Shown: positions 1 to 64,000 of the stretch, piece after piece | How the letters are laid out: each line of letters opens with the position of its first letter | Numbering within the stretch: position 1 is the stretch's first letter | Source of the DNA: a virus | Virus record (IMG/VR): IMGVR_UViG_3300042402_007915 | Span: 83,226-147,225 of that record | Direction: 5' to 3' (one strand) | Length of the DNA stretch: 64,000 nucleotides | The notes under the pieces: model-generated | Seen by the model: only the letters and a program-made list of their open reading frames with translations | Told to the model about the DNA's origin: nothing | The model's database searches: none | Program-made: the position numbers and the translations under genes

Positions 1-1
1 A

Positions 2-1735
2 TACTTCTATGATGCTGATACGAACAGCATCTACTGTGTGACAGCAACAGCTGGTGGAACAATTACTTACACAACTGTTCCGTACACCTACGCAGGTGGA
101 GCAAACTATACTGGTGCCAGATTCAACGTCATCCCAGACCCAAATCAATTGCATGAGGGCGGAGACGGTTGCGACGTCTCGGCTGAGCTTGACTCTGAAG
201 GACGCCACCTTATTTCTCTCCCGGTCATCTCTCATACGCAGAGGAGCTTTTCGGAAGCAGATGTTGCTCTAACCAGCCTAGATCCTCTCTACCAAGACCA
301 GCTCTTACTCCCCAAGGTACTAGTGGACAACTTTACAGCCGGGGATACGATCCCAGCTGGGTTCCTAATGCTGAAGAACTGGACTACTGGCAAGGTCTAC
401 GACTCGGCAACTTATACGTACATCGATTCTGAAAGCTTCTACATCTCAGGGGTTGACCTAGAAGAAGAGGTGGCCAACGGAGATCAGTTCATTACACTGA
501 CGGTCGGAACTGACATTACTACGTCCATTGACGACCTTAGAATGAAAATGGGCCTCCACTCTCACGATGGTCGGTTCGGGGAGCAGCACATTGAAGCTGG
601 CACTATTACTGGTTGGACTACTAACGCTGGACCTAGTGGCGTTTACATGCCTTCCAGCATTGCCAACAACCATGCCCCACAGTATCTCCTTCGAGACGGC
701 AAGCGTACAGATAACTCTCCCCTCAATGACGACAATGCCATGAGAGGAGATATTTGGTTTGGACTTACGGCGGGAACTCCTGGAGCTTACCTTCCCCTCC
801 TCTCTAGCGGCGAAAGCTATGGTGTTCGGTTTGGCGGTTCGGGATGGCGCATCTACAGAAACAGCTCTGACGACCTTGTCATTACAACCCCTGCGGATGA
901 CCGCGTAAAGATTGAGACTACAAAGAACGTAGCCTTATTCACTCCGGTGAAGATGTTTGCCGGCTTCAACATAGAGACGGTTGAACTAACAAGCGGTTCC
1001 AAACCAGATGGCCAATACTGGGGTAGTTACAGCTTCGAGGAAGAAGCTCATGGCATTGCCGGTCATAACGTAGATGCCACCTTCTCTGGGATTTATGTAG
1101 GGCCAACTTCTAACGAGTGGGGCGTTGATAGACTTCCTGCTTGGGATATTGATCGTCATGGAACCGAACATAGTGTCAGGGCGGAACAATCCTGGTGTAC
1201 TTGGCCAGGAAGTGTAAGCGTCGCTGGCACCGTTAGTGGGAGTGCCGCTGCTGACTATTGGGTGGTTCCTAAGATTCAGATTATACACGTTGGTCTTCAG
1301 AGTCTGAAGGTAAACTTCAAAGACAGCGGCGGAAGTAACGCAGCTACTTGGGCTGATGTTCAGTACGCAGTAACAGATGCTATCCCGCTTCCATCAGGCC
1401 TAATGCATTACCACGTTATCGGCATCATGGGTATGCTTCATCAGCCCGATATCGGAGCTAACGCCTGGGAGACGGGCTACACAAACATTAGAGGCCAAGC
1501 GCTCAGCCATATTGCCTTTAGGATTGTAAGCGGAGAAGTATTCGCCACCATCGACTGTGACACTGGCTCGGATTCAAATAATCCTTACTACTGGTCCAAC
1601 TGGATGGATGCGGAGGGAGATACGTCTGGCGACGCACCGAACTCCTCAAGCATCAACTATGTAGACGTGAAGATTACGCTTCTCATTGCAGCTCCAGAGA
1701 AAACAGGAATCACGAATATCTACGAGAGAACCTAA
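2..1735 (+). CDS. Putative virion structural protein (5' truncated)
   Basis: The frame is open from base 2. G/S/T/D-rich, beta-rich composition with an HSHDG motif typical of fibre/baseplate proteins; first gene of the + strand operon. Confidence 0.55.
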   Translation, partial: YFYDADTNSIYCVTATAGGTITYTTVPYTYAGGANYTGARFNVIPDPNQLHEGGDGCDVSAELDSEGRHLISLPVISHTQRSFSEADVALTSLDPLYQDQLLLPKVLVDNFTAGDTIPAGFLMLKNWTTGKVYDSATYTYIDSESFYISGVDLEEEVANGDQFITLTVGTDITTSIDDLRMKMGLHSHDGRFGEQHIEAGTITGWTTNAGPSGVYMPSSIANNHAPQYLLRDGKRTDNSPLNDDNAMRGDIWFGLTAGTPGAYLPLLSSGESYGVRFGGSGWRIYRNSSDDLVITTPADDRVKIETTKNVALFTPVKMFAGFNIETVELTSGSKPDGQYWGSYSFEEEAHGIAGHNVDATFSGIYVGPTSNEWGVDRLPAWDIDRHGTEHSVRAEQSWCTWPGSVSVAGTVSGSAAADYWVVPKIQIIHVGLQSLKVNFKDSGGSNAATWADVQYAVTDAIPLPSGLMHYHVIGIMGMLHQPDIGANAWETGYTNIRGQALSHIAFRIVSGEVFATIDCDTGSDSNNPYYWSNWMDAEGDTSGDAPNSSSINYVDVKITLLIAAPEKTGITNIYERT

Positions 1736-3816
1736 TGGCTAAGCTAACCTTAAAGCTTCTTGCTAGTGGAGACGCCGATAACAAGATTGAGTTGTCGGCG
1801 CCGTTCCATGTTCACGTACATAACAATGTCGAGCAGTTCTCTTTCTCTAGGACCCTCAAAGAGGGACATGTACCCATCGCCTACTTAGAGAATGAAGCAA
1901 TCACACCTACCAAGAACTTGAGCCTAGTGGAAAGGTACTACGTTGCTCCTGGGTTCGTACCTGAACGTGTAGAAGACCCCCTGAGGGCTGGTAAAACGTT
2001 TACAAGCGTCGCGTACAGCTCACCCTATAGACGAGTCCTCATGACAAACCAGACGGCCCAGAACGAACGTGGGAGACTTGTACCGCTATACAAGAAACAC
2101 CTTGTACCAACCGGAACAACAAGGGTTGAGATCCGCAAGGTCTCAACCGAAAACGATCCGAAACTAAATGCTGAGTTTAGATTTGACGCAGACACTTTGT
2201 CCGTCTTCAACAACTTCAAGAATCGCTTTGACACCGAGACTGAATACACCATTTACTTTGTAGACTGTTTTGGTGCGTATGGGAAGATTACTCAGATATT
2301 GAATAACGTCCCTGCGGTTTCAGAGGCAACTTGGGAAGACATTGACCTTGAGACTGGTGCGTTAAGAGAGGGGCTTTCCGTTTACACAGTAGAGAAGAAC
2401 TCTGATGGCTACACTTTCTACTTGAACGTTGGAGACAAGTATTGGGTCAAAGCTAATGACGAGTACATGATTCGTCCAGTAAAACCCAAGACGTTAAGCT
2501 ACAAAGACTCTTGGTATATGCAGTTCTCGGCTGGGGAAGTAGTTGATTTTCACAATGGCCTTACCATGCGGTATAGCGTTCCTGAGATTAGTACCCAGCC
2601 CTATACGCCCTATGCTCCTTACATGTTTGCAAGTCAACAGACTGGATTGCAGCTAGATGAAAGCCTGTTGTACCTTGGGAGAAAGAGATTGGCGATTAAG
2701 CCTGAAATGGGTCTCCACTTGGTAGTAAAACTGCTTGACGGCAATGGTCTCCTAAAGCGTGTCCTTACTACTCAGAGCTCCAAGAACGGATTGCCTTATA
2801 GCGGTGCAGTAAAGTATGAGTATGGTTCTATTGCGTCTTGGTCGAATGAAAGCGGCCTTGTCGTTCTTAATGAACAAATCGGCACTAACACTCAGGTGGA
2901 AGCGTCCTTCTATTACGAAGCCGATCTTCTTAACTACACGGGTATCAATCTCAATCCCTTTACCGACTCTAGGATCCTAAACCACACTATTGTGTTCTAC
3001 ATTGTTCCGAACGTCGTTGATGGAGAGCGGGCTATCCACCATCTGATTGTTGACTCTTCAGGGCGTATCGTTTACTCCTCGCAAGGTCCGGGCGCAAGCT
3101 CTTATCCAAACCTGCAAAGACTCAACACTGATGAGTCTTTCAATGACAATACAGTTGTGGGTATGGCTTACCAAGACGAAGAGGACGATTCCTTTTACGG
3201 CCTCTACTGCTTTGGCCAAGAGAACAACTTCGGGTATGTAGTCCTTGCAGAAGTTTCTTACCAAGACACTCAGCACGTTAGCGATGTTAAGTCAGTAGAT
3301 GTTCTTCCAAAAGGTGGTGTTCCTAAAGACAGAGTGTTCACGTATACACGTAACCCCAAACTCATTGAGTCAGCAAAGTCTTGGAGTCCTAGAGGAAGGA
3401 AGGTGGTGCGAAGTGGAGTGCTCTTAATAGAGGCGCCCCTTTCTCTTCTCCAGGACTATGGCGGCAGGCTCACCCTGCAAGAAGCAGAAACCCTGTTGAC
3501 ACAAAGAGTCGACATGTCAGTACTGCCTGTAATCGAGTGGACCTACCCTAAGTGCATAGTCAACGTAGATACAACCGTTGAAAGTGAAGTTAGCTTTGCT
3601 TGCTCGTTCGAAGGTTTATACACCTACAACCTATACAGAAAAAACGAAGACGGTATATTTGACCTTTACGATAGCGTCGCAGTAACCGAACGAGGTGACA
3701 TCAATTTTCTGGTTGATGAACTTAGCTCTGGGGCTGTAGAAACCTTCAGATTGTGTTTAAGCTATGGTGAGATTGAGTATCCAGCTTCTTGTGAAGTAAC
3801 AGTTGAGGTGAAATAA
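1735..3816 (+). CDS. Putative virion structural (baseplate-like) protein, 693 aa
   Basis: Long ORF coupled by a TAATG overlap; beta-rich with a possible Ig/FN3-like C-terminus. Confidence 0.55.
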   Translation: MAKLTLKLLASGDADNKIELSAPFHVHVHNNVEQFSFSRTLKEGHVPIAYLENEAITPTKNLSLVERYYVAPGFVPERVEDPLRAGKTFTSVAYSSPYRRVLMTNQTAQNERGRLVPLYKKHLVPTGTTRVEIRKVSTENDPKLNAEFRFDADTLSVFNNFKNRFDTETEYTIYFVDCFGAYGKITQILNNVPAVSEATWEDIDLETGALREGLSVYTVEKNSDGYTFYLNVGDKYWVKANDEYMIRPVKPKTLSYKDSWYMQFSAGEVVDFHNGLTMRYSVPEISTQPYTPYAPYMFASQQTGLQLDESLLYLGRKRLAIKPEMGLHLVVKLLDGNGLLKRVLTTQSSKNGLPYSGAVKYEYGSIASWSNESGLVVLNEQIGTNTQVEASFYYEADLLNYTGINLNPFTDSRILNHTIVFYIVPNVVDGERAIHHLIVDSSGRIVYSSQGPGASSYPNLQRLNTDESFNDNTVVGMAYQDEEDDSFYGLYCFGQENNFGYVVLAEVSYQDTQHVSDVKSVDVLPKGGVPKDRVFTYTRNPKLIESAKSWSPRGRKVVRSGVLLIEAPLSLLQDYGGRLTLQEAETLLTQRVDMSVLPVIEWTYPKCIVNVDTTVESEVSFACSFEGLYTYNLYRKNEDGIFDLYDSVAVTERGDINFLVDELSSGAVETFRLCLSYGEIEYPASCEVTVEVK

Positions 3817-4265
3817 TGGCGGCTAAAGATATCACATTTGAATTCGATGGGGATCCAATCCAGTCTCCCCAGGCCTTAGAGTCGGGGACTTCTGTTACGA
3901 TTCACATTGTGAATTCAGGAGAAGAGGACCAAGCCACCCTTGGGATGTTTTTGGTACCCGCAGATAACCTCGGCACTTGGGAAGATGCTTCCGAAGACGC
4001 TCCTGCAACGGATTACCAGACAGTTCTCACTTGGGGCACTAATACTGTCCTTGAAGAAGATACCCAGGGTGGTCTCAAGGTTACCTACCAAAATGGAGAG
4101 GGAGAAGTCACGACTTACTTTACAAGACTACAAGGCTCTCTTTACGAGAATAGGATCGAGCTGCTTGAGCTTGAGGTTGGAGAGTCACACGAGATTACCC
4201 TTGAGCTTGAAACCCCAACGGGAGAAGCTGCTAGAAAAATCTACGTAAGCCTAGCCGTGGAGTAA
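3816..4265 (+). CDS. Acidic putative virion protein, 149 aa
   Basis: TAATG coupling inside the structural operon; Ig-like beta pattern. Confidence 0.55.
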   Translation: MAAKDITFEFDGDPIQSPQALESGTSVTIHIVNSGEEDQATLGMFLVPADNLGTWEDASEDAPATDYQTVLTWGTNTVLEEDTQGGLKVTYQNGEGEVTTYFTRLQGSLYENRIELLELEVGESHEITLELETPTGEAARKIYVSLAVE

Positions 4266-4268
4266 ACC

Positions 4269-6020
4269 ATGAACACAAGAATGACTCCCAAGTTCAGGGA
4301 CGCTCAAGTTGCTGTTGTAGAAGAATATGTGAGAGGAAGGCGTAAGGGCGTTCTTGAACAGCAGGCTGGTAACGAGGAGATGAAGAAACGACTTCGACTC
4401 CTCGAAGGCAATCTTGTTACTGTACCTGTTCCGATGGATGGTCCAATTCGTGCTAAAGACCTAGACGAAGCTTTGACGAGCTACCTTCTTCTCAACGGAA
4501 GCTTGGAGCGAGCCACGGAGTCCCATGTTGATTTTTGTTCGAAGCTTACAGAGAACGCTAAGATGCGCCTGGATGACTTCGAAGTTAAGACGACAAGGGC
4601 TGAAGGTTTGGTTTTGGAAGTAAGTACCGAAGACGATGAGCAGACGCAGATTCATCTTAACCAGTTCCTCAACAACAGAGACTTCGGCGATCAGATAGAA
4701 ACCCCCATTACAGATCCTAAGACGGGTATTGTCTTCACGGAAGACCACCGTTGTTCTCCTCGTGGTCTTGGTGGACTTAGACTTCCTGAAGCGGACATTG
4801 CCGAACTAAGGTTTGTACAAGCAGACATCAGTTATGAAGACACTTCGTTTTCGAACGTAAAGGCTCCAATCCCAACCGATGACCCCGCCAAGGTGTTCCT
4901 CGAGAAAGCAGCCTTCAGGTTCAGTTCCTATCAGTCGAAAGACTGGAGAAAGACAAAGTCTAATGCAGCTTTGGGTTTGGTTTTGACGCTGCCTGGTTCC
5001 CAGCTAATCAACTCAATTAGAGTCAGAATGGGGTCGGCAAAGAAGACCGAAGTTGAGGAGCTTTACTTCGAGAACGAATATGGCGAGTGGGAAAGTATTG
5101 AGGTGCATATACCAGTTGAAGGAGATAGCTTTGAGTTGCTATTTGCTCCAGTTACCACACGCCGGCTTAGGATTGTTTTTGTGCAGTACTCTCCGCTTTA
5201 CGTGGGACCTCAAACCTTTAGTTTTGATAACAGAGTAATGCAGGAAGAAGTAGAGCATTACGAATTCGTAATCAAAGAGATTTGGGCGCGTAGGATCCAG
5301 TACAAGGGTCTTGGGTACTTTTTGAGCAAGAGCATGGAAGTAGAGCGGCCCCTCTCTTTCTCCCTCAAGGAAGCAGTGCTCGACCTAACAGGTTCACACG
5401 CAAGGTACTTTGTAAGTGATACTGTTACAACAGACACCTTAACTGATAAGTACCTACTCCTTACCTTGAGGGGAAGGGCGGGGAAAGAAAGCGAAGTCAT
5501 CATTGCTGTACCTAGCAGCGCTACCGAAGCGGAGATGCTCCCAAGTACCAACCAAGCTAGTAGACTGAACTTCGCACCACTCATCACAGAAACATCTGCT
5601 CCTGTAGTCAAGAACAGTTCTGGCGTCCTAGTGTTTGGTACTGACTACGAGATTACTTATAACGGCATTAACTGGATTGGTGCGTACGACAGTACAAATC
5701 CATATATCAATGGAGACTTAACACCGGTAGCGACTTCAGCGCAAATAAGATTACTGGCTCCAGAATCCGGAGAGCTCTACTGGATTGAATACAAAGCTAT
5801 GCCTAACCAGTATCTTGAGAAGTCTAAGAGATTCTTTCTGAAGAATGGTAGAGTGCAAACGGCGAAGAAAAATAACCTGCTGGAAGGAGAAGTGAGAGTT
5901 CTCTACGTACTAAGATCTCTTTCTAACGATTTCTATCTAACACCCGTAATCAAGAATTACTTGCTGCGTGTAAGGGAAGGGAACAATGAGAACGAATCTT
6001 CTAGGCCAAGAGAGTCCTAA
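4269..6020 (+). CDS. Putative virion structural protein, paralogue 1 of a trio
   Basis: N-terminal helical/coiled region, beta-sandwich middle, C-terminal LRSLSNDFYLTPVIKNYLLRV. Confidence 0.55.
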   Translation: MNTRMTPKFRDAQVAVVEEYVRGRRKGVLEQQAGNEEMKKRLRLLEGNLVTVPVPMDGPIRAKDLDEALTSYLLLNGSLERATESHVDFCSKLTENAKMRLDDFEVKTTRAEGLVLEVSTEDDEQTQIHLNQFLNNRDFGDQIETPITDPKTGIVFTEDHRCSPRGLGGLRLPEADIAELRFVQADISYEDTSFSNVKAPIPTDDPAKVFLEKAAFRFSSYQSKDWRKTKSNAALGLVLTLPGSQLINSIRVRMGSAKKTEVEELYFENEYGEWESIEVHIPVEGDSFELLFAPVTTRRLRIVFVQYSPLYVGPQTFSFDNRVMQEEVEHYEFVIKEIWARRIQYKGLGYFLSKSMEVERPLSFSLKEAVLDLTGSHARYFVSDTVTTDTLTDKYLLLTLRGRAGKESEVIIAVPSSATEAEMLPSTNQASRLNFAPLITETSAPVVKNSSGVLVFGTDYEITYNGINWIGAYDSTNPYINGDLTPVATSAQIRLLAPESGELYWIEYKAMPNQYLEKSKRFFLKNGRVQTAKKNNLLEGEVRVLYVLRSLSNDFYLTPVIKNYLLRVREGNNENESSRPRES

Positions 6021-8853
6021 GGTATTTGCTCAACAGGTTGCAGATAGAAGCATTGCAACCTTTCGTTCGAGTAGAGGTTCAGTTGAAGAGGCCGCCGATG
6101 CTAGGGCGGCCGTAAGTTCTTTCTTCCTCAAGGTCATAGAGGCTGACCTCAACCTTGTTGAACAGGGGGATTATATTGACCCCGAGAAGATGAGCCTGCT
6201 TAATCAGTACCTCAGTACTCTTGCTGTGCTGACCGAAGAAGCCTACTCTAACCTTGTCGCAAGAGAAAAAGAGTTTGCAAACGTGTCAGACGCTTTAGAC
6301 ACGGCCCTCTCTAGTTCACTCGTGAAAGTAAACCAGAAGCACTCGGCTCTTAAGTCTCTGTCGTCTACGGCAGCACAAGTGGTCCGTGAAGGTTTTAAGA
6401 GGAGAGAGCGGCTGGCTTTAACTGGAGCTGCCGAAGAGCTTGCACTGTTCTCCAGGCAGGGAGTTGCTACTCTACCTATTGAAAGCGAAGCCATCGTATC
6501 TATCTCAAAGATGTCTATCGCTCGTGGCTCTAACGGCATTAACGGAAACTCGGATAGAAAGGTGTTGCCTGAACTTGGGTACCTAAGTTCAATCTTGGAC
6601 AGCAATCCAGACAACCACTTTGAGTACGAGTCTTACAAGCGTGGACCTTTAACTCTCAAGCTCAGAGTACAGCTTGACCGAGAATCTATTGTTAACCATC
6701 TACGTTTCAAGTTTGTGAATCCGGAAAGCGTTCCAAGTTTTACTGTTGAAAACATTCTAATCAACGACAAGAACTTGGGCATGATGAGCGTCAAGGAGTT
6801 GTGCCCTAACAGAAAGGAGCCAGACTTCTGGGACGCCATCAATGAGGATGGCACGGGGAACTGGGAGGTTGTTTTCCTCCCAGTAATCGCAACAGAGTTC
6901 ACGCTTGTTCTGAAGCAGACACACGCCAACACTGAAGGCAGAAAGGCCATTGGTATCGGCGGCATGGAAGTAAAAGGAATTCGGTTCAAATCAAGTGGAA
7001 AGATTTCTTCAAAGCCAAGGGGGCTGGCTTCGTCTCTGTACTACGCAGAGAGACGCGCCCGTATTTTCCCTCCAGGTGAACGCTTCTACAAAGCAGATAT
7101 CAAAACAGAGTATGAAATTGACGGTACAATAGCTCGTGACATTCATGGCCTCAGTGGTGAGGAGCAGGACATGAGTTGGTCTTGTTCCTTGAGAAGGAAA
7201 GAAGGTGCCGTCAGCTCCGCCAAGACGCTTCTAACCAAAGAAGAGTTGTACGAGGTAGATACCCTTACTAGGACAATCAACCCAAACAGGTCTCCTGCTC
7301 TCGTTCCCCTAAACGTAGACCTTGAAGACACAAAGCTTTTAGTCGTTCAGCCAAACATTGCCAAGGTGGGAGAGAGGTCAGAACCCGTATCTCTTGGTCG
7401 TCTAAACACCGGGCAGTATCGAGTCACAACTCCGACCTCTATCCTTGAAAGAGACTTTGACGTAAGTGACCTTGTCGTGGAAGTAAGCGGCGAAAGATAT
7501 GATTACGTTCAGGACACTGCTTCACTTGGAACTGCAAACTGGACCTTCTCCGAACTCTACAAGAAGATCATCCTCTCGGACGATGCTCCCTCTGGGGGAG
7601 AAGTTACTGTCCGGTTTAAGCCAGAAGTTCCTGTCTGGGAGAAGACACCTAACGGCTATGCCTGTAACCCAAGCTTCCTCTTTGATCCCGACAAGAAGCT
7701 TATCAGCATCTCCTTGACGGATGAACTCAACGCAAGCAAGGTCTTCAATCTGCCTAGGAACCAAGAAGTCATCCGCCTCCCGCACAAGCATATCAACCGA
7801 GATAGTGCTCAGCTTGTGGGTTCTGATGGTGTTGTTCTCGAGCTTGTAGATACTGTTGCCGAGCTTGCCTCTGGTAAGTGGTACCTCGATGAAAGTATTG
7901 GTGTTGTGAAGCTGTATGAAAGTTCAGGCCTTCTTGCGCTTACTCTTCACTACAGCTGTTCGCCTCGTACTGAGGTGAGAAAAGAACAGTACTCGGTGCT
8001 ATTCGAAGGGGTTACTCCGAAGAGCCTCTTGGTGAGTTCGGAAGCTTTTAATGCATTCAGTGTTAGCGAACGTAAGGGCGATGAATTGATTAGCCGCAAC
8101 AACCCGGTGACAGGGCGCTGGGGAGCAAGGAATGACCCCTACACTGGTGTCTCCAACAAGAAGCGCCTTTCATACGAATCAATTATCAAGGGCACTCTTA
8201 AGACCAAGAACTTGTTTGTTGTCGGAGAAGACGCAGAAGAAATCCCGTACATTAACGGGTACTTGGAATTCTTAGGCGCCACTTATTCGGAAGAGAAGAC
8301 AAACCAAACAGCTCCTGTTGCGGGTGTTGTTACGTTCTCTCTTGCCGGCGGCTCTCTTACTCTCAAGGAACTTGGTGTTCGTTTTTCAGACACAAGTGTG
8401 TTTGTTTCCCAGAAGGCTTTGTTGGGTGGGTTGTCCTCTACAGGTGACTACCACATTTCAAACTCTGGTGTTGTTTCGGTCAAGAGACCAACAGCACTGC
8501 CTGCAGACATTACTGTGTCCTACTACTACAGCAACCCAAGGTTTGTTTCCTCTAACAAGTATTCTGTCGATTACAGAAACGGAGACATCTTTAGTGAAAC
8601 AGACATGAGGGACGAAGGAATAATTAGGTACAAAGTTTGTCCCTCTGTAATCGAGTATGATATCGTTAAAGAGTTAACAGAGGCTGTGTATTATGATGAG
8701 ACGAATCTGTTGACTGTTGCAACAGAGGAAATGCTGCCTGTAAATAACAAGGTCAAAGTCTTCTGGAAGAAAACAGTGAACGTAGATACGCTAGAGGATT
8801 TGGCGGCCTACTTCTCCCCCATTGTGACAGCAATCACTCATAGGTACTACTAA
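5986..8853 (+). CDS. Putative virion structural protein, 955 aa, paralogue 2 of a trio
   Basis: Same overall architecture as its neighbours; C-terminal FSPIV; long ORF in the operon. Confidence 0.55.
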   Translation: MRTNLLGQESPKVFAQQVADRSIATFRSSRGSVEEAADARAAVSSFFLKVIEADLNLVEQGDYIDPEKMSLLNQYLSTLAVLTEEAYSNLVAREKEFANVSDALDTALSSSLVKVNQKHSALKSLSSTAAQVVREGFKRRERLALTGAAEELALFSRQGVATLPIESEAIVSISKMSIARGSNGINGNSDRKVLPELGYLSSILDSNPDNHFEYESYKRGPLTLKLRVQLDRESIVNHLRFKFVNPESVPSFTVENILINDKNLGMMSVKELCPNRKEPDFWDAINEDGTGNWEVVFLPVIATEFTLVLKQTHANTEGRKAIGIGGMEVKGIRFKSSGKISSKPRGLASSLYYAERRARIFPPGERFYKADIKTEYEIDGTIARDIHGLSGEEQDMSWSCSLRRKEGAVSSAKTLLTKEELYEVDTLTRTINPNRSPALVPLNVDLEDTKLLVVQPNIAKVGERSEPVSLGRLNTGQYRVTTPTSILERDFDVSDLVVEVSGERYDYVQDTASLGTANWTFSELYKKIILSDDAPSGGEVTVRFKPEVPVWEKTPNGYACNPSFLFDPDKKLISISLTDELNASKVFNLPRNQEVIRLPHKHINRDSAQLVGSDGVVLELVDTVAELASGKWYLDESIGVVKLYESSGLLALTLHYSCSPRTEVRKEQYSVLFEGVTPKSLLVSSEAFNAFSVSERKGDELISRNNPVTGRWGARNDPYTGVSNKKRLSYESIIKGTLKTKNLFVVGEDAEEIPYINGYLEFLGATYSEEKTNQTAPVAGVVTFSLAGGSLTLKELGVRFSDTSVFVSQKALLGGLSSTGDYHISNSGVVSVKRPTALPADITVSYYYSNPRFVSSNKYSVDYRNGDIFSETDMRDEGIIRYKVCPSVIEYDIVKELTEAVYYDETNLLTVATEEMLPVNNKVKVFWKKTVNVDTLEDLAAYFSPIVTAITHRYY

Positions 8854-10823
8854 TGAAACCCAAGCTAGAAGAAGCCATCGCAACCTTTGTCCTTGAGAAT
8901 AGAAGGGCTCCATCTGCGTACGAGCTTAGACTTCTTGAGGAAGGGGTAAATAAAAACCCCCTACCGGATTTTGATCCGGAGGGGGTGGAGATTGCTTTCA
9001 GAGAACAGTCTGACGCATTTAAGTTCAGCAAGTTAATGAAGCAAAGATTTGTTCGTGGGTTGAAGGCTTACGAAGAGATGCTCATGCAGTCCGCCAAGCT
9101 TAGGGAAGAACTGATCTTCAAAAAGCACGCCGCTAGTAGAATGCTGGATCGTCTTGCTCGGGTAGAGCAAGGGCTCGACAACATCTTGCTGAAAAAAGAA
9201 AACAAGTTGTTCTTCGCTACGGCAGAAGAGACCTTTGATACTAGAGCCAAGGTGGTAAGACAGAGCACTACGGCGTCTATTAAAGATGGCAATGTCTTCC
9301 TTGGTAAAACAAATGAAAGCAGCATTGAACTGTCTTCGGGAATGATTTCGTATGCGATCTATGCGCCCAAAGGCATCATCTCCAAAGCTGTAACCGAAAG
9401 CACAGAGGCCCTAAAAAACAACGACGGGGTTATGTGGAATGCTTTTGTTTACACCGACTACGAGGTGGGAGAGATTGCATTAGAGCTAACCATCGAATTG
9501 CCAAAGCCAACCACTATCAAGAGGCTTGAACTGATAGGCCCTCCAGTGAACGGCAACTCAGATACAACAGTCGCTGTCTTCTCTAGGTCCCCTAATGGGA
9601 AGCTGCAATCCATTGCTCCAGGTGAAGAAGCCTTTAGGAGCCTAAACACTTTCTTGGTGAACAAAGACGAAGTCGCTTCAATCAGCATTGTGCTCAAGAA
9701 GTCTGCCTTCGACACAAAAACTGATTCGGGAAGACAGAACGTCTACGTGTTCAGTCTAGACCAGTTGGTGTTGTATGGAAGGGGGACGGAAGAGAGTCTG
9801 GAGTCTGTGTTGGTTTGCGGCCCCTACTCCTTCCTCAAGGACAATACCGCAGTTAAGTTTCAAAAGGCTCAGCTCTTCCCTTGTGAGTTCAAACCTAAAG
9901 ACACAAGCATTAGTTACTTCCTGTCTGATGACGGCACCAACTTCCTTCCTTGGACTTCTGAGCCTGTACACTTCCAAGAGGAGGCAGAAGGAACAAGCGC
10001 GGCCCTCATTGAAGAGCTAGAGAACGGACAGTCTTTGATTGCAGATCCTGAAGTAATTGAAGAAGCAGAACTTCAAGTTTCACTGTCATACGAAGACGAA
10101 GCCATCGTCAATAAATACATTGATCCGGATGAAGCTGCCAATGTTCCTCTAACAACCCTCTTGGTCAAGAGAGGAATCCTAACTGCAAGTAACAGAGATG
10201 TTAAGTTCTTCAACGCTACCTCGGGATGGAGATACAAGCGCGGAATCTATTACACATGCGTAGTCGTTAAAGAAGGGGAGGGCAAGACCCTGGACTTTGG
10301 ACCCAACTCAATCAGGGTCAACGGCGTAGAGAAGAGCGGCCTAGTTACTTTCCCTCAAGGTATCAACGAAGTAGGTGTGTACAGTGCTAACTGGAAAACA
10401 ATTGAACCACAAGCCCTAACAGAAGTGGAGCTTGAACAAGAAGACTCTCTGTACCCCTATAACCATAAGTACCTACTACAAGGCTATCAGTATGCAATAG
10501 GATACACCGGAGAGAAGATCTACAACGGCTTTGATGAAATGTTTGCCGTGAAAATGGACTTCGTGTACCCAGAAATTTTTGCAGTAAAGGACCTGACAGA
10601 AGAAGATTTCTATTCGGTCTTTACGGTAGAAGAAGAAGAAACGGGCTCCTTCATTAAAGTCAAGATTGACAGAAGCAGCCAAGAGTGGGTTAACGAACTC
10701 ATCTCTGTATCCTGGTCCAAGATCTCGGCAAGCAGAACTCAGCTATGGGTCAAGGCCATACTAAGAACAACAGTGCCGGGACTAAGCCCGAGACTCGAAT
10801 CCTTTAAGCTTCAGGTGGGGTAA
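8853..10823 (+). CDS. Putative virion structural protein, paralogue 3 of a trio
   Basis: N-terminal coiled coil; C-terminal LRTTVPGLSPRLESFKLQV resembles the end of 4269..6020. Confidence 0.55.
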   Translation: MKPKLEEAIATFVLENRRAPSAYELRLLEEGVNKNPLPDFDPEGVEIAFREQSDAFKFSKLMKQRFVRGLKAYEEMLMQSAKLREELIFKKHAASRMLDRLARVEQGLDNILLKKENKLFFATAEETFDTRAKVVRQSTTASIKDGNVFLGKTNESSIELSSGMISYAIYAPKGIISKAVTESTEALKNNDGVMWNAFVYTDYEVGEIALELTIELPKPTTIKRLELIGPPVNGNSDTTVAVFSRSPNGKLQSIAPGEEAFRSLNTFLVNKDEVASISIVLKKSAFDTKTDSGRQNVYVFSLDQLVLYGRGTEESLESVLVCGPYSFLKDNTAVKFQKAQLFPCEFKPKDTSISYFLSDDGTNFLPWTSEPVHFQEEAEGTSAALIEELENGQSLIADPEVIEEAELQVSLSYEDEAIVNKYIDPDEAANVPLTTLLVKRGILTASNRDVKFFNATSGWRYKRGIYYTCVVVKEGEGKTLDFGPNSIRVNGVEKSGLVTFPQGINEVGVYSANWKTIEPQALTEVELEQEDSLYPYNHKYLLQGYQYAIGYTGEKIYNGFDEMFAVKMDFVYPEIFAVKDLTEEDFYSVFTVEEEETGSFIKVKIDRSSQEWVNELISVSWSKISASRTQLWVKAILRTTVPGLSPRLESFKLQVG

Positions 10824-10826
10824 CAA

Positions 10827-12116
10827 ATGGCTACGCTAACTAACAAACTACATACTGTCACTCAAGCGACAAGCAAGTTGGTCGCTGATAGGAGCGTAGT
10901 GAAGGACCTGGCAGGGATCGTTGAGCAACTTAACGAAGTCAACTACCCCCTGTTTGACGCACTACCGAGTACTGGTAAGGGTCATAACATTGATGCACTG
11001 GACTACGGTCTAAGTGGGAATGTCGTCTTTACTGACGTTGAAGCAAGTCTTGGTTCTGAACCTGTGTACTGGAACACTGCTCAGGGTAGACCTTGTACTG
11101 TTAAAGAGAGCCTTGAGGAAGTAAGTGCGCGGCTTGTTGGGCTGGACAATACAGTGGCGGCCCTTAATGACATTGCAGAGTACGATGACAGCGCTCTGTC
11201 TGACGGATTGGCAGAGCTTGAACTTAAAGTGGGGCAGGTTGCAGAGGATTCCTTTGGCGCTGGTTACACCTTGAATTCAGATGGCGCCACCGTACTTCCC
11301 TACTCTGTGGCTGAGGTCCTAGACGCCCTGGGCGGGCTGTGTGAGGGCTATCTGGGGACAGGGCTAACCCACAGCGGTACTTTCCCAAGCATCTCCATCG
11401 CGAGAGGCTCAGTGTCGGAACTTGATGGAAACCTAGCTGAAATCTACGGAGCTATTGGCCTAGAAGAAGGTGACGAAACTATTGATTACTCCCTAGCTGG
11501 AGGTCCTTGGTCCTTTACCGATGGAATGTCTCTCGCACATGCAATGGTTAGTGTCGACGAGAACCTGTTCCGTCAATGGGGAGAGCGTACCTTTGAAGCA
11601 GATCATCTTCACATCAATACTTCGGACACAGAAGTTAACGTAAGCTTTAACGCCTTGAGTTACCTCGGAGGAGATGAAACGTACTTCCAAACCTTGGACA
11701 TTACAGAGAACGTCGGCGCCCACTACTTTTCTCTCCAGGTAGTACCCCCAGTAGACGAAGACGGAAGAGCCCCTTCACAACTACAAGTAGAAGTATTCGC
11801 AACCTTCCTAAACCCACCCTCAGCAGGTACTGTAGCCAAGCTAGAAGTCTATGGACAAAACCAAGTCCCCTCAGGCCCACGGCTCCTAAGACACGGAGAT
11901 GCACTAAACGTAGGCCACAAGCTTCTTGAAACCCTTACCTTCACCTACTCGGCTGTGAACACCCTTCATATTGCTACCGGGAGTATGCACTCTATCGATA
12001 GCACCAACAAGGGTTTGATCACGCTGAAGTTCAAACGTCATTTTGGAACAATTGTCGGAGACGACTTCGATGGAACACTCTCCGTACTGTTAGTAAAAGT
12101 TAAATGGTTCAAGTAA
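10827..12116 (+). CDS. Putative virion protein, 429 aa
   Basis: Acidic; short coiled coil followed by a beta-rich C-terminal domain; operon position. Confidence 0.5.
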   Translation: MATLTNKLHTVTQATSKLVADRSVVKDLAGIVEQLNEVNYPLFDALPSTGKGHNIDALDYGLSGNVVFTDVEASLGSEPVYWNTAQGRPCTVKESLEEVSARLVGLDNTVAALNDIAEYDDSALSDGLAELELKVGQVAEDSFGAGYTLNSDGATVLPYSVAEVLDALGGLCEGYLGTGLTHSGTFPSISIARGSVSELDGNLAEIYGAIGLEEGDETIDYSLAGGPWSFTDGMSLAHAMVSVDENLFRQWGERTFEADHLHINTSDTEVNVSFNALSYLGGDETYFQTLDITENVGAHYFSLQVVPPVDEDGRAPSQLQVEVFATFLNPPSAGTVAKLEVYGQNQVPSGPRLLRHGDALNVGHKLLETLTFTYSAVNTLHIATGSMHSIDSTNKGLITLKFKRHFGTIVGDDFDGTLSVLLVKVKWFK

Positions 12117-12131
12117 CCGAGGAGGCGACCT

Positions 12132-12545
12132 ATGGCAGAAAAGAACGCTGAAGAGGTGCTTCAGAGCTTACAAGCAATGAGACAAGAAGACCTTCGCGCC
12201 CTTGCCGAAAAGGAACGCGACCTAGTTTCAATGATTAGGGTCATGGAAGGAAGGCAGAATGCTCGGCTTCAAAGAGTTGAAGACAACCTCGCAAGGATAA
12301 CAACCGACAGAGATTCAGACGTGGCAGATGCAAAAGAGTCCTTGAAAGAGATCAACGAAAAGATTAGTGCTATCTCGACTAAGCTCGTACAGCACAATCT
12401 GGACTTTGCAACGTTTAGCGCCAAGTTCAGTACTAAGACTGAAGGGGCCGATAATCTACTATGGAGGATTGTAGTGCCACTAATCACTGGTGTAGGAGTA
12501 GGCGCGGCCCTATTACTCGCTAAAGTAGTACTGGGGGTTTCATGA
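12132..12545 (+). CDS. Coiled-coil protein with C-terminal transmembrane helix (possible lysis/membrane protein)
   Basis: GAGGAGG SD; heptad pattern; hydrophobic C-terminus IVVPLITGVGVGAALLLAKVVLG. Confidence 0.55.
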   Translation: MAEKNAEEVLQSLQAMRQEDLRALAEKERDLVSMIRVMEGRQNARLQRVEDNLARITTDRDSDVADAKESLKEINEKISAISTKLVQHNLDFATFSAKFSTKTEGADNLLWRIVVPLITGVGVGAALLLAKVVLGVS

Positions 12546-12763
12546 CAGAACTGCAATACCAAAGAGTATTGGCTCGTCTAACTAAACTAGAAAACACAAT
12601 GAATGACTTGATCACTGCACACCAACACTTCATCACTGCTCTCCAGGTAACAGAACTACTAACTATTACCCAAGCAAAGATTGAAGAGCTCAGGATCACT
12701 ACCGAGTCTCTTGTGGATAGGGTAGAGGTCCTAGAGGAAGAGCCTTACGAAGACCGAACGTAA
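12542..12763 (+). CDS. Small coiled-coil protein
   Basis: ATGA overlap; heptad Leu pattern; last gene before the terminator. Confidence 0.6.
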   Translation: MTELQYQRVLARLTKLENTMNDLITAHQHFITALQVTELLTITQAKIEELRITTESLVDRVEVLEEEPYEDRT

Positions 12764-12780
12764 CCGCAGAAGAGAAAATA

Positions 12781-12809
12781 AAAGGGGAGGCACTAAGCCT
12801 CCCCCTTTT
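12781..12809. terminator. Bidirectional intrinsic terminator
   Basis: AAAGGGGAGGC-ACTAA-GCCTCCCCCTTTT hairpin between convergent operons, with A/T tracts on both sides. Confidence 0.85.
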
Positions 12810-13230
12810 ACTGTATATTGTATCTTGCTGAGTAATTTTCGTCCCGCTTCTCAAAGAAGAGGACAAAAAGTTCTGAACCGTCCTCTCTGATGAAGTGATA
12901 TGCATCGTGCAACAGGGCTTCGATATACTTTAAGGCCTCAATCGAACCACCAAATGCTTCCGTAACGAGGTTGGGGCCGAGAGTTAGATAAGTTCTCCAC
13001 GATGTTAAATTCGAATCGGATGTTTTGGTAATGAATGACGTACAAGAGTATGTGGTAGCAATCTCCTTACCTATACGAAAAGAGATGTCATCCAAAAAGT
13101 TGATAACAGGGTCTTTGCTTAGGGGCCAAGAGCTGGGCAGGCCTAATCGATGAGGACCTACCTGGGCAGGAGTAGTTTCAACTACGGTATCCCAAGCCGA
13201 AGATTTGGGAACCTCAAGGCTTAATCTCAC
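12808..13230 (-). CDS. KLNLE-SSxW paralogue family member
   Basis: GTG start overlapping the upstream TGA; begins VRLSLEVPKSSAW. Confidence 0.7.
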   Translation of the reverse strand: MRLSLEVPKSSAWDTVVETTPAQVGPHRLGLPSSWPLSKDPVINFLDDISFRIGKEIATTYSCTSFITKTSDSNLTSWRTYLTLGPNLVTEAFGGSIEALKYIEALLHDAYHFIREDGSELFVLFFEKRDENYSARYNIQ

Positions 13231-13658
13231 GAGTTTCTTCCTCTGTATGCGAAGTACCACTTACCATCGGGAGGTCTCCGAGAGAAATCGTAAACGTAAA
13301 TAGCGTCGCTATGTCTGCGTAGATTGCTGTATGCTCTTTCAAACCACTCAATAAGTTCCCTAAGGAAAGGGTCATTTGCATTTGGTAACGACGCAAAAGC
13401 CGTCTCTACCTCCATAACGGAGAATGCATGTGCATAGTCAATTCTGTGCGATGGAAGACTATGACACAAGACAACAGGAAGGTTTCGTTTAACGCCAGCC
13501 TCCAGTGCACAATGCAGAGATAAGGCATTTGCGAACTCTACACCATCAGAATATCGTTTCTGAAACACGTCAATTAAATCTGGAGAAGAAGCATCGCCTG
13601 CCTCTGAAGGAGGTACATCCCAAATTGAAGACCTAACTGAACCAAGGTTTAACTTCAC
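13227..13658 (-). CDS. KLNLE-SSxW paralogue family member
   Basis: MKLNLGSVRSSIW...ANALS...HSDAIYVYDF. Confidence 0.8.
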   Translation of the reverse strand: MKLNLGSVRSSIWDVPPSEAGDASSPDLIDVFQKRYSDGVEFANALSLHCALEAGVKRNLPVVLCHSLPSHRIDYAHAFSVMEVETAFASLPNANDPFLRELIEWFERAYSNLRRHSDAIYVYDFSRRPPDGKWYFAYRGRNS

Positions 13659-14086
13659 AGACCTCCTCCTCTGTATCCAAAGTAGGAATAAAAGCTAGAA
13701 GGGTAACGATTGAAGTCGTAAACGTAAATGGCGTCTTTGTGACACAATGAAGAACTATATGCTCTTTGAAGTGACTCGACTAAACAGCCTAAGAGCACAT
13801 GTTCTTTATCAGGCAACCTTGAGTAAGCCGTTTGAACGGTTTGTCGTTCCAATGTAATCCCTCGATAGTGGCTGTATTCATTACAATCGCTAAGCAAAGA
13901 AATGGGAAGGCCTCGCTTGTAAGCGGCTTCGGTTGCAAGATGCATAGATAATGCGTTCAAGAAGTCTATGGGAGAATCGTATTGTCTTTCAAATACGTCG
14001 GTCAAATCCAAAGGAGGGACAGCTTTACCTTCAGGTGGAACTGTATCCCAAATTGAAGATCTACTTAGCTCAAGGTTTAATATCAC
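13655..14086 (-). CDS. KLNLE-SSxW paralogue family member
   Basis: MILNLELSRSSIW...LNALS...HKDAIYVYDF. Confidence 0.8.
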   Translation of the reverse strand: MILNLELSRSSIWDTVPPEGKAVPPLDLTDVFERQYDSPIDFLNALSMHLATEAAYKRGLPISLLSDCNEYSHYRGITLERQTVQTAYSRLPDKEHVLLGCLVESLQRAYSSSLCHKDAIYVYDFNRYPSSFYSYFGYRGGGL

Positions 14087-14508
14087 CTGCCACCTCGATA
14101 CCCAACATAATGTCCACCCGGGCTGTGAAAACGAGCGAAATCGTAAGCGTAAATAGCCTGTCGATGTCTTGAGGACTCATAAGCGAGCCTAAGCCTCTGA
14201 AGGATAAACTGAACTTCAGGGCTGTCCTTATCTGGTAATGACCTGAAAGCCTCATCAACTCTTTCTTTATTTAACGTAAAGCCCCAAACAGTATCTCTAG
14301 TGGGAAAATAACAACATAAAAGACAAGGGATCTCCCGCTTAGAAGCGTATTCCTGTGCAAGTTCTAGAGACAATATATTCAGGAACCCTAAGGGGGTAGG
14401 ATAGTTTCTACCAAACAGATCGGTATGGTCCAAGGAAGGAGCGTCTATTGTTTCGGAAAGAAATCCTTCCCAAACAGATGATCTGGTTCCCTCAAGGTTC
14501 AGCCTCAT
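14083..14508 (-). CDS. KLNLE-SSxW paralogue family member
   Basis: MRLNLEGTRSSVW...LNILS...HRQAIYAYDF. Confidence 0.8.
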   Translation of the reverse strand: MRLNLEGTRSSVWEGFLSETIDAPSLDHTDLFGRNYPTPLGFLNILSLELAQEYASKREIPCLLCCYFPTRDTVWGFTLNKERVDEAFRSLPDKDSPEVQFILQRLRLAYESSRHRQAIYAYDFARFHSPGGHYVGYRGGR

Positions 14509-14930
14509 AAGTATCCACCTCTATACCCTGTATAGATAACAGGGCACGATGGACGGAGAGAAAATTCAACAACATTAATCGAACGGCAAAGCGGAGGTGT
14601 GACAGACAAAGGCACGTTACAAGTATGCCTAAAAGAGGAAATCAAACGCTCAATTTGAAGATCGTTTTTGTTTGGTAAGGACGAAAATACACTGTTTACG
14701 TAATCTTCCAGAAACGCGTAGGCCAAAATAGTTTTCTCCCCGAAGTCAGAAAGAAAAGCAAGCGGAAGGTTTTGTTCAGTTGCAATCTCTTGTGCAACAG
14801 ACAAGGACAATGCATTCAGAAACTCTAAAGCAGAAGTGTATTCCCTTTCAAAGATATCGGTGCAGTTCTTCTCTCTAGGTGAGATTGCATCCCAGAGAGA
14901 ATGTTTGGGAACGTTCACGTCAAGACGCAA
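14505..14930 (-). CDS. KLNLE-SSxW paralogue family member
   Basis: MRLDVNVPKHSLW...LNALS. Confidence 0.75.
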   Translation of the reverse strand: MRLDVNVPKHSLWDAISPREKNCTDIFEREYTSALEFLNALSLSVAQEIATEQNLPLAFLSDFGEKTILAYAFLEDYVNSVFSSLPNKNDLQIERLISSFRHTCNVPLSVTPPLCRSINVVEFSLRPSCPVIYTGYRGGYL

Positions 14931-15708
14931 AGGAAGACCTCCTGAGTTCAGCAGCTAGGGTTTTATTGGCAAGCTCTTGCTCTTGTGAAATAGATATCAC
15001 TTCAGCAAGGTACTTAAGCTCTGCAGCTTTAGCGTCCTCAAAAGCATCATGGTCGGGTTGTATTTGATCCATGAAATCCATAAGCCAATGATAGTTGACT
15101 AACTGATCAGAACAGTATTGAACAAAGTTCGTCTCATCACAGTTGCGAGCCACCATACTTTTGTCCAGGAAAGGAAACTCTCGCCGAGAAAAGTCTTCCC
15201 AGTAGTGATTGAAGTGAGCAGCATCAGCGAGTGCTGAAAATAGAACTCCAATTTTGTCCGGAGAAGGTCTTGGCATGTGGTAGTATTTGTCTTTGTAAAC
15301 AAAAGTGTACGTCGGAAAAGCTAATCTAACGCCATTGTTGGGAAGCATCTTTTTGATCGTAGAGACGAAAGGTAAATTCAAAAAGAAAATCGGTGACAGG
15401 AAGACAATCCCACAAAGAGTCAAAACGAATGCATTCTGGAGCAATACGCTTACGAGAAAAAGAAAGAGCAGACTTGCTAGCCACAAGTCCAGACTTACGT
15501 AGAAGTAAAAAGCAAGCTGCTGAGAGCTAACGGGCAAATTGTTAGTTTTAGCGAAAGTATTGCTCCGAACCAAAACGCGCACTTCTTTCTCAAAATGTGC
15601 CTTGGCTGGATGATTGTGGAGATTCTCATAAAGGGAGACAAGGTCTGCCTTAATCTTTAATTTCTGCTCAGTGGCCGATGAAGAGGTATTACCCTGGACG
15701 GTAGGCAT
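14920..15708 (-). CDS. Membrane protein with two TM helices, interrupting the array
   Basis: ATG at 15708 with AGGGGAG SD; long hydrophobic hairpin. Confidence 0.65.
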   Translation of the reverse strand: MPTVQGNTSSSATEQKLKIKADLVSLYENLHNHPAKAHFEKEVRVLVRSNTFAKTNNLPVSSQQLAFYFYVSLDLWLASLLFLFLVSVLLQNAFVLTLCGIVFLSPIFFLNLPFVSTIKKMLPNNGVRLAFPTYTFVYKDKYYHMPRPSPDKIGVLFSALADAAHFNHYWEDFSRREFPFLDKSMVARNCDETNFVQYCSDQLVNYHWLMDFMDQIQPDHDAFEDAKAAELKYLAEVISISQEQELANKTLAAELRRSSFAS

Positions 15709-16144
15709 TACTGAACAGTCTCCCCTGAATTTTAGAATCTCTGATATCTTTAGAATCAAAAGTAATTATGGGGCAATCACTCACAGCCACCCAATCCGCT
15801 ACAAAGAAGAAGTTATCTTCGTAGAGTCGAAAGATCCGACTAACAAAACGAGAGTGTGAAGTATGGTCTCCAAGGTAAGCTGCAATGATTTCGGGCATCC
15901 AAAAGTCATAGTCCAAACACTCAGGTACAGCAGGAGCTAAGTCCCATCTACGGGAATAATTGTTCCAGCCCTTACGGCGCAAGCCCTCTAGCTGCTGGCA
16001 ACTTGAAATTCCATTAGCCCAAACAAGAGCACTCTCAATCCGAAGAGAAATTTCTTTCTGCTTATCCTGCGGAACATTAGGGACAGCGTAAATCGGGCCC
16101 CAAATATTCTCTCTCAAGGTCTCCAAATTAAGTTTCAGGGACAT
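15689..16144 (-). CDS. KLNLE-SSxW paralogue family member (divergent)
   Basis: MSLKLNLETLRENIW...ANGIS. Confidence 0.7.
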   Translation of the reverse strand: MSLKLNLETLRENIWGPIYAVPNVPQDKQKEISLRIESALVWANGISSCQQLEGLRRKGWNNYSRRWDLAPAVPECLDYDFWMPEIIAAYLGDHTSHSRFVSRIFRLYEDNFFFVADWVAVSDCPIITFDSKDIRDSKIQGRLFSNAYRPG

Positions 16145-16569
16145 TACTGTAAGTCATCAAGAGTGTGACGTAGGACGAATACAAGATTCTCATCTTCGTT
16201 GTAGATAAAGGTATAAAGTCTGACCTTGTTGGCATGGAGGAGAAGGTTGTAATTTCTCCGTAAGAATTCGGTAAACCGCATCCTTTCTTCAAGGATCTTG
16301 CCGTCTTCGGTCTCTTGAAGAACTGCTTCTAAAATTTCCGACTCTTGAAAGGTATACACCTCTTGTACGGGAGAAGGTCTATCGTCAAGTAAAACAGATC
16401 GGCCCGCTTTGGTTAGTTTTTCTTGCTTTTCCAAAGCTAACTGTAAAGAAAGTTTGTTAAGTAAGACAATCGCTCTATCAATGGCAGATGCGTAGGTAAC
16501 CTCTCCAGTCAAAGACGTCTCGGTCAGCTCCCAGATAGAGCTTCTTGGGGCTTCAAAACTTAACTTCAA
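16144..16569 (-). CDS. KLNLE-SSxW paralogue family member
   Basis: MKLSFEAPRSSIW...LNKLS...HANKVRLYTF. Confidence 0.75.
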   Translation of the reverse strand: MKLSFEAPRSSIWELTETSLTGEVTYASAIDRAIVLLNKLSLQLALEKQEKLTKAGRSVLLDDRPSPVQEVYTFQESEILEAVLQETEDGKILEERMRFTEFLRRNYNLLLHANKVRLYTFIYNEDENLVFVLRHTLDDLQ

Positions 16570-16969
16570 AGTCGGCGCGCCTCCTCAAAAACAGAAAGAA
16601 CTTATCGTACCTAATTACTTTGAAACAATAGACCTTGTAACTATGTATTGAGCTTAGATAGTACTCTCGGATTCTTTCAGGAACCCAAGAGTTAGCAAAG
16701 TTGTCCGAAGCAAGATTTGCGTCAAACACATCTTCTACGTTATCTGCTAGAAGGAAAGCGGTAACTATTGTATCTGCGTTCTTGTCATCTTCAGGGGGAG
16801 ACCCAATGTCTGGATTCATTATTTGTCTGCCTCTAGCTTCGGCTTCGTAAACGCAGATTTTGTTTAGCTCTTCAAGAACAGGGTCTGCAAACTCAGGGGG
16901 CAAACGCTGCTGAGACATTTCCAACGCGTCCCAAACCCCTCCCTTTGCTGACTCAAGATTAAGTTTCAC
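16553..16969 (-). CDS. KLNLE-SSxW paralogue family member
   Basis: MKLNLESAKGGVW...LNKIC...SIHSYKVYCF. Confidence 0.75.
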   Translation of the reverse strand: MKLNLESAKGGVWDALEMSQQRLPPEFADPVLEELNKICVYEAEARGRQIMNPDIGSPPEDDKNADTIVTAFLLADNVEDVFDANLASDNFANSWVPERIREYYLSSIHSYKVYCFKVIRYDKFFLFLRRRADFEVKF

Positions 16970-17334
16970 TAGCGAGGCTTACCGAGTGAGTAATAGATCT
17001 TGCCGTCTCGCTCAAAGAAGTGCCAACGGGTAGAATAAGTGTAGAGGTTGGATATTCTATCTCTAATCTGAGCATCCTTCTCTTTCGAGTCCTTGCCTCC
17101 AAAAAAAGCATCCCAAGCAAACTCCAAATCACAAAAGGCAGCTCCTAAAAGCTCGGGATCTCTGACCGAAGGCGAAGTCTTTGTTGTCCTATGTAGGAAA
17201 TAGAACTCTGAGAGATTGTTAAACCAAGTAAGAAGACGCGACAAGTTTTCAGGGCTTTTTTCATATTTGGAATCAAAAGCTTCAGGAGCAGTACCCCAAA
17301 CACTACTTCTCTCAAGGTCAAGATTGAGTTTCAT
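16969..17334 (-). CDS. KLNLE-SSxW paralogue family member
   Basis: MKLNLDLERSSVW...FNNLS. Confidence 0.75.
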   Translation of the reverse strand: MKLNLDLERSSVWGTAPEAFDSKYEKSPENLSRLLTWFNNLSEFYFLHRTTKTSPSVRDPELLGAAFCDLEFAWDAFFGGKDSKEKDAQIRDRISNLYTYSTRWHFFERDGKIYYSLGKPR

Positions 17335-17696
17335 CGATCATGCCTGTAGGCAGTAAATCCTGAACTCGTCCGCCTTGCCGTATAAAGTTTGACTTGATGT
17401 CTATGCACAGAATGGCAATAAAGCTCTTGAATCTTATGAAATAGGCGTAAATCATCTTTCCCGTCAAAGGCGGCAAGAACCTCTGCTGTGGTAAAGCTGT
17501 CTCTCATCAAACTAGGATAGGGCCGCGCATCAATTGCGACGTTCAACTCGGCGGCTCTTTTTTGAGCAAGCGTATAAAGTAGGCCGTTAAGATAGACAAG
17601 GAGTTCAACACTCTTTTGTTGTTCTTGCTCTTGTGGAGTGAGCTCAGGCAAAGTATGCCAAATAGAAGATGGTTCCCCAGTCAAATTAAGTTTCAA
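17331..17696 (-). CDS. KLNLE-SSxW paralogue family member
   Basis: Likely TTG start at 17696: MKLNLTGEPSSIW...SVHRHQVKLY. Confidence 0.7.
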   Translation of the reverse strand: MKLNLTGEPSSIWHTLPELTPQEQEQQKSVELLVYLNGLLYTLAQKRAAELNVAIDARPYPSLMRDSFTTAEVLAAFDGKDDLRLFHKIQELYCHSVHRHQVKLYTARRTSSGFTAYRHDR

Positions 17697-18099
17697 AACT
17701 ACAAGCCCACTGCCTAAAGATACGGAATTCATTCTCAGCTTCTTCAAAGACGTAAAGGTATACCTTTTCTCTGTGAACACTCGAAAGATACAAGTTCCGA
17801 ATCGAAAGGATAAAACCATCCAAGGCTTCAAGGCGAAGATCTGCATCCGGAGAGGTTGATAAGTTGGCTTGTAAAGTTTCAAAAATAGATAGAATTGTAT
17901 CCTTATCCCAACTGTCGATTTGGATACGAGGCTCTGTTTCATAATTGATAGAAATCTGCAACTCATCCGATCTGCGAGCAGCTTCCCCTAAGGAGAGATT
18001 ATTCAAAAACTCAAGAATACTAGGAAACTCAGAGTTGGTAGAATGTGTCCTTGAAACATCCCACATAGTGGTAGGCTCTCCTTCTAGATTGAGCTTCAT
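17686..18099 (-). CDS. KLNLE-SSxW paralogue family member
   Basis: MKLNLEGEPTTMW...LNNLS...SVHREKVYLYVF. Confidence 0.8.
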   Translation of the reverse strand: MKLNLEGEPTTMWDVSRTHSTNSEFPSILEFLNNLSLGEAARRSDELQISINYETEPRIQIDSWDKDTILSIFETLQANLSTSPDADLRLEALDGFILSIRNLYLSSVHREKVYLYVFEEAENEFRIFRQWACSFET

Positions 18100-18500
18100 T
18101 TCTCTTGTCTCCCCATGTCTAAAGATGTTTGTGTTTTCTCTCGAAAAGTATAGAGCTGTACCTCGTGGAAATGGTTTGCAGATCCATATCTTAGCCTAAT
18201 CATTTCACGGAGCTGTTGATAGTGATTCCAATCTGCCAAAGTAACATCACCGACTTCAGTGGAGCCATAGGTATAAGCGCCTAAGGCCTGTGAAAGGGGC
18301 AGCTCCCTAACTGAAACAAAAGGCTCTGTCTGAAAATTGATATTCACTCCTAAACGGTTAGCTCTAAGATGGGCTTCGTCTAGAGACAATTGGTTCAAGA
18401 AAGTAATAAGCCTAGAGTGAGGAGTTTCCGGAGTCTGTGTAGTTGGTACATTCCAAAAAGAGGAGAGCTTCCCTTCAGCGGGAATAATAATGTGTACCAC
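18096..18500 (-). CDS. KLNLE-SSxW paralogue family member (altered N-terminus)
   Basis: Probable GTG start at 18500; KLSSFW...LNQLS...HFHEVQLYTF. Confidence 0.7.
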   Translation of the reverse strand: MVHIIIPAEGKLSSFWNVPTTQTPETPHSRLITFLNQLSLDEAHLRANRLGVNINFQTEPFVSVRELPLSQALGAYTYGSTEVGDVTLADWNHYQQLREMIRLRYGSANHFHEVQLYTFREKTQTSLDMGRQEK

Positions 18501-18864
18501 GCCTTCCTGCCTCGATATAATTACCGGAGACCCTAAAGACATAAGGCTTCACTCCATTGTCATGAATCGAATTGAGATACCAACTTCTTATCCTAGCGAC
18601 AATATTTGTATAGGATCGAGAAGTCTGACTTTCATCCTCATAGGCTAAAAGAACGTCGCTGCGTAAAATCCCTGCAACCCAAAATGGATCAGAAGGCAGA
18701 CACTCTAGTCCGCTACCTAACTGTGCAGCTCTTTCGGCTGCTAACCTGTAAGAAAGAAGACAAAGAAATTTCAGAAGCTGGTCTTCTTCATCTGATTCAG
18801 CAACGACCTGAGGTGAGGGTGCATCCCAAATGGTAGAACGTGGGGATTCAAGATTCAGTTTCAC
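18475..18864 (-). CDS. KLNLE-SSxW paralogue family member (first of the array)
   Basis: GTGA overlap; VKLNLESPRSTIW...SIHDNGVKPYVF. Confidence 0.75.
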   Translation of the reverse strand: MKLNLESPRSTIWDAPSPQVVAESDEEDQLLKFLCLLSYRLAAERAAQLGSGLECLPSDPFWVAGILRSDVLLAYEDESQTSRSYTNIVARIRSWYLNSIHDNGVKPYVFRVSGNYIEAGRRGTHYYSR

Positions 18865-19139
18865 TTCGGTCCTCGAGTGATGTAAATTGGTGGCCTGCCC
18901 GGGCCTCCTGGCCACCAGCTTCCAGGATAGCTTGTTTCAGGCTTAAGCTTACTTGCGGCGACGCAAACGTAAACAAGAGCTGACAATAAGAACAGGCCTA
19001 AGCCCACTTCAGCCCACGTATTATCTTTGGGCTGTATCGGTTCGTGATACAGATTGCACACATGCGCATGATAATTGTGCCCGTGAGATTGGGTTGAAAT
19101 ACGACTAGTAGTGTAGTGCAAATGATTAGGAGAGCTCAT
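18861..19139 (-). CDS. Small His-rich single-TM protein
   Basis: ATG at 19139 with AGAGGA SD; one hydrophobic helix. Confidence 0.55.
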   Translation of the reverse strand: MSSPNHLHYTTSRISTQSHGHNYHAHVCNLYHEPIQPKDNTWAEVGLGLFLLSALVYVCVAASKLKPETSYPGSWWPGGPGRPPIYITRGPK

Positions 19140-19300
19140 TTGACTTCCTCTTCTTTCTACGCGCTTTGCGGTTGAAAATAGGAGGAGGCTTGCGAACCGA
19201 GTAGCTACACAGATCTTCAAATAGTTCTGGATGGATCAGCACTGTATCAATGAAGAATGGTGTCGCAAGGGTCTCACGGCACCACTCTCCAAATTCGGCC

Positions 19301-19600
19301 CTACTCTTCGGAATCGATATCGTCAAGGAAGATTGTTTCTTCTCCATTCCAGATCCAGCTTCCAGAAACGGTGAGGCCATCATACTCCCCAATAGGCTCG
19401 CAGTACTCCTGCTCTTCAGGGTCCTCGGGCATAACGCCTTGATATACAAACGCTACCGGAAACTGACCTTCAATACAGACGAACGAAACCCAGAAGGGCT
19501 CATCACCAGATACCGTAAAACTATGGGGAGTCATATGGAGAGGTTTGGTAGTTCCATCTTCATCGTCTCCAAACTCAGTAAACACTTCGCACTTGATCAT
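19301..19600 (-). CDS. Acidic hypothetical protein
   Basis: ATG at 19600 with AAGGAG SD. Confidence 0.6.
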   Translation of the reverse strand: MIKCEVFTEFGDDEDGTTKPLHMTPHSFTVSGDEPFWVSFVCIEGQFPVAFVYQGVMPEDPEEQEYCEPIGEYDGLTVSGSWIWNGEETIFLDDIDSEE

Positions 19601-19623
19601 GTTAGCTCCTTCTCTTGGTCCTC

Positions 19624-20286
19624 TTAGGATCCGGCAAGACGTCCAGGGAAATAGATACGAATAGAGGCTTCGTCGAACCAATCGCCAAAGCTAGTAAAGA
19701 AATCATCGCTTTCTATTTTGGCAATTATTGGTACGAATAGTTTAACGGGAGTAGGTCCGTTAGATAGGCCGCCAAGACTAGGAGGAGGGGGAGACGAATA
19801 AATTGTCTTGATCTTTCGAGGATTACTCTTAGCGGAAGTAGTCTCTCGCTCTACAGTAAACAATGCAGAAGCAGAAAGAAAAACGCCTTCATTCTTCTGT
19901 ACGATTTCTACGTTTGTAATCTGTGATAAATCATTTAAGGACGAAATGCGTCTCTCATCGGTTGGGATTTCAACATAGGGATTGATAAACGGTTCTATAT
20001 CTAACCCCCAAGAAGCCACATTGCGTTCTGCATCGTAGGCTAGGTAAGGGAAATCATTGAGACAAGTTTCGGAGAAGCACTCAAAGTTGCTGACATCTTT
20101 GAGTACGTCTGCTTCAACAACCTCTAAAGCCTCGTTTAGAAACCGCGTCAAATATTCTTCGTCAACAAGCCAAAAGATATAACCTTCGTACGTCATGGTA
20201 TTTGTTTCCGGACCATCTTCCAACGGAGAGTAATAACGCTTATCACAGTAAATCTGGAAGTTAGGGGCAGAACTTCTCTTTCCCAT
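19624..20286 (-). CDS. Hypothetical protein, second paralogue family
   Basis: MGKRSS...KIKTIYS...YFPGRL. Confidence 0.65.
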   Translation of the reverse strand: MGKRSSAPNFQIYCDKRYYSPLEDGPETNTMTYEGYIFWLVDEEYLTRFLNEALEVVEADVLKDVSNFECFSETCLNDFPYLAYDAERNVASWGLDIEPFINPYVEIPTDERRISSLNDLSQITNVEIVQKNEGVFLSASALFTVERETTSAKSNPRKIKTIYSSPPPPSLGGLSNGPTPVKLFVPIIAKIESDDFFTSFGDWFDEASIRIYFPGRLAGS

Positions 20287-20933
20287 TAGCCTCTTCTCTT
20301 GGGGAAGTTCGATTCCAATTGACCTGGAACATATAAATAGGCGTCACTCAGTCTATTACACATGCTATGGCGGTAAAGCAGGGCTCGCCTAATGGTGATA
20401 GAAACAGGATCTGGTAGGTGCACCTTCTGCTCGCCATGATAAACCAAATTGTCAACAGTAACTGTTGTCTTCTCGATCCGATATCCGGGACAAGTAGTCT
20501 TAGCAACAAGACTCAACACCAAATTACCAGCAGAGCTGTATTGGTCTTCTAGGTCAATCTCGATACTTTTGAAATCTCTAGAAAGCTCTTTGAAAGGAAG
20601 AAAGTCGCAGGCTTGACTTACCATGACTTTAAGATCTTTTTGACAGAATTTATCGACTAGATGAGCAGACATATAGAAAGAATCTTTGGCATCCGAGTGA
20701 CCTCTGTAAACGAAAGAACCCAATTCCTTTTCCTCAGCTTCAGAGACTGGAAGCAGATTTGGGTATCGAGATTCAATAAGGCTCTTCAATTCTTGGAGGA
20801 ATTCTTTCTCACGACTCATCTCCAGGATGAAAAGCCTGTAATCAGAAATGCGTTTTGAACTACCTAAATCCCTAGACAGAAACAAACTCATATCAAGGTT
20901 AAGGGCGCAAAGGCCTCTACTCGAAACACCCAT
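20286..20933 (-). CDS. Hypothetical protein, second paralogue family
   Basis: MGVSS...TVDNLVYH...YVPGQL. Confidence 0.65.
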   Translation of the reverse strand: MGVSSRGLCALNLDMSLFLSRDLGSSKRISDYRLFILEMSREKEFLQELKSLIESRYPNLLPVSEAEEKELGSFVYRGHSDAKDSFYMSAHLVDKFCQKDLKVMVSQACDFLPFKELSRDFKSIEIDLEDQYSSAGNLVLSLVAKTTCPGYRIEKTTVTVDNLVYHGEQKVHLPDPVSITIRRALLYRHSMCNRLSDAYLYVPGQLESNFPKRRG

Positions 20934-20938
20934 GTAAG

Positions 20939-21466
20939 TCAGAACCTTCCATGCATCATATCGACGCTGTTAGCACGAGAAAGAGTGGGAGCGTCTTGTA
21001 CACGGTACATCCAATATGTGAACTTAAGTGTGGCTTGGTACCTAGTTCTAACGGCATCTTCTGCCGAGTATACAATTCCGTCAATTGTCTTCTTGGGGCG
21101 AGAAGAGTGTTCGATTTCTGTATCCAAGTAGCCTTGAAGGAAGTAAGAAAACTGGTTTGGAGGGCATAGTGTAATAGAAAAATCCCTAACCATGTCGTTA
21201 TGTTTTAGTACAAATATAAATCTTTTTTCATCGCTAGAAAGAGCTTCAGAGCTTAAGCTACTAGGCGAATCTATTTGCCAAGTTTTATTTGGCAAAGAGA
21301 TTGTTCTGTTCGTAAAGAGAGGGAAGGCTCCCTTTTCTGTTCTTTCCTTAACTTCCGTAATAAGGTCTGCGTTGAATTGCTCAAGGTTATATTTTTCAGG
21401 ATCAAATAGAAGTGGAGTTGGTGCTCTAAAGACTTCTGGGTTTAAGGTTACGCTAAGGACGCCCAT
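20939..21466 (-). CDS. Hypothetical protein, second paralogue family
   Basis: MGVLS...TIDGIVYS...MHGRF. Confidence 0.65.
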   Translation of the reverse strand: MGVLSVTLNPEVFRAPTPLLFDPEKYNLEQFNADLITEVKERTEKGAFPLFTNRTISLPNKTWQIDSPSSLSSEALSSDEKRFIFVLKHNDMVRDFSITLCPPNQFSYFLQGYLDTEIEHSSRPKKTIDGIVYSAEDAVRTRYQATLKFTYWMYRVQDAPTLSRANSVDMMHGRF

Positions 21467-21476
21467 TCTTTACTGC

Positions 21477-22328
21477 CTAAAAGATGTATCGTATTGTCTT
21501 CGGGTCGAAGAACTCTGAATAGACTTTGGTGAAGTCAGCAATGTACTGACGCTTCAAAGACCACTTATACCTGATGTTGTCTGGGGCGTACTCCGAATCC
21601 TTTTCCTCCTGGATGTCTGGTTTCCACAGCAAAGCACGAACGTCTTCAGAGTTCCGTTCGTGTTGGTGTTTGTTGTGCGTGAGGAAGATACATTCACATT
21701 GGGTTTTGATTCCGGCCACAGAGACTTGCCTGAACAAGTCTCTGTAGTGGTCAAGCCAGCCTGGTTCAACAATGATCGGGCTGTAGTTAATGTGGACTTC
21801 CATGTGTTGGCTTAAGGGAAGGATAGTCTGAATACGTTTGGCAATAGGGTCTGTGCCTAGCTCCAGTACGTCAGAATAGGCCTGAGGCATTAGGCTTACC
21901 CTGAGTCGATGCCTTTCTGGGGCGAGCTCATAAGCTTCAGGATTGAACCTGGAGGGATACTTAGTAGCGAAGGTGCTCTTGAGGTCTGCACTGGCATTGA
22001 AGAACTGAAATACTGGACGCCAATCATACAACCGAGACATGAGAGGAACGTCCGTACTGCAGCCAATATCAATAGTGTAATACTTTGGATCTACTTGATT
22101 AGGTATCTTGGCTAGAGGCTGTGTATCGCGCCACCTCTTTATGCTCTCAAGGATCTGTTCTACATTCTCATTGAAATAAACCTTATCAAAGTTATACCGA
22201 CCAACATAGCAATAAGACCGCATGCAGCCGCCAAGACACCCATAAATGAAGTTGGGTGAGATGGCGTCTGAGCTGCGGCCGTTATCCCTAGTAGTTAGAG
22301 TCTTTGTCTTTTGATGGATTAATTTCAT
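21477..22328 (-). CDS. Spore photoproduct lyase-like radical SAM protein
   Basis: R.NGRSSD.ISPNF..GC...C....CYV; YTIDIGCSTD; FATKY; RLRVSLMPQ; VHINYSPII. Confidence 0.8.
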   Translation of the reverse strand: MKLIHQKTKTLTTRDNGRSSDAISPNFIYGCLGGCMRSYCYVGRYNFDKVYFNENVEQILESIKRWRDTQPLAKIPNQVDPKYYTIDIGCSTDVPLMSRLYDWRPVFQFFNASADLKSTFATKYPSRFNPEAYELAPERHRLRVSLMPQAYSDVLELGTDPIAKRIQTILPLSQHMEVHINYSPIIVEPGWLDHYRDLFRQVSVAGIKTQCECIFLTHNKHQHERNSEDVRALLWKPDIQEEKDSEYAPDNIRYKWSLKRQYIADFTKVYSEFFDPKTIRYIF

Positions 22329-22644
22329 AAGAATGCATCTTCACCCTAACGTTAAGAATTGCATTGACAGCCAAGAAAGCAGCAAGCAGAAAGTACAACA
22401 AGAAAGTCCAGAGATTCAAAGCAAAAACACTAAGTGCGAAAATAGCAACTGCTTGAATCGGTCCCAAGATCAAGAAGAGCATGAAGAGCAAACTACCTTC
22501 GTAGTGCAATTTCATATTTTCAGCCCTATCGCTATAAGAGTACAGAAGGAATCCTAATCCAAAATGGATGTTTAGAATAAGGTTGGAGATCGTATTGAAG
22601 ACTCTGCTGACTTTCGTAAGTAGGTTGAAGTGCTCAGTTTTCAA
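22288..22644 (-). CDS. Membrane protein (3 TM)
   Basis: Hydrophobic stretches; coupled ORF. Confidence 0.55.
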   Translation of the reverse strand: MKTEHFNLLTKVSRVFNTISNLILNIHFGLGFLLYSYSDRAENMKLHYEGSLLFMLFLILGPIQAVAIFALSVFALNLWTFLLYFLLAAFLAVNAILNVRVKMHSYEINPSKDKDSNY

Positions 22645-22894
22645 AGTTGTTTAGCTCCTCCTGTAGTGGCATTGGGAACACGCGGTAATACAAAGAACGA
22701 GCCAAGACGTAAGGCACCCAGATCGGAGAGGCGAGGATAATCAGGAACCAGAACAGAACGATCGAGAAAGGATTCTCGTCTCGCTTGGCAGACTCAACAA
22801 GCCAACTCCAAAAGGAGAGGCACCCCCCAAGGAGGACGGACACGAACTTCTTCTGCACGAAAGAACTCCTATGGTTTGTTTGGAGACCAGACAT
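22634..22894 (-). CDS. Small membrane protein
   Basis: Two hydrophobic segments. Confidence 0.5.
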   Translation of the reverse strand: MSGLQTNHRSSFVQKKFVSVLLGGCLSFWSWLVESAKRDENPFSIVLFWFLIILASPIWVPYVLARSLYYRVFPMPLQEELNNFEN

Positions 22895-23351
22895 TCAGAG
22901 TCAGAGGCGACTCTAGTCTAGCCAAAGTTGAAAACCGAAGAATCTTCCCAGGAATAAGAGAACCATGAGAAGCTTGACTGATGAAATTAGTACTAAATTC
23001 TTCTCGGCAATAAATCTCTGCCGGTGTGATGCCGTCGACAAAGTCTCTGTGAATCAAAACCTTACGAGAATCACAAGTATAACTTTGTGCTACAGACCAG
23101 TAAGCAATAGGCTTGTCGTAAAAAACAAGTGAAGTATCGTGATAACCTGCACCATTAGTCGGATAGTAATTCTCTTCGGAAACAAGAAATAGACATGAAC
23201 TTTGGGGTCCAGAACATCCAGAATATAAAGGCGGAACAGCGTTCGAAGAAAGGTGCTTCTCAATCCGCTCTGTAACTTCTTGCAGAGCTTCCTCTTGGTG
23301 TTCCTGGAGGAAGAGAAGATCACGGAAACCCCACCTAGGATGGGGTTCCAT
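22869..23351 (-). CDS. Hypothetical protein, possibly second paralogue family (start uncertain)
   Basis: C-terminal LIPGKIL; the frame is open upstream to about 23417. Confidence 0.5.
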   Translation of the reverse strand: MEPHPRWGFRDLLFLQEHQEEALQEVTERIEKHLSSNAVPPLYSGCSGPQSSCLFLVSEENYYPTNGAGYHDTSLVFYDKPIAYWSVAQSYTCDSRKVLIHRDFVDGITPAEIYCREEFSTNFISQASHGSLIPGKILRFSTLARLESPLTLNVWSPNKP

Positions 23352-23413
23352 TAAGTTACAAGGGAAGATAAAATGGAGCCTTCTATAAGTTGTCTTAACT
23401 CCGAGATCCAGGC

Positions 23414-24121
23414 TCAGGGGAGTGTCTGCGAATTACAAATTAAATGAATAGTATTTTTTGAATCAGGTTCCACTTCACAGAAACAAGAATCTAGTCTTAC
23501 ATATCCTTTTACATATGCGACCGTTGAGGGGGAATAAAATACCTTACCATTGAGTGTTATTGTCTCTTGCTCCCCCCTCGCTCGCAAGGTAGCGGGGCAG
23601 ATAGCAGTAAAATAGATTGAGTGATTCTTGACGTTACATACGAGATGAATTGGATCTTCAATCTTTTCAACCCACGCTTCCGGACGCGAAACATACCAAT
23701 AATTATGCTCAGTGCCGTATCCTGGATAACCCGCAAACCCATACCACTTTGAAATACCAAGCTTTGATAAATCAGCTACAGAGTTTCTGCACTCATAAAC
23801 TGAATTGGAGCTACTTACAACGGTAGGGGTTACCGTTCTTGCAAGTAAGTCGAAAAGAGTACTATGTGCGCTTGAAGCATTATCATTTATCTTTGCTCTG
23901 CAAACCTCCAAGAGAGATTCAAGAAGCTTTGACTGCGCGTCCTTGCGGACACTAAGGTAGGTTTTTGAATCCCTAATCAAATCTGGAGAAAGAATCCTTG
24001 GCACATTAACCTTAAAAGTAACCTGAGATTGATTGGCGAGTTCCTGCTTTGTCCTTGGAAAATCAAAGCAAGAAAGCAAAGAGGCACCAATAGGGGTCCT
24101 TTCCATGACTGGCTCCTTCAA
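23414..24121 (-). CDS. Hypothetical protein, second paralogue family
   Basis: AICPATL...ETITLNGKVFYS motif shared with the 20286 and 20939 ORFs. Confidence 0.6.
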   Translation of the reverse strand: MKEPVMERTPIGASLLSCFDFPRTKQELANQSQVTFKVNVPRILSPDLIRDSKTYLSVRKDAQSKLLESLLEVCRAKINDNASSAHSTLFDLLARTVTPTVVSSSNSVYECRNSVADLSKLGISKWYGFAGYPGYGTEHNYWYVSRPEAWVEKIEDPIHLVCNVKNHSIYFTAICPATLRARGEQETITLNGKVFYSPSTVAYVKGYVRLDSCFCEVEPDSKNTIHLICNSQTLP

Positions 24122-24393
24122 GCGCTAATTTCAATCGATGCGATACAATCAGTGATAGAAATAAAAAACCCAAACCAAGTCAAGCAGAAGACCTCTTGAG
24201 GTCCTCTGGAGAAATTTGGAATGGGTGATAGTGGGTATGTGGGAAGCTCCCAGCCCCAGCCTAGAGAGTAAAGGGTACTTTCGTACTTAGCCGTAACGCG
24301 AACAGCAAATAGTAGCCGCGCTGCTTTTTGGTAGAACGCTCCTACTCGTAAATCCTTGAAGTATGGAACCTTAACGGTCTTACCCCAGAACAT
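24118..24393 (-). CDS. Hypothetical protein
   Basis: Coupled ORF in the - strand operon. Confidence 0.5.
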   Translation of the reverse strand: MFWGKTVKVPYFKDLRVGAFYQKAARLLFAVRVTAKYESTLYSLGWGWELPTYPLSPIPNFSRGPQEVFCLTWFGFFISITDCIASIEISA

Positions 24394-24396
24394 TGG

Positions 24397-24735
24397 CTAC
24401 CACCAATAGTCGAGACTGATTCGACCGTCTGAAATGGCATTGGCCTTAAAGATCTCATCAAGAATCTCTGGTAGCCATCGTTCGAAGAACGTAGCGTTGT
24501 CAGCTAAAGGTCTCTCTGCGAGAGAGGCAACTTCTACGGAAACAATTTGTCCGTTAGCAGTATCTTCAAAATAGTCCTCTCTCCACCTTAGGACCTCAGT
24601 CTCTGGGGGGCGGCTTGAGACGACTTTGTTCTTCTCAAGAAACTGCCTATAACACTCAACTAATTTCTTCTCGAACTCCCAAATATCGTAAATAGTTTTA
24701 GGAGTCATCTTAAGGGCTTGGGGGTTTACTACCAT
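24397..24735 (-). CDS. Hypothetical protein, tandem paralogue of 24729..25064
   Basis: LKMTP...NG...FE..L..I...I.KAN...W. Confidence 0.7.
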   Translation of the reverse strand: MVVNPQALKMTPKTIYDIWEFEKKLVECYRQFLEKNKVVSSRPPETEVLRWREDYFEDTANGQIVSVEVASLAERPLADNATFFERWLPEILDEIFKANAISDGRISLDYWW

Positions 24736-25064
24736 GAGATCTGTACCTCGATGAACTTCGTTTTCAAATCATTTGCTTGGATAATCCTTTCCAAGAGAAT
24801 ACCAAGAGAAGATTCAAAATGATTTCGACGTTTCTTCTCAAACGGAAGATAGTCGTCAAAATTCTTTGGGTTAAAACGCTGTAAAGCACCGTTCCCGACT
24901 TCTGCAAAAGCGTAATCAAGCCAAGCATGAACTCGTTCAATAGCTGCATCGTTATACTGTCGGCCTTCTTCAGCACAAAGATCTTTATAAGCTACAAGCA
25001 AGACCTTAGAGAAGTCGCGGTAATCAAAATAAATACCAGGTGTCATTCGAAGTTGTTCAAACAT
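24729..25064 (-). CDS. Hypothetical protein, tandem paralogue of 24397..24735
   Basis: LRMTP...NG...FE..L...L..I.QAN...W. Confidence 0.7.
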   Translation of the reverse strand: MFEQLRMTPGIYFDYRDFSKVLLVAYKDLCAEEGRQYNDAAIERVHAWLDYAFAEVGNGALQRFNPKNFDDYLPFEKKRRNHFESSLGILLERIIQANDLKTKFIEVQISW

Positions 25065-25354
25065 TACTTGTGCTTAGTATTTTGGCGAGCTTGCTCCAGG
25101 GCCATCTGTGCTGTCAGTTGAGCTGAAAACCAGTTAGCGATGAAGGTAGCTTTTTCGACCATGTACATACTCTGAGGTACTTCAAGCTTTGGATCCATGG
25201 CCCTAATAGCTTCAATGCAACTATCCAAGAGAGAAAGCACTTGGTTGAGATGAGCAATAATGAGTGGGAATTCTGTATAGATCAAAGAATTAACGTCTGC
25301 CCAAGTGGTAGAACCCTCGGCGACCTCTTTTTGTACGTCTTGCTTAGTACTCAA
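25064..25354 (-). CDS. Hypothetical protein
   Basis: Coupled ORF. Confidence 0.55.
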   Translation of the reverse strand: MSTKQDVQKEVAEGSTTWADVNSLIYTEFPLIIAHLNQVLSLLDSCIEAIRAMDPKLEVPQSMYMVEKATFIANWFSAQLTAQMALEQARQNTKHK

Positions 25355-25680
25355 AACATGTCCCTAATACTCAGCTCTGCTTGCAGTACGAACCTTGAAG
25401 CTTCAGCAGTTATGACGTCACTATCTTCCCAATCCTCAAGGTCTGCAGGGACATAAGCAATGAGTTCGTAATCTGTACCTTCATTCTCATAGCCGACAAT
25501 TCGGACTCTACCCAGAGTAGGAATCTCAACGATCTGTCCAGCGATGCAATAGCGCCGCAGCTTCTCATACTTAAGCCTTTCTGCCTCAAGGCCCTTTTTG
25601 AATCCAACCCTATAGCCCCCGTAGCCGGCCGCCAAGCAACCAGCTACGAGGACAAGGGATACCACTAAGGCAGTAATCAA
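25351..25680 (-). CDS. Membrane-anchored hypothetical protein
   Basis: N-terminal TM helix followed by GFKKG. Confidence 0.6.
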   Translation of the reverse strand: MITALVVSLVLVAGCLAAGYGGYRVGFKKGLEAERLKYEKLRRYCIAGQIVEIPTLGRVRIVGYENEGTDYELIAYVPADLEDWEDSDVITAEASRFVLQAELSIRDMF

Positions 25681-26360
25681 CGACGGCTTCCAGAGCGGTA
25701 ACCGCTAGAACGAGAGCCGGAAGAACGAGAAGAGCCACTAGAGCGGTATCCGCTTGAACGAGAAGAGCTTGAAGGCGTAGTCGCACGAGGAGGAGGGCTA
25801 CGATTGGTAGAAGGAGTTGAATAGTAGTTGTTTGAAGGAGCGCGCCGAACAGGCTTGGAGTTCCAAGAGGTGTTGGACTTGCCGCTAGTATAATCACGAT
25901 GAACGGTATAGTCAGGAGAAGAGCGATAAGAGTGGTAGGAGGTATGGGAAGTGTGTCCAGCGGACATCACGGCCTGGTAAAGAAGAAGGTCACCAAGATC
26001 AATACCGCCGGTTTGAGCGCTTACCATAGTGCTACCACCAAGGTGCTGAGTGCTGGGAGCGAGGACCGAGTGGGCTCCACAGCCTTGCGTCCTGCAAAGA
26101 AGCTCACCGATTAGAATCTCTTCACCCTTCTTCTGGCCGTAAGAGCAAAGCTGCTCTGAGCTTCGGTCGTAGTAAGGAACGCAATACGGACCTGTATAGC
26201 TTGGAGTTTTGACTCCTTCAACAATAGTGGGCGGGAACATCTTGTCAAGGTAAGTAGTGGCAAGAACGTTTGCCTGCGGAGTAGTGAGAGTTGGTTGTGA
26301 CTCAGCGCAACTCATAAGAGCTGCAAGGAGAAAAAGGAGGTAGAACTTGACTTGCGACAC
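25677..26360 (-). CDS. Putative lipoprotein with Ser/Arg-rich disordered tail
   Basis: GTG start at 26360; signal KFYLLFLLAALMS-C; tail SSRSSGYRSSGSSRSSGSRSSGYRSGSRR. Confidence 0.65.
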   Translation of the reverse strand: MSQVKFYLLFLLAALMSCAESQPTLTTPQANVLATTYLDKMFPPTIVEGVKTPSYTGPYCVPYYDRSSEQLCSYGQKKGEEILIGELLCRTQGCGAHSVLAPSTQHLGGSTMVSAQTGGIDLGDLLLYQAVMSAGHTSHTSYHSYRSSPDYTVHRDYTSGKSNTSWNSKPVRRAPSNNYYSTPSTNRSPPPRATTPSSSSRSSGYRSSGSSRSSGSRSSGYRSGSRR

Positions 26361-26391
26361 AGAGACTCCAAGTGAGAAAGAATACTGTTTC

Positions 26392-27015
26392 TTAGGTACG
26401 CTGAAGGACGTACTGATAGTTCTCGTGAGGATGATTGACGATTGATACTTTGGCTTTGGTTGGCTCCTGAATAATCGGGACGCCGTAAAGACCAAGCTTA
26501 TTCCAGAAAGGAGTCCAATAGCGTCGACTTGCAGGAAGGATTCCTACCTTTCGTTGACCGTTATAGAAATCAATTTCGCTAGTTACCCAGCCAGAGTTGA
26601 TATAAAGGAGAACGATTGCTCTCCTTAAAAACTCGCTTGGAGATCTTGAAACTCGCTCTGAATTTCCAGCAGGACATTCACGTCCATTCCAGGCGCCGAA
26701 TCCTTCAACTAAAGTTTTCAGCACCATATCTTCGTTTGGATCGTATTCATGATAAGTGATTAAGGGATCAATCAACTCATTCTTGATAGACGGAAGTACG
26801 TGGTAACCTAAATACCCCTGCGTACAACGAGCAAAGAAGCTCTCCAGGTTCGCAGTGTAATTCACGCCTAACGACCTGCGCCAACGCAAAAGAAACTTCT
26901 CAATAGTTTCGTCTTGAAATTCCTGGAAAGTTTGGCCGGAAAATGCCAAGGTCTTTGGGGAACCAGTTCCCCACGCCGTGCTCATCGGAAGAGTAAAGTT
27001 TAAGTTCAGGTTCAT
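26392..27015 (-). CDS. Hypothetical protein with a KLNLE-SSxW-like N-terminus
   Basis: ATG at 27015 with GGAGGG SD; MNLNLNFTLPMSTAW. Confidence 0.6.
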   Translation of the reverse strand: MNLNLNFTLPMSTAWGTGSPKTLAFSGQTFQEFQDETIEKFLLRWRRSLGVNYTANLESFFARCTQGYLGYHVLPSIKNELIDPLITYHEYDPNEDMVLKTLVEGFGAWNGRECPAGNSERVSRSPSEFLRRAIVLLYINSGWVTSEIDFYNGQRKVGILPASRRYWTPFWNKLGLYGVPIIQEPTKAKVSIVNHPHENYQYVLQRT

Positions 27016-27033
27016 TGTCCCTCCATCAAAAGA

Positions 27034-27063
27034 ACAGGGGAGAGGGTTACCCCTCTCCCCTGT
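27034..27063 (-). terminator. Intrinsic terminator
   Basis: 13-bp perfect stem ACAGGGGAGAGGG/CCCTCTCCCCTGT followed by TCTTTT on the - strand. Confidence 0.8.
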
Positions 27064-27081
27064 CATGATCCAACTTTTAGA

Positions 27082-27603
27082 TCAGGTCCTAGTTCCATAC
27101 TGCCCGTAAGCAGCAGGGTCTGGCGTAATCGTATAAGATGGTTCCCAGTTCTCCGACGTGTCATCGAAAGACTTAGTCGTATCTACATACGCATACACTC
27201 CAGTCACATCTGCATGCAAGGCTACCGAGTTTGGGTTCTTGGTTAGAGCCTTAGTCAGCAGCGAAGCCAAATACATCTTACGGTCTGGATGTACATCCCA
27301 AGCAGGTGCTCCACTTGGATGACGTTCAAACCTCTCGACCTGAATACGCTGGTACTTGGAGAGATCAACCTCACGAGTAAAGGAGAACCTAAACTCAGTA
27401 AAGCGAGGAAGCTTCCTAGTATAGACGTAGAAGACCTCGGTAAGACGATCGACAGTATCTACAGTCTTCCTGAACGTAGCACCTCCTGGTATAAGATACC
27501 TGATGGGCCTAAAGTTCTGGGGATTAGTAGCCTTGACAATCGCTTCCTGATCCGTTGCCCTGCGGCTGGCCAGAACCTCAGCTTTTGTTTTCTCAATAGA
27601 CAT
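27082..27603 (-). CDS. Hypothetical protein
   Basis: GGAGG SD; followed by the terminator. Confidence 0.6.
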   Translation of the reverse strand: MSIEKTKAEVLASRRATDQEAIVKATNPQNFRPIRYLIPGGATFRKTVDTVDRLTEVFYVYTRKLPRFTEFRFSFTREVDLSKYQRIQVERFERHPSGAPAWDVHPDRKMYLASLLTKALTKNPNSVALHADVTGVYAYVDTTKSFDDTSENWEPSYTITPDPAAYGQYGTRT

Positions 27604-27670
27604 GAACAATCTCCTCCGGGAAGCGACCAGCGCTTGCCTGTTTTGCAGTGTAGAACAAGATGACTTATTT

Positions 27671-28306
27671 TCAAAGCCCCTTGAGACGTTCTCTCAATCT
27701 TCTTAAATAGAGCCTTTTCTTCCTCCCGGCATCTACTGGGTAGGTGTGAAGTAGCTCTGCTAATTCTGTTTCTGACATTTCAGAAGAATAGATGTCCTCC
27801 CAGTATCCGATTGGAAACATGGTCGGCTCAATTGGAAGAGTTACTTCTTCTTCCGTATTATTTTGCGTGTACTTTCTAGGGTGTACACGTTGTTTTCGTA
27901 GTAGGTCCTTGAGAGACAAAATAAAAAGCCTGGAAAGAAGGAAGGCGACTTTATGCGGCCTTATCTTTTTCCAGAATACAAGTTGGGACCGAAAGAGTTC
28001 GGCCAATATCACACAAAGCTCCTGGTATAAATCAGAACCAGGAAGACTACTTAAGGAACGCAAGCGGCGCAAGCCGTCAGGAAAGCTCCGGAAATAAGAC
28101 AGGAGCAAGCAGATGTACGGGTCTTCTCCAGAAAAGGACTTGATGCGCGAAACCCAACCCTGCAAAAACCCCTCACAAATATGAAACAATACTGACAGGT
28201 TATGGGACTTGTCCCGAGAGGCGGCAACCCACTCTTCCCGCAAGAGGCTATGCACCTCTACGGGAAGAAGGGAGCCAACAGTCTTGTGCAGCCGCAAGAC
28301 TCTCAT
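27671..28306 (-). CDS. Putative sigma-70/ECF-like RNA polymerase sigma factor (divergent)
   Basis: DLYQE (region 2.2-like), LKDLLRK, and a C-terminal SETELAELL...LRRLRERL (region 4-like HTH). Confidence 0.45.
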   Translation of the reverse strand: MRVLRLHKTVGSLLPVEVHSLLREEWVAASRDKSHNLSVLFHICEGFLQGWVSRIKSFSGEDPYICLLLSYFRSFPDGLRRLRSLSSLPGSDLYQELCVILAELFRSQLVFWKKIRPHKVAFLLSRLFILSLKDLLRKQRVHPRKYTQNNTEEEVTLPIEPTMFPIGYWEDIYSSEMSETELAELLHTYPVDAGRKKRLYLRRLRERLKGL

Positions 28307-28308
28307 GA

Positions 28309-28689
28309 CTAATCTTTGTAGTTTAAGGCGGCCCAGTCTTCAAGCGTCATCTTTTGGGCAAGCTTAAGCCAATCCTTTAGTCTCATGGTCACAAGCACAT
28401 CGTCTCGATCATCCTGCGTTACGACAACAGGGATACGGTTCTCCTTAGAGGCCTTGATATCTTCGTGTGCTTGGAATAAAGCCCCCTTGATATTGGTTCG
28501 CTTTCCCTTCTTGCATTCTATGTGTAAGCGAGGGATGTCGGGAGAGACAACATCCGAAGTTTCAGCACCACCTGATCTAGTCTGGTGTAGTCCTCTTCGG
28601 AACTGAACCCCAAGTGCTTCAGATAGAATGATAGCAATAGCACGCTCAAAGTTATGACCTTTGCGTCGAACACCTGCGCCTCCTGGCAT
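28309..28689 (-). CDS. Holliday junction resolvase (Hjc-like PD-(D/E)xK)
   Basis: RRKGHNFER...SDV...HIECKK...QA...PVVV. Confidence 0.8.
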   Translation of the reverse strand: MPGGAGVRRKGHNFERAIAIILSEALGVQFRRGLHQTRSGGAETSDVVSPDIPRLHIECKKGKRTNIKGALFQAHEDIKASKENRIPVVVTQDDRDDVLVTMRLKDWLKLAQKMTLEDWAALNYKD

Positions 28690-28698
28690 ATCTTCCTC

Positions 28699-29448
28699 TC
28701 AGTCCTTAAGGATTTCGGGTTTGCATTCCGTGAGAGCCGCAATAACCAAGTCTTCAATCTTGGCAAAATTCTTCTTAGGGGCGGGCTCAATAATCTCGTC
28801 AATGAGGCCAAACTTAAGTGCCTCCTTGGTTGTCATGGAGAAGTCAATGTTGTTCTCGAAATACTTCTTGAACTTCTTCTTTGACATCCCAGAGCGTTGA
28901 ATAACAAGCTTCTTCAACCGCTTGGCAGTAAGCTGATACTGCCTGTAGTTAGTAGCTGCCTGGATCGGGTTGACTGTCATATTCATTGAAATGGCCTCAT
29001 GCCAGAACAGTCTTGTGTTTGGGTATGCAAGACGGCAGTTGCCAGCCTGGAGGATAAGGAAGCCCGCAGATGCACAGTCGCCCATTGCAATAGTTACAAT
29101 CGGGCAAGGAGAAGATACTAGCGTGTCGTAAATAGCAAAGAATGCAGTTACGTCTCCGCCTCCCGAATTGACATAAACGTAGATCGGAAGAGTATCACTG
29201 TCCTGCTGTAGAGACCAAATCTGGGTACAAATAGCTGCGGCCAGTTGCTCGTTGAACTCTCCAGTAATCAGAACAGATCGACTTTCTCTTCCAAGGCCGA
29301 CTACTGAGTTCGGCGTCCAATCCTCAGGGGCCGAAATACCTGTGATCATACCAGACTCGCTACCCTCTAGAAGCTCGGTATCTGAACCCTCATCATTTTC
29401 CGGGTCACAATCCATATTGACTTTCGTCAGAGGCCTAAAAGTTGTCAT
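28699..29448 (-). CDS. clpP: ClpP-family serine protease
   Basis: YVNSGGGDV, CASAG (Ser), FWHE (His), IDFSMTTKEALKFGLIDEI (Asp). Confidence 0.9.
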   Translation of the reverse strand: MTTFRPLTKVNMDCDPENDEGSDTELLEGSESGMITGISAPEDWTPNSVVGLGRESRSVLITGEFNEQLAAAICTQIWSLQQDSDTLPIYVYVNSGGGDVTAFFAIYDTLVSSPCPIVTIAMGDCASAGFLILQAGNCRLAYPNTRLFWHEAISMNMTVNPIQAATNYRQYQLTAKRLKKLVIQRSGMSKKKFKKYFENNIDFSMTTKEALKFGLIDEIIEPAPKKNFAKIEDLVIAALTECKPEILKD

Positions 29449-29912
29449 GCTTTCTTCTCCATCAGCTCAAGGATCCGAGCGTAAGTAATGCTGTTTCTTT
29501 CACTATAAGGTATTTCAAGGAAACAGAAACCCTTGTCCAATGCTGCTCTCTTCTTCAAAGCGTCTCTCTTCTGACCCAAAAGGTACTGACGCTCCGCCTC
29601 GTCGTATTGGACATTACCCCTATTGGTAAACTTATAGTGTTGATCTCCGTGGCACTCTATAATGACACCAAGACCTTCAATGATAAAATCGTACCTATGA
29701 TTGTGGTACGGATATTCTGGGTCGACGTATCTAACATCTACCTCTTGGTAAATACCTAGAGAAGCAATAGGAGAGGCAAGAAGAACCTCCCTAACCTTCT
29801 CGTGGAATAAAGATTGGTTTGGCAAGGTCTTCGCTATCGGAGTAAGAGAAGTCCGCTTAACTGGGTCCCGCAAGTTTGCCCGCCTTGAACTCTGTGAGGG
29901 CGAGGTATCCAC
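29445..29912 (-). CDS. DUF559/Vsr-like endonuclease
   Basis: RYDF...IIECHGDQHY...RD..K...LEIPY. Confidence 0.7.
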   Translation of the reverse strand: MDTSPSQSSRRANLRDPVKRTSLTPIAKTLPNQSLFHEKVREVLLASPIASLGIYQEVDVRYVDPEYPYHNHRYDFIIEGLGVIIECHGDQHYKFTNRGNVQYDEAERQYLLGQKRDALKKRAALDKGFCFLEIPYSERNSITYARILELMEKKA

Positions 29913-30168
29913 GATCCCTCAAGAAGTTGTAGAGATCCTGCCACTCGGCATCGTCTTCAATACGAACGAAGACGGTTTCAGAGTGAACATCGATCTGTTC
30001 GATGTAGGCCTTGTCTCTTCGATGGGCGTGGACAAAAGCAACATACTCCTTGAAGCCTCTGCGTACCGTGGCGAGATGAAGCCACGGTCCCCCTGCAAAG
30101 ATCTTGGGGTTTAAGAGTTGGCGCACATCATTGATGACAATGAAATCTGTACCAAATGAACGGCTCAT
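29857..30168 (-). CDS. Hypothetical protein
   Basis: GGAGGT SD; ORF in operon. Confidence 0.6.
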   Translation of the reverse strand: MSRSFGTDFIVINDVRQLLNPKIFAGGPWLHLATVRRGFKEYVAFVHAHRRDKAYIEQIDVHSETVFVRIEDDAEWQDLYNFLRDRGYLALTEFKAGKLAGPS

Positions 30169-30171
30169 AAC

Positions 30172-30774
30172 TTACCTCCGGGCTCTGTCGCCTGCGGTCC
30201 TATATGTTTTCAAAGCAAAGTTCATACAACAATCCTTATAAGTTTTGTTAAACCAGTCAGCGAACCGATTAGCTTCTTCATCTAAATGCAAGGTGTTGTG
30301 AAGATAACTACGATACAACGTTGCAAAGACATCTATGGCCACTAAGGCCATGCCCCAAAAACTGGAAGACAAAATAGGCTTCAGTACAAAGTCTTGCTTA
30401 TAGAACTCACCGTCCACAACACTCCAGGCTCTGAGAATTGCATGCACTTCTTTAGAGTCTTCAGGAGTCTTGTCCTTAAGGCGATCAAGCTCTGGATCGT
30501 TAAAATACGCTCGGATAGACAACTCTCCGCCTTCCGAAATTGCATCGGCAACAGTAGTTCGCTTATAGACTTCTGAATCGGTCCGTAAGAAGAGACAAGG
30601 GTGCTCCTCCAAGATCTTTGGATTCTTGTACACCCTAATGAGACCGTCTAAGAGTTCTTGATCTGCTAGCGGATAGAGGCTTAGGCAATCCTCTTCTGTC
30701 ATCGAAGGAAGTTCGTAACGGAATTCGGAGCTACCAATCTTCAATCTTACATTCGGCCATATTTTTGACGACAC
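30172..30774 (-). CDS. Hypothetical protein
   Basis: 200-aa ORF in operon. Confidence 0.6.
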   Translation of the reverse strand: MSSKIWPNVRLKIGSSEFRYELPSMTEEDCLSLYPLADQELLDGLIRVYKNPKILEEHPCLFLRTDSEVYKRTTVADAISEGGELSIRAYFNDPELDRLKDKTPEDSKEVHAILRAWSVVDGEFYKQDFVLKPILSSSFWGMALVAIDVFATLYRSYLHNTLHLDEEANRFADWFNKTYKDCCMNFALKTYRTAGDRARR

Positions 30775-30777
30775 TAT

Positions 30778-31512
30778 TCACCTCGTTGGGTAGCAGGTTT
30801 GTTTGAATGGACATGAAAGCTGGCAAGGGTTTAGGGGGAAATGAACTCCAGCTCGTATCCCACGAACAAGATTCGCAAGAACGGCCTTCACTTCTTGGTT
30901 CACTTCTTTGTCTCCTACAACCCGTGAGACAATCTTGCCAAACTTATCAAAGCCAAAGACAAATACTGAAGCTGTATTCCGTGCAAAGTGTTTCTGTCCG
31001 TACTGAGACAGAAGCATTGTCAAGTAGTAAGGTATTAAATCATTAAGCATTGAATGCTCTACCGTGAAGGGAGAGAAGTAAACGCCGATTAATTCCTTGC
31101 TATTTGCTTTACGAAAGATGGCCGATGTTGTCAGCTCGAGAACAGTACCTTCCACTGTGAACCTAAAAGTGTACGGCCCCGCAATGGGGATATACATAGC
31201 AGGACTCACAAGTGCGTAGAAGTCGTTCAGAGCGAACGTCGACTTAGTCTGTAGATCAATCTGCTCTCCCTCAAGGAGATGCTTGTATACGCCTTGAGAG
31301 CGCATTGAAGACTTGAGGTAGGGAATGAAGTTCTGCCTCGGGTTCTCAATATCAAGAAGAAGAGCATCGCAGACCATACGCTCTACAGTCTCTTTGACTA
31401 AAGAGGTGACAACAGGGTACTCAGCCTTACCACCGTAATGGTAAAACTGAGTACACCTGCTGTATGCGCGCAAGTCTTCTTCATTCAGAATTCTGCCCGC
31501 AGTTTCTTTCAC
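30778..31512 (-). CDS. Degenerate Cas4/AddB-like PD-(D/E)xK protein
   Basis: N-terminal Y..C and C-terminal PCQLSCPFKQTC four-Cys pattern; no clear D-(D/E)xK motif. Confidence 0.45.
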   Translation of the reverse strand: MKETAGRILNEEDLRAYSRCTQFYHYGGKAEYPVVTSLVKETVERMVCDALLLDIENPRQNFIPYLKSSMRSQGVYKHLLEGEQIDLQTKSTFALNDFYALVSPAMYIPIAGPYTFRFTVEGTVLELTTSAIFRKANSKELIGVYFSPFTVEHSMLNDLIPYYLTMLLSQYGQKHFARNTASVFVFGFDKFGKIVSRVVGDKEVNQEVKAVLANLVRGIRAGVHFPLNPCQLSCPFKQTCYPTR

Positions 31513-31694
31513 TCCATCATTCTCCAGGTAGACCAGCTACCGTGGACAGGATGTGGCTTTACAAAGACAGTCTTCATGTCTTGAGAACAAGCAGAGCATT
31601 TAGGTGTAGTGCCTCGCTTGATGTAAAGCTCAATAGTTTTGCCATGTTCAGGGCAGGACTCATTCTTGCAGGTATAGTCTTGAAGGATCTTCAT
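31509..31694 (-). CDS. FmdB-like zinc-ribbon protein
   Basis: DYTC....C...E......PKCSAC. Confidence 0.65.
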   Translation of the reverse strand: MKILQDYTCKNESCPEHGKTIELYIKRGTTPKCSACSQDMKTVFVKPHPVHGSWSTWRMME

Positions 31695-31987
31695 TACCAG
31701 ACCTTGTTGGTACCGGCGACTGCCTGCTTTGCTTCGTATGCCTTCTTTACCATAGCGGTTAGGAACTTCAGCTCAACAGTAGCGCCTCGTTCGTTTGCTT
31801 GCTTCAAAGAAATGATCTCATAAGGACAGGTGTTCTTATTGAGTTCATACCGGAAAGCACCCTGGGCATGAAGAATAGTTACAAGCTTATCAATGCTCTT
31901 AGGATTGGGTCCCGATTCCAAGAGGTAAAACATCTTGGTCTCAGGAATATAGACGCCCTGTTGAGCTACGTCATTTGGATGTGTCAT
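31694..31987 (-). CDS. Hypothetical protein
   Basis: GAGGAG SD; coupled ORF. Confidence 0.6.
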   Translation of the reverse strand: MTHPNDVAQQGVYIPETKMFYLLESGPNPKSIDKLVTILHAQGAFRYELNKNTCPYEIISLKQANERGATVELKFLTAMVKKAYEAKQAVAGTNKVW

Positions 31988-31998
31988 TCAATAACTCC

Positions 31999-32859
31999 TC
32001 ACTTGCTGTCTTTCTGAACAATTGTTCTTAGCTTCTGTAAGAATTCAGCTCGTTCACTTGTACTCATTGAAGAATCGAATATCAAGTCTCGGCTCTCTTT
32101 GTCTGGCGGCATATTCTCAAGAGCACCCACAAAGACACCAAGATTGCTAAGAGTCGTCATCTCTTTGGCCGTAAAGGTAATTGCGTTGAGCTGATAGTCC
32201 AAGAAGTCTTGGGCAATAATGGGCCAGTGTTCTTTAATGATTTCAAATACAGCCTGTGCATAGAGACGAATCTCTAGCTGTGCATGCTCATCTAAACGAG
32301 CCTTGAGGAATAAAAGCCAGTCGCCAAGATTGGCTTTAACAAAGAACGTAATGTACTGACCGACAGAAGTAACTGATCGGGCTTGTTCTCTGCAGACCCC
32401 AAGCTCCAAGAGCCTGTTGTAAGCAGAGCGGCAATCCATTTCCGAAGTAGCATGAAGGTACTCGGCCTCCTCATACTTCTCTTCCTCAAGGGAACCGGAA
32501 CCAACCTGCTTGTTAGCACCAGATCCTTGCGAACGGAAACCACCAGTGTCTTGAGGAACCCAAAAGTCCTCACTCAGTACTGAATAGCGGGCGGACTCAA
32601 CATTGAAAATAAAACGGTCATGCCGAACCCACTGATTGAACACAAACATTGGGGCACGAACCTGGAGCTTAAGCTCACACATGCCAAACGGAGAGAAGTG
32701 CTTGTGCCTATGAAGGTAGGATAGGAGACCCCTATCTTCATTTACCGTCTTAGTGCCTCCTTGGTAGGAGGCCCTTGCTGCCTGTGCAACTGCACTATCG
32801 TTTCCCATGTGATCAATACGCCTAACAAAACCCTTACCAATATTGTATTCATTCATCAC
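31999..32859 (-). CDS. thyX: Flavin-dependent thymidylate synthase
   Basis: AARASY, H.SPF, QWVRH...NVESARYS, REQAR, HAQLEIR. Confidence 0.95.
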   Translation of the reverse strand: MMNEYNIGKGFVRRIDHMGNDSAVAQAARASYQGGTKTVNEDRGLLSYLHRHKHFSPFGMCELKLQVRAPMFVFNQWVRHDRFIFNVESARYSVLSEDFWVPQDTGGFRSQGSGANKQVGSGSLEEEKYEEAEYLHATSEMDCRSAYNRLLELGVCREQARSVTSVGQYITFFVKANLGDWLLFLKARLDEHAQLEIRLYAQAVFEIIKEHWPIIAQDFLDYQLNAITFTAKEMTTLSNLGVFVGALENMPPDKESRDLIFDSSMSTSERAEFLQKLRTIVQKDSK

Positions 32860-35330
32860 GCATACTCCGATTCCTCCATAGCTTCTTCGGTGAAATCAAT
32901 CTCGTCAAGATCCTCTAGAAATTGCTTAGCCTCACGACGAGCTGCTTCAATATTGACCTCACGAACAGTGACCGTAGTCTTATCCAAATCGAGGACGAGT
33001 TTGTTCTCTGGAGACTTGAACGAAGTAATCTTGTTCTTGCCGACAAGGATGAAGATACGCGGCTGCTTAACTCCGTCCTTATCTTTCCAGTACACAGTTG
33101 CATGCTCTCCACGGTCATGCAAGTCTTGATAGACATGCATGATTACGTTCGGCCTATAGATCATTGCACGGGCGTCAGCAATATCGTCGTTATCTGGGAA
33201 CCGCATTTGCTCTGGGTTGAGCAGGCCGCCCTTTCTATACTCGACAGTGCCGAAGATACAGCAATGGTACTTAGTAGTCATATTCTTCAAGTCCGTAGCG
33301 ATAGCCTCCATACGCGCAGTCTTTTCCTTCTCTGGGTAAGACGTTACGTTGTGGACGTTGTCAAGGATGACAAGAATCTTCTTGTCTGGATACCTTGAGC
33401 GAAGTACACGCAACTGCCTCTCTAGAGGAGCAAGAGTAGAGCCATCTTCAGAGTCAATAATGACAAGCTTCTCGTTCTCAAGAAGCGAACGGAACATGTC
33501 TGTTGCTCTGTGATAAACCTCCCAGCAACGAGGATCAACAATATTCCGATAAGGATTTGCAGCCTGGTGAATCTTCAAAGGAACGTCTTTCGGACCAGCA
33601 AGGAACGCAGCAACGTTACAGAGAGCACGAGGAGCAACCTGAACATAAGAGTCGTCAGTAAAGTGAAATAGAACAATAGTGTTCGGGTCGTGGACAGCAA
33701 CATCCATACCCAAAGAAACAATAGTGGCGGTCTTGCCACTGTTAGCACGGCCACCCAAGAACATCAAGTTGCCGTCACAGGCGTTCATACCGCCAGAGAG
33801 AGCGGCACCGAACTCTCTGTAGAACGCAAACTGGAACTCAGTAAGGTTCTTATCGTTAACGGTAGACTTGCCTTCCTCCATACTATCGAAGCGAGTGACT
33901 TGGTAAGTAGTACCCGTACTTGCCTTGTCATAGTCCTTGTTAATGGCCTCTAGCTCAAGCTCATGACGAGCAAGAGCCGCAAGGATATTACCTGGATCTG
34001 TAGAAACATTGGCAATGTACTTCTTGGTAGCTGCTTCAATACGCTCATGACGCTCGCGTTCTTTACCGTCACGAATAGTTGCAATGTCTTGCTGAATAGA
34101 AGTAACGCTAACGCCCGTATGCTCGGAGAGCTTAACTGAAAGAAGCTCCCTTCTAACTGCAACAGCTTCCGAAGCAATGAGCGGAATCATAATGGCGCAA
34201 GTATCTTCGTGTGTGGCTTTGTCTGAGATCCGTGAAAGCACCCACTCGAAGGCAGGGGTCATTGCTAGCCCCTGGAAGGGGCCAGAATCCATTTCATTGA
34301 GAGTTGAACAGAACTCCGAACAGTCCTTAGCCTCCGTAGTAGGAGCGTCTACAACGAAGCAGGACAAGCCAGGAGCGAACTTAATCTCGTTAAAGAGAAT
34401 CTTCTGGATAGCAGCTTGGCCAGCAGGATCCCAATCCAAACAAAAGTAGACCTGTTTAATGCCCACAGACTTCAGTAGGTTAAGGTGTTGATTTGTGAAT
34501 GCAACACCACAAATGCCTGCAACGTTATAGATACCTACTCGATGCAATGCAGCTACGTCTCCAGGACCTTCTACAATGTAAAGACCATTCTGCTTAGCCT
34601 TACCAAGAGAAAGGGCCACATCTAATCCGAACAGAGTCTCCTTCTTATGATAGATGGCTGTCTCTGCTGAGTTGATGTACTTGGGCTTACCCTCACCAAG
34701 GTTCCTTGAGATGAAAGCAACTGGCCGTCCACGTTCGTCATTGATCATAAACGAGAAAAAGTTCTCATCTACGAATTTGAAGTCGTTACTCGATAGTGCT
34801 CTGGACTGAAGCAGGTAATTCCTTTCCCAGCCCTTCTCAAGAAGCTCAGACTCAATAATGGAGTAAGGCATTGTGCCCGCAACAATATGGGCGTCAGACC
34901 ACTTACGAGTCTCTAGGTACTCTTCGTTCCTATTGTTAGAAAGAATGCCTGCAATATCTTCAAAGAGGCGGTATAGCTTATGCCTCTCTTTCTCTTCTTC
35001 GGTCAGTGCCGAGAAGGATAGATTGAAGCCAAACATACTTGCCAATGCAGGAAGCGTTTGCTCAAACAAATCGCTTCCAGTCTTTTCAATGCCATTGATT
35101 AACGCATAAGCGTCAAAGATGTCTAAGGAAGCTCCGCAAGCAAAGCAGTGAGCAACTTCATAATTCCGTCGAGGATCCAAATGCATAGAAGGGCTACTAT
35201 CGTCATGTGAAATACATTTGAATTTCTTCTTGGGGAAAGTCTTGAGATCAATCCCCACGATAGGCGAGAGGTACTCAGCCATCCTTGGACGGATGGAAGA
35301 CATAGCCTCTGAAAAGTTGGTTATCCGCAT
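32856..35330 (-). CDS. DNA primase-helicase fusion (CHC2 Zn finger, TOPRIM, DnaB-like)
   Basis: CISHDD..PS...HCFAC; PKYINSAET; VEGPGD; DWDPAG; GRANSGKT; ILDNVH. Confidence 0.9.
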   Translation of the reverse strand: MRITNFSEAMSSIRPRMAEYLSPIVGIDLKTFPKKKFKCISHDDSSPSMHLDPRRNYEVAHCFACGASLDIFDAYALINGIEKTGSDLFEQTLPALASMFGFNLSFSALTEEEKERHKLYRLFEDIAGILSNNRNEEYLETRKWSDAHIVAGTMPYSIIESELLEKGWERNYLLQSRALSSNDFKFVDENFFSFMINDERGRPVAFISRNLGEGKPKYINSAETAIYHKKETLFGLDVALSLGKAKQNGLYIVEGPGDVAALHRVGIYNVAGICGVAFTNQHLNLLKSVGIKQVYFCLDWDPAGQAAIQKILFNEIKFAPGLSCFVVDAPTTEAKDCSEFCSTLNEMDSGPFQGLAMTPAFEWVLSRISDKATHEDTCAIMIPLIASEAVAVRRELLSVKLSEHTGVSVTSIQQDIATIRDGKERERHERIEAATKKYIANVSTDPGNILAALARHELELEAINKDYDKASTGTTYQVTRFDSMEEGKSTVNDKNLTEFQFAFYREFGAALSGGMNACDGNLMFLGGRANSGKTATIVSLGMDVAVHDPNTIVLFHFTDDSYVQVAPRALCNVAAFLAGPKDVPLKIHQAANPYRNIVDPRCWEVYHRATDMFRSLLENEKLVIIDSEDGSTLAPLERQLRVLRSRYPDKKILVILDNVHNVTSYPEKEKTARMEAIATDLKNMTTKYHCCIFGTVEYRKGGLLNPEQMRFPDNDDIADARAMIYRPNVIMHVYQDLHDRGEHATVYWKDKDGVKQPRIFILVGKNKITSFKSPENKLVLDLDKTTVTVREVNIEAARREAKQFLEDLDEIDFTEEAMEESEYA

Positions 35331-35339
35331 GTAGATCCT

Positions 35340-35654
35340 TTAGTTTGCGAAGATTAAAGTTGCTAAGTTAAACGTCTTCAATTCAATGTCCCAGAGGTGA
35401 GTTCCTGGGTTAAACATATGTTCTACAATGTCAATCTGTACCAACGCGCCTTCTTCGAACTTCTCCTTCTCTACGATACAATTCAGATTAGAGTTCATAA
35501 TCAGTTCGGACATCACATTCCCCACAGAAGCTGCATGCTGCATGTGGGTATAAGGGCCGAACGTACTAGTCTCTTCTTTGTTGGTTCTAACATGTAGGAA
35601 GAAGAAGGTCTCGGGTGGCGTATAGAGGTCCGCTACGTCTTCTAGTTGCTCCAA
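35340..35654 (-). CDS. Hypothetical protein
   Basis: AAGGAGGT SD with TTG start. Confidence 0.6.
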   Translation of the reverse strand: MEQLEDVADLYTPPETFFFLHVRTNKEETSTFGPYTHMQHAASVGNVMSELIMNSNLNCIVEKEKFEEGALVQIDIVEHMFNPGTHLWDIELKTFNLATLIFAN

Positions 35655-35666
35655 TGTACCTCCTTT

Positions 35667-36752
35667 TTAGTTTACCTTTGAGCAGGTCTTGGCAAAGTCG
35701 CAATAAGTGCAAGCAAAGTCTGCCACGCTTGGGGGCTTAATGTTGACCTTGGGAGGCAAACCTTCGGCGGCTCTTTCTTGGTTAAGCTTTACTCTAGCTG
35801 AGTAAGATTCCCATTGCTCTCGGTCTGCTTTACGAGTAAGGAGATCCCTTTCGTAAGCCTTGGACAAATCCTCAATGGAATACTCGGCCTTGAAATCTCG
35901 AGGTGGAATAGTCTGCGAAGTAAGATGATCCGCAATATACTTGTATGCTTCAAGAATCTGGCCAATAGTAAAAGGCGCTTCGACCCATTTCCCCTTTGGG
36001 GACAGCGGCTTGTAGAAAACACGAGCTACGTGATCTTCGTCTGGTACCGTTCTAACAAGGTACTCAGCATGCATTCCAGTGCCACGGTCTCCATAGAGCA
36101 GGCGAGAGTCTCCCCAGTTCTGTGGGTCTGGCCAAGTAGTTTTAACATGCCAATCATACAAGGCAATCTGCATTAAGTTGCTGTCTTTGGGGGTGCCAAG
36201 GAGTCCCTTGTTGCGGTTAGCAACACTGCCCAAGGCCTTCTCGCCTCCACGACCATGAACAGACTTGCACTCAGCAATAGTAAGCAAACCGCTATCTGGA
36301 TCGATAGCGACAAGGTCTAGCTTGCCACTAAGGTTGTACTCAGGAAGATAGACGGCACTTTGTGTTGTAACAAAGATCCCAGTCAGCTTCGCCTGTTCAA
36401 TAACATACTGCTCGTATAGCTCACCCTGGGCCCAAATGAATAACATCTCCTCTCGAGGTGATGCTTTCTCTTCAACAAGCTGATGAGACAAAGCTCGTAG
36501 ATCTGGGCTTAGGACCGAAGGTGAGTGGTTGTTTGTATCAACCAGTAGTCTGAAATAAGCTCTGCGTCGACAAGACCCGAGAACCTCGGACTCGCCGTAT
36601 TCATTTACTACGGCGGCCGAGGCTTCGGATGGCCATTGAGTAGGTGCTTTAGAGTCACCCATTTTAGGCCTTGTCAGAGCAAGTGTAATGTGTTCCAGGA
36701 GCGACCAGGAAGATTCGTTAGAATTAGTAGGCACAAGCTCTGAGGTGGCCAT
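35667..36752 (-). CDS. Cas4-like PD-(D/E)xK exonuclease
   Basis: PSEAS..GSCRR, GKLD, ECKS, QIALY, CTYCDFAKTC. Confidence 0.8.
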   Translation of the reverse strand: MATSELVPTNSNESSWSLLEHITLALTRPKMGDSKAPTQWPSEASAAVVNEYGESEVLGSCRRRAYFRLLVDTNNHSPSVLSPDLRALSHQLVEEKASPREEMLFIWAQGELYEQYVIEQAKLTGIFVTTQSAVYLPEYNLSGKLDLVAIDPDSGLLTIAECKSVHGRGGEKALGSVANRNKGLLGTPKDSNLMQIALYDWHVKTTWPDPQNWGDSRLLYGDRGTGMHAEYLVRTVPDEDHVARVFYKPLSPKGKWVEAPFTIGQILEAYKYIADHLTSQTIPPRDFKAEYSIEDLSKAYERDLLTRKADREQWESYSARVKLNQERAAEGLPPKVNIKPPSVADFACTYCDFAKTCSKVN

Positions 36753-36754
36753 TC

Positions 36755-36997
36755 TTAATCGTCCGCCATCTTAACGGCTTCGGCTCTGACCTTGGACTGA
36801 AGGGCTTTCATCTCTGCAATCCGTTCATTTCGGTATGCTTCGAATTCAATTTCAAGTGCAGCTTGGCCCTCTGGAGTATCAGCTCCAGGAAGCTTCTGTA
36901 CTAGAAACTCTGCTAGTAGACCGAGGCTTGTAAGCTCTCGAGTGATTAGCTTGACTCTCTCATCTAAAGAAACAATAACCTTATACAGTTCATCCAT
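36755..36997 (-). CDS. Small helical hypothetical protein
   Basis: AGGAG SD. Confidence 0.6.
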   Translation of the reverse strand: MDELYKVIVSLDERVKLITRELTSLGLLAEFLVQKLPGADTPEGQAALEIEFEAYRNERIAEMKALQSKVRAEAVKMADD

Positions 36998-37009
36998 ATT
37001 TAGCTCCTG

Positions 37010-38296
37010 TTAAAATGCTTTCTTGGGTGGGTTTGAAGATCCAAGCGCGTATACGTTGGAGAAGTTGCGAAGAGTATTTCCCTGTGCGTCTTGCCATAGA
37101 ACAGCATAGCCATTCTGTGAACCGCCGCTATAGGAAAGATGAGGAGTATGTGCGTAATGCATAGGTCCAGCAAAGCAACCCTGCTCCATGATCAAGAGCC
37201 TGTCGTAAACGAACTTAGAAATCTTGTGGGTGTGTCCGATAACAACAGTATCAATTTCCTCTTCGGGATACCTTGAGCTAAAATAGTTGGCGGTCTTGTG
37301 TGCCAAGCTTGCAATGCCGCCCGAACCCCTGGTGTGAGGATGGGCAAAGATTGCTTTACCTACCTTACAGTACCAAGAATCTCGAAGGTCGAAATGCACG
37401 TTGTCGAAGTCATGCTTCTTAACAAGCTTCCCAGCAGCATTGATCTCTTCACCATTTGCAATACGCCCAAGAGCAGAAGGATTGAAATAGCTTACCGTAT
37501 TCTTGTTGATACCGTTCTCAGAGAGTACACGCGCAACGCGGCTTTCGTGATTACCCTCGGTAAGAATAACCTTCTCAAAGTTCTCGCTGCACCACTTCAC
37601 AAGAGCAAAAGCGCAACGGTATTCATCTACAATAGTAATCTCACGACTCTTCGAATAAGAAGAAGCAGAGTATCCCTCAAGGATATCTCCATTCAAGACG
37701 AGAACACTAGCGTCTGTATGGAGGGAAAGAGTCTCCTCAAGGAGATCTACCCTTGCAAACGGGAAGTGAATATCTGAAACGGAGACAATCTTGCGAACAG
37801 GTTCTCCTGTCTCATCCCCAATGGTTACCATTGGGTTGGGGTACTTGTTCTGAATGGTCTCGATCAGATCGAATGCGTTGGTTTCTGACAATGGCGACTC
37901 CTTCTTCGAAGGCTCAGTAGACGTAGCAACTACCGGGGTGGGAATAGGAGTCTTCTTCGTAGGAATGAAGACTCTGCTCGGGCCCTTAAACTGGGCAATG
38001 CGATTACCAGCCCTGTTAACGGGGAACGTATAGTTGGCAGTGTTTCGAATAGCCTCTACAAAGTAGGGGTCATTTCTATGACGGCTATACCAACGAGAGA
38101 TTGCCTTCTCAGAACGCTGGCTTCCAATAGCACGCAGAGCAGCTACGGCCTTGTCCATCGGCTGGTTTTCATCTCCAGTGCCAGCAAGACCAAAGCCATA
38201 CCAGCCCCTTTCCCAGACCTTATACTTCTCTGCGATGAGCATAACAGCAAAGGCCTCGTCATCTGACCAAGGATCGCCGAATTGATGTTTGTTCAT
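37010..38296 (-). CDS. Calcineurin-like metallophosphoesterase with N-terminal HTH-like region
   Basis: SDIH, NGDI, GNHE, GHTH motifs. Confidence 0.85.
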   Translation of the reverse strand: MNKHQFGDPWSDDEAFAVMLIAEKYKVWERGWYGFGLAGTGDENQPMDKAVAALRAIGSQRSEKAISRWYSRHRNDPYFVEAIRNTANYTFPVNRAGNRIAQFKGPSRVFIPTKKTPIPTPVVATSTEPSKKESPLSETNAFDLIETIQNKYPNPMVTIGDETGEPVRKIVSVSDIHFPFARVDLLEETLSLHTDASVLVLNGDILEGYSASSYSKSREITIVDEYRCAFALVKWCSENFEKVILTEGNHESRVARVLSENGINKNTVSYFNPSALGRIANGEEINAAGKLVKKHDFDNVHFDLRDSWYCKVGKAIFAHPHTRGSGGIASLAHKTANYFSSRYPEEEIDTVVIGHTHKISKFVYDRLLIMEQGCFAGPMHYAHTPHLSYSGGSQNGYAVLWQDAQGNTLRNFSNVYALGSSNPPKKAF

Positions 38297-40749
38297 TGTT
38301 TACCTCCATAGATTGTTATTTCTCTAGCAAGGATTTCAGCAGTTTGGTTCTCTTCGTCTTCGTCAGAGTCTGACGACTTGATGAGGCCCGAGACCTTTAA
38401 GATCATCCCAGATTCTAGTTTTACGTTTGGGTACTTAGCTTCTAGCTTCTTTACGCCTTCTGCGAAAATCAGTACTGTGGCAAAAGACGTGCCGTCTTCG
38501 ATTTCAATAAGACCCATGCGACTACCCTTCTTTGTAGTCTTAATCTTTGCTGATACAATTGCGCCCGCAAAAATACCTCTATCGTCAGGTCTTGCATTGA
38601 TCAAGAATTCTGCTTCTGGGTAGATAGTGTGGGCCGGATGTTTGCCTAAGTAGCAGCCAATAGCTTGTCCCTGTTCAAGCTGTTCCTTGAGAGAAAGCTG
38701 AGCGTTATAAGGCCTAACTGGGAAGGTAATGAAATGCGGCATCTCTTTATGTTTAAGCTCTGGCTTGCGTCTGAGGTCCTTATGTTCTTCGAGGAAGGTT
38801 TCTTCTTCGAGAGTAAGAGGCGCGGCTTTCTTTAGCGACTTTTGATGCCGAAGCTTGTCGCGTCTTTCAATGAGTGGCAATACGATAGCCATCTCTTTGT
38901 CTCTCTCAAGGATCTCAGCTTCTCTTTCATGATAGGCAATCAGATCAGGCTTGTAAGCAAAGATCAGCTCCATCATCTCTAACAAGTGTTCTCTGTAATG
39001 ACCGAAGCAATCCATAGCCCCACTCTGTACAAGAGCAGTGAAAACCTTAGTGTTCATTTTAGTCTGGTTTGTTCTGTTCATGAAATCTTGAAGGTCTTCA
39101 AATGGCTTAGATCCTCGGATCTTTAAGATGTGGCTGACTGCAGAGCCGCCAACATTCTTGATTCCATTCAAACCAAACCTAATACATGTTGGATTGATAA
39201 TCTCAAAATGGTTTCCTGACTCGTTGATGTCTGGGCAAAGCACGTCAATATCAAACTGACGCGCTTCATCAATGTACTCCATCACTTTAACACGCCACAT
39301 CTTTGGCGACATCATTCTAGATCCAACAGACATCAGAGCACAGAAGTACTCAACGGTGTGGTTCGCCTTCAGGTAGGCACACACATAAGACAAGTACGAA
39401 TAGGCAACGGAATGGGAGGCATTGAACAAGTAGTCCGCACAACCAATGATAATGTCCCACAAACGGGAGACTTGCGCTTCAGAAAGGCCGTACTTCGCAC
39501 AACCAGCAAAGAACAGAGGCTGTAGCTTCTCTAGGTACTTCTTGTCCTTCTTACCTACAGCCCTTCTTGCAGTATCGGCGTCCTGGAGAGAAAGGCCTGC
39601 AACTTCAGTGAAGAGCTTAATGAGCTGCTCTTGGTAAACAAGAACGCGCCTAGTATTACTCCACATATCTGCGATAACCGCAGGAATTTCAGGATCGGAT
39701 TCTCTATTCAAGTAACGATCTAAGAAGCCTGCCGACATTGGACCTGGACGTACAAGCGCCGAAATGTCCGAAAGCTCAGCAACGCTTGTTGGTTTAGCTT
39801 TCATTACGGCATCTCCAATAAGAGATGAGGTCTCGAACTGAAAGACGCCGGTAAGCAGCCCACGAGCAAAGAGAGCGTAAGTCCTCTTGTCGTTGTCAGG
39901 GATGTTGTAGATGTCGATAGAGAGGCCCTTACGCTTTTGTATAAGTTCAACAGCTACCTGGAGTACGTCCAAGGTCTTAATGATCAAGAAGTCGTACTTG
40001 ATTAAACCAAGCGCCTCAACTTCCTTCATATCAAACTGGGTAACCCGAAGCTTATCTGCAGTCGTATAAGTCGGCGCCACTAAATGTACAGGGAAATCTG
40101 AAATGATCATACCAGCAGGATGAACACCATTATTCGAAATCATACCATCTAGGTTGTAAGTGAAATCGAACCACTCAGAATACTTGGCGTCTTCTAGTAA
40201 CTCAGGATGTGCAGGATATCCCTTCTCCGGGTTCCCCTTGACAACTTCCTTAAGGGTTGGCTCTTTACCAAACAAAGGGTCAGGAATCTTTGCAAGGATT
40301 TCATTTCGAACAGCAAGATGAGAGTCCTTGGCTTTGTCTCCAAGTTCTTTGTCTGGCATCCAGATAGAGAAATATCTTTGAGTTAAAGAGCGAGGCCCAA
40401 ACTTACCGTGAGTACCAATGTTGGCGACGTTATCGATGCCCCAAAGGTTGACAATGTGGTCAATGAGCTTTGTCCGACCACTCTCGGAAAAGTCCATATC
40501 GATGTCTGGAGCTGCTCCACCGATAGTGTCACTTCGTCCTTGCTGAAAATCAAAATCATCAGTTAGCCCCAAAGTAAATAAGAGTAAACTGTTGCGCTCG
40601 TTAACCTTAAAGAATAGACTCTTCTCTAAACAAAAGAGTAATCTCTCGACGTCTGCTTCTGTGGTAAATTCGAGTTCGTAATCTAGAAAGTCTTTATCCA
40701 CAAGAGCGACTCGTTCCTCTAGCAGCGAAGAACGTATCTTCTCTTTCAT
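38293..40749 (-). CDS. dnaE: DNA polymerase III alpha, C-terminal fragment (palm/fingers/HhH/OB)
   Basis: AAGGAGG SD with ATG at 40749; PDIDMDF, GVHPAGMII, KYDFL, GVFQFE, RPGP, YQEQ, YLFNASHSVAY, RFGLNGIKNVG. Confidence 0.92.
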   Translation of the reverse strand: MKEKIRSSLLEERVALVDKDFLDYELEFTTEADVERLLFCLEKSLFFKVNERNSLLLFTLGLTDDFDFQQGRSDTIGGAAPDIDMDFSESGRTKLIDHIVNLWGIDNVANIGTHGKFGPRSLTQRYFSIWMPDKELGDKAKDSHLAVRNEILAKIPDPLFGKEPTLKEVVKGNPEKGYPAHPELLEDAKYSEWFDFTYNLDGMISNNGVHPAGMIISDFPVHLVAPTYTTADKLRVTQFDMKEVEALGLIKYDFLIIKTLDVLQVAVELIQKRKGLSIDIYNIPDNDKRTYALFARGLLTGVFQFETSSLIGDAVMKAKPTSVAELSDISALVRPGPMSAGFLDRYLNRESDPEIPAVIADMWSNTRRVLVYQEQLIKLFTEVAGLSLQDADTARRAVGKKDKKYLEKLQPLFFAGCAKYGLSEAQVSRLWDIIIGCADYLFNASHSVAYSYLSYVCAYLKANHTVEYFCALMSVGSRMMSPKMWRVKVMEYIDEARQFDIDVLCPDINESGNHFEIINPTCIRFGLNGIKNVGGSAVSHILKIRGSKPFEDLQDFMNRTNQTKMNTKVFTALVQSGAMDCFGHYREHLLEMMELIFAYKPDLIAYHEREAEILERDKEMAIVLPLIERRDKLRHQKSLKKAAPLTLEEETFLEEHKDLRRKPELKHKEMPHFITFPVRPYNAQLSLKEQLEQGQAIGCYLGKHPAHTIYPEAEFLINARPDDRGIFAGAIVSAKIKTTKKGSRMGLIEIEDGTSFATVLIFAEGVKKLEAKYPNVKLESGMILKVSGLIKSSDSDEDEENQTAEILAREITIYGGKQ

Positions 40750-40755
40750 GCAACC

Positions 40756-42439
40756 TCCTTGGGGGAAAATGTCTGCCCATACCGAAATTTCATCTTCAGA
40801 GCTGCCAGTTTTGCCTGACGATGCTCGAGTCCTTCGCAAGCTGCGTCGTATTCAAGACGGTGGCGAGATTAGGTATGCAGATATTTTTGCTGGGTGTGGT
40901 GGTATTTCTCTTGGTTTCTTGACAGCTGGGTTCAAGCCGGTCGGATCTATTGAGTGTGACCCCTGGGCAGCCAAGTCACACGGAACAAACTTTGGACCCC
41001 ATTCTGCAGGGGCTGATCGTCCGGCACTTCATATCCCACGCGATGCTGTTACTGAAACCGCTGAAAGCTTTTTTGCTGACCTCGGGATTAGTGGCGAGAC
41101 AGAAGATCAAATAGATGTATTGGTTGGCGGCCCACCTTGCCAAGCATTCGCTCGTGTCGGCAGAGCCAAGCTTCGAGAGCAAGCTCGCCTTCGAGATGAA
41201 GTCACAGCGGACCAAGCCTTTCTTGTAGATGGACGTGTAAACCTTTGGGAGCGTTATGTTGCATTCATTAGGGCTACAAAGCCAGTAGCTCTTCTTATGG
41301 AAAATGTCCCAGATATCCTGAATCATGGTGGGGCTAATGTTGCAGAGCTTGTAGCCAAAAGCCTTGAGAAGGAAGGGTATGACGTTGTATACACTCTGCT
41401 AAACGCTGCTTGGTATGGCGTACCGCAGATAAGAGAACGGATGATACTTGTCGGCTTTCACAAGGCAACAGGTATCAGGCCTCGATTCCCAACACCTACG
41501 CACTACCTTGATTTGCCGTCTGGTTATGTCTCTCTAAGGAATACTGCACGCCGAGTAATCAAGAGCGAAGGCTCAGATTATCACCGCTGGGTAGATGGGC
41601 CTTCAAGCTTAGCAATGCCTGCAACTTCCGCTGCCGATGCTTTAGCTGACCTTCCGGTCTTCTGTGCGCAAGATCTTTTACACTCTGGCAAGTTGCGTCG
41701 TGGCCCTAAAGATTTATCCGAACAGATTGATTACACAACAAACGAACCAGCTACTTCCTACTCTAGGTTAATGAGGGAATGGTTCGGGTTTGCAACGAAA
41801 GCGGCGACTAGCCATGTCTTCCGCTACTTACCACGAGACTACAAAATCTTCGCTGAAATGAGAGCCGGGTGGGAGTACCCAGCGATTCATGCTCATGTAG
41901 AGCACAAAATTACAGAGTGGCTAGCTGAACGTAAACGCTGTGGTCTCTCTACCGACCTCTCAGATCCTGAAGTGAACAGCTTTGTTACGAGTTGGCGTCT
42001 ATCCTCTGATCCCCACAAGTTCCCAAACAAGTGGTGGAAGATGGAAGCCAACAAACCCGTACGAACTTTGATGGCTCACCTTGGGAAAGACTCCTACTCA
42101 CACATTCACTTTGACTCTGAGCAAGCTCGGACTATCACAGTCCGTGAGGCGGCTCGGCTTCAGTCTTTCCCTGATGGATTTGTATTTGAAGGCTCAATGA
42201 ATCCTGCGTTTAAGCAAATTGGTAACGCTGTGCCGCCGTTATTTGCTTACGCTATTGCACGAGCGATGCTAGAATGCTTAGCAGCCCCTACTGTTCCCGA
42301 CATGCGGGTTGAGTTGCTTGGGTTATCCGCTTCGCAGATTACGACAACTCGGGGAACTCCATGATGTTCGTAAGCACTGCAACACTTAAAAAGTCTTTAC
42401 TCGCAAGAGCGACTCGCTCTTATCCTTGGGGGGAAAATG
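40756..42439 (+). repeat. Near-identical 16/17-bp direct repeats flanking the methyltransferase
   Basis: TCCTTGGGGGAAAATG at 40756-40771 and TCCTTGGGGGGAAAATG at 42423-42439. Confidence 0.7.
40769..42364 (+). CDS. dcm: DNA (cytosine-5)-methyltransferase
   Basis: FAGCGG, GGPPCQ, ENV, PQIRER, REAARLQSFPD, QIGNAVPP; ATG at 40769 after GGGGG. Confidence 0.95.
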   Translation: MSAHTEISSSELPVLPDDARVLRKLRRIQDGGEIRYADIFAGCGGISLGFLTAGFKPVGSIECDPWAAKSHGTNFGPHSAGADRPALHIPRDAVTETAESFFADLGISGETEDQIDVLVGGPPCQAFARVGRAKLREQARLRDEVTADQAFLVDGRVNLWERYVAFIRATKPVALLMENVPDILNHGGANVAELVAKSLEKEGYDVVYTLLNAAWYGVPQIRERMILVGFHKATGIRPRFPTPTHYLDLPSGYVSLRNTARRVIKSEGSDYHRWVDGPSSLAMPATSAADALADLPVFCAQDLLHSGKLRRGPKDLSEQIDYTTNEPATSYSRLMREWFGFATKAATSHVFRYLPRDYKIFAEMRAGWEYPAIHAHVEHKITEWLAERKRCGLSTDLSDPEVNSFVTSWRLSSDPHKFPNKWWKMEANKPVRTLMAHLGKDSYSHIHFDSEQARTITVREAARLQSFPDGFVFEGSMNPAFKQIGNAVPPLFAYAIARAMLECLAAPTVPDMRVELLGLSASQITTTRGTP

Positions 42440-42847
42440 GCTACATACACTCGAATCTCCTCTGACGTCCCGATGGACGGACGGAGTCTCAAGATTACCG
42501 ACGTAGCAGAAGGCGATCAAATTGACATCGTTGATGCTCTGGGAAAAGGAGCGCGACATATGCGTTTCTACTTAACGGATCCTGCAGACACTATCTCGTA
42601 TCGTATCAACAGCCGAATCGCTACTTCAGTTAAAGAAGACAAGACTCGTATTGAGCTCAGCTCAGTACATGCTTACTTGGGCATCTCAAACAAGGTTGAA
42701 ATTGTTAATTGGTCTCAGGCTAGCTCTTTCCCTGTATACGAAGAGGAAGGCGAAGCAATTGCGATTGATGACATCTTGGTCAACTCACTCGAAATTGTAT
42801 CTTTGTCGCTTAGTACTGGAACAACTTTTGAAATTGTAGTGTGGTAA
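42437..42847 (+). CDS. Putative virion protein
   Basis: Beta-rich 136-aa ORF cotranscribed with fibre-like genes. Confidence 0.5.
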   Translation: MATYTRISSDVPMDGRSLKITDVAEGDQIDIVDALGKGARHMRFYLTDPADTISYRINSRIATSVKEDKTRIELSSVHAYLGISNKVEIVNWSQASSFPVYEEEGEAIAIDDILVNSLEIVSLSLSTGTTFEIVVW

Positions 42848-42848
42848 A

Positions 42849-43277
42849 ATGGGAGGTCTTGGCTCAGCCTTAGGTGGCACAAGTGTACGTAGGTACACTG
42901 ACCCAGGAGCACTTCCTGCTTCTGGTAAATTTGCTGGAGAGGTAGTACAGGTTGGAGATGATGGCGACAGCAAGCCGGCGCTTTACCAGTGGTCTGGAAG
43001 TGAATGGCTTAAGTCAGCAGATCCTGACAACGTTGCGCCGGAAGTAACCTATGCTACTCTCTCGGATCTTTCTTCTCAGGTAGATGGTACTGAAACTGTA
43101 TTCGACCTAGGTGCGTCTCCAGTAACAGATACTCTTCTTCTATTTGTGTGTGGTCTTTTGATGAGACCTGGTGTTGAAGTTGATGGTGGTGATTATACCT
43201 TGGCAACTAGGTATGTCACTCTACACGAAGCTCCGGCTAACGGGACTTCTGTTCTTGCGTACTTTGTACGTAATTAG
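42849..43277 (+). CDS. Putative virion/fibre-associated protein with a DGxxTxF beta-sandwich domain
   Basis: DGTETVFDL...LFVCGLL..G..DYTL; similar to the C-terminal domain of the next gene. Confidence 0.6.
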   Translation: MGGLGSALGGTSVRRYTDPGALPASGKFAGEVVQVGDDGDSKPALYQWSGSEWLKSADPDNVAPEVTYATLSDLSSQVDGTETVFDLGASPVTDTLLLFVCGLLMRPGVEVDGGDYTLATRYVTLHEAPANGTSVLAYFVRN

Positions 43278-43286
43278 GAGTAAAAA

Positions 43287-44630
43287 ATGGGAACTAAAAT
43301 TACTTCGCAGTTCATTGCGAACGCTGCTGTCCTCGAGGCTAACATCGCCGATGGTGCTGTTGCTTCGGCTAAGATTGCTGCTGGTGCCGTAATTGAGGCT
43401 GCCCTTGCCGATAGTGCCGTTGCTACTGCAAAGCTTGCAGATAGCGGAGTCACTTCTGCTAAGCTCGCCGATGGTGCAGTAACCGCTGCAAAGCTTGGTG
43501 CTGATGCTGTTGAAGAGGCCGCTATTGCGGCGGATGCCGTTACTACCAATAAGATCGCTGACGGTGCTGTTACCGCTGCTAAGCTCGACACCGGTGCCGT
43601 TGACACCGCTGCTCTTGCTACTGACGCAGTAACTTCCGACAAGATTGCCGCTGGTGCCGTTGGCGCTGGCAAGATCGATGCGGCCGCTGTTGGTACTACT
43701 GAGCTTGCTGATGGCTCGGTAACCGCTGAGAAGCTCAGCGGCGACGTGCTCTCTGGTGTTCTCGCCAGCAAGCTCGTCGGTAAGAGCGTTATGTCTATGC
43801 TTGAGACTGCTCCAAACGCTAACTCCGTCAACGTGAAGAGCCTTCTGAGCTTCGACACGGTGGCTGGTGTTGATGGTGCTGGTGCCGTTAAGGGCAAGGT
43901 CGCTCTCCTTGAGGGCACCGACATTAACCTCACCACTCATCAGATGGCTGATGGCAGCACTCAGGTGTTTGGTCGCGTGAAGATTGCTTCTCTGTCCGGG
44001 AGTGAAATCGTGGACGGCGAAGGCAACGAGGTTTGGGGTGTTATCACCTGTTCGGCTCGTACGACCAGTGGTACCTACCGCCTCCGTTTCTACAGCGGCA
44101 CTTGGGGTGATGTATGCACTCCCTACACCATGGCCGAAGGCTTCCTGTTCTCTTACAGGGAGATTTTCGACCTTGATGACATGCCGACTTGGGGCGACGA
44201 GTCTGTCTTCGTCGATAAGGGCGCTGCTGTTCTGGCTCCTGGCCAGGTTGACGCTTCTCTGCTTGCCAGCGATGCCGTCACCACTGTCAAGATTGCCGAT
44301 GGTGCAGTTACCGCCGAGAAGCTCGCTAGCGGTCTCATCAGCTCCAGCTCTCTGAGCAGCGCTGTTAAGAACCGTATCGGTGGCGGTTGGGACGCTGTTA
44401 CCAAGTTCCTTGGTGACGGCTCTACGACCACTTTCGACCTCGGTCATGCCGACGTAGACTTTGACGAAGAGGCCGTTCTTGTTGTAGCCGACGGTGTTGT
44501 TCTGGAGCTGTCTGAGGACTTCACGTTCTCTAACAACTCCGGTACCGGTGGTGTTGACCAGATCGTCTTCACAAGTGCTCTCGCTGCTGACGTGCGTTGC
44601 GCAGTTCGTTATCGTAGAACCTCTCTCTAG
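43287..44630 (+). CDS. Putative fibre/decoration protein with decapeptide repeats
   Basis: 14 tandem (I/L)ADGAVTxxK-type decapeptides plus about 3 more; C-terminal GDGSTTTFDL domain; strongly biased codons. Confidence 0.7.
   Translation: MGTKITSQFIANAAVLEANIADGAVASAKIAAGAVIEAALADSAVATAKLADSGVTSAKLADGAVTAAKLGADAVEEAAIAADAVTTNKIADGAVTAAKLDTGAVDTAALATDAVTSDKIAAGAVGAGKIDAAAVGTTELADGSVTAEKLSGDVLSGVLASKLVGKSVMSMLETAPNANSVNVKSLLSFDTVAGVDGAGAVKGKVALLEGTDINLTTHQMADGSTQVFGRVKIASLSGSEIVDGEGNEVWGVITCSARTTSGTYRLRFYSGTWGDVCTPYTMAEGFLFSYREIFDLDDMPTWGDESVFVDKGAAVLAPGQVDASLLASDAVTTVKIADGAVTAEKLASGLISSSSLSSAVKNRIGGGWDAVTKFLGDGSTTTFDLGHADVDFDEEAVLVVADGVVLELSEDFTFSNNSGTGGVDQIVFTSALAADVRCAVRYRRTSL
43314..43733 (+). 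repeat. 30-nt period coding repeat (14 decapeptides)
   Basis: IADGAVASAK/LADGAVTAAK/IADGAVTAAK and similar units. Confidence 0.85.
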
Positions 44631-44648
44631 TCTTAACTAGTGAGGACT

Positions 44649-44682
44649 GGCCCCCTGGGTTTCCCCAGGGGGCCTTTGCTTT
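44649..44682 (+). terminator. Intrinsic terminator for the + strand island
   Basis: GGCCCCCTGGG-TTTC-CCCAGGGGGCC followed by TTTGCTTT on +; no U-tract on -. Confidence 0.8.
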
Positions 44683-45940
44683 ATCTAATACTGTTGATTG
44701 CAGTAATCATATCAGAAGAGAAATGGAGAGGAGTTGCCCCACGGCCTGGGTTAAGAAACCGCTCGAACAACAAACCAAACTTAATAGGATCGACCTGAGT
44801 AATACCGAGAGCCCAACAAACCAGAGAGCCTGCTGCGGACCCACGACCGGGGCCGCAGTAAACGTTAAGCTCGGAACGGGCAGTGTTAATGAACCAAGAC
44901 ACCAGGAGAATATAGTCGGAGAAGCCCAGACGCTTAATCGAGGCAAGCTCAAAGTAAAGCCGCGCAATGTATTCATCTGGAGGGCGCACTCCACCGAACC
45001 TTGCTGACAAACCAAGCTTGGCCTGATTAGCTAATGCATCCCATGAAAGCTCTCCTTCCTCAAGGAAAGGGAACTTAGGAAAGTGATTAATCTGATCCTT
45101 GAAATAATCGTCAGTAACCAAGTCGGCGACATGAGAAGTATTTGTAATGGCTTCGAGAGGCAACCCCAGGGTCTTAACCCTTTCGGTCATCCACTCCTCA
45201 CTACAAAGATGCACGTCAATATCTCCAAATGAAAACCGCTTAGGGTCAGTCATTGTCTTATTGGACTGCATGCAAAGATACTGCTCGTGTAAGGTCTTAT
45301 GCTCAGGATGTGTATAGTGAGTATCATTCGCTACGATAAGGGGTAACCCTTTTCGATGAGCCATTTTAATTAGCTCTGCATTCAGCTCTGTTTGTTCTGG
45401 TCCTTCATGGGGTTGAAGTTCCGCAAACAGTCTGTCTCCGAATACCTCTATGTGTTGATCAATTAAGTATTCAGCCTGTGCTGTTTCATGGTTCAGAATT
45501 AACCTTGAGAAGGAGGAGCCGAGGCAGGCTGTGGTGGCCATAAGGCCGTCTGAGTGATCGGCCAAAAGTTCCAAGTCCACTCTTGGCTTGAAGTACATTC
45601 CTTCGGAATATGCGCGCGAAGAAAGCTGAGAAAGGTTCTTCCAGCCCACATCGTTTTGCGCCAATAAAATCAAGTGATAGTAAGATCGCTCGTCAAAGTC
45701 TTTCTCCTTAGACGTGCGATTGGCTGTGTAGTAAGCCTCCATGCCAATGATAGGTTTAATACCTTCAGCACGGCAGGCTTTCACATGAGCATAAGCTCCT
45801 GCGACATTACCATGATCGGTAATCGCAAGAGCCGTTTGCCCCATCTCCTTTACTACTCGAGGAATCCGTTCTACCCGGTTCATCCCGTCTAGAGTTGAAT
45901 AAGCCGTGTGAACGTGTAAGTGAGTAAAGGAGCCGGCCAC
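44681..45940 (-). CDS. dnaE: DNA polymerase III alpha, N-terminal fragment (PHP domain)
   Basis: HLHVHTAYSTLDG, ITDHG, NDTHY, GPGRGSAAGSLV, LLFERFLNPGR, then a stop 19 codons later. Confidence 0.93.
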   Translation of the reverse strand: MAGSFTHLHVHTAYSTLDGMNRVERIPRVVKEMGQTALAITDHGNVAGAYAHVKACRAEGIKPIIGMEAYYTANRTSKEKDFDERSYYHLILLAQNDVGWKNLSQLSSRAYSEGMYFKPRVDLELLADHSDGLMATTACLGSSFSRLILNHETAQAEYLIDQHIEVFGDRLFAELQPHEGPEQTELNAELIKMAHRKGLPLIVANDTHYTHPEHKTLHEQYLCMQSNKTMTDPKRFSFGDIDVHLCSEEWMTERVKTLGLPLEAITNTSHVADLVTDDYFKDQINHFPKFPFLEEGELSWDALANQAKLGLSARFGGVRPPDEYIARLYFELASIKRLGFSDYILLVSWFINTARSELNVYCGPGRGSAAGSLVCWALGITQVDPIKFGLLFERFLNPGRGATPLHFSSDMITAINSIR

Positions 45941-45943
45941 TAA

Positions 45944-46189
45944 TTACTCTGCATCGAAAGCAGTGGTCTCAGTGGTCGTAGTAGGAGTAGCAGCCATATA
46001 GGTTGTCTCAACCTTGAGCAGGTTCAACCGAACGGCGCGGCGTACAAGATCCGAAGCGCTAACACCCAGCTCCTTAGCGGCAGCCGGGATGTCATTGCCA
46101 TTCTCGCGGATGGCAGTAGAAATCAGCTCGCGCTGGTAAGTATCGAGCTTGATAGAGAGGGCGGAAGGGGTCGAAGAAGTGCGTGACAT
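45944..46189 (-). CDS. Fis-like HTH protein
   Basis: L...QRELI..A....GN.IPAAAKELGVS...L.RR. Confidence 0.7.
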   Translation of the reverse strand: MSRTSSTPSALSIKLDTYQRELISTAIRENGNDIPAAAKELGVSASDLVRRAVRLNLLKVETTYMAATPTTTTETTAFDAE

Positions 46190-46244
46190 GTTTATTTCCT
46201 TTTTAGTTCAGAGTTGTGTGGAGTGTTACAGGTATTAGCGCCGA

Positions 46245-47294
46245 TCAGTCGCCTTCCATCATCAATGTGGAGAGGTCATGCGCCAGAACAATATCTTGAA
46301 GCTTCTTGAAGTTAGCAGGAGAGGCCTCGACCCAAGCGTGGAAAGCATCGGCACCTCTTTCCATATTAGGGTCTGGAACATACCAATCTTCCGTAGCAAC
46401 GCTGTCACGGATTTTGGTTTGGCCAGCAGAGTTCCTAACGACACCAAGCTTCTTTGCTGTCTCAATAAGATCTGAAACCATAGGAATACCACGAGCATAA
46501 TCCCAGTCGAACTCAATACAGCCCTTCCCAAGATAAGGGCGGCCAGTCTTATGCTTTACAGGCTGAACCCGTCCGATACCGAATCCCTTGTTCTTTGGAT
46601 TCTCCTTAATGGGACGAACCCTGAGACGTGTTGAGGCGTAGAACATAAGAGCCCTACCGCCTGGTGTTGTCTCTGGGTTAGCGTACATACCTGCTCCAGG
46701 ATTCATGGTGACATGATTGATGAAGAAGGAGGTAACGGTGTTGTCTGAACAGGCCTTGGTAAGCTCACGCAATGTCTCATGCATGATCTTAGAGATACCG
46801 CCGACGTCTGCGTCACCGACATCACGAGCGAGCTGTCGCTGGTTCTGAGCTGCACCAACTGAATCGAATACGGTAAAAGCAATAGCACCAGTATGGGCCA
46901 AATCAATAACGGTAGTAAGAGCTTCCTCCACCGTATCTGGGCGGCGAAGAATATACTGGTCTTCAGTTAGGCCGAACCCTTGAACAAAAGAGTCAGTAAT
47001 CGTTCTCTCAAGGTCAAGAATGACAGCCGGCCTTACTTCTTCAGGGTGCTGCTTATAGTATAAAGCAATCCAGTACAAACAGAAGGAAGTCTTGCCACTG
47101 CCAGGGTCACCAAAGATCTCAATAACACGCCCAAGAGGAAGGCCACCAATAGGTAGCCCAGTCGTATGGAGTGCTGCATCGAGACGAGTACAACCAGTGG
47201 ACATAACGCCCGCCAGATCGCAAGGCTTCTCCTTAACAGAAAAGTCCTTGTTGATCTTAGCCAATACCTTATCGATAACTGGATCGCGCTTCAT
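46245..47294 (-). CDS. recA: RecA recombinase
   Basis: STG...LD.AL, GGLPLGRVIEIFG..GSGKT, DSV, PETTPGGRALMFYASTR. Confidence 0.93.
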   Translation of the reverse strand: MKRDPVIDKVLAKINKDFSVKEKPCDLAGVMSTGCTRLDAALHTTGLPIGGLPLGRVIEIFGDPGSGKTSFCLYWIALYYKQHPEEVRPAVILDLERTITDSFVQGFGLTEDQYILRRPDTVEEALTTVIDLAHTGAIAFTVFDSVGAAQNQRQLARDVGDADVGGISKIMHETLRELTKACSDNTVTSFFINHVTMNPGAGMYANPETTPGGRALMFYASTRLRVRPIKENPKNKGFGIGRVQPVKHKTGRPYLGKGCIEFDWDYARGIPMVSDLIETAKKLGVVRNSAGQTKIRDSVATEDWYVPDPNMERGADAFHAWVEASPANFKKLQDIVLAHDLSTLMMEGD

Positions 47295-47605
47295 TACTCT
47301 GCTCCCTTAGTTTTCTTCTTGGGTACTACCTCAAGAACATTACTTTCAATGGCAACGTATCTCTTAGCTGCCTCTCTCAAGGTTTCAATCTCCCGAGACA
47401 GTGAAGCAACTTCATCCTTCAACATAGCGTTATCCTCGAGAAGAGAGATGATCGCTTTGTTGAGCCTTGTATAAGAAGCTACGTAGACGTTGTCTTTCTG
47501 GTAGCCAGGAACGCGTGAATTGATTTCTCGAAGCCAAACATCAATCTGGCTTCGACTTGGAATAGGATAAACCATTTGTACCTCTTCTTTCGATTTCGCA
47601 CTCAA
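47294..47605 (-). CDS. Coiled-coil hypothetical protein
   Basis: Coupled ORF with heptad pattern. Confidence 0.55.
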   Translation of the reverse strand: MSAKSKEEVQMVYPIPSRSQIDVWLREINSRVPGYQKDNVYVASYTRLNKAIISLLEDNAMLKDEVASLSREIETLREAAKRYVAIESNVLEVVPKKKTKGAE

Positions 47606-47945
47606 GTAGAAACATCAGATTACACATAGCATGGGCAAGATGAGACAACCCGCTTTCAGGATCCTTCTTCTCTCCGGTGATCCAGGAGTAGAGATGCCTA
47701 AAGGTCGCAGAGATGAACCTCTCATGCTGAGGGTTGTTGCGCCAATTATCAGGTCCATATTTAGAAGCGCCAAAGGTAACAACCTGTACAATCTGCTCCA
47801 TAGCCTTAAAGGGGACCAAGTCCCAACGGCTCTTTCCCTGATCCGCTTTAACGAAAACAGGAGGCAGGCCTTCAGTGTTGGGAAGTATGTCCACCTTCCA
47901 GGGTTCCTTTGGTAAAGGGTGTGGGCCGCTGAAGTCTTTATTCAT
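47541..47945 (-). CDS. dATP/dGTP diphosphohydrolase domain protein (DUF5664-like)
   Basis: KADQGKSRWDLVP, FGASKYGPDNW, RH...W..GE..DPESGLSHLAHA. Confidence 0.85.
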   Translation of the reverse strand: MNKDFSGPHPLPKEPWKVDILPNTEGLPPVFVKADQGKSRWDLVPFKAMEQIVQVVTFGASKYGPDNWRNNPQHERFISATFRHLYSWITGEKKDPESGLSHLAHAMCNLMFLLECEIERRGTNGLSYSKSKPD

Positions 47946-48514
47946 AGCTGTGACTCCTTAGAATCCTTTATGAGCTTACGCTCTTCGTAGACCTTGAACG
48001 ATACCTTCATGTCTTTGCAAGCGTCCCTAATCGCACGCTGACGGGTTGAGAGGGTAGCATTGCCCGACTTGACCTCAACCAAATAAATACCACGCAAAGT
48101 GGAAGCACGGCCCTCAATCATATCTGACAAACCATCGAACACAACGAAGTCAATGGGGTCACCAAAGAACCGGAAGTCACGAGGATTGAAATCGGTCTGA
48201 ATGAAAGGGAGATAGGCCTCAAAGGCAAACCCCTGCAAAACAGCACGAGACTTCTTAACTGCGTCCTCACGGGCGGCAGTGATCTCTGCAGCTCTAGTTC
48301 TTTTGAGTTCAGCAATCGTATTGAAATCTTCATTATGAGTGGTGAGGTACCACTTAGCTTCTTCTCTCAGCGTTGCAATTGTATCCTGAGTACGATCAAG
48401 CTCTGACTTGAGTCTTACGGTTTGTCGCCATAGATACCCAAGATAAATAAAGCCACCAATAAAGCTAAAAGCAAGAAGACAAGCCAATAGTTCAAACATC
48501 TTCCTCCAAGGCAA
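47942..48514 (-). CDS. Membrane-anchored Holliday-junction-resolvase-like endonuclease (Endonuc_Holl type)
   Basis: N-terminal TM, coiled coil, SRAVLQG...E, FFGDPIDFVVFDG, VEVKSG...LS..Q. Confidence 0.8.
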   Translation of the reverse strand: MPWRKMFELLACLLAFSFIGGFIYLGYLWRQTVRLKSELDRTQDTIATLREEAKWYLTTHNEDFNTIAELKRTRAAEITAAREDAVKKSRAVLQGFAFEAYLPFIQTDFNPRDFRFFGDPIDFVVFDGLSDMIEGRASTLRGIYLVEVKSGNATLSTRQRAIRDACKDMKVSFKVYEERKLIKDSKESQL

Positions 48515-49163
48515 GATCGTCTTCTACGGGTGACACTCTGCACTTGTAGACGTTACGATCAAAGAAGATGTTGCCATTAACGGCTAAGAACTCAGCGATT
48601 GATTTACCAAGCGTAGAAGCAGCCGCCTCATTTTCTGAGACAGTATTCATCCCAGGGATCGAAGACAGCTCATCAAGATAGAGCCGACCCAATGCTGTAT
48701 AGAAACCCTCTACGTCTTTAGAGTCGCCCCTAAGACGCATAACGGCATTCTCCTTATCATTGGACGGGGTCTTACAGTTGAAGATAACCCGCCAAGCTGT
48801 AGTCTTGTAGACGAATACTTCTGGGACCTTAAGCATATCTTTGACCTCCTGGTCGACTACGGCCTTAGCTTCATTCTCAAGGTAGTCCTGCAATTTCTTG
48901 AGATCAACCTTATTTGTGTGGAGAGAAGACTTAAGGGCCTGAACAATATTGATTGGTTTTTCTTCGTCGTCCAAGAAGTACTTGAACGTATAATCCGTAG
49001 AGGCAAATACCCTCTGAGCTAACCAAAGGTGTAAACCGGTAGCTCTCTTCATCCTGTAACGCACAGGAATCAAAGAGTAGAAGTCAGTTCGGGCCTGATT
49101 GATTACCTGGAGAAGTAAGAAGTAGAAGTCTCGCTCATGCTTCTCTGGCGGCAATATAGTCAT
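48492..49163 (-). CDS. Hypothetical protein
   Basis: Coupled 223-aa ORF. Confidence 0.6.
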   Translation of the reverse strand: MTILPPEKHERDFYFLLLQVINQARTDFYSLIPVRYRMKRATGLHLWLAQRVFASTDYTFKYFLDDEEKPINIVQALKSSLHTNKVDLKKLQDYLENEAKAVVDQEVKDMLKVPEVFVYKTTAWRVIFNCKTPSNDKENAVMRLRGDSKDVEGFYTALGRLYLDELSSIPGMNTVSENEAAASTLGKSIAEFLAVNGNIFFDRNVYKCRVSPVEDDLALEEDV

Positions 49164-49738
49164 TGTAGCTTCTGCTCAAGGTGAAGCATAAATGAAACCT
49201 GCTCAAGAGACTTGCGCACCTCAATCAAAGTCTCTCGGCTGTCCTTGAAGAAAGTCTTGAGAATATGACTGCCTGCTTTGACGTAAGCATAGTCAACAAG
49301 GGTCTCGGCCATTTGGTTTAGAACACCAGCAGCCGGTCTCTTGGCTCCACGCTTCTCGTAGATATCAACGAGTGCATTTACAATCTCAGAACGCTTAACG
49401 CTTGCCGAAGCCTCAAGAGAGGTCTGTGTTGCATTAGCGGCAGCATACAAGTTGTTGGCTCTCTGGATATTACGAGCAATCCTCAAGTGAAGTTCAACAA
49501 CAACCTCTGGAGAGAGAGAAGATCTCTTAAGAGGAATCTCAACGTATAATTCTTGGCGCCACTCATTAAGCGTCTTGCCATTGAATACATAGCCGTCCAT
49601 GAACATGCTTGTTAGAGCGTTCTGTTCATCTACGCGAGCCAGGATGAGAGAAATAAGCTCTTCGGAAGAAACCGGTTCAATCTCAGTAGCAATTTCCTGG
49701 CCAATAGTCCTTGTGTCTTTTGTATCTTCGTCTGACAT
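49160..49738 (-). CDS. Helical hypothetical protein (possible recombination mediator)
   Basis: Long helices in a recombination neighbourhood; the function is inferred only. Confidence 0.4.
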   Translation of the reverse strand: MSDEDTKDTRTIGQEIATEIEPVSSEELISLILARVDEQNALTSMFMDGYVFNGKTLNEWRQELYVEIPLKRSSLSPEVVVELHLRIARNIQRANNLYAAANATQTSLEASASVKRSEIVNALVDIYEKRGAKRPAAGVLNQMAETLVDYAYVKAGSHILKTFFKDSRETLIEVRKSLEQVSFMLHLEQKLQ

Positions 49739-49756
49739 CAGCTCTCCGAAAAGAAA

Positions 49757-49789
49757 AGAATAGGAGGAGGCAAAGCCTCCTCCTATTCT
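49757..49789 (-). terminator. Intrinsic terminator after spoVG
   Basis: 15-bp perfect stem AGAATAGGAGGAGGC-AAA-GCCTCCTCCTATTCT with a U-tract on -. Confidence 0.85.
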
Positions 49790-49799
49790 CTTGTGTTTA

Positions 49800-50237
49800 C
49801 TACCAGTCTACGCTACGAGTCTTGGCTGCAGGTTTGGCCGGAGCCGCTGCAGCGGCAGGACGGTTGTTCAGCTTGCTCTGGGCGTTAGCTGCCGCACGGT
49901 TCCTATCATCGGTCTTAGCTGGAGTCGCCTTGCCCTTTGAAGAACCGTTAGCAGCCGCAAGGTAGTCCTGGAGGATCTGCTCCTTTACGGCACGGCCACA
50001 GGGGCTGTCACGCTCGCCCTCCTCGCGCTCATCAATGAAACGGACCTGGTCGTAATACTTCTCATTACCTTCCTTGTCCTTTCCCTTGTTAGAGGGAGGG
50101 GCGACAAACAGCTCGCCGCTCTTGCTTTCAACAACCTTGAAGCCACCGACCTCAAGGGTATCGTCGACAATCAGACTGACCATAGCCTTAACATTTCCAC
50201 TACCCTGAAGAACACTGATACGAGTTTTGAATTCCAT
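49800..50237 (-). CDS. spoVG: SpoVG-family nucleic-acid-binding protein with long C-terminal tail
   Basis: GNVKAMVSLIVDD..EVGGFKVVE...ELFVAPPS...YYDQV; ATG at 50237. Confidence 0.85.
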   Translation of the reverse strand: MEFKTRISVLQGSGNVKAMVSLIVDDTLEVGGFKVVESKSGELFVAPPSNKGKDKEGNEKYYDQVRFIDEREEGERDSPCGRAVKEQILQDYLAAANGSSKGKATPAKTDDRNRAAANAQSKLNNRPAAAAAPAKPAAKTRSVDW

Positions 50238-50265
50238 TTTACACCTTCTATTTCTTATGTAATGT

Positions 50266-50439
50266 TTAGCACTTCTTCGCATTAAAGGCTTCGTCGTAGC
50301 CTTCCCAATAAGCTCGTCGCATCTCTTCCTTCAAATCGCTAACCGAACTGACGCCGAGGCGAGAAAGCTCTTTGGTTGCAGTCCTGACGATAGAAGAGGT
50401 GGCTGTGCGTAGAACGGTATTTAGTACAATCTGAAACAT
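50266..50439 (-). CDS. Small hypothetical protein (57 aa, not in the ORF track)
   Basis: MFQIVLNTVLRT...WEGYDEAFNAKKC fills the gap; GGAG SD upstream. Confidence 0.5.
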   Translation of the reverse strand: MFQIVLNTVLRTATSSIVRTATKELSRLGVSSVSDLKEEMRRAYWEGYDEAFNAKKC

Positions 50440-50441
50440 GT

Positions 50442-50708
50442 TTACTCCGATTCTTGTATTGTGACTTTATTCTTCCTCAGGAAGAGTGAGTAATAGTAGC
50501 CAAGCCTAAAGGCTACAAGAAGCAAATTCCCCAGACTCATGTGTCCTAGAGAAGAAGTGTCTCGGCCCAAGAGGCTTAAATAGTTAGTGACCAACAGGTC
50601 ACAAGAACGGTCGTCCTTACGGTCAAGCTGCCCAAGTAAAAACTCAAACAGCTCGGACTGCGTAAAGACAACGTTATTCTCGCCGGCCTCAACGACCCAC
50701 TTGGTCAC
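50442..50708 (-). CDS. Hypothetical protein
   Basis: GTGA-coupled ORF. Confidence 0.6.
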   Translation of the reverse strand: MTKWVVEAGENNVVFTQSELFEFLLGQLDRKDDRSCDLLVTNYLSLLGRDTSSLGHMSLGNLLLVAFRLGYYYSLFLRKNKVTIQESE

Positions 50709-51136
50709 GCAGAGAAGCCCAGAATTCGAGGAAAGGCTTCACGAAGAATGAAACGCAGGGACTCCATCTCGTTATCAGAGAGGAACACAAAGCCGCGCTC
50801 ATCCTTATTCACTCCAGACAAAGCAACCTGCCAACCACTATCCTTGCCAGGAGCGATTGACAGAGACTTATTGCCATTAGGGGTCTTATGGAAGAGCTTA
50901 CACTCAGGACCCCAGATGATAGCAGTAAGGTCGGGCTGACCAAGAGCAAAAGTAACCTTCTTATCCCACATGTAAGTGGGAGTCTCTGCTGTTTTGTTAT
51001 CAGGATCACCTGGCCCTAGAGTGACAAGAACTGCGCCTGTCTTCTCAAGGAATCCCTTCGCGTTGAACTTGGGATCGATAATCTGAATCTGAAGAGCACC
51101 GCTCTTCTTGTAGAAGTCCATCTGACCATTAGGCAT
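50705..51136 (-). CDS. Whirly-like ssDNA-binding protein
   Basis: FYKKSGAL...P.F...G.VL...P...YMWDKKVTFAL...LFH...E...PRILGF follows the plant Whirly consensus. Confidence 0.65.
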   Translation of the reverse strand: MPNGQMDFYKKSGALQIQIIDPKFNAKGFLEKTGAVLVTLGPGDPDNKTAETPTYMWDKKVTFALGQPDLTAIIWGPECKLFHKTPNGNKSLSIAPGKDSGWQVALSGVNKDERGFVFLSDNEMESLRFILREAFPRILGFSA

Positions 51137-51423
51137 TACAATTTCTCCTTATCTTTAACTAACCATTCTAATGTATTTAAGCCTTGGTAGATCATAGCAG
51201 TGGCGAGAGTCTCGCCGTTTTTATTTCTTTCTTTCAGGTAAACCTCAAAGACTTCTTGGAGAGTGGTGATCTCCTCTCCATTAGAGCGAAATGTTTCTGT
51301 ATGCTCTAAACCAGATCTTATCAAAACATTGGAAATAATAGCAAGCTGTTCCGTGAGGGGAGAGCTTGCTATTATCCGTAATACGGCTTTAACCAGTAAT
51401 TCTTGTCTTTCTGTAGTAGTCAT
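51136..51423 (-). CDS. Hypothetical protein
   Basis: Coupled ORF. Confidence 0.55.
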   Translation of the reverse strand: MTTTERQELLVKAVLRIIASSPLTEQLAIISNVLIRSGLEHTETFRSNGEEITTLQEVFEVYLKERNKNGETLATAMIYQGLNTLEWLVKDKEKL

Positions 51424-52273
51424 TCATATCCGATGCAAGAGTACAAATAGCTGAACGGTACTGAGTCTTTAGCTGACTCAACGAAGAAAGAGGACTAAGC
51501 ATAAACGGCTCACTCTTAAGTAGAACCGACATGCCAGCAGGATCGTCCTTAGTAAACGTAACGTCAGCCTGAGTTGGATCTCCCAATAGAATCAGCTTGC
51601 TGTTTTGTCCGACACGAGAGATCAACGTATTAAGCTGATGCCAACTCATGTTCTGAAACTCATCAACAATGATTACAGAGTTATCGTACGTGTTGCCTCT
51701 CATGAGCTCAACAGGTACGAACTTCAATGCCTCTCTATTCTTCCCTGCAGCCAAATATGAAGTAGCTCTGGAGCCAAGGATTTTCCTGACAATGATCTCG
51801 AACGATTCGAGATAAGGTGCGTACTTCTCGTTGATGTCTCCAGGTACAGGACCGAAAGCCTTACCACTACCTACCATGACTGCTGGCTTTGAAAGAATAA
51901 TCTGAGTGTCCTTAAGGGTCTGCTGTGCATGCAAAGCATAAGCCATAGCAAGAAGAGTCTTGCCAGTACCTGCTGGACCAATACAAACATTCAAAGGAAT
52001 AGTGGGGTTAGTTAGGGCATCACAAAAAGCGCCTTGGTTGAGACCCTTGGGAGCGATGTCCCCAACCTTAGTAGAGTTTTGCCGTAACAAGAAGCGCCCG
52101 TCGCCAGCATGACGAACCAAAGCGGTTCTCTTGTTATCGGTATAAGACCTAAGGTTCATGTAAGAATTAACTGGCAATGATGTAGGCAGGTCCAAATGAA
52201 CTGCACCTTGAGCAAAGGCTGCATCAATCGCCTCTCCATCAACGCCAATTTCTTCAACTAAATAAGACTCCAT
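51389..52273 (-). CDS. phoH: PhoH-family ATPase
   Basis: GPAGTGKT, MRGNTY, DEFQN, SRVGQNSK, GDPTQ. Confidence 0.9.
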   Translation of the reverse strand: MESYLVEEIGVDGEAIDAAFAQGAVHLDLPTSLPVNSYMNLRSYTDNKRTALVRHAGDGRFLLRQNSTKVGDIAPKGLNQGAFCDALTNPTIPLNVCIGPAGTGKTLLAMAYALHAQQTLKDTQIILSKPAVMVGSGKAFGPVPGDINEKYAPYLESFEIIVRKILGSRATSYLAAGKNREALKFVPVELMRGNTYDNSVIIVDEFQNMSWHQLNTLISRVGQNSKLILLGDPTQADVTFTKDDPAGMSVLLKSEPFMLSPLSSLSQLKTQYRSAICTLASDMNDYYRKTRITG

Positions 52274-52304
52274 TCTTTCTATCCTCCTGGATGAGACGAA
52301 ATAT

Positions 52305-52331
52305 AAGGCCCCCTTACAAGAAGGGAGCCTT
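52305..52331 (-). terminator. Probable terminator ending the Ubl operon
   Basis: AAGGCCCCCTT-ACAAG-AAGGGAGCCTT imperfect hairpin, then ATATTT on -. Confidence 0.55.
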
Positions 52332-52336
52332 GAGTA

Positions 52337-52630
52337 CTAGCAGGTGCCTACAAGGGCAGCGTGCGTGATAAATGGAACAAGAGAGAAAGCTCCCTTGACG
52401 GACTTGTTGACACCAATCTCCGACCAAGCGCGGAGGGTAGTGCCAGCAAAACTGGCCTCGGGGATGGGAGTCCCGTCGACGTCGACGTCGTACTTCTGGC
52501 CGCCGGGGTTCCAGTCGGCCAGGGCCTTGGCGATCGTGGGATCGCTGAAGACCTGGCGAAGAGTGCCGTTCTCGGGGAGTTCAACGGGAAGCTTGCGACC
52601 ACCAGGGGTCAGGGTGACGATTACTCGCAT
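52337..52630 (-). CDS. Ubiquitin-like (beta-grasp) protein with C-terminal extension
   Basis: MRVIVT...VELPENGTLRQV...VDG......LRAWSEIGV..VKGA plus a 16-aa tail; adjacent to E1. Confidence 0.7.
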   Translation of the reverse strand: MRVIVTLTPGGRKLPVELPENGTLRQVFSDPTIAKALADWNPGGQKYDVDVDGTPIPEASFAGTTLRAWSEIGVNKSVKGAFSLVPFITHAALVGTC

Positions 52631-53388
52631 GTTTGATCCTTACGATGACGTGTAGTAACGGAGATTCCGTTTGTACAGTCAATAATGATCTGTAGCGGGA
52701 ACTTGAAATCGGTAGACTCAGAAGCTTCCCACTCTCGAACGCACTCGACGAAGAGATGGGTAGCAGAACCGACTAGGAGAGAGACCGGCGCCGGACAAAT
52801 CTTCATCGTACAAGGGAGCTCAGTAACCTCGTTATCATCCTTCAAGGTATGATACCACGCCTCGTTAGTCTCAAGACTCTCGAGGGGGTACAAGAAGAAG
52901 GAGCGGCCAAAATCGAAACCCAAGCGGAAGTCGATAATGACCGGAACGATTGCGCCGGACTCTCGTACGAGCTTCCTAATCTGATCAACGATTGAACGCC
53001 GAGCAGAGAAGGAGTCAACACCCAAGAAGACGAAGCCGCCACGACCAGTCTTGTGAGCCATATCGGTAGTCTCGGTGAACTTACCGTGAAGGTGACAGAC
53101 GATGTCGGACCGGAAATCAGTAAGAACAAACTCAAGCGCTTCGGTCTTAAGCATACCAATCTGGTAGCGACCAAAGGCCTGATTGGCACAGTTGTAGTCT
53201 TCGACTACATCTCCGTCGTAAAGATGAAACTCGGTAAACCCGAGTCGAGCAAGCAACATAGCTGCATTGCTTCCAACAGCTCCACACCCTACGATGTGGA
53301 TAGGAGGCCGATCCTTCTTCTCCCCGAACCAAGCTGAATGCCTGGTGAAGGAAGGTTCAGGTGTAACCCTATCGTCTTGTCTTTTCAT
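52621..53388 (-). CDS. E1/ThiF-family Ubl-activating enzyme
   Basis: VGCGAVGS, YDGDVVEDYNCANQ, K.EAL, GVDSFSARR, DFR.G, and candidate catalytic ELPC. Confidence 0.9.
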   Translation of the reverse strand: MKRQDDRVTPEPSFTRHSAWFGEKKDRPPIHIVGCGAVGSNAAMLLARLGFTEFHLYDGDVVEDYNCANQAFGRYQIGMLKTEALEFVLTDFRSDIVCHLHGKFTETTDMAHKTGRGGFVFLGVDSFSARRSIVDQIRKLVRESGAIVPVIIDFRLGFDFGRSFFLYPLESLETNEAWYHTLKDDNEVTELPCTMKICPAPVSLLVGSATHLFVECVREWEASESTDFKFPLQIIIDCTNGISVTTRHRKDQTCE

Positions 53389-55157
53389 GCCAACCCCGCA
53401 GCAAACTCTTCCCAGCCCGCAAAAGGATTCTGATCGTCCTTTTCAGCGGTATCGGGAACTGGAACGAGTGACGTCGTCAAAGCCTTTTGAACTGACCCGC
53501 CCGAAGGGACAGAATCAGAACCAGACTCAAAGATATAGGTAAGGCGGAAGACATCGTTCTTGAACGAGTCGATAAGGATATCTACAGTATCCGTCAGCAT
53601 CCTTTGCGAGAGGGCATCCGGAGAAACCATAAAGGTGGCAAGCTGGAAGGCGTAGAAATAAACCATGAACGAATGAGTAGTGATGTTCTGATCGTTCAAG
53701 TGAGCAGCAAATTTAGCTCGGTTAGGATGAGTAGTAACAGAGTTCTGCTTAATGGTTTCACAAATGCTAGTGATATACTCAATGCTTAGAACCTGAGTAA
53801 GAACGGCTTTCAGGCTGTTAACAACGACAGTAGCTTCAGTGGCGGTCGTGGTAGCGTCTTTGCGGAAGAGGAAAGTACCGAGTAGATGCGAGAAATTAAG
53901 GAAGTGCAAGAAGACTTCGTCCTTATGCAAATCGTTTACGGTCGCATTGCTGAACGTGTACGAATATTCCTGGTTAACAAAGTAGGAATAGACCTGCTTC
54001 TCTGTCTCAAGTTTCCGTACGTTCTGGGTGTCATAGAAACACTCAAAGAAGCAAAGAAAGACTCGGTAGAGAGAATCTGTGCGATGCTTATAGGCTTGCG
54101 CCTCAAGCATCTTGCCGTAAAGGCCAAGCATTGGGGTTCGCCATTCGCAAACCGAGAGAAGATCGAAGGGCGTGTAAGTAGTGGAAGCATGGCCAAAGGA
54201 CTTCATCCCCTGGCTCTTTTGAAAGTCTTCAATAAGTTCGCAAGCATCATCAACGGCTTCAATGCAAGTGGCTGCTCCAGCAAGCTCTTCTTGCACATTG
54301 ACAGTAGGCCTAAAGGTACTATAGGTACCAAAGGTGTCAAAGAGCTTCCGGTAAGCATCGAATAGAGGCGGAGAAGACAAGGAGATCGGAGTCTTCGTGC
54401 TATCGCTTTTGGAAGAACTCGAGCTCTTGCTCGTCCCGTATCCCTGCCACTGCTGAGAAGAATAAGTGGTGGCCTTAGGCCTGACGCGACTCTTGCAAAC
54501 TTCGGTCAGGCCTTGGGAAAAACCCGGATCAAGCAACTGAACCGGAATAGCCTCGAGTTCGCGACCGATCTCTGCATCCCGAATGCGAACGAATAGCTGT
54601 CCGTCAAGGTTGAAAATAAGCATCGCACAAACGGGAGAGTCGGTGAAAGCAGACTTCCACTCCTCCCACTGAGTGTTATCCGTGCCCGAAGGGGTTGCGG
54701 TCATCTTTACGTGGGAATGACACCACGTATTGTAAGACCGGAAGTACTCATTGGCACGCTCCATGCGCGTGCCGTATTCTTCGAAGCTGATAACTTCTAC
54801 GGTGTTCGGCTCACTGCCGGCAACAGTAACCGTAGTATCGTCACGCTCAAGGCGAAGACAACCAAAGCGGCGCTCAATATCCTTGCCAAGCTTGGGAGCA
54901 TCCACAGCGTTGGACTCAACGTAGGTGCCCTGAACTTCTTGCCAAGGAACCTCGGGGACACCCTTGAATCGGTAAATCACTTCTTCAGCATTGCGTCGAG
55001 CAACCTCGAGCTGAAGATAGAACTGAATCTCAGAGGGAGGGGTCAACCCTCCGGCGTAGCCGCAAACCGCAAGCGCGTCGATCCACGTCTGTGTATCCAT
55101 AAACGCCCTGGGGGTCGGCTTGACAAGAAAAGTCCCTTGCATCTTAGGACTAAGCAT
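53385..55157 (-). CDS. JAB/MPN+ metallopeptidase with large C-terminal helical domain
   Basis: ATG at 55157 (GGAGG SD); SEIQF Glu, QEV, WCHSHVKMTATPSGTD. Confidence 0.8.
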   Translation of the reverse strand: MLSPKMQGTFLVKPTPRAFMDTQTWIDALAVCGYAGGLTPPSEIQFYLQLEVARRNAEEVIYRFKGVPEVPWQEVQGTYVESNAVDAPKLGKDIERRFGCLRLERDDTTVTVAGSEPNTVEVISFEEYGTRMERANEYFRSYNTWCHSHVKMTATPSGTDNTQWEEWKSAFTDSPVCAMLIFNLDGQLFVRIRDAEIGRELEAIPVQLLDPGFSQGLTEVCKSRVRPKATTYSSQQWQGYGTSKSSSSSKSDSTKTPISLSSPPLFDAYRKLFDTFGTYSTFRPTVNVQEELAGAATCIEAVDDACELIEDFQKSQGMKSFGHASTTYTPFDLLSVCEWRTPMLGLYGKMLEAQAYKHRTDSLYRVFLCFFECFYDTQNVRKLETEKQVYSYFVNQEYSYTFSNATVNDLHKDEVFLHFLNFSHLLGTFLFRKDATTTATEATVVVNSLKAVLTQVLSIEYITSICETIKQNSVTTHPNRAKFAAHLNDQNITTHSFMVYFYAFQLATFMVSPDALSQRMLTDTVDILIDSFKNDVFRLTYIFESGSDSVPSGGSVQKALTTSLVPVPDTAEKDDQNPFAGWEEFAAGLA

Positions 55158-57645
55158 TGAGCAGCTCCTCCTTTGCCTCGACCTTGGTGGTCTCGGTCTT
55201 CTTTTCGATACAAATCGGCAGCACAAAGCTATTGAAATCAACCCTGTTTTCTGACGTGATCTTGTAATCGAAACGGAACCGAGTAGTTTTCAGGACCTTG
55301 ATTCCAATATTAGTTTTGTCAACCGTATCCAACCTAAAGAGGTTGTCTACGCAGTCCCAAACCACAGATCTCTTCAGCTCAGCAAAAATCTGTGGGAAGT
55401 TAATCTGAACTTGGGTGTCTGTTTGAACAATACCCTTAGAATCAGCAGGTACCGTGAGAAGAGCATATGGAGTGATTTGAGCCGGATCATAATGTCCTAG
55501 CGCAGTAGAAGACTTGGCTAGCGATGCATAAACGTTTTCGACAAGAACAGAAACGGTTCCATCTTTCGGGTTGTAGTAACCGCGCAGAGGAGCCAACACC
55601 TTCTCAGCGACAAGGACTTTTTCCTGAGGCTGACCCACAAGGCCACGAAGAGTTGTGTGTAGCGGAGACTGTGACAAGTACGCGCGAATAAATTCATTAG
55701 ACCAAGCATCATCTGGGCCTGTGTTGTTCTTAATCCAACTAAGAGCAGCCTTGAGAGTAGAGAGGAGATCGCCACTCTCCATAAAGGGAGACACAAAACC
55801 TCCAAAGGTTCCTGTGCAAGGTCTGCTCCAGCCTTGGATTTCGACTGCAGAGCCGATATGGGGATGGAGTTTATAGTTCGAAACCTTATACATGACTGTG
55901 TCTTCGAGGCCACGAATCATGAGACTCGAATCTTCGACGATGACCTCGAACGGACCCACAAGCGCAATGTGGTCTTTGGGTTTCGAATCGAGGACGTTCA
56001 CGATAGGAGTCGATAGAGTGAAATGCACCTTGTGCAAACACTTTACCTGGAAGGGATTGAAATCGGCAGGAATGTTTGGCACGAGTTTACCATTTTCCTG
56101 CGTGAAGGTAATGTAAACCCGATTACCGTTTTGCATACCATAATGCACTTCATGGATAGTAATCGAATTCAGTTTACAGAAGTTAATGAAAGAAGTGGTG
56201 ACATGCTGCGCCGTACGGTCTACAGGAAGAACGGAAGCAAACAGCGTAGCAATCTCTGTCGGAGGAAGAATCTTGGCTTTGTAACTGGCAATGTTCCCGT
56301 TTAACGCAGTGATAGCAGTTTCATGCTCGGTAATGCTTCTTTGTAGGGCTTGGATATCTCTTCTGCAGCGTTCGATAGAGGCTCGACGAACGTCAAGGCT
56401 GTCCTCGCAAGACTTAATTTGCTTCTCTAGGTTGCTTTGGTTTAGCAGAGTATCTGCTACCGCCTGAATCTCAGAAGGGTAGTTGGTATACACCCCTCGT
56501 GCGACTCTGGAGACCATTGCAACCTTAGGAAGGAAATCTTGTGGCATGCTAGGCTCTACAAACTTCGAAGCCAGAGACAGCTCGCCAGGACGCTTAGCCA
56601 AGTCTCCGAGCTTAGGAACGTGAATCTTACGCTGAAGATAAGTCCTTACGCCCCTCAGCTGAGTGAGAACGGTCTGCGCAAAGATAGTCGGGTCTACCTC
56701 AAAGTCTTTTGTAAGAATGAGAAGCTGGCCTGCATAGACCTGAGTGTAGTAGACCCTGCCGTCTTCTTCGAAGCCTCTGAACGGGACTGGCTTATCTTCA
56801 CACCAGTAGACCTCTCCGGCCGAAGTGCAAACAAACCTTCTAAAGACATGAGTAAATTGATACTGTTTCATAATGGCTTCACTACAACGCAGAACAACTA
56901 CATCTTGCCTTCGGGCGGGATTGCCCTTGTGCTCAAGAGAATAGAAGGTCTGTACGTCGTCGGGATAAAACATCTTGAATCTGTGTGAAAGCAGCGCCCA
57001 ACCAGGCTCGCTTACTTCTTCACGGTCCATCCCAAAATGGAAATTGCGAACAGTGTGAAGGCAGAACGTATCGTATGGACTGTATTTCCTATCGGCATTA
57101 TAAAGGGCCTTTGTCTTAGGCTCTTCCAAAAATGCCGCTAGGATGCTCGCCCAAACAGTAGCTTCAAAGTATTTCAGATCCTGGAAGAACGCTTCCGGGG
57201 CTTTATAAACGTACGGGAAAGCAGTCTTGTTACCGCCGTTGTAATTTACATTTCTGGGACGATAGCGCTCCCCAGTAGCAGCAAACTGAAGAACAGAATA
57301 AGACTGACTGGTAGAGTTAGACCGATAAAGAGAAGTCCAATCACCAAGACTGTGCTTACGACCTCTTGGCAGACGACCAAAGTTGTAACTATTTGGGAAT
57401 GTCGTCTTGAGGGTATCAAAAGCATCAAGGATAACATCGGCAACAGCCTGAACCGATTCGGCAGTGTCATCATCATTCCAAGAGAAGGGAATGTTAGTGT
57501 AGGTCCGCGAATCGTGATCAAACAACATGAGAACGATACCATGTCTATAGTAAGTAAGGTTTGTTTGCAAAAGTGACGAAATGGCAGAGAGTCCTGCACT
57601 AGGACACTCCGCCACATCGATATGGACAGCGCCGACTACCGCCAT
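55150..57645 (-). CDS. Large protein with coiled coil and prokaryotic E2-like domain
   Basis: ATG at 57645 (GAGGAG SD); central coiled coil; LHPHI-x(11-12)-PCTG motif resembling the E2 HPN...C motif. Confidence 0.55.
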   Translation of the reverse strand: MAVVGAVHIDVAECPSAGLSAISSLLQTNLTYYRHGIVLMLFDHDSRTYTNIPFSWNDDDTAESVQAVADVILDAFDTLKTTFPNSYNFGRLPRGRKHSLGDWTSLYRSNSTSQSYSVLQFAATGERYRPRNVNYNGGNKTAFPYVYKAPEAFFQDLKYFEATVWASILAAFLEEPKTKALYNADRKYSPYDTFCLHTVRNFHFGMDREEVSEPGWALLSHRFKMFYPDDVQTFYSLEHKGNPARRQDVVVLRCSEAIMKQYQFTHVFRRFVCTSAGEVYWCEDKPVPFRGFEEDGRVYYTQVYAGQLLILTKDFEVDPTIFAQTVLTQLRGVRTYLQRKIHVPKLGDLAKRPGELSLASKFVEPSMPQDFLPKVAMVSRVARGVYTNYPSEIQAVADTLLNQSNLEKQIKSCEDSLDVRRASIERCRRDIQALQRSITEHETAITALNGNIASYKAKILPPTEIATLFASVLPVDRTAQHVTTSFINFCKLNSITIHEVHYGMQNGNRVYITFTQENGKLVPNIPADFNPFQVKCLHKVHFTLSTPIVNVLDSKPKDHIALVGPFEVIVEDSSLMIRGLEDTVMYKVSNYKLHPHIGSAVEIQGWSRPCTGTFGGFVSPFMESGDLLSTLKAALSWIKNNTGPDDAWSNEFIRAYLSQSPLHTTLRGLVGQPQEKVLVAEKVLAPLRGYYNPKDGTVSVLVENVYASLAKSSTALGHYDPAQITPYALLTVPADSKGIVQTDTQVQINFPQIFAELKRSVVWDCVDNLFRLDTVDKTNIGIKVLKTTRFRFDYKITSENRVDFNSFVLPICIEKKTETTKVEAKEELLNA

Positions 57646-58094
57646 GCGGTTTCTCCTCTGTGATACAGCTCTCTTGTGTAATAAAAGAAAAGAAAACGGG
57701 TCTCTTGCCTTATTGTTAGATGCGAGTAGTAGTGATCCCAAAGGGGTTTGAAATAGAGGAAAGTTTCTTCAGCTAAAGCCTTCCTCTTGTTCTCTAGGTC
57801 TCCCAAAGAAAGCTCTGCTTCTAATGGAAAGGATAGATTAGTGAAGTCTTCAGGCCTACGGTAGAAGCACTCGATAAGCGATTCTTCAAATATGTCGGGA
57901 GGCAAAGAAAACCCCCTCGAAGTCGTATGAGAGATTAAGCCAAAATCTCTGAAAAACTTCGAGGGGGTCAGCTGTGTTTCCTCGACCTCAAGGAATTCCA
58001 AGTACATCTTGAGTGTACTTTCTTCTACTACTGAAGGAGTAGGAACAAAGAGTCCTAAATAGAACCGTTCCCTTGCCTTTTCCGAATTGGTCAA
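57636..58094 (-). CDS. Hypothetical protein in the Ubl operon
   Basis: Overlaps its neighbours on both sides. Confidence 0.55.
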   Translation of the reverse strand: MTNSEKARERFYLGLFVPTPSVVEESTLKMYLEFLEVEETQLTPSKFFRDFGLISHTTSRGFSLPPDIFEESLIECFYRRPEDFTNLSFPLEAELSLGDLENKRKALAEETFLYFKPLWDHYYSHLTIRQETRFLFFYYTRELYHRGETAWR

Positions 58095-58330
58095 TAAGCT
58101 CCTTCAGGGACCTCAAGGAGGGGACCGTAGCACACTGGACAGGTGGCTGCAATTTCTTCAGCCTCCACAGCGTCGGCAACAGTCTCCCAAGCACACCTTG
58201 TGTCAAGGCAGGCTAGAAGGTACCTTTCCGAACCGAAGGCCTGAAAGGACAGACCACCAGAATCAGAAACCAATTCTGGCTGTTGTACGGATTGGTCTAG
58301 CGGTTTGTTCTTTGAGGTAAGCGGCATCAA
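58091..58330 (-). CDS. Small zinc-ribbon protein (start uncertain)
   Basis: CLDTRC...CPVC. Confidence 0.55.
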   Translation of the reverse strand: MMPLTSKNKPLDQSVQQPELVSDSGGLSFQAFGSERYLLACLDTRCAWETVADAVEAEEIAATCPVCYGPLLEVPEGAY

Positions 58331-60143
58331 TTAAAACCTTTGAGGTACCGTGAAGGTAAATAGAAGTAACTGCCTTCTTCAGAATACGGCGCACCCTCAG
58401 CTCAATCTGTCGTAACTGAACCTCTTCGATAAGAGTTTCAATTGCTTCGTCTGCAAACTTGATGTCGTAATCATAAGGGCTTGTTAGCAGATTATACTCT
58501 GCGTAGATATTGGGAATCATATACTTTGTTAGGATAATCCGGCGCTCATCTTTTGTGTACTCACGAAACCGAATGATCTCCATACGGTCCTTCAAGGCTG
58601 GGGGGATATCCTCTTCTTCATTCGCGGTACAAATGAACAACACCTTAGACAGATCAATCGGCAGCTCAAGGTATCTATCAGAGAAACTTGTGTTCTGCTG
58701 AGGGTCTAAGATCTCAAGAAAAGCTGCTGTTACTGGACTATATGACCCGCGCATAGGTGTCTTGTCAATCTCGTCAAGAATGATAAGTGGATCCATACAC
58801 TTGGCCTGCTGGAGAATAGAAACAATCCTACCTGCCTTGGAGGAAACATAAGTCCGCCTATGACCGCGGACTTCTGCCTCATCGGTAAGACCACCCAGCG
58901 GTAACGAAAAGCAAAGGCGATTACTAGCCGTAGCAATACTCTTGGCGATAGAGGTCTTGCCAGTGCCAGCAGGACCAGTGAAACAAAGGACACCACCAGT
59001 TTGTCGGCCAGTAATCTTTTCAATAACAAGATGCTCTGTTAGCACATCCTTAACCTCACCAAGTCCGTAATGAGTAGAATCCATTAACGACCTAAGATTT
59101 GGAAAGTCAATCTCTTTGGCTCGAGTGACTCCCCAGGGAAAAGACAGTATCTGATCGGTCCAGTCCAAGAGGTTATTCGCCTCTTGTCCAGTAGCTCGAG
59201 ATAGCTTCTTCAACTCGTAGAGCAGCTTCTCCTTATGAGTCGCAGGAATAGCATTGAGCCGAGCCTTATTCTCGGTTGAGATATCAAAATCATAAACAGG
59301 CTCTGAATCTTCCTTCTTCTTTTTGGGGGTAGAAGTCTTCTTTGGAGCCTTATCTTCGGGCTTAACCTTGAGAGGAGCGCCTGTAAAAGAGGAAATGACA
59401 TCTCGTCGTGAATTGAATAGATCGGAAAGGGCCGCAGAAAGGATGGTCCACTGGTCGTGTAGACTTCTCGTCTGCCCTTCTCCGTCAAAGAACAAATTGA
59501 GCCAAGAGTCAACATTGTTCTTGTATAGGAAATAGGCCGTTACATAAGCAAAGGAAACATACTTGTTTTGGTAGCTTTCGTACTCTGGTGGATGGCCTGC
59601 TAGTGGCTGCAAAGCAAAGATTGTTTGCTCCTTGCCAAAAGAGTCAGAGTAACAGTGGCCAAAATAGTTCTGGCTCTCCACCGCAATATAGGTGTTGTAA
59701 ATATCAATCAGCTCATAGCTTGGAGGGTTCTCTTCTTTGAACTGTACCTGAGCAAAATTCAACTCTATGTTTTGGTTTTCAGAGGCCGGAGAGTTGCTTA
59801 GGACGATGTTCTCGGGAGGACAGAACGCAATGATATTGCCTGAAATAAGCAAATCTTTGTTCTCGATGGCCTGCTCAATATTGTCAGAAAAATATTCAAT
59901 AGTGACTCCGGCAAAAGCGTAAAGCACTCTTGTGATCTCTGTCTCACTAGGAAACCTAAAACACAAGAGAACAAAGGTGTGCTGCCCGAAAGCAGTATTC
60001 GCAGACAAATAGTCTGTGAACTGATCAGCCGGAGCAAAGGCTAACGACCAGTTGTCTGGACCGTAATTGAAGTATCTCCCTGGGTAGGGGAATTGGATAT
60101 CGGCTCCGTCAATGTAGAAGAACGGAACACCAACGGACTTCAT
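58263..60143 (-). CDS. Lon-type AAA+ ATPase lacking the protease domain, with novel N-terminal domain
   Basis: FPW, HYGL..VK, GPAGTGKTS, DEAEVRGHRRTY, LDEIDK, LEILDPQQN, DLSKVLFICTAN, DRME; ends RIGF. Confidence 0.85.
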   Translation of the reverse strand: MKSVGVPFFYIDGADIQFPYPGRYFNYGPDNWSLAFAPADQFTDYLSANTAFGQHTFVLLCFRFPSETEITRVLYAFAGVTIEYFSDNIEQAIENKDLLISGNIIAFCPPENIVLSNSPASENQNIELNFAQVQFKEENPPSYELIDIYNTYIAVESQNYFGHCYSDSFGKEQTIFALQPLAGHPPEYESYQNKYVSFAYVTAYFLYKNNVDSWLNLFFDGEGQTRSLHDQWTILSAALSDLFNSRRDVISSFTGAPLKVKPEDKAPKKTSTPKKKKEDSEPVYDFDISTENKARLNAIPATHKEKLLYELKKLSRATGQEANNLLDWTDQILSFPWGVTRAKEIDFPNLRSLMDSTHYGLGEVKDVLTEHLVIEKITGRQTGGVLCFTGPAGTGKTSIAKSIATASNRLCFSLPLGGLTDEAEVRGHRRTYVSSKAGRIVSILQQAKCMDPLIILDEIDKTPMRGSYSPVTAAFLEILDPQQNTSFSDRYLELPIDLSKVLFICTANEEEDIPPALKDRMEIIRFREYTKDERRIILTKYMIPNIYAEYNLLTSPYDYDIKFADEAIETLIEEVQLRQIELRVRRILKKAVTSIYLHGTSKVLIDAAYLKEQTARPIRTTARIGF

Positions 60144-60448
60144 CGCCTAGACAGGGTGCTTGTGAATACTTCCATAGACTCTTCTAGGAGCTTGTTCTTT
60201 GTCTGCTCTTCGACAATCTGTTCAGTTAAAGAAAGAACCTTAGCACGTTCCTCCTTGAGGGAGGCGCTAAGATCTTCCAATGCTTTATCCTGAGATGTTT
60301 TGATGTAAGTAAGATCCTTCTGAATGCTGACGTTAGCTAGGGCAGCAGCCGAAGAAGAAGAATAGGTCTTTGCAAAAAACATCTCAAGGCGGATAAACAG
60401 ACCTAGAAGAACAGCAAAGAGTACTCCTAGGACAATGAAAAGTTCCAT
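60140..60448 (-). CDS. TM-anchored coiled-coil protein
   Basis: N-terminal TM and heptads. Confidence 0.6.
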   Translation of the reverse strand: MELFIVLGVLFAVLLGLFIRLEMFFAKTYSSSSAAALANVSIQKDLTYIKTSQDKALEDLSASLKEERAKVLSLTEQIVEEQTKNKLLEESMEVFTSTLSRR

Positions 60449-60684
60449 TAGCTGACAGGAGTCTCACTCGTAGGCTTGGGTTCCTTAGTGGGCTTTCGAA
60501 GCTTTGCAAGCTCCTGGCGGATATCCTTAATCTCTTCACGGAGCTCAAGGATCTCTTCAGTGATGCTACTAACAGCCTTTACGATTTCAGTGATGGAGCT
60601 AAGGATTTCGGTGAACCCCTTCTCTCCACGTCCGACTCGATCCAGCAAAGCATTGATGGTGTTGTTAATCTTGATACGAGACAT
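60448..60684 (-). CDS. Coiled-coil hypothetical protein
   Basis: AAGGAG SD. Confidence 0.6.
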   Translation of the reverse strand: MSRIKINNTINALLDRVGRGEKGFTEILSSITEIVKAVSSITEEILELREEIKDIRQELAKLRKPTKEPKPTSETPVS

Positions 60685-60693
60685 TGGGGCTCC

Positions 60694-60987
60694 TTAGTTT
60701 GGTGTAAAAGTTACCAGAGTATTTTCTGGTACAAAGTAATAGCTGTTCTTTCCTGGAGTTTCTCCAGTGGCAGCCCAAATCAAAACATAACCATCCTTGG
60801 GAAAGGCTGGCTTACGATAAGTATGACCGATAATAGTGTTAGAAGTTAATACTCGAGTCTCTTCTGTTGAATGCAAGATAGAACGAGTAGTGCCAGTTGA
60901 TTCGGCAGCTCTAAAAGCAACAGTATTTTGCTCAAGGTAATAGATGTGTCCTTCATTGGGAAGGTTCTTTACGAAAGTCTTGAACAT
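60694..60987 (-). CDS. Hypothetical protein
   Basis: TGATG coupling to UDG. Confidence 0.55.
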   Translation of the reverse strand: MFKTFVKNLPNEGHIYYLEQNTVAFRAAESTGTTRSILHSTEETRVLTSNTIIGHTYRKPAFPKDGYVLIWAATGETPGKNSYYFVPENTLVTFTPN

Positions 60988-61622
60988 CAGATGCTCCCGA
61001 AGACCTGTTCAAGGTCTTCTCTCAGTTCGGCGGCGGCAGTCTTTTTGTATCCAAATGCGTAGGCCGGATGCCATGTACAAAGCACAGGCACAGTTAACTC
61101 ATCTACTTGCAAATCAAAAGTCTTTCCTCTCAAGGATCCCGAAGGCAATACTGTACCAGCTAGATAAGCTAACGCTCTTGAAGGGACCGCCCCTAAAGCA
61201 ATAATTCTTTTGGGTTGGAAGACTCGAATTTCCTCGAGAAGAAAAGGAGAGCACGCTTGGTACTCTTCTCTTGTGGGTGTACGATTGTTGGGGGGCCTAT
61301 GCTTAACAGCATTAGACACAGAGATATCCGGCATGTCGAAACCAACCTCAGCAAGTAAGGCACGAAGCTTCTTGCCGGAGAACCCAACGAAGGGCCGCCC
61401 AGTCTCATAGAAAGCCGCCCCGGCAGGAATGCCAAAACCCGAAGGCTCTGCCTCGGTAGCACCCGGAGCCTCGCCCACAAGCAAAACCTTGGGATTGGGA
61501 GACCCAGAAATGGCAGGGACCGGACACCCAGGAGTTTGAGATAGAGAGCAGTTAGCGCATCTAACTAACTGTAGGTTGCTCTTCAGCAACGCTGGGAGAT
61601 GAAGTGGATCTTGGTCCGCCAA
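60987..61622 (-). CDS. udg: Uracil-DNA glycosylase, family 4
   Basis: CANCSL, VGEAPG, GRPFVG.SG, N.VKHRPPNNR.P, HPA. Confidence 0.92.
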   Translation of the reverse strand: MADQDPLHLPALLKSNLQLVRCANCSLSQTPGCPVPAISGSPNPKVLLVGEAPGATEAEPSGFGIPAGAAFYETGRPFVGFSGKKLRALLAEVGFDMPDISVSNAVKHRPPNNRTPTREEYQACSPFLLEEIRVFQPKRIIALGAVPSRALAYLAGTVLPSGSLRGKTFDLQVDELTVPVLCTWHPAYAFGYKKTAAAELREDLEQVFGSI

Positions 61623-61788
61623 GAGTCCTCCAGTCAAGGATACCTAAGATGCCCATGTAGGCACCAGCAATAGCCATGAAGGCGCTAGCGGGCAAATACC
61701 CATACACCAGTAGAGCGGCACAAAGAATAAGAGTGAAGAACTTCCTTGAGAGAAAGATGCCCTCAAGTTTATTCAGGATCCGTTTCAT
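61561..61788 (-). CDS. Small two-TM protein (holin-like)
   Basis: LSRKF followed by two short hydrophobic helices; AGGAGG SD; near the endolysin. Confidence 0.45.
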   Translation of the reverse strand: MKRILNKLEGIFLSRKFFTLILCAALLVYGYLPASAFMAIAGAYMGILGILDWRTLGGPRSTSSPSVAEEQPTVS

Positions 61789-62062
61789 CACTTGCCTCCT
61801 GCATGAAACCAAACATAAGCTGCTTAGACTTCTCTTCGGTAGGGGCTAGGTTTACCACTACCTCCCAGTCCTCATAAGTGTCAGTAAAATAAGGTGAACG
61901 AACCGTACAGACATGAGTACCATCTGTACTTTGACGGGTATTGAGTTCCATTCCATACTTAGAACAAACTCGACTAAGAGCTGCTAGGACTTCCAATACC
62001 AATAGAGCAGTGGTTTGAGCGCAACGCTGCTCTTTGGCGTCTTGCAATTCTTTTGGTAACAT
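61769..62062 (-). CDS. Hypothetical protein
   Basis: GGAG SD. Confidence 0.55.
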   Translation of the reverse strand: MLPKELQDAKEQRCAQTTALLVLEVLAALSRVCSKYGMELNTRQSTDGTHVCTVRSPYFTDTYEDWEVVVNLAPTEEKSKQLMFGFMQEASDETDPE

Positions 62063-62065
62063 GTC

Positions 62066-62311
62066 TTACTCCAAAGGTAAATCTAACCAGTGACTTACTG
62101 GAACAATAGAGGCCAAGTCTTTGTAGTCGTAGTAATCAAGCTGCCAATACTTTATGAAAGAGTGCCATGAATGAGAGATACGAACTTCTGAATAGAAATG
62201 CGAAGCAAAGTTCTCCAACTTGGCTTTACTGTTCATTCTCTTTTTAGACTTCTCTAGCACTGAACGGACTTCTGGAGAGAGACTTTCTATCCAAGGTCGA
62301 ATAGTATTCAT
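62066..62311 (-). CDS. Hypothetical protein
   Basis: ATG at 62311 with AGGAGG SD. Confidence 0.55.
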   Translation of the reverse strand: MNTIRPWIESLSPEVRSVLEKSKKRMNSKAKLENFASHFYSEVRISHSWHSFIKYWQLDYYDYKDLASIVPVSHWLDLPLE

Positions 62312-62335
62312 CTTATACAACCTCCTGGAGGGAAT

Positions 62336-63133
62336 ATGGGAATCTTTCGTAGAGGAGATAAGTCTCCTGAAATCGCAACCATCAAGCAAGCCTTCAACGC
62401 AATCGGTTTCAGCATGGTGGTGGATAATGAATTTGATTTGATTTTAGATGCAGCCACACGCACCCTACAAAGGGTTTCCAAGATCACTGTTGATGGAGTG
62501 ATCGGACCCAATACAATGAAGGCACTCAAGAGTACTCTTTCTCTCGAGGCTGGGCTGCTAAAGAACAACGGAATTAAAGTCTTACATAGGGTTGGGTACC
62601 AAACACAAAGGGATAACAAGTACAACCCTGGAGGGACTTGCGGACCAACCTCTATGTCAATGGCAATGAGCTTTTACGGAGCAAAAGCCGCTACGGGCAA
62701 GCAGCTTGAAGATGAAATCTTTGAACACTTGCAAGCTGCAGATGCGCAAGCTATCTTCAAGAAAGACTTTCCTTGGGCAGTAGGAAAATATAACCCACAT
62801 AACATCCATGGGATGCTGCAGTGGGTTTGTAACAACAAGTACGCTCCTGTGAAGGATACGTTTATCTCCCACGATACATGGGAGGGGCTGAAGCTTGCTC
62901 TCCAGCGTGGCCCGATTGTAGTCAGCGGACACTTTACCGGGAATGGACATGTGGTGTGTCTCGTAGGAGAAACGACAAGCGGCGACATTATCGTTCACGA
63001 TCCCTACGGGAATTGGGGGCATGGATACCAAAGACGCCTTCCTGGCGAATACGTGGTCTACAATCAGGAAGACCTAAAAAGGTTGCTGAAGCCAGGCGGA
63101 GCTAGGTATCAGTACCACAAGTTCAGTAAGTAA
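62336..63133 (+). CDS. Endolysin-like protein: PG-binding domain plus C39-like cysteine peptidase
   Basis: RGD....IKQ...VDGVIGPNT; YQTQRDN...TCGPTS; GHVV; HDPYG. Confidence 0.8.
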   Translation: MGIFRRGDKSPEIATIKQAFNAIGFSMVVDNEFDLILDAATRTLQRVSKITVDGVIGPNTMKALKSTLSLEAGLLKNNGIKVLHRVGYQTQRDNKYNPGGTCGPTSMSMAMSFYGAKAATGKQLEDEIFEHLQAADAQAIFKKDFPWAVGKYNPHNIHGMLQWVCNNKYAPVKDTFISHDTWEGLKLALQRGPIVVSGHFTGNGHVVCLVGETTSGDIIVHDPYGNWGHGYQRRLPGEYVVYNQEDLKRLLKPGGARYQYHKFSK

Positions 63134-63136
63134 GAA

Positions 63137-63168
63137 AAGGAGGGGGCAGCCTAAGCTACCCCCTCCTT
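63137..63168 (-). terminator. Intrinsic terminator
   Basis: 14-bp stem (one G-U on -) with a 4-nt loop and a U-tract on -. Confidence 0.75.
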
Positions 63169-63449
63169 CCGCTATGCGCGTCAGCCAGCACGTTCCCGAA
63201 GGATCTTGAACACGACACGTACAGCTAATATGCTCCGTTATTTTATACCCCTCAGAGCTCGAGGGGAGTTCATAGTTTCAACCCTTGTCGGGAGCACTGG
63301 GGGGAATTAACAAGTTTCACTGCTTTCGGTGGGAGTATTCCCAGGTACTTGCACGATCCAGCCTGTATGACCCCATCTAGCCCCGGCAAACCAGAATCTA
63401 CAAACTAATAACATGGTGGAAACCCACCAAGGAACCCAACCCCAAAGGG

Positions 63450-63917
63450 TTAGGAAAACCAAAATGGGTCAGTAAATCTTTCTAAGAGAGGTTTATTTTG
63501 CGAGAATAAAATACCGCCATAGTCGAAAAATTTAATCTTTCCGGTGTCATCTTTCCCACACTGGGCAAGGTCAATAGACCTGTAAAGGTAGGGCAGAGCA
63601 AACCAGTCTTGAGTATGAAGACGAATCGCTTTGACTCGTTCCATTAAGACCCAAGAATAGTTAGGAGCCCAAGCTACTACCCTTGCCAAGGGAATGGTTT
63701 CCTTTGGAAGGCTGGAAACATACTGCCAATTCAATACTTCGTTCTTGTTCTGCTCGATGAGCCCTGCAGTCTTTGCTACCTTGAGGACGAGCGAGTGGTC
63801 CTCTCCGACAGCAAAGACTACTCGTGCATCACCCTCCCCGAGGACTGTTCCAGGGGGAGGGTAATTACAGGCTCTAAAAGAAGCTAAAGCGTTTTCTACG
63901 TGTGGTCCCAACCCCAT
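63450..63917 (-). CDS. Minimal protein-kinase-like protein
   Basis: LGEGDARVVF, VLKVA, N.NE, LMER, D...CG...KFFDYG. Confidence 0.6.
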   Translation of the reverse strand: MGLGPHVENALASFRACNYPPPGTVLGEGDARVVFAVGEDHSLVLKVAKTAGLIEQNKNEVLNWQYVSSLPKETIPLARVVAWAPNYSWVLMERVKAIRLHTQDWFALPYLYRSIDLAQCGKDDTGKIKFFDYGGILFSQNKPLLERFTDPFWFS

Positions 63918-64000
63918 TCTCCCGACAATGCGTCTGCTGAATAGTCGGCGACACGGCCTTCAAAGAAGTTCTTGAAGGAGTCTCCGTTCACGACCCAATC

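Follow-up and report, generated by a model that had tools for sequence, protein, structure and literature searches.

A phage locus that probably encodes a ubiquitin-like conjugation pathway with a tag predicted to end in alanine or asparagine

Bacterial ubiquitin-like conjugation has so far been characterised only as host (anti-phage) defence. In BilABCD types I and II separate genes encode a ubiquitin-like protein (Ubl), an E2, a JAB deubiquitinase (DUB) and an E1, the capped Ubl is trimmed by the JAB enzyme, and a cysteine relay operates with no E3 (10.1101/2023.09.26.559546; PMC11601603). Bub types I and II also comprise Ubl, E2, E1 and peptidase components, with some Ubl units combined in multi-Ubl proteins, and they are marked by fusions (Ubl-E2, JAB-E1 or E2-E1), an E1 lacking the catalytic Cys, oxyesters and DUF6527 (PMC11601596). 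In CBASS, Cap2 is an E2-E1 fusion whose substrate is a CD-NTase and whose E1/E2 thioester relay accepts a C-terminal Ala, and Cap3 is a JAB isopeptidase (PMC10097602). Class 6d/PRTRC of Iyer et al. (2006) consists of stand-alone Ubl, JAB, E1-like and E2-like genes in mobile or sporadic loci; its E2 has a downstream His and no classical one, a C-terminal Gly is conserved in its Ubl, and the class also features a JAB-N domain with conserved Arg and Trp and an alpha-helical partner protein (PMC1779556). No account of a phage-encoded Ubl conjugation pathway was found in the open-access full-text literature, and neither PMC7886860 nor PMC7824862 mentions one.

The locus described here lies in the window, the 64 kb of DNA analysed, which is the last part of a viral record of 147,225 bp (99% complete, classed as provirus). 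Its source is a large freshwater phage with ~70 uncultured relatives carrying the same Ubl-conjugation block, and the portal, head protease, major head and tail-sheath genes present in the record identify it as a myovirus-like phage. The first-pass annotation had described four overlapping minus-strand genes closed by a terminator-like hairpin. The genes are present as described (Table 1), overlapping by 8, 4 and 10 nt. The hairpin is there too, with 11 pairs (-17.5 kcal/mol, z -2.2), and two relatives that are largely saturated at synonymous sites carry it unchanged. The proposed start of the unit at 57645 is wrong, however, since the overlapping chain runs upstream to 60143 and beyond. No convincing promoter was detected (4 found versus 9 expected). 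Near-identical DNA occurs in lake-water metagenomes; an artefact or frameshift is ruled out by the lack of indels in the block in four other lake samples and by the equal tail length in relatives.

Table 1. Features of the Ubl-conjugation locus (positions in the window)
Feature	Position	Strand	Remarks
Hairpin	52305..52331	-	Just past Ubl stop, terminator-like, weak U-tract
Ubl precursor, 97 aa	52337..52630	-	Beta-grasp residues 1-79; predicted mature end Lys79-Gly80-Ala81; cap 82-97
Stand-alone ThiF-type E1, 255 aa	52621..53388	-	Pfam ThiF E 1.5e-16
JAB/JAMM metallopeptidase, 590 aa	53385..55157	-	JAB at residues ~10-230, then lineage-specific fast-evolving C-terminal region
E2-like protein, 831 aa from ATG	55150..57645	-	Domain ~480-660
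152-aa ORF	57636..58094	-	No known family; overlaps E2-like start
Four-cysteine zinc-ribbon gene, ~60 aa	58091..58273	-	Likely TTG start; no family match
Lon-type AAA+ ATPase without protease domain	58263..60143	-	Ends in IGF; TIGR00763 E 7e-90
Phage ClpP	28699..29448	-	PF00574 E 3e-35 at genome 112011-112511; far from block

The block would work like Bil, with the features listed above, but by defining features it lies outside Bil, Bub, CBASS and class 6d/PRTRC. Bil is bacterial and anti-phage, whereas the present set is phage-encoded; the gene order is E2-JAB-E1-Ubl instead of Ubl-E2-DUB-E1. BilD carries IAD, AAD and CYS domains and a four-Cys zinc site where the phage E1 is a bare ThiF domain with one invariant Cys, BilB has its His after the Cys whereas a His-x-His precedes the Cys here, and BilA ends in Gly whereas the phage tag is predicted to end in Ala or Asn. 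The likeness to class 6d/PRTRC stops at the stand-alone genes and the sporadic, mobile loci, with no match to PF14460 (Prok-E2_D type E2) and only 18 bits to TIGR03736 (PRTRC ThiF) against a cut-off of 145. With CBASS the block would share the relay and the JAB isopeptidase, but E1 and E2-like protein are separate and the substrate would be a beta-grasp tag; no CD-NTase lies among the neighbouring genes scanned, and the PADLOC E1-E2 matches to the E1 are confined to its P-loop region. Compared with Bub, the Cys is invariant and each Ubl repeat is predicted to have its own cleavable end, and DUF6527 has no match among the flanking genes scanned. Phage-encoded Ubl-E2-JAB-ThiF blocks beside replication genes also occur in Flavobacterium phage FpV4 (KT876724) and crAss-like phages (cr111_1, MT774387), where the genes are annotated merely as thiamine biosynthesis, metalloprotease or hypothetical. 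These blocks have a homologous E1 and, upstream of it, an HxH…CxG gene, a JAB-motif gene and a candidate Ubl that carries a long tail and an internal K-x-G-[GA], but the candidate Ubl comes first, the block is looser, and the E2-like profiles align weakly with ours (hhalign probability 12%). FpV4 and the crAss-like phages are cultured and offer a practical test bed.

Single-protein searches yielded little, whether with the E1 (viral contigs), the E2 and JAB domains (annotated phages) or the whole E2 (one match), a Ubl pattern scan gave no confirmed match, and neither the E2 nor the Ubl family has a match in Pfam, NCBIfam, PHROG or PADLOC. The family emerged only with a profile search, in which the E2-like domain retrieved five distant relatives, each with this block on its contig; ~90 further loci came from scanning viral and metagenome collections. 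Across these loci the E2-JAB-E1-Ubl order is near-universal, being kept in ~70 loci, and PhoH, Whirly and SpoVG genes usually come after the block. One genome per prokaryotic species (GTDB) was also scanned and gave a single match, a 158-kb contig in a Bacteriovoracaceae MAG that is probably a binned phage. Fixed across the clade and with one prokaryotic match, the block, which sits among replication and host-takeover genes, is therefore a core trait of the phage clade and not a captured bacterial defence island. Comparison with the nearest relative (L005) shows purifying selection on each of the four genes (dN 0.06-0.32, dS 1.0-2.6), which together with the conserved order argues that the set is not a chance arrangement. 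Core identities to this relative are 91% for E1, 88% for JAB residues 1-230, 86% for the Ubl core and 71% for the E2-like core, while regions flanking the catalytic cores have diverged faster (46-64% identity). The catalytic residues of the E1, JAB and E2-like domains are invariant over 60-85 relatives even though overall identity is just 15-35%.

The predicted Ubl model adopts a beta-grasp fold, closest to SAMP, MoaD and ThiS, and the protein reads KGA up to residue 81 (Ala81 codon at 52390-52388) before a 16-aa tail, bearing out the beta-grasp protein with KGA and tail that was first proposed. Instead of the canonical Gly-Gly or terminal Gly, the Lys-Gly motif of 117 distinct Ubl domains is followed by Asn (102), by Ala (15) and never by a second Gly. 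Thirty-three Ubl genes stop right after the Asn or Ala and none after Gly, the sequence past this residue is unconstrained, and in poly-Ubl genes (2-4 units) the junction falls straight after Asn, the next unit's Met being kept in two cases. In the ThiS profile alignment Ala/Asn falls at the terminal glycine position, and several structural alignments place residue 81 opposite the final Gly of SUMO1 or of a ubiquitin variant while others do not, this region of the model being unreliable. Judged by these sequence patterns, the most likely last residue of the tag is not glycine but alanine here and asparagine in most relatives. The window encodes one capped copy, and relatives, among which copy number varies, also encode capped forms and Ubl-domain fusions. 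The same architectures, head-to-tail repeats included, are found in the polyubiquitin and ubiquitin-fusion genes of eukaryotes, but the phage junctions follow Asn, not Gly-Gly.

The first-pass annotation had also recognised a JAB peptidase motif, E...HSHxxxxxxPSxxD, which we locate at E43, H147, H149, S157 and D160. The sequence thereby has the E-xn-H-x-H-x7-S-x2-D pattern of MPN+ proteins (Prok-JAB E 0.009, below cut-off); E43, H147, H149 and D160 are invariant in 16/16 JAB sequences, and a regular expression finds the motif in 82/85, one further sequence having a 1-residue insertion. Beyond the JAB domain (residues 260-590) identity to L005 falls to 52%. We consider it unlikely that in this same pathway the JAB cuts between Lys-Gly and Ala/Asn, so that the tag ends in an ordinary single Gly. 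E1 substrates mostly end in Gly, eukaryotic polyubiquitin can carry a one-residue cap, the Ubl has no invariant residues besides Lys and Gly, and JAB residue 159, beside a zinc ligand, partly tracks the Ala/Asn split (0.79); but none of the 33 uncapped genes stops after Gly, the ThiS register places Ala/Asn at the terminal Gly, and the perfect covariation lies in the E1, not the JAB. Under a cut after Gly80 the Ala/Asn would be a mere cap or a P1' recognition residue.

The E1 has the GxGxxG, DxDxVE and PC motifs noted initially (G34xG36xxG39, D58xD60xVE and C193), and thus the P-loop, Mg-binding Asp, Lys and Arg finger of ThiF/MoeB enzymes. R16, V38 (in the P-loop), D58/D60, K81, D125, R130 and C193 (codon at 52812-52810), its single invariant Cys, are conserved in 65/65 sequences except at the V38 position, and Asn69 stands in for the usual Arg of the N-x-x-R-Q motif in all 65. 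C193 occupies profile position 178 in the crossover loop, where the alignment with E. coli ThiF (1zud) stops, at chain residue 184, the active Cys of ThiF. The protein is a single domain without a zinc CxxC pair or UFD and is closest by sequence, among named structures, to UBA5, PaaA, TcdA and MccB. Alone of 308 E1 columns, column 38 separates the two tag types, with Thr in 49/49 Asn-type loci (two of them on long branches) and Val/Ile in 16/16 Ala-type loci, and it adjoins the residue equivalent to MoeB Gly41 (PMC12355090). The tree requires two changes at this column and does not reject that the Asn type arose once, so that the covariation is suggestive, not statistical proof, of an E1 co-adapted to the Ala/Asn tag end via position 38. 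Precedents exist for both ends, as Cap2 accepts a C-terminal Ala (PMC10097602) and MccB, a ThiF-type enzyme, acts on a C-terminal Asn (PMC12596934). That the Asn-type E1 forms a succinimide and phosphoramidate as MccB does, the Ala-ending copy being a side branch, is nevertheless barely credible despite the Asn end in 102/117 domains: Ala-ending members, which cannot form a succinimide, retain all catalytic residues, they occupy deeper E1 branches under midpoint rooting, and both types keep the E1 and E2 cysteines without exception.

The LHPHI...PCTG sequence that marked out the large protein corresponds to H594-P-H596 and C610 (codon TGC, 55818-55816), to which the domain adds W637 and D646-x-W648. 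The protein comprises a variable N-terminal ~395 aa, a coiled coil (~396-460), the E2-like domain and a variable C-terminal part. All 62 complete domains have a His-Pro motif upstream of the invariant Cys, with HPH replacing HPN and the invariant His only upstream. In a Foldseek search the E2-like model had no significant PDB counterpart, solved bacterial E2s are absent among the VIA matches listed for it, and the E2 and JAB profiles drew only noise from PDB sequences, none of these results excluding a UBC fold. Viral models returned just unnamed or uncharacterised phage proteins.

The attachment of this Cys-bearing gene, always present and invariant at the Cys, weighs against a sulfur carrier, in which the E1, drawing on sulfur donors of the host, would turn the Ubl into a thiocarboxylate used to thiolate tRNA, DNA or a cofactor. 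Although the fold neighbours of the Ubl and the best named NCBIfam match of the E1 (ThiF, below cut-off) would suit it, we regard this reading as very improbable. The Ubl lacks Gly-Gly, the phage genome has no tRNA genes, and the early observation that no sulfur-carrier genes (thiG, moaE) lie nearby extends to the whole 99%-complete genome, where ThiG, MoaE, a TtcA/TilS-type ATPase, rhodanese and desulfurase were all absent with working positive controls (host enzymes could serve).

We consider it probable that the block encodes a ubiquitin-like conjugation pathway in which a non-glycine tag passes from JAB trimming to E1, to C610 and to proteins. The JAB would cut the 97-aa precursor after Ala81, a site suggested by the relatives, to release a beta-grasp tag ending in Lys-Gly-Ala. 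The E1, probably a homodimer, would adenylate the tag carboxylate and take the tag on Cys193 as a thioester, from which it would move to Cys610 of the large E2-like protein and be ligated to amines of target proteins. Substrates may be picked by the coiled coil and the N-terminal region, which evolves fast, perhaps helped by the zinc-ribbon protein and replacing an E3, and by analogy with BilC and Cap3 the JAB could remove the tag too. The complete tagging pathway of the first-pass annotation is partly supported: the genes, their invariant residues, the Ubl fold, the E1 family, the synteny and the terminus pattern are established, and we infer the cleavage site, relay, targets and purpose. A real relay with a non-protein acceptor (lipid, nucleotide, nucleic acid or small amine; cf. 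Atg8), or with the charged E2 as working product, is improbable: the minimal E1 without UFD, nearest to UBA5, PaaA, TcdA and MccB, the lack of a recognisable E3 and the fact that such targets are left open for cGAS (PMC10097602) point that way, whereas the long fast-diverging regions flanking the E2-like domain would resemble protein-binding modules.

Of the purposes initially proposed, marking or remodelling proteins is favoured over countering host defence, and the pathway would most likely serve protein control during infection. It is distinctly unlikely that the block acts mainly in counter-defence or phage-phage competition, the JAB stripping Bil or CBASS tags, the Ubl decoying host E1s or the provirus tagging incoming phage. 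A decoy or lone deconjugase would need no invariant E1 and E2 cysteines, the non-Gly end and E1 co-adaptation indicate a private, self-contained pair, and counter-defence genes are patchy whereas this block is clade-wide and fixed in position. Pointing the other way, the bacterial systems characterised to date act against phages (10.1101/2023.09.26.559546; PMC13276650), the record is classed as provirus and Ubl copy number varies.

The upstream chain offers candidate partners. A C-x2-5-C…C-x2-C gene lies directly upstream of the E2-like gene in 56/58 loci, making the zinc-ribbon protein a candidate adaptor or E3-like factor; at the position of the 152-aa ORF a similar-sized gene occurs in L005, L012/L013 and L016 and is absent in many relatives. 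The Lon-type ATPase, whose TIGR00763 match spans model positions 259-570 of 795, falls inside the fetched flank in 37/58 loci, and IGF stands near the end of 19/33 of its C-termini. Tagged proteins could be routed to this protease-less ATPase and to ClpP, a possible downstream protease. This is the weakest step of the mechanism, as the ATPase would be tied to the Ubl genes by position only and the degradation link stays tentative because unrelated housekeeping genes are equally syntenic. A full tag-and-destroy system, with the Ala/Asn Ubl, co-adapted E1, giant substrate-selecting E2, zinc-ribbon adaptor and IGF-docking Lon ATPase/ClpP degrading tagged host proteins, is doubtful; if true, it would give viruses an equivalent of the ubiquitin-proteasome system, assembled from bacterial parts.

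A clade-wide phage version would show the chemistry known from bacterial defence as a core phage tool, and would explain the 'thiamine biosynthesis' labels in crAss-like and Flavobacterium phages. The Ala/Asn tag end matched by one E1 P-loop residue would be a testable exception to the terminal-glycine rule, and tag and matched E1 could yield an orthogonal tagging pair.

In the ThiF-type E1 all 65 of 65 relatives carry an Asn in place of the Arg with which E1 enzymes bind pyrophosphate, and the E1s of Flavobacterium phage FpV4, of the crAss-like phages and of the gut phage record L004 likewise lack this Arg. The L004 block opens with the Ubl gene, then come an E2-like gene with a coiled coil, JAB, E1 and, after these, an ORF resembling a reverse transcriptase; its Ubl has the C-terminus K-M-D-N-A plus three residues. 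In a different phage group (L019-L022) JAB and E1 are followed by a protein of ~1300 aa that matches the E2-like profile only weakly (E 0.002-0.015). The DNA fetched for these loci showed no Ubl.

The spacer that separates the Ubl stop codon from the PhoH start is near-identical in relatives along its full length, through the hairpin and beyond, and the relatives that share it are close to saturation at synonymous sites. Among neighbouring genes, several relatives place a gene matching Gad2 (PF26128) between the ATPase and zinc-ribbon genes, a position at which the window has none. Elsewhere the window holds about a dozen tandem genes of 120-280 aa each, most with a similar leader at the start.

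Coordinates of the features (window or fetched locus)
Feature	Locus	Coordinates	Strand
E1 residues 68-71, with Asn for the pyrophosphate-binding Arg	window	53175-53186	-
Ubl-PhoH spacer	window	52271-52331	-
Tandem genes	window	12808-19220	-
Ubl to reverse-transcriptase-like ORF	L004	3257-8291	
Gad2 (PF26128) match	L010	3715-4476	
Gad2 (PF26128) match	L014	3850-4677	
Gad2 (PF26128) match	L015	6027-6794	
Poly-Ubl with ~95-aa domain	L036	8833-9768	
~95-aa domain, stand-alone	L014	9428-9721	
Asn-type Ubl with tail	L015	11289-11576	

In some relatives (L036, L063, L089, L095, L098, L104) a ~95-aa domain without a PHROG family is fused behind the poly-Ubl repeats, while in others it is a separate gene, an arrangement that resembles the ubiquitin-ribosomal protein fusions. 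The domain is absent from the genome of the window phage. L036 is also the sole GTDB match: the contig is 158 kb long and belongs to the MAG of an uncultured member of the Bacteriovoracaceae, which is either a weak lead to the host or a binning error.

Finally, many Asn-type Ubls (L015, L017, L030, L033, L035, L068, L078 and others) bear a conserved tail of ~25 aa rich in Gly, Arg, Ser and Pro. Its conservation is too high for a mere cap, and we predict that the tail would be released as a peptide.

Follow-up and report, generated by a model that had tools for sequence, protein, structure and literature searches.

A phage-encoded Lon-type AAA+ protein without a protease domain and with a C-terminal IGF tail: a candidate partner of ClpP

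The Lon-type gene and its surroundings

The phage record studied here is part of IMG/VR, has a length of 147,225 bp and is estimated to be 99% complete. The window, i.e. the whole stretch of DNA that was analysed and to which all positions refer, comprises 64,000 nucleotides of this record. It contains a gene for a protease-less LonA-type AAA+ protein (P0001), and the ORF that an earlier note had described at this position, without stating its strand, is real and located on the minus strand. The gene and its parts are:

58263..60143, minus strand: gene of the protease-less LonA-type AAA+ protein P0001 (ORF, 626 aa)
59364..60143, minus strand: N-terminal region, residues 1-260, beta-rich and then helical, no Pfam match
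58311..59273, minus strand: Lon-type AAA+ module, residues ~291-611 (profile, PDB and Foldseek matches)
58953-58976, minus strand: Walker A motif GPAGTGKT, residues 390-397
58848-58850, minus strand: pore-loop Tyr432
58770-58775, minus strand: Walker B residues DE, 457-458
58266..58310, minus strand: flexible C-terminal tail, residues 612-626, with I624-G625-F626 at 58266-58274 (alignment, model)

The other genes and features of importance for the interpretation are:

57636..58094, minus strand: ORF of no known family, 152 aa, separating the Lon motor from the Ubl cassette
55150..57741, minus strand: large protein with an HPH...PC motif, putatively 'E2-like' (motif)
53385..55241, minus strand: JAB/JAMM-motif protein, HSHx7Sx2D at residues 175-188 (motif)
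52621..53388, minus strand: ThiF/E1-like adenylyltransferase (profile matches)
52337..52630, minus strand: candidate Ubl, 97 aa, ending in ...VKGA plus a 17-residue tail
52305-52331: terminator-like hairpin, the best of the region, after the Ubl gene
28699..29448, minus strand: phage ClpP (P0002), 249 aa, candidate docking partner (PF00574, E 8e-34)

The ATG of the Lon motor gene and the stop codon of an upstream ORF of 102 aa overlap by 4 nt. On the downstream side, a gap of 168 nt and the 152-aa ORF separate the motor gene from the Ubl cassette, so that the two do not form a single overlapping gene run as had been assumed. Both are located on one strand and a strong terminator between them is absent.

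The AAA+ module is complete and of the Lon type, as had been proposed. P0001 matches the Pfam AAA family (E 7e-21) and, much better, the endopeptidase La model TIGR00763 (E 7e-90), of which it covers the profile positions 259-570 of 795 and reaches 302 bits, a score below the cut-off of 608 bits. LONP1, PIM1 and bacterial Lon structures in the PDB are matched with E-values from 1e-55 to 8e-67, and the alignment with LONP1 reaches residue 623 of P0001, which corresponds to the linker into the protease domain. The AlphaFold model has a pLDDT of about 85-95 over most of the AAA+ module and is superimposed by Foldseek on Lon AAA+ rings with an rmsd of 2.6-2.9 A across ~330 residues. The best-scoring models are those of Lon and not of the Clp/Hsp100 clade, AAA_2 scoring below its cut-off; PADLOC gives only a weak AAA+ match (DolB) for the motor. 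Walker A, Walker B, Y432, the sensor-1 residue N508, R520 and R578 show little or no variation among the relatives. Because of the AAA+ profile matches, the fit of the model and these almost invariant catalytic motifs, the motor looks fully functional.

The N-terminal region is more difficult to assign. There is no Pfam match within the first ~260 residues of P0001, the region is poorly modelled (pLDDT 40-60) and it is followed by a Lys-rich disordered linker (residues 253-287). Aligning it with hhalign to the rest of the family gave a probability of 5%, which is not significant. However, to call this region a novel domain of ~260 aa is an overstatement, since several relatives that align with P0001 from end to end carry the Lon substrate-binding domain PF02190 and the nearest structural cluster in the Atlas is LON_substr_bdg, albeit with a weak likeness (TM 0.34-0.37). 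For these two reasons, it is probably a degenerate Lon N-domain.

The Ser-Lys protease domain is missing altogether. Lon_C (PF05362) is found neither in P0001 nor in the ORF downstream of it nor anywhere else in the 147,225-bp record, which thus also holds no separate gene for a Lon protease domain. The ClpX model has zero matches across the phage genome, and proteasome and HslV genes are likewise absent from it. The Lon-like protein is therefore the sole classical AAA+ unfoldase of the record, and the sole chambered peptidase found in it is ClpP. SspB-like adaptors are absent from G000-G003, and from G008. In comparison to the LonA proteins (TIGR00763, MEROPS S16; for instance E. coli Lon, B. 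subtilis LonA with the structure 3m6a, and human LONP1 with the structures 7ksm and 7sxo), P0001 has an AAA+ module with 34-47% identity and shares the motifs, the pore loop, the fold and probably a remnant of the N-domain, but it lacks the entire Ser-Lys protease domain and instead possesses a free [ILV]GF end.

Since P0001 ends exactly at the boundary between the AAA+ and protease domains, one has to consider that it could be an artefact or a decaying gene, that is, a Lon gene cut short because it was frameshifted, misassembled or recently decayed. We regard the chance of this as negligible and reject it on the basis of the family data. About 96 relatives (clusters at <=50% identity) of like architecture exist, on contigs of up to 200 kb and in many samples, and the catalytic motifs are all invariant within this family. 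A remnant of Lon_C is not present downstream or elsewhere. In addition, the motor gene of the related phage G003 is interrupted at its most conserved codons by a homing-endonuclease intron, and homing-endonuclease introns at conserved codons are typical of essential, conserved phage genes.

The conserved C-terminal tail

The C-terminus ...TTARIGF that had first drawn attention to the protein is confirmed in the translation. To judge its conservation we sampled the family by a word-indexed search and an exhaustive profile search for Lon-like proteins of 500-660 aa without Lon_C. A motif of the form [ILVMF]G[FYL] is present within the last 20 residues in 93 of 105 short relatives. Nine of the 12 short relatives without the motif are visibly truncated full-length Lons, and conservation of the IGF end among the homologs, on which the earlier proposal depended, is thereby upheld in 93 of ~96 protease-less relatives. 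By comparison, only two of 119 full-length Lons from the same hit lists have such a motif near their end. IGF is the most frequent form (56 tails), followed by VGF (20), LGF (11), MGF (2), IGY (2), VGY (1) and FGF (1), the last residue of the motif thus being F in 90 of the 93 tails. G625 is invariant in the family and F626 is conserved to at least 90%. Between zero and nine residues follow the motif (none in 33 tails), and in many tails of the family a basic run precedes IGFG or IGFK/R. The segment in front of the motif is not conserved in sequence, yet 43-60% of the residues at the positions -3 to -1 are Lys or Arg. In the model of P0001 the tail is unstructured (pLDDT 55-66), with about nine residues between the last helix and the motif. 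Judged by these alignments, the tail is not a product of chance and appears to be under selection.

The joint alignment with full-length Lons suggests where the tail comes from. Its [IV]G is aligned with the [IV]G at the start of the first protease-domain strand in Lon (...K-I-G-V-V-x-G-L-A-W-T; in E. coli Lon the aligned position reads ...NENRVGQVTGLAWT). The aligned tripeptide in full-length Lons is VGV (75), IGV (8), PGV (6) etc., but Phe is never found at the third position. The Phe is therefore a gain specific for the family and not a relic. Taken as a whole, the family looks as if the protease domain had been cleanly deleted from a point just inside its start, with Phe subsequently fixed and the first position shifted towards Ile.

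ClpP as the candidate partner

What the P0001 family has in common with ClpX, ClpA and ClpC is a hydrophobic-Gly-aromatic tripeptide in a flexible stretch rich in basic residues, on the side of the AAA+ ring that faces the peptidase. The loop of E. coli ClpX reads ...GSGIGFGAT; ...ETGSGIGFGATVK. In the Clp proteins the motif belongs to a loop inside the large domain, whereas in P0001 it is terminal, and P0001 differs further in that its AAA+ module belongs to the Lon clade and in the absence of a zinc-binding and of a Clp N-domain. In Lon proteins, the segment that leaves the small AAA+ subdomain exits where the own peptidase ring is attached, so that a tail at this position would be expected to face a coaxial ClpP. 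Structures of ClpXP revealed I268, F270 and V274 of ClpX lodged in the clefts that ClpP subunits form between them, and the exchanges I268L, F270L and V274A render binding to ClpP severely defective (PMC7112951). One third of the tails of the family end at the Phe and thus have no equivalent of V274, which speaks against docking, or at least means that binding would have to differ from that of ClpX in these proteins.

The ClpP proposed as partner is encoded at the expected place: P0002 matches PF00574, and its Ser, His and Asp align with S97, H122 and D171 of the E. coli enzyme. The catalytic Asp is lost in the ClpPs of sister phages. With the exception of E51 and R192, the cleft residues compared in the following are those which we take to be the ones for IGF docking. 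L23, Y60, Y62, I90 and M92 are kept in P0002 and position 189 is hydrophobic, but four positions are changed with respect to E. coli, namely F49 to S, F82 to S, E51 to Q and R192 to A. A conserved Lys is present near position 192, one or two positions along. In E. coli ClpP, R192 is essential for the binding of ClpX (PMC7112951).

There are also arguments for a quite different role of the two proteins. P0001 might be a stand-alone unfoldase or remodeller without a peptidase, which would use its tail for self-regulation, for an adaptor or in a replication or DNA-bound complex, while ClpP would be unrelated and act, for example, as the prohead protease. This would be in line with the position of the motor gene among replication genes (SSB, UDG, PhoH, Whirly), with the distance of 29-46 kb between motor and ClpP genes in most genomes, and with the top PHROGs match of the phage ClpP, which is 'head maturation protease'. 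A separate head-maturation protease was not identified, and none was found between the portal and capsid genes, so that the prohead protease could be this ClpP itself. Against this, P0002 scores 1e-31 with the ATP-dependent ClpP models but only 8e-11 with the ClpP-related head-maturation model. Moreover, its gene lies in a replication module together with those of RusA, HNH, thymidylate synthase and primase-helicase and shares its strand with the motor gene, the terminase, portal, capsid and sheath genes being about 65 kb away. The tail of P0001 itself also argues against a motor without a peptidase, as the precise tripeptide, the basic residues around it and the position facing the peptidase all match docking to ClpP. 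Altogether, we regard a stand-alone motor as rather unlikely.

The distribution of the two genes among related phages bears on both readings. Motor and ClpP occur together in all eight assessable phages (G000, G001, G002, G003, G006, G012, L058 and L205), as the co-occurrence check proposed beforehand called for, although within one syntenic lineage. This count took in the records that were searched whole or including the region and left out L048, L050, L059, L060, L204, L206 and L207. The phages have a common backbone, SSB/UDG - motor - ... - PhoH - Whirly - SpoVG, and with one syntenic backbone the eight cases are not independent; the co-occurrence may simply result from common descent. The ClpP of L058 is of the canonical bacterial type instead of the divergent phage clade, which is a hint that a ClpP, of whichever type, is kept in the lineage. 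A syntenic phage that is available as a 97-kb fragment (G008) possesses ClpP, the Ubl cassette and PhoH, but a motor gene is missing both from the syntenic site and from the rest of the fragment. ClpP is therefore not dependent on the motor, a point that also fits the assumption of a motor working alone. The search for related loci via the phage DNA polymerase yielded no relatives. The DNA pattern for DRMExIxFRxY is present in only two IMG/VR records, both already known, and in bacterial genomes it retrieves ordinary full-length Lons only, since MGN also reads Ser codons; it is thus uninformative on bacterial members of the family.

We return to the docking of the motor to ClpP, which is the mechanism best supported by the data and the one towards which we lean, if only modestly. 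According to this proposal, a LonA-derived unfoldase would form a hexamer. The deletion of its protease domain would have spared just the first two residues (I/V-G) of the first strand, and the third residue would have become fixed as Phe, giving rise to a flexible basic C-terminal tail with [ILV]GF. Six such tails would emerge from the AAA+ ring on the side that normally holds the Lon protease ring and would most likely occupy the hydrophobic clefts of the ClpP heptamer, as do the IGF loops of ClpX. The partner could be the ClpP of the phage, that of the host, or both. The outcome would be a hybrid ATP-dependent protease of Lon motor and ClpP, active in the replication phase of the infection. 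While the loss of the domain, the intact motor, the conserved tail and the gene inventory are direct observations, we infer the formation of hexamers, the docking to ClpP and the existence of substrates from them. To our knowledge, no ClpP partner from outside the Clp/Hsp100 clade has been described, and Lon serves as the textbook case of a motor and its peptidase joined in one protein. The motor described here is, going by its sequence, probably a new kind of ClpP partner.

The Ubl cassette and other Lon-like proteins

It had further been suggested that the hybrid protease is directed by Ubl tags. In such a system, the motor would deliver proteins tagged by the E1, E2-like, JAB and Ubl proteins to ClpP, a phage analogue of the ubiquitin- or Pup-proteasome system. 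The assignment of the ThiF/E1 protein is solid, with E1-E2 matches also in PADLOC, and the JAMM motif is present in the neighbouring protein. Motor and cassette genes share a strand and are not separated by a strong terminator, the hairpin being found after the Ubl gene. In 14 of 15 loci the cassette comes after the motor, even though the identity among the motors is only 30-47%. But the whole block from SSB to PhoH-Whirly-SpoVG is syntenic throughout, and the adjacency of motor and cassette therefore carries little specific weight. Variable genes intervene between the two (Gad2-like, trypsin-like and small ORFs), and a Ubl-binding element was not identified in the N-domain. The modules also occur apart in both directions: in L050 the motor is directly followed by PhoH and the cassette is absent, while G008 possesses the cassette and ClpP but not the motor. 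Motor and cassette are neighbours in a conserved block, then, and are also found apart. Both separations mean that an obligatory machine of Ubl, Lon and ClpP is not supported, and we consider Ubl-directed degradation improbable, whereas a facultative functional link between motor and cassette is possible. From the original idea of a hybrid Ubl-directed Lon/ClpP machine, the part that concerns ClpP has held up, given the conservation of the IGF motif, the lack of a Lon_C gene and the constant presence of ClpP in the assessable phages, while the Ubl part, which draws on conserved gene order, is improbable.

Scanning IMG/VR, we also came across Lon-like genes without Lon_C on giant-virus contigs, the products of which end in M-Y-[LVI]. 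Among 120 homologs of one such giant-virus protein, 118 have [MLI]-Y-x at the very C-terminus (MYI in 83, MYL in 21). Proteasome activators and ATPases dock on the 20S core through a C-terminal HbYX tail (PMC12352868), and the tails of the protease-less Lons of giant viruses read as this HbYX pattern. Hence there appear to be two independent viral lineages of protease-less Lons, each with a tail suited to the chambered peptidase of its host domain. By analogy, this suggests that the IGF tail serves to dock a peptidase, and it is the strongest indirect argument for such a role. It also suggests that the function under selection is the docking of a peptidase and, in this respect, speaks against a stand-alone role of the phage motor. 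With the HbYX ATPases (PAN, Rpt2/3/5, Mpa/ARC, archaeal Cdc48) the architecture of P0001 shares that an extreme C-terminal peptide of an AAA+ ring inserts into the pockets of a seven-fold peptidase ring, an insertion that is predicted in the case of P0001. It differs from them in the motif, which is IGF, and in the presumed target, which is ClpP; a 20S proteasome is not encoded in the phage genome.

Other partial Lon proteins exist as well. In LonC-type proteins the protease domain is kept and the ATPase is dead; P0001 is the opposite case, with the ATPase kept and the protease lost. The 'iLON' proteins of plants, which consist of a LON domain, are an example of a partial Lon architecture occurring as independent proteins (PMC8889267). 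They keep the N-domain only, whereas P0001 keeps the ATPase and is without the protease. A description of protease-less Lons with an IGF tail or of viral Lons with an HbYX tail was not found in the literature, of which our coverage is incomplete.

One could go further and imagine a virus-encoded tag-and-destroy system, in which Ubl would mark host or phage proteins, the Lon N-domain would read the mark and ClpP would degrade the marked proteins. More broadly, viruses may repeatedly have made Lon a detachable motor with a tail matched to a peptidase, that is IGF and ClpP in phages and HbYX and 20S in giant viruses. Put together in this way, the scenario is a long shot.

If the docking of the motor to ClpP is true, it would mean that AAA+ motors and chambered peptidases have been re-paired in evolution via a tail of three residues. 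For the phage, it would mean a compact proteolytic system of its own, possibly for the takeover of the host or for anti-defence, and the HbYX-tailed relatives in giant viruses suggest that a like trick may be played against the eukaryotic proteasome.

The Lon-motor gene in related phages

In the related 192-kb phage G003, the gene of the Lon motor, the protease-less LonA-type AAA+ protein that in the window ends in IGF, is split by an insertion of 920 nt (L024:10394-11313) located between the RG and HRRTY codons, that is, in the pore-loop region. The insertion begins with a stop and harbors a Cys-rich HNH-like ORF; a group I intron that carries a homing endonuclease is therefore the probable explanation.

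The syntenic phage fragment L080 (G008:C1:4000-23500) possesses the E2-like/JAB/ThiF cassette, PhoH and the divergent ClpP, but the interval from the amidase/small ORFs to the Gad2-like gene contains no Lon motor. Several related phages have a gene of the Gad2 family (anti-Gabija) immediately after the Lon motor, and a trypsin-like gene is often located near these two genes on the opposite strand.

Gad2-family genes in related phages
L058:11777-12718
L059:11575-12402
L204:11782-12741
L205:11718-12527

In the window, the place of the Gad2-family gene is taken by an ORF (57636-58094, minus strand) whose 152-aa product belongs to no known family.

The divergent phage ClpP clade

Members of the divergent phage ClpP clade retain the catalytic serine and histidine, but the catalytic aspartate is replaced by S or A; it is present only in the ClpP of the window (P0002) and in P0123, a relative that is 90% identical to it. 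Record G003 contains two ClpP-like genes.

ClpPs of the divergent clade
L042:1366-2028
L045:1405-2037
L047:1375-2037
P0124 (protein)

Other genes of the window

The DNA polymerase, which matches phrog_405, is encoded in two pieces.

Polymerase ORFs in the window
38293-40839, minus strand, 848 aa, phrog_405 positions 443-1052
44681-45940, minus strand, 419 aa, phrog_405 positions 43-440

The approximately 3.8 kb between them carries genes on the plus strand, among which are those for a DNA methyltransferase and a tail-fibre-like protein. Elsewhere, the window contains about 13 consecutive ORFs of similar size, each of approximately 140 aa (12808-18864, minus strand).

C-terminal tails of giant-virus Lon-like proteins

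Protease-less Lon-like AAA+ genes are also present on giant-virus or large IMG/VR contigs.

Protease-less Lon-like AAA+ genes
L026:8744-10996
L028:1968-4328
L031:9236-11197
L032:9350-10984
L033:1779-3422

The giant-virus proteins end in M-Y-[ILV], and [MLI]-Y-x is found at the extreme C-terminus of nearly all homologs (118 of 120). This tail is of the HbYX type, the type that docks to the proteasome, and it is a parallel to the IGF tail of the phage Lon motor.
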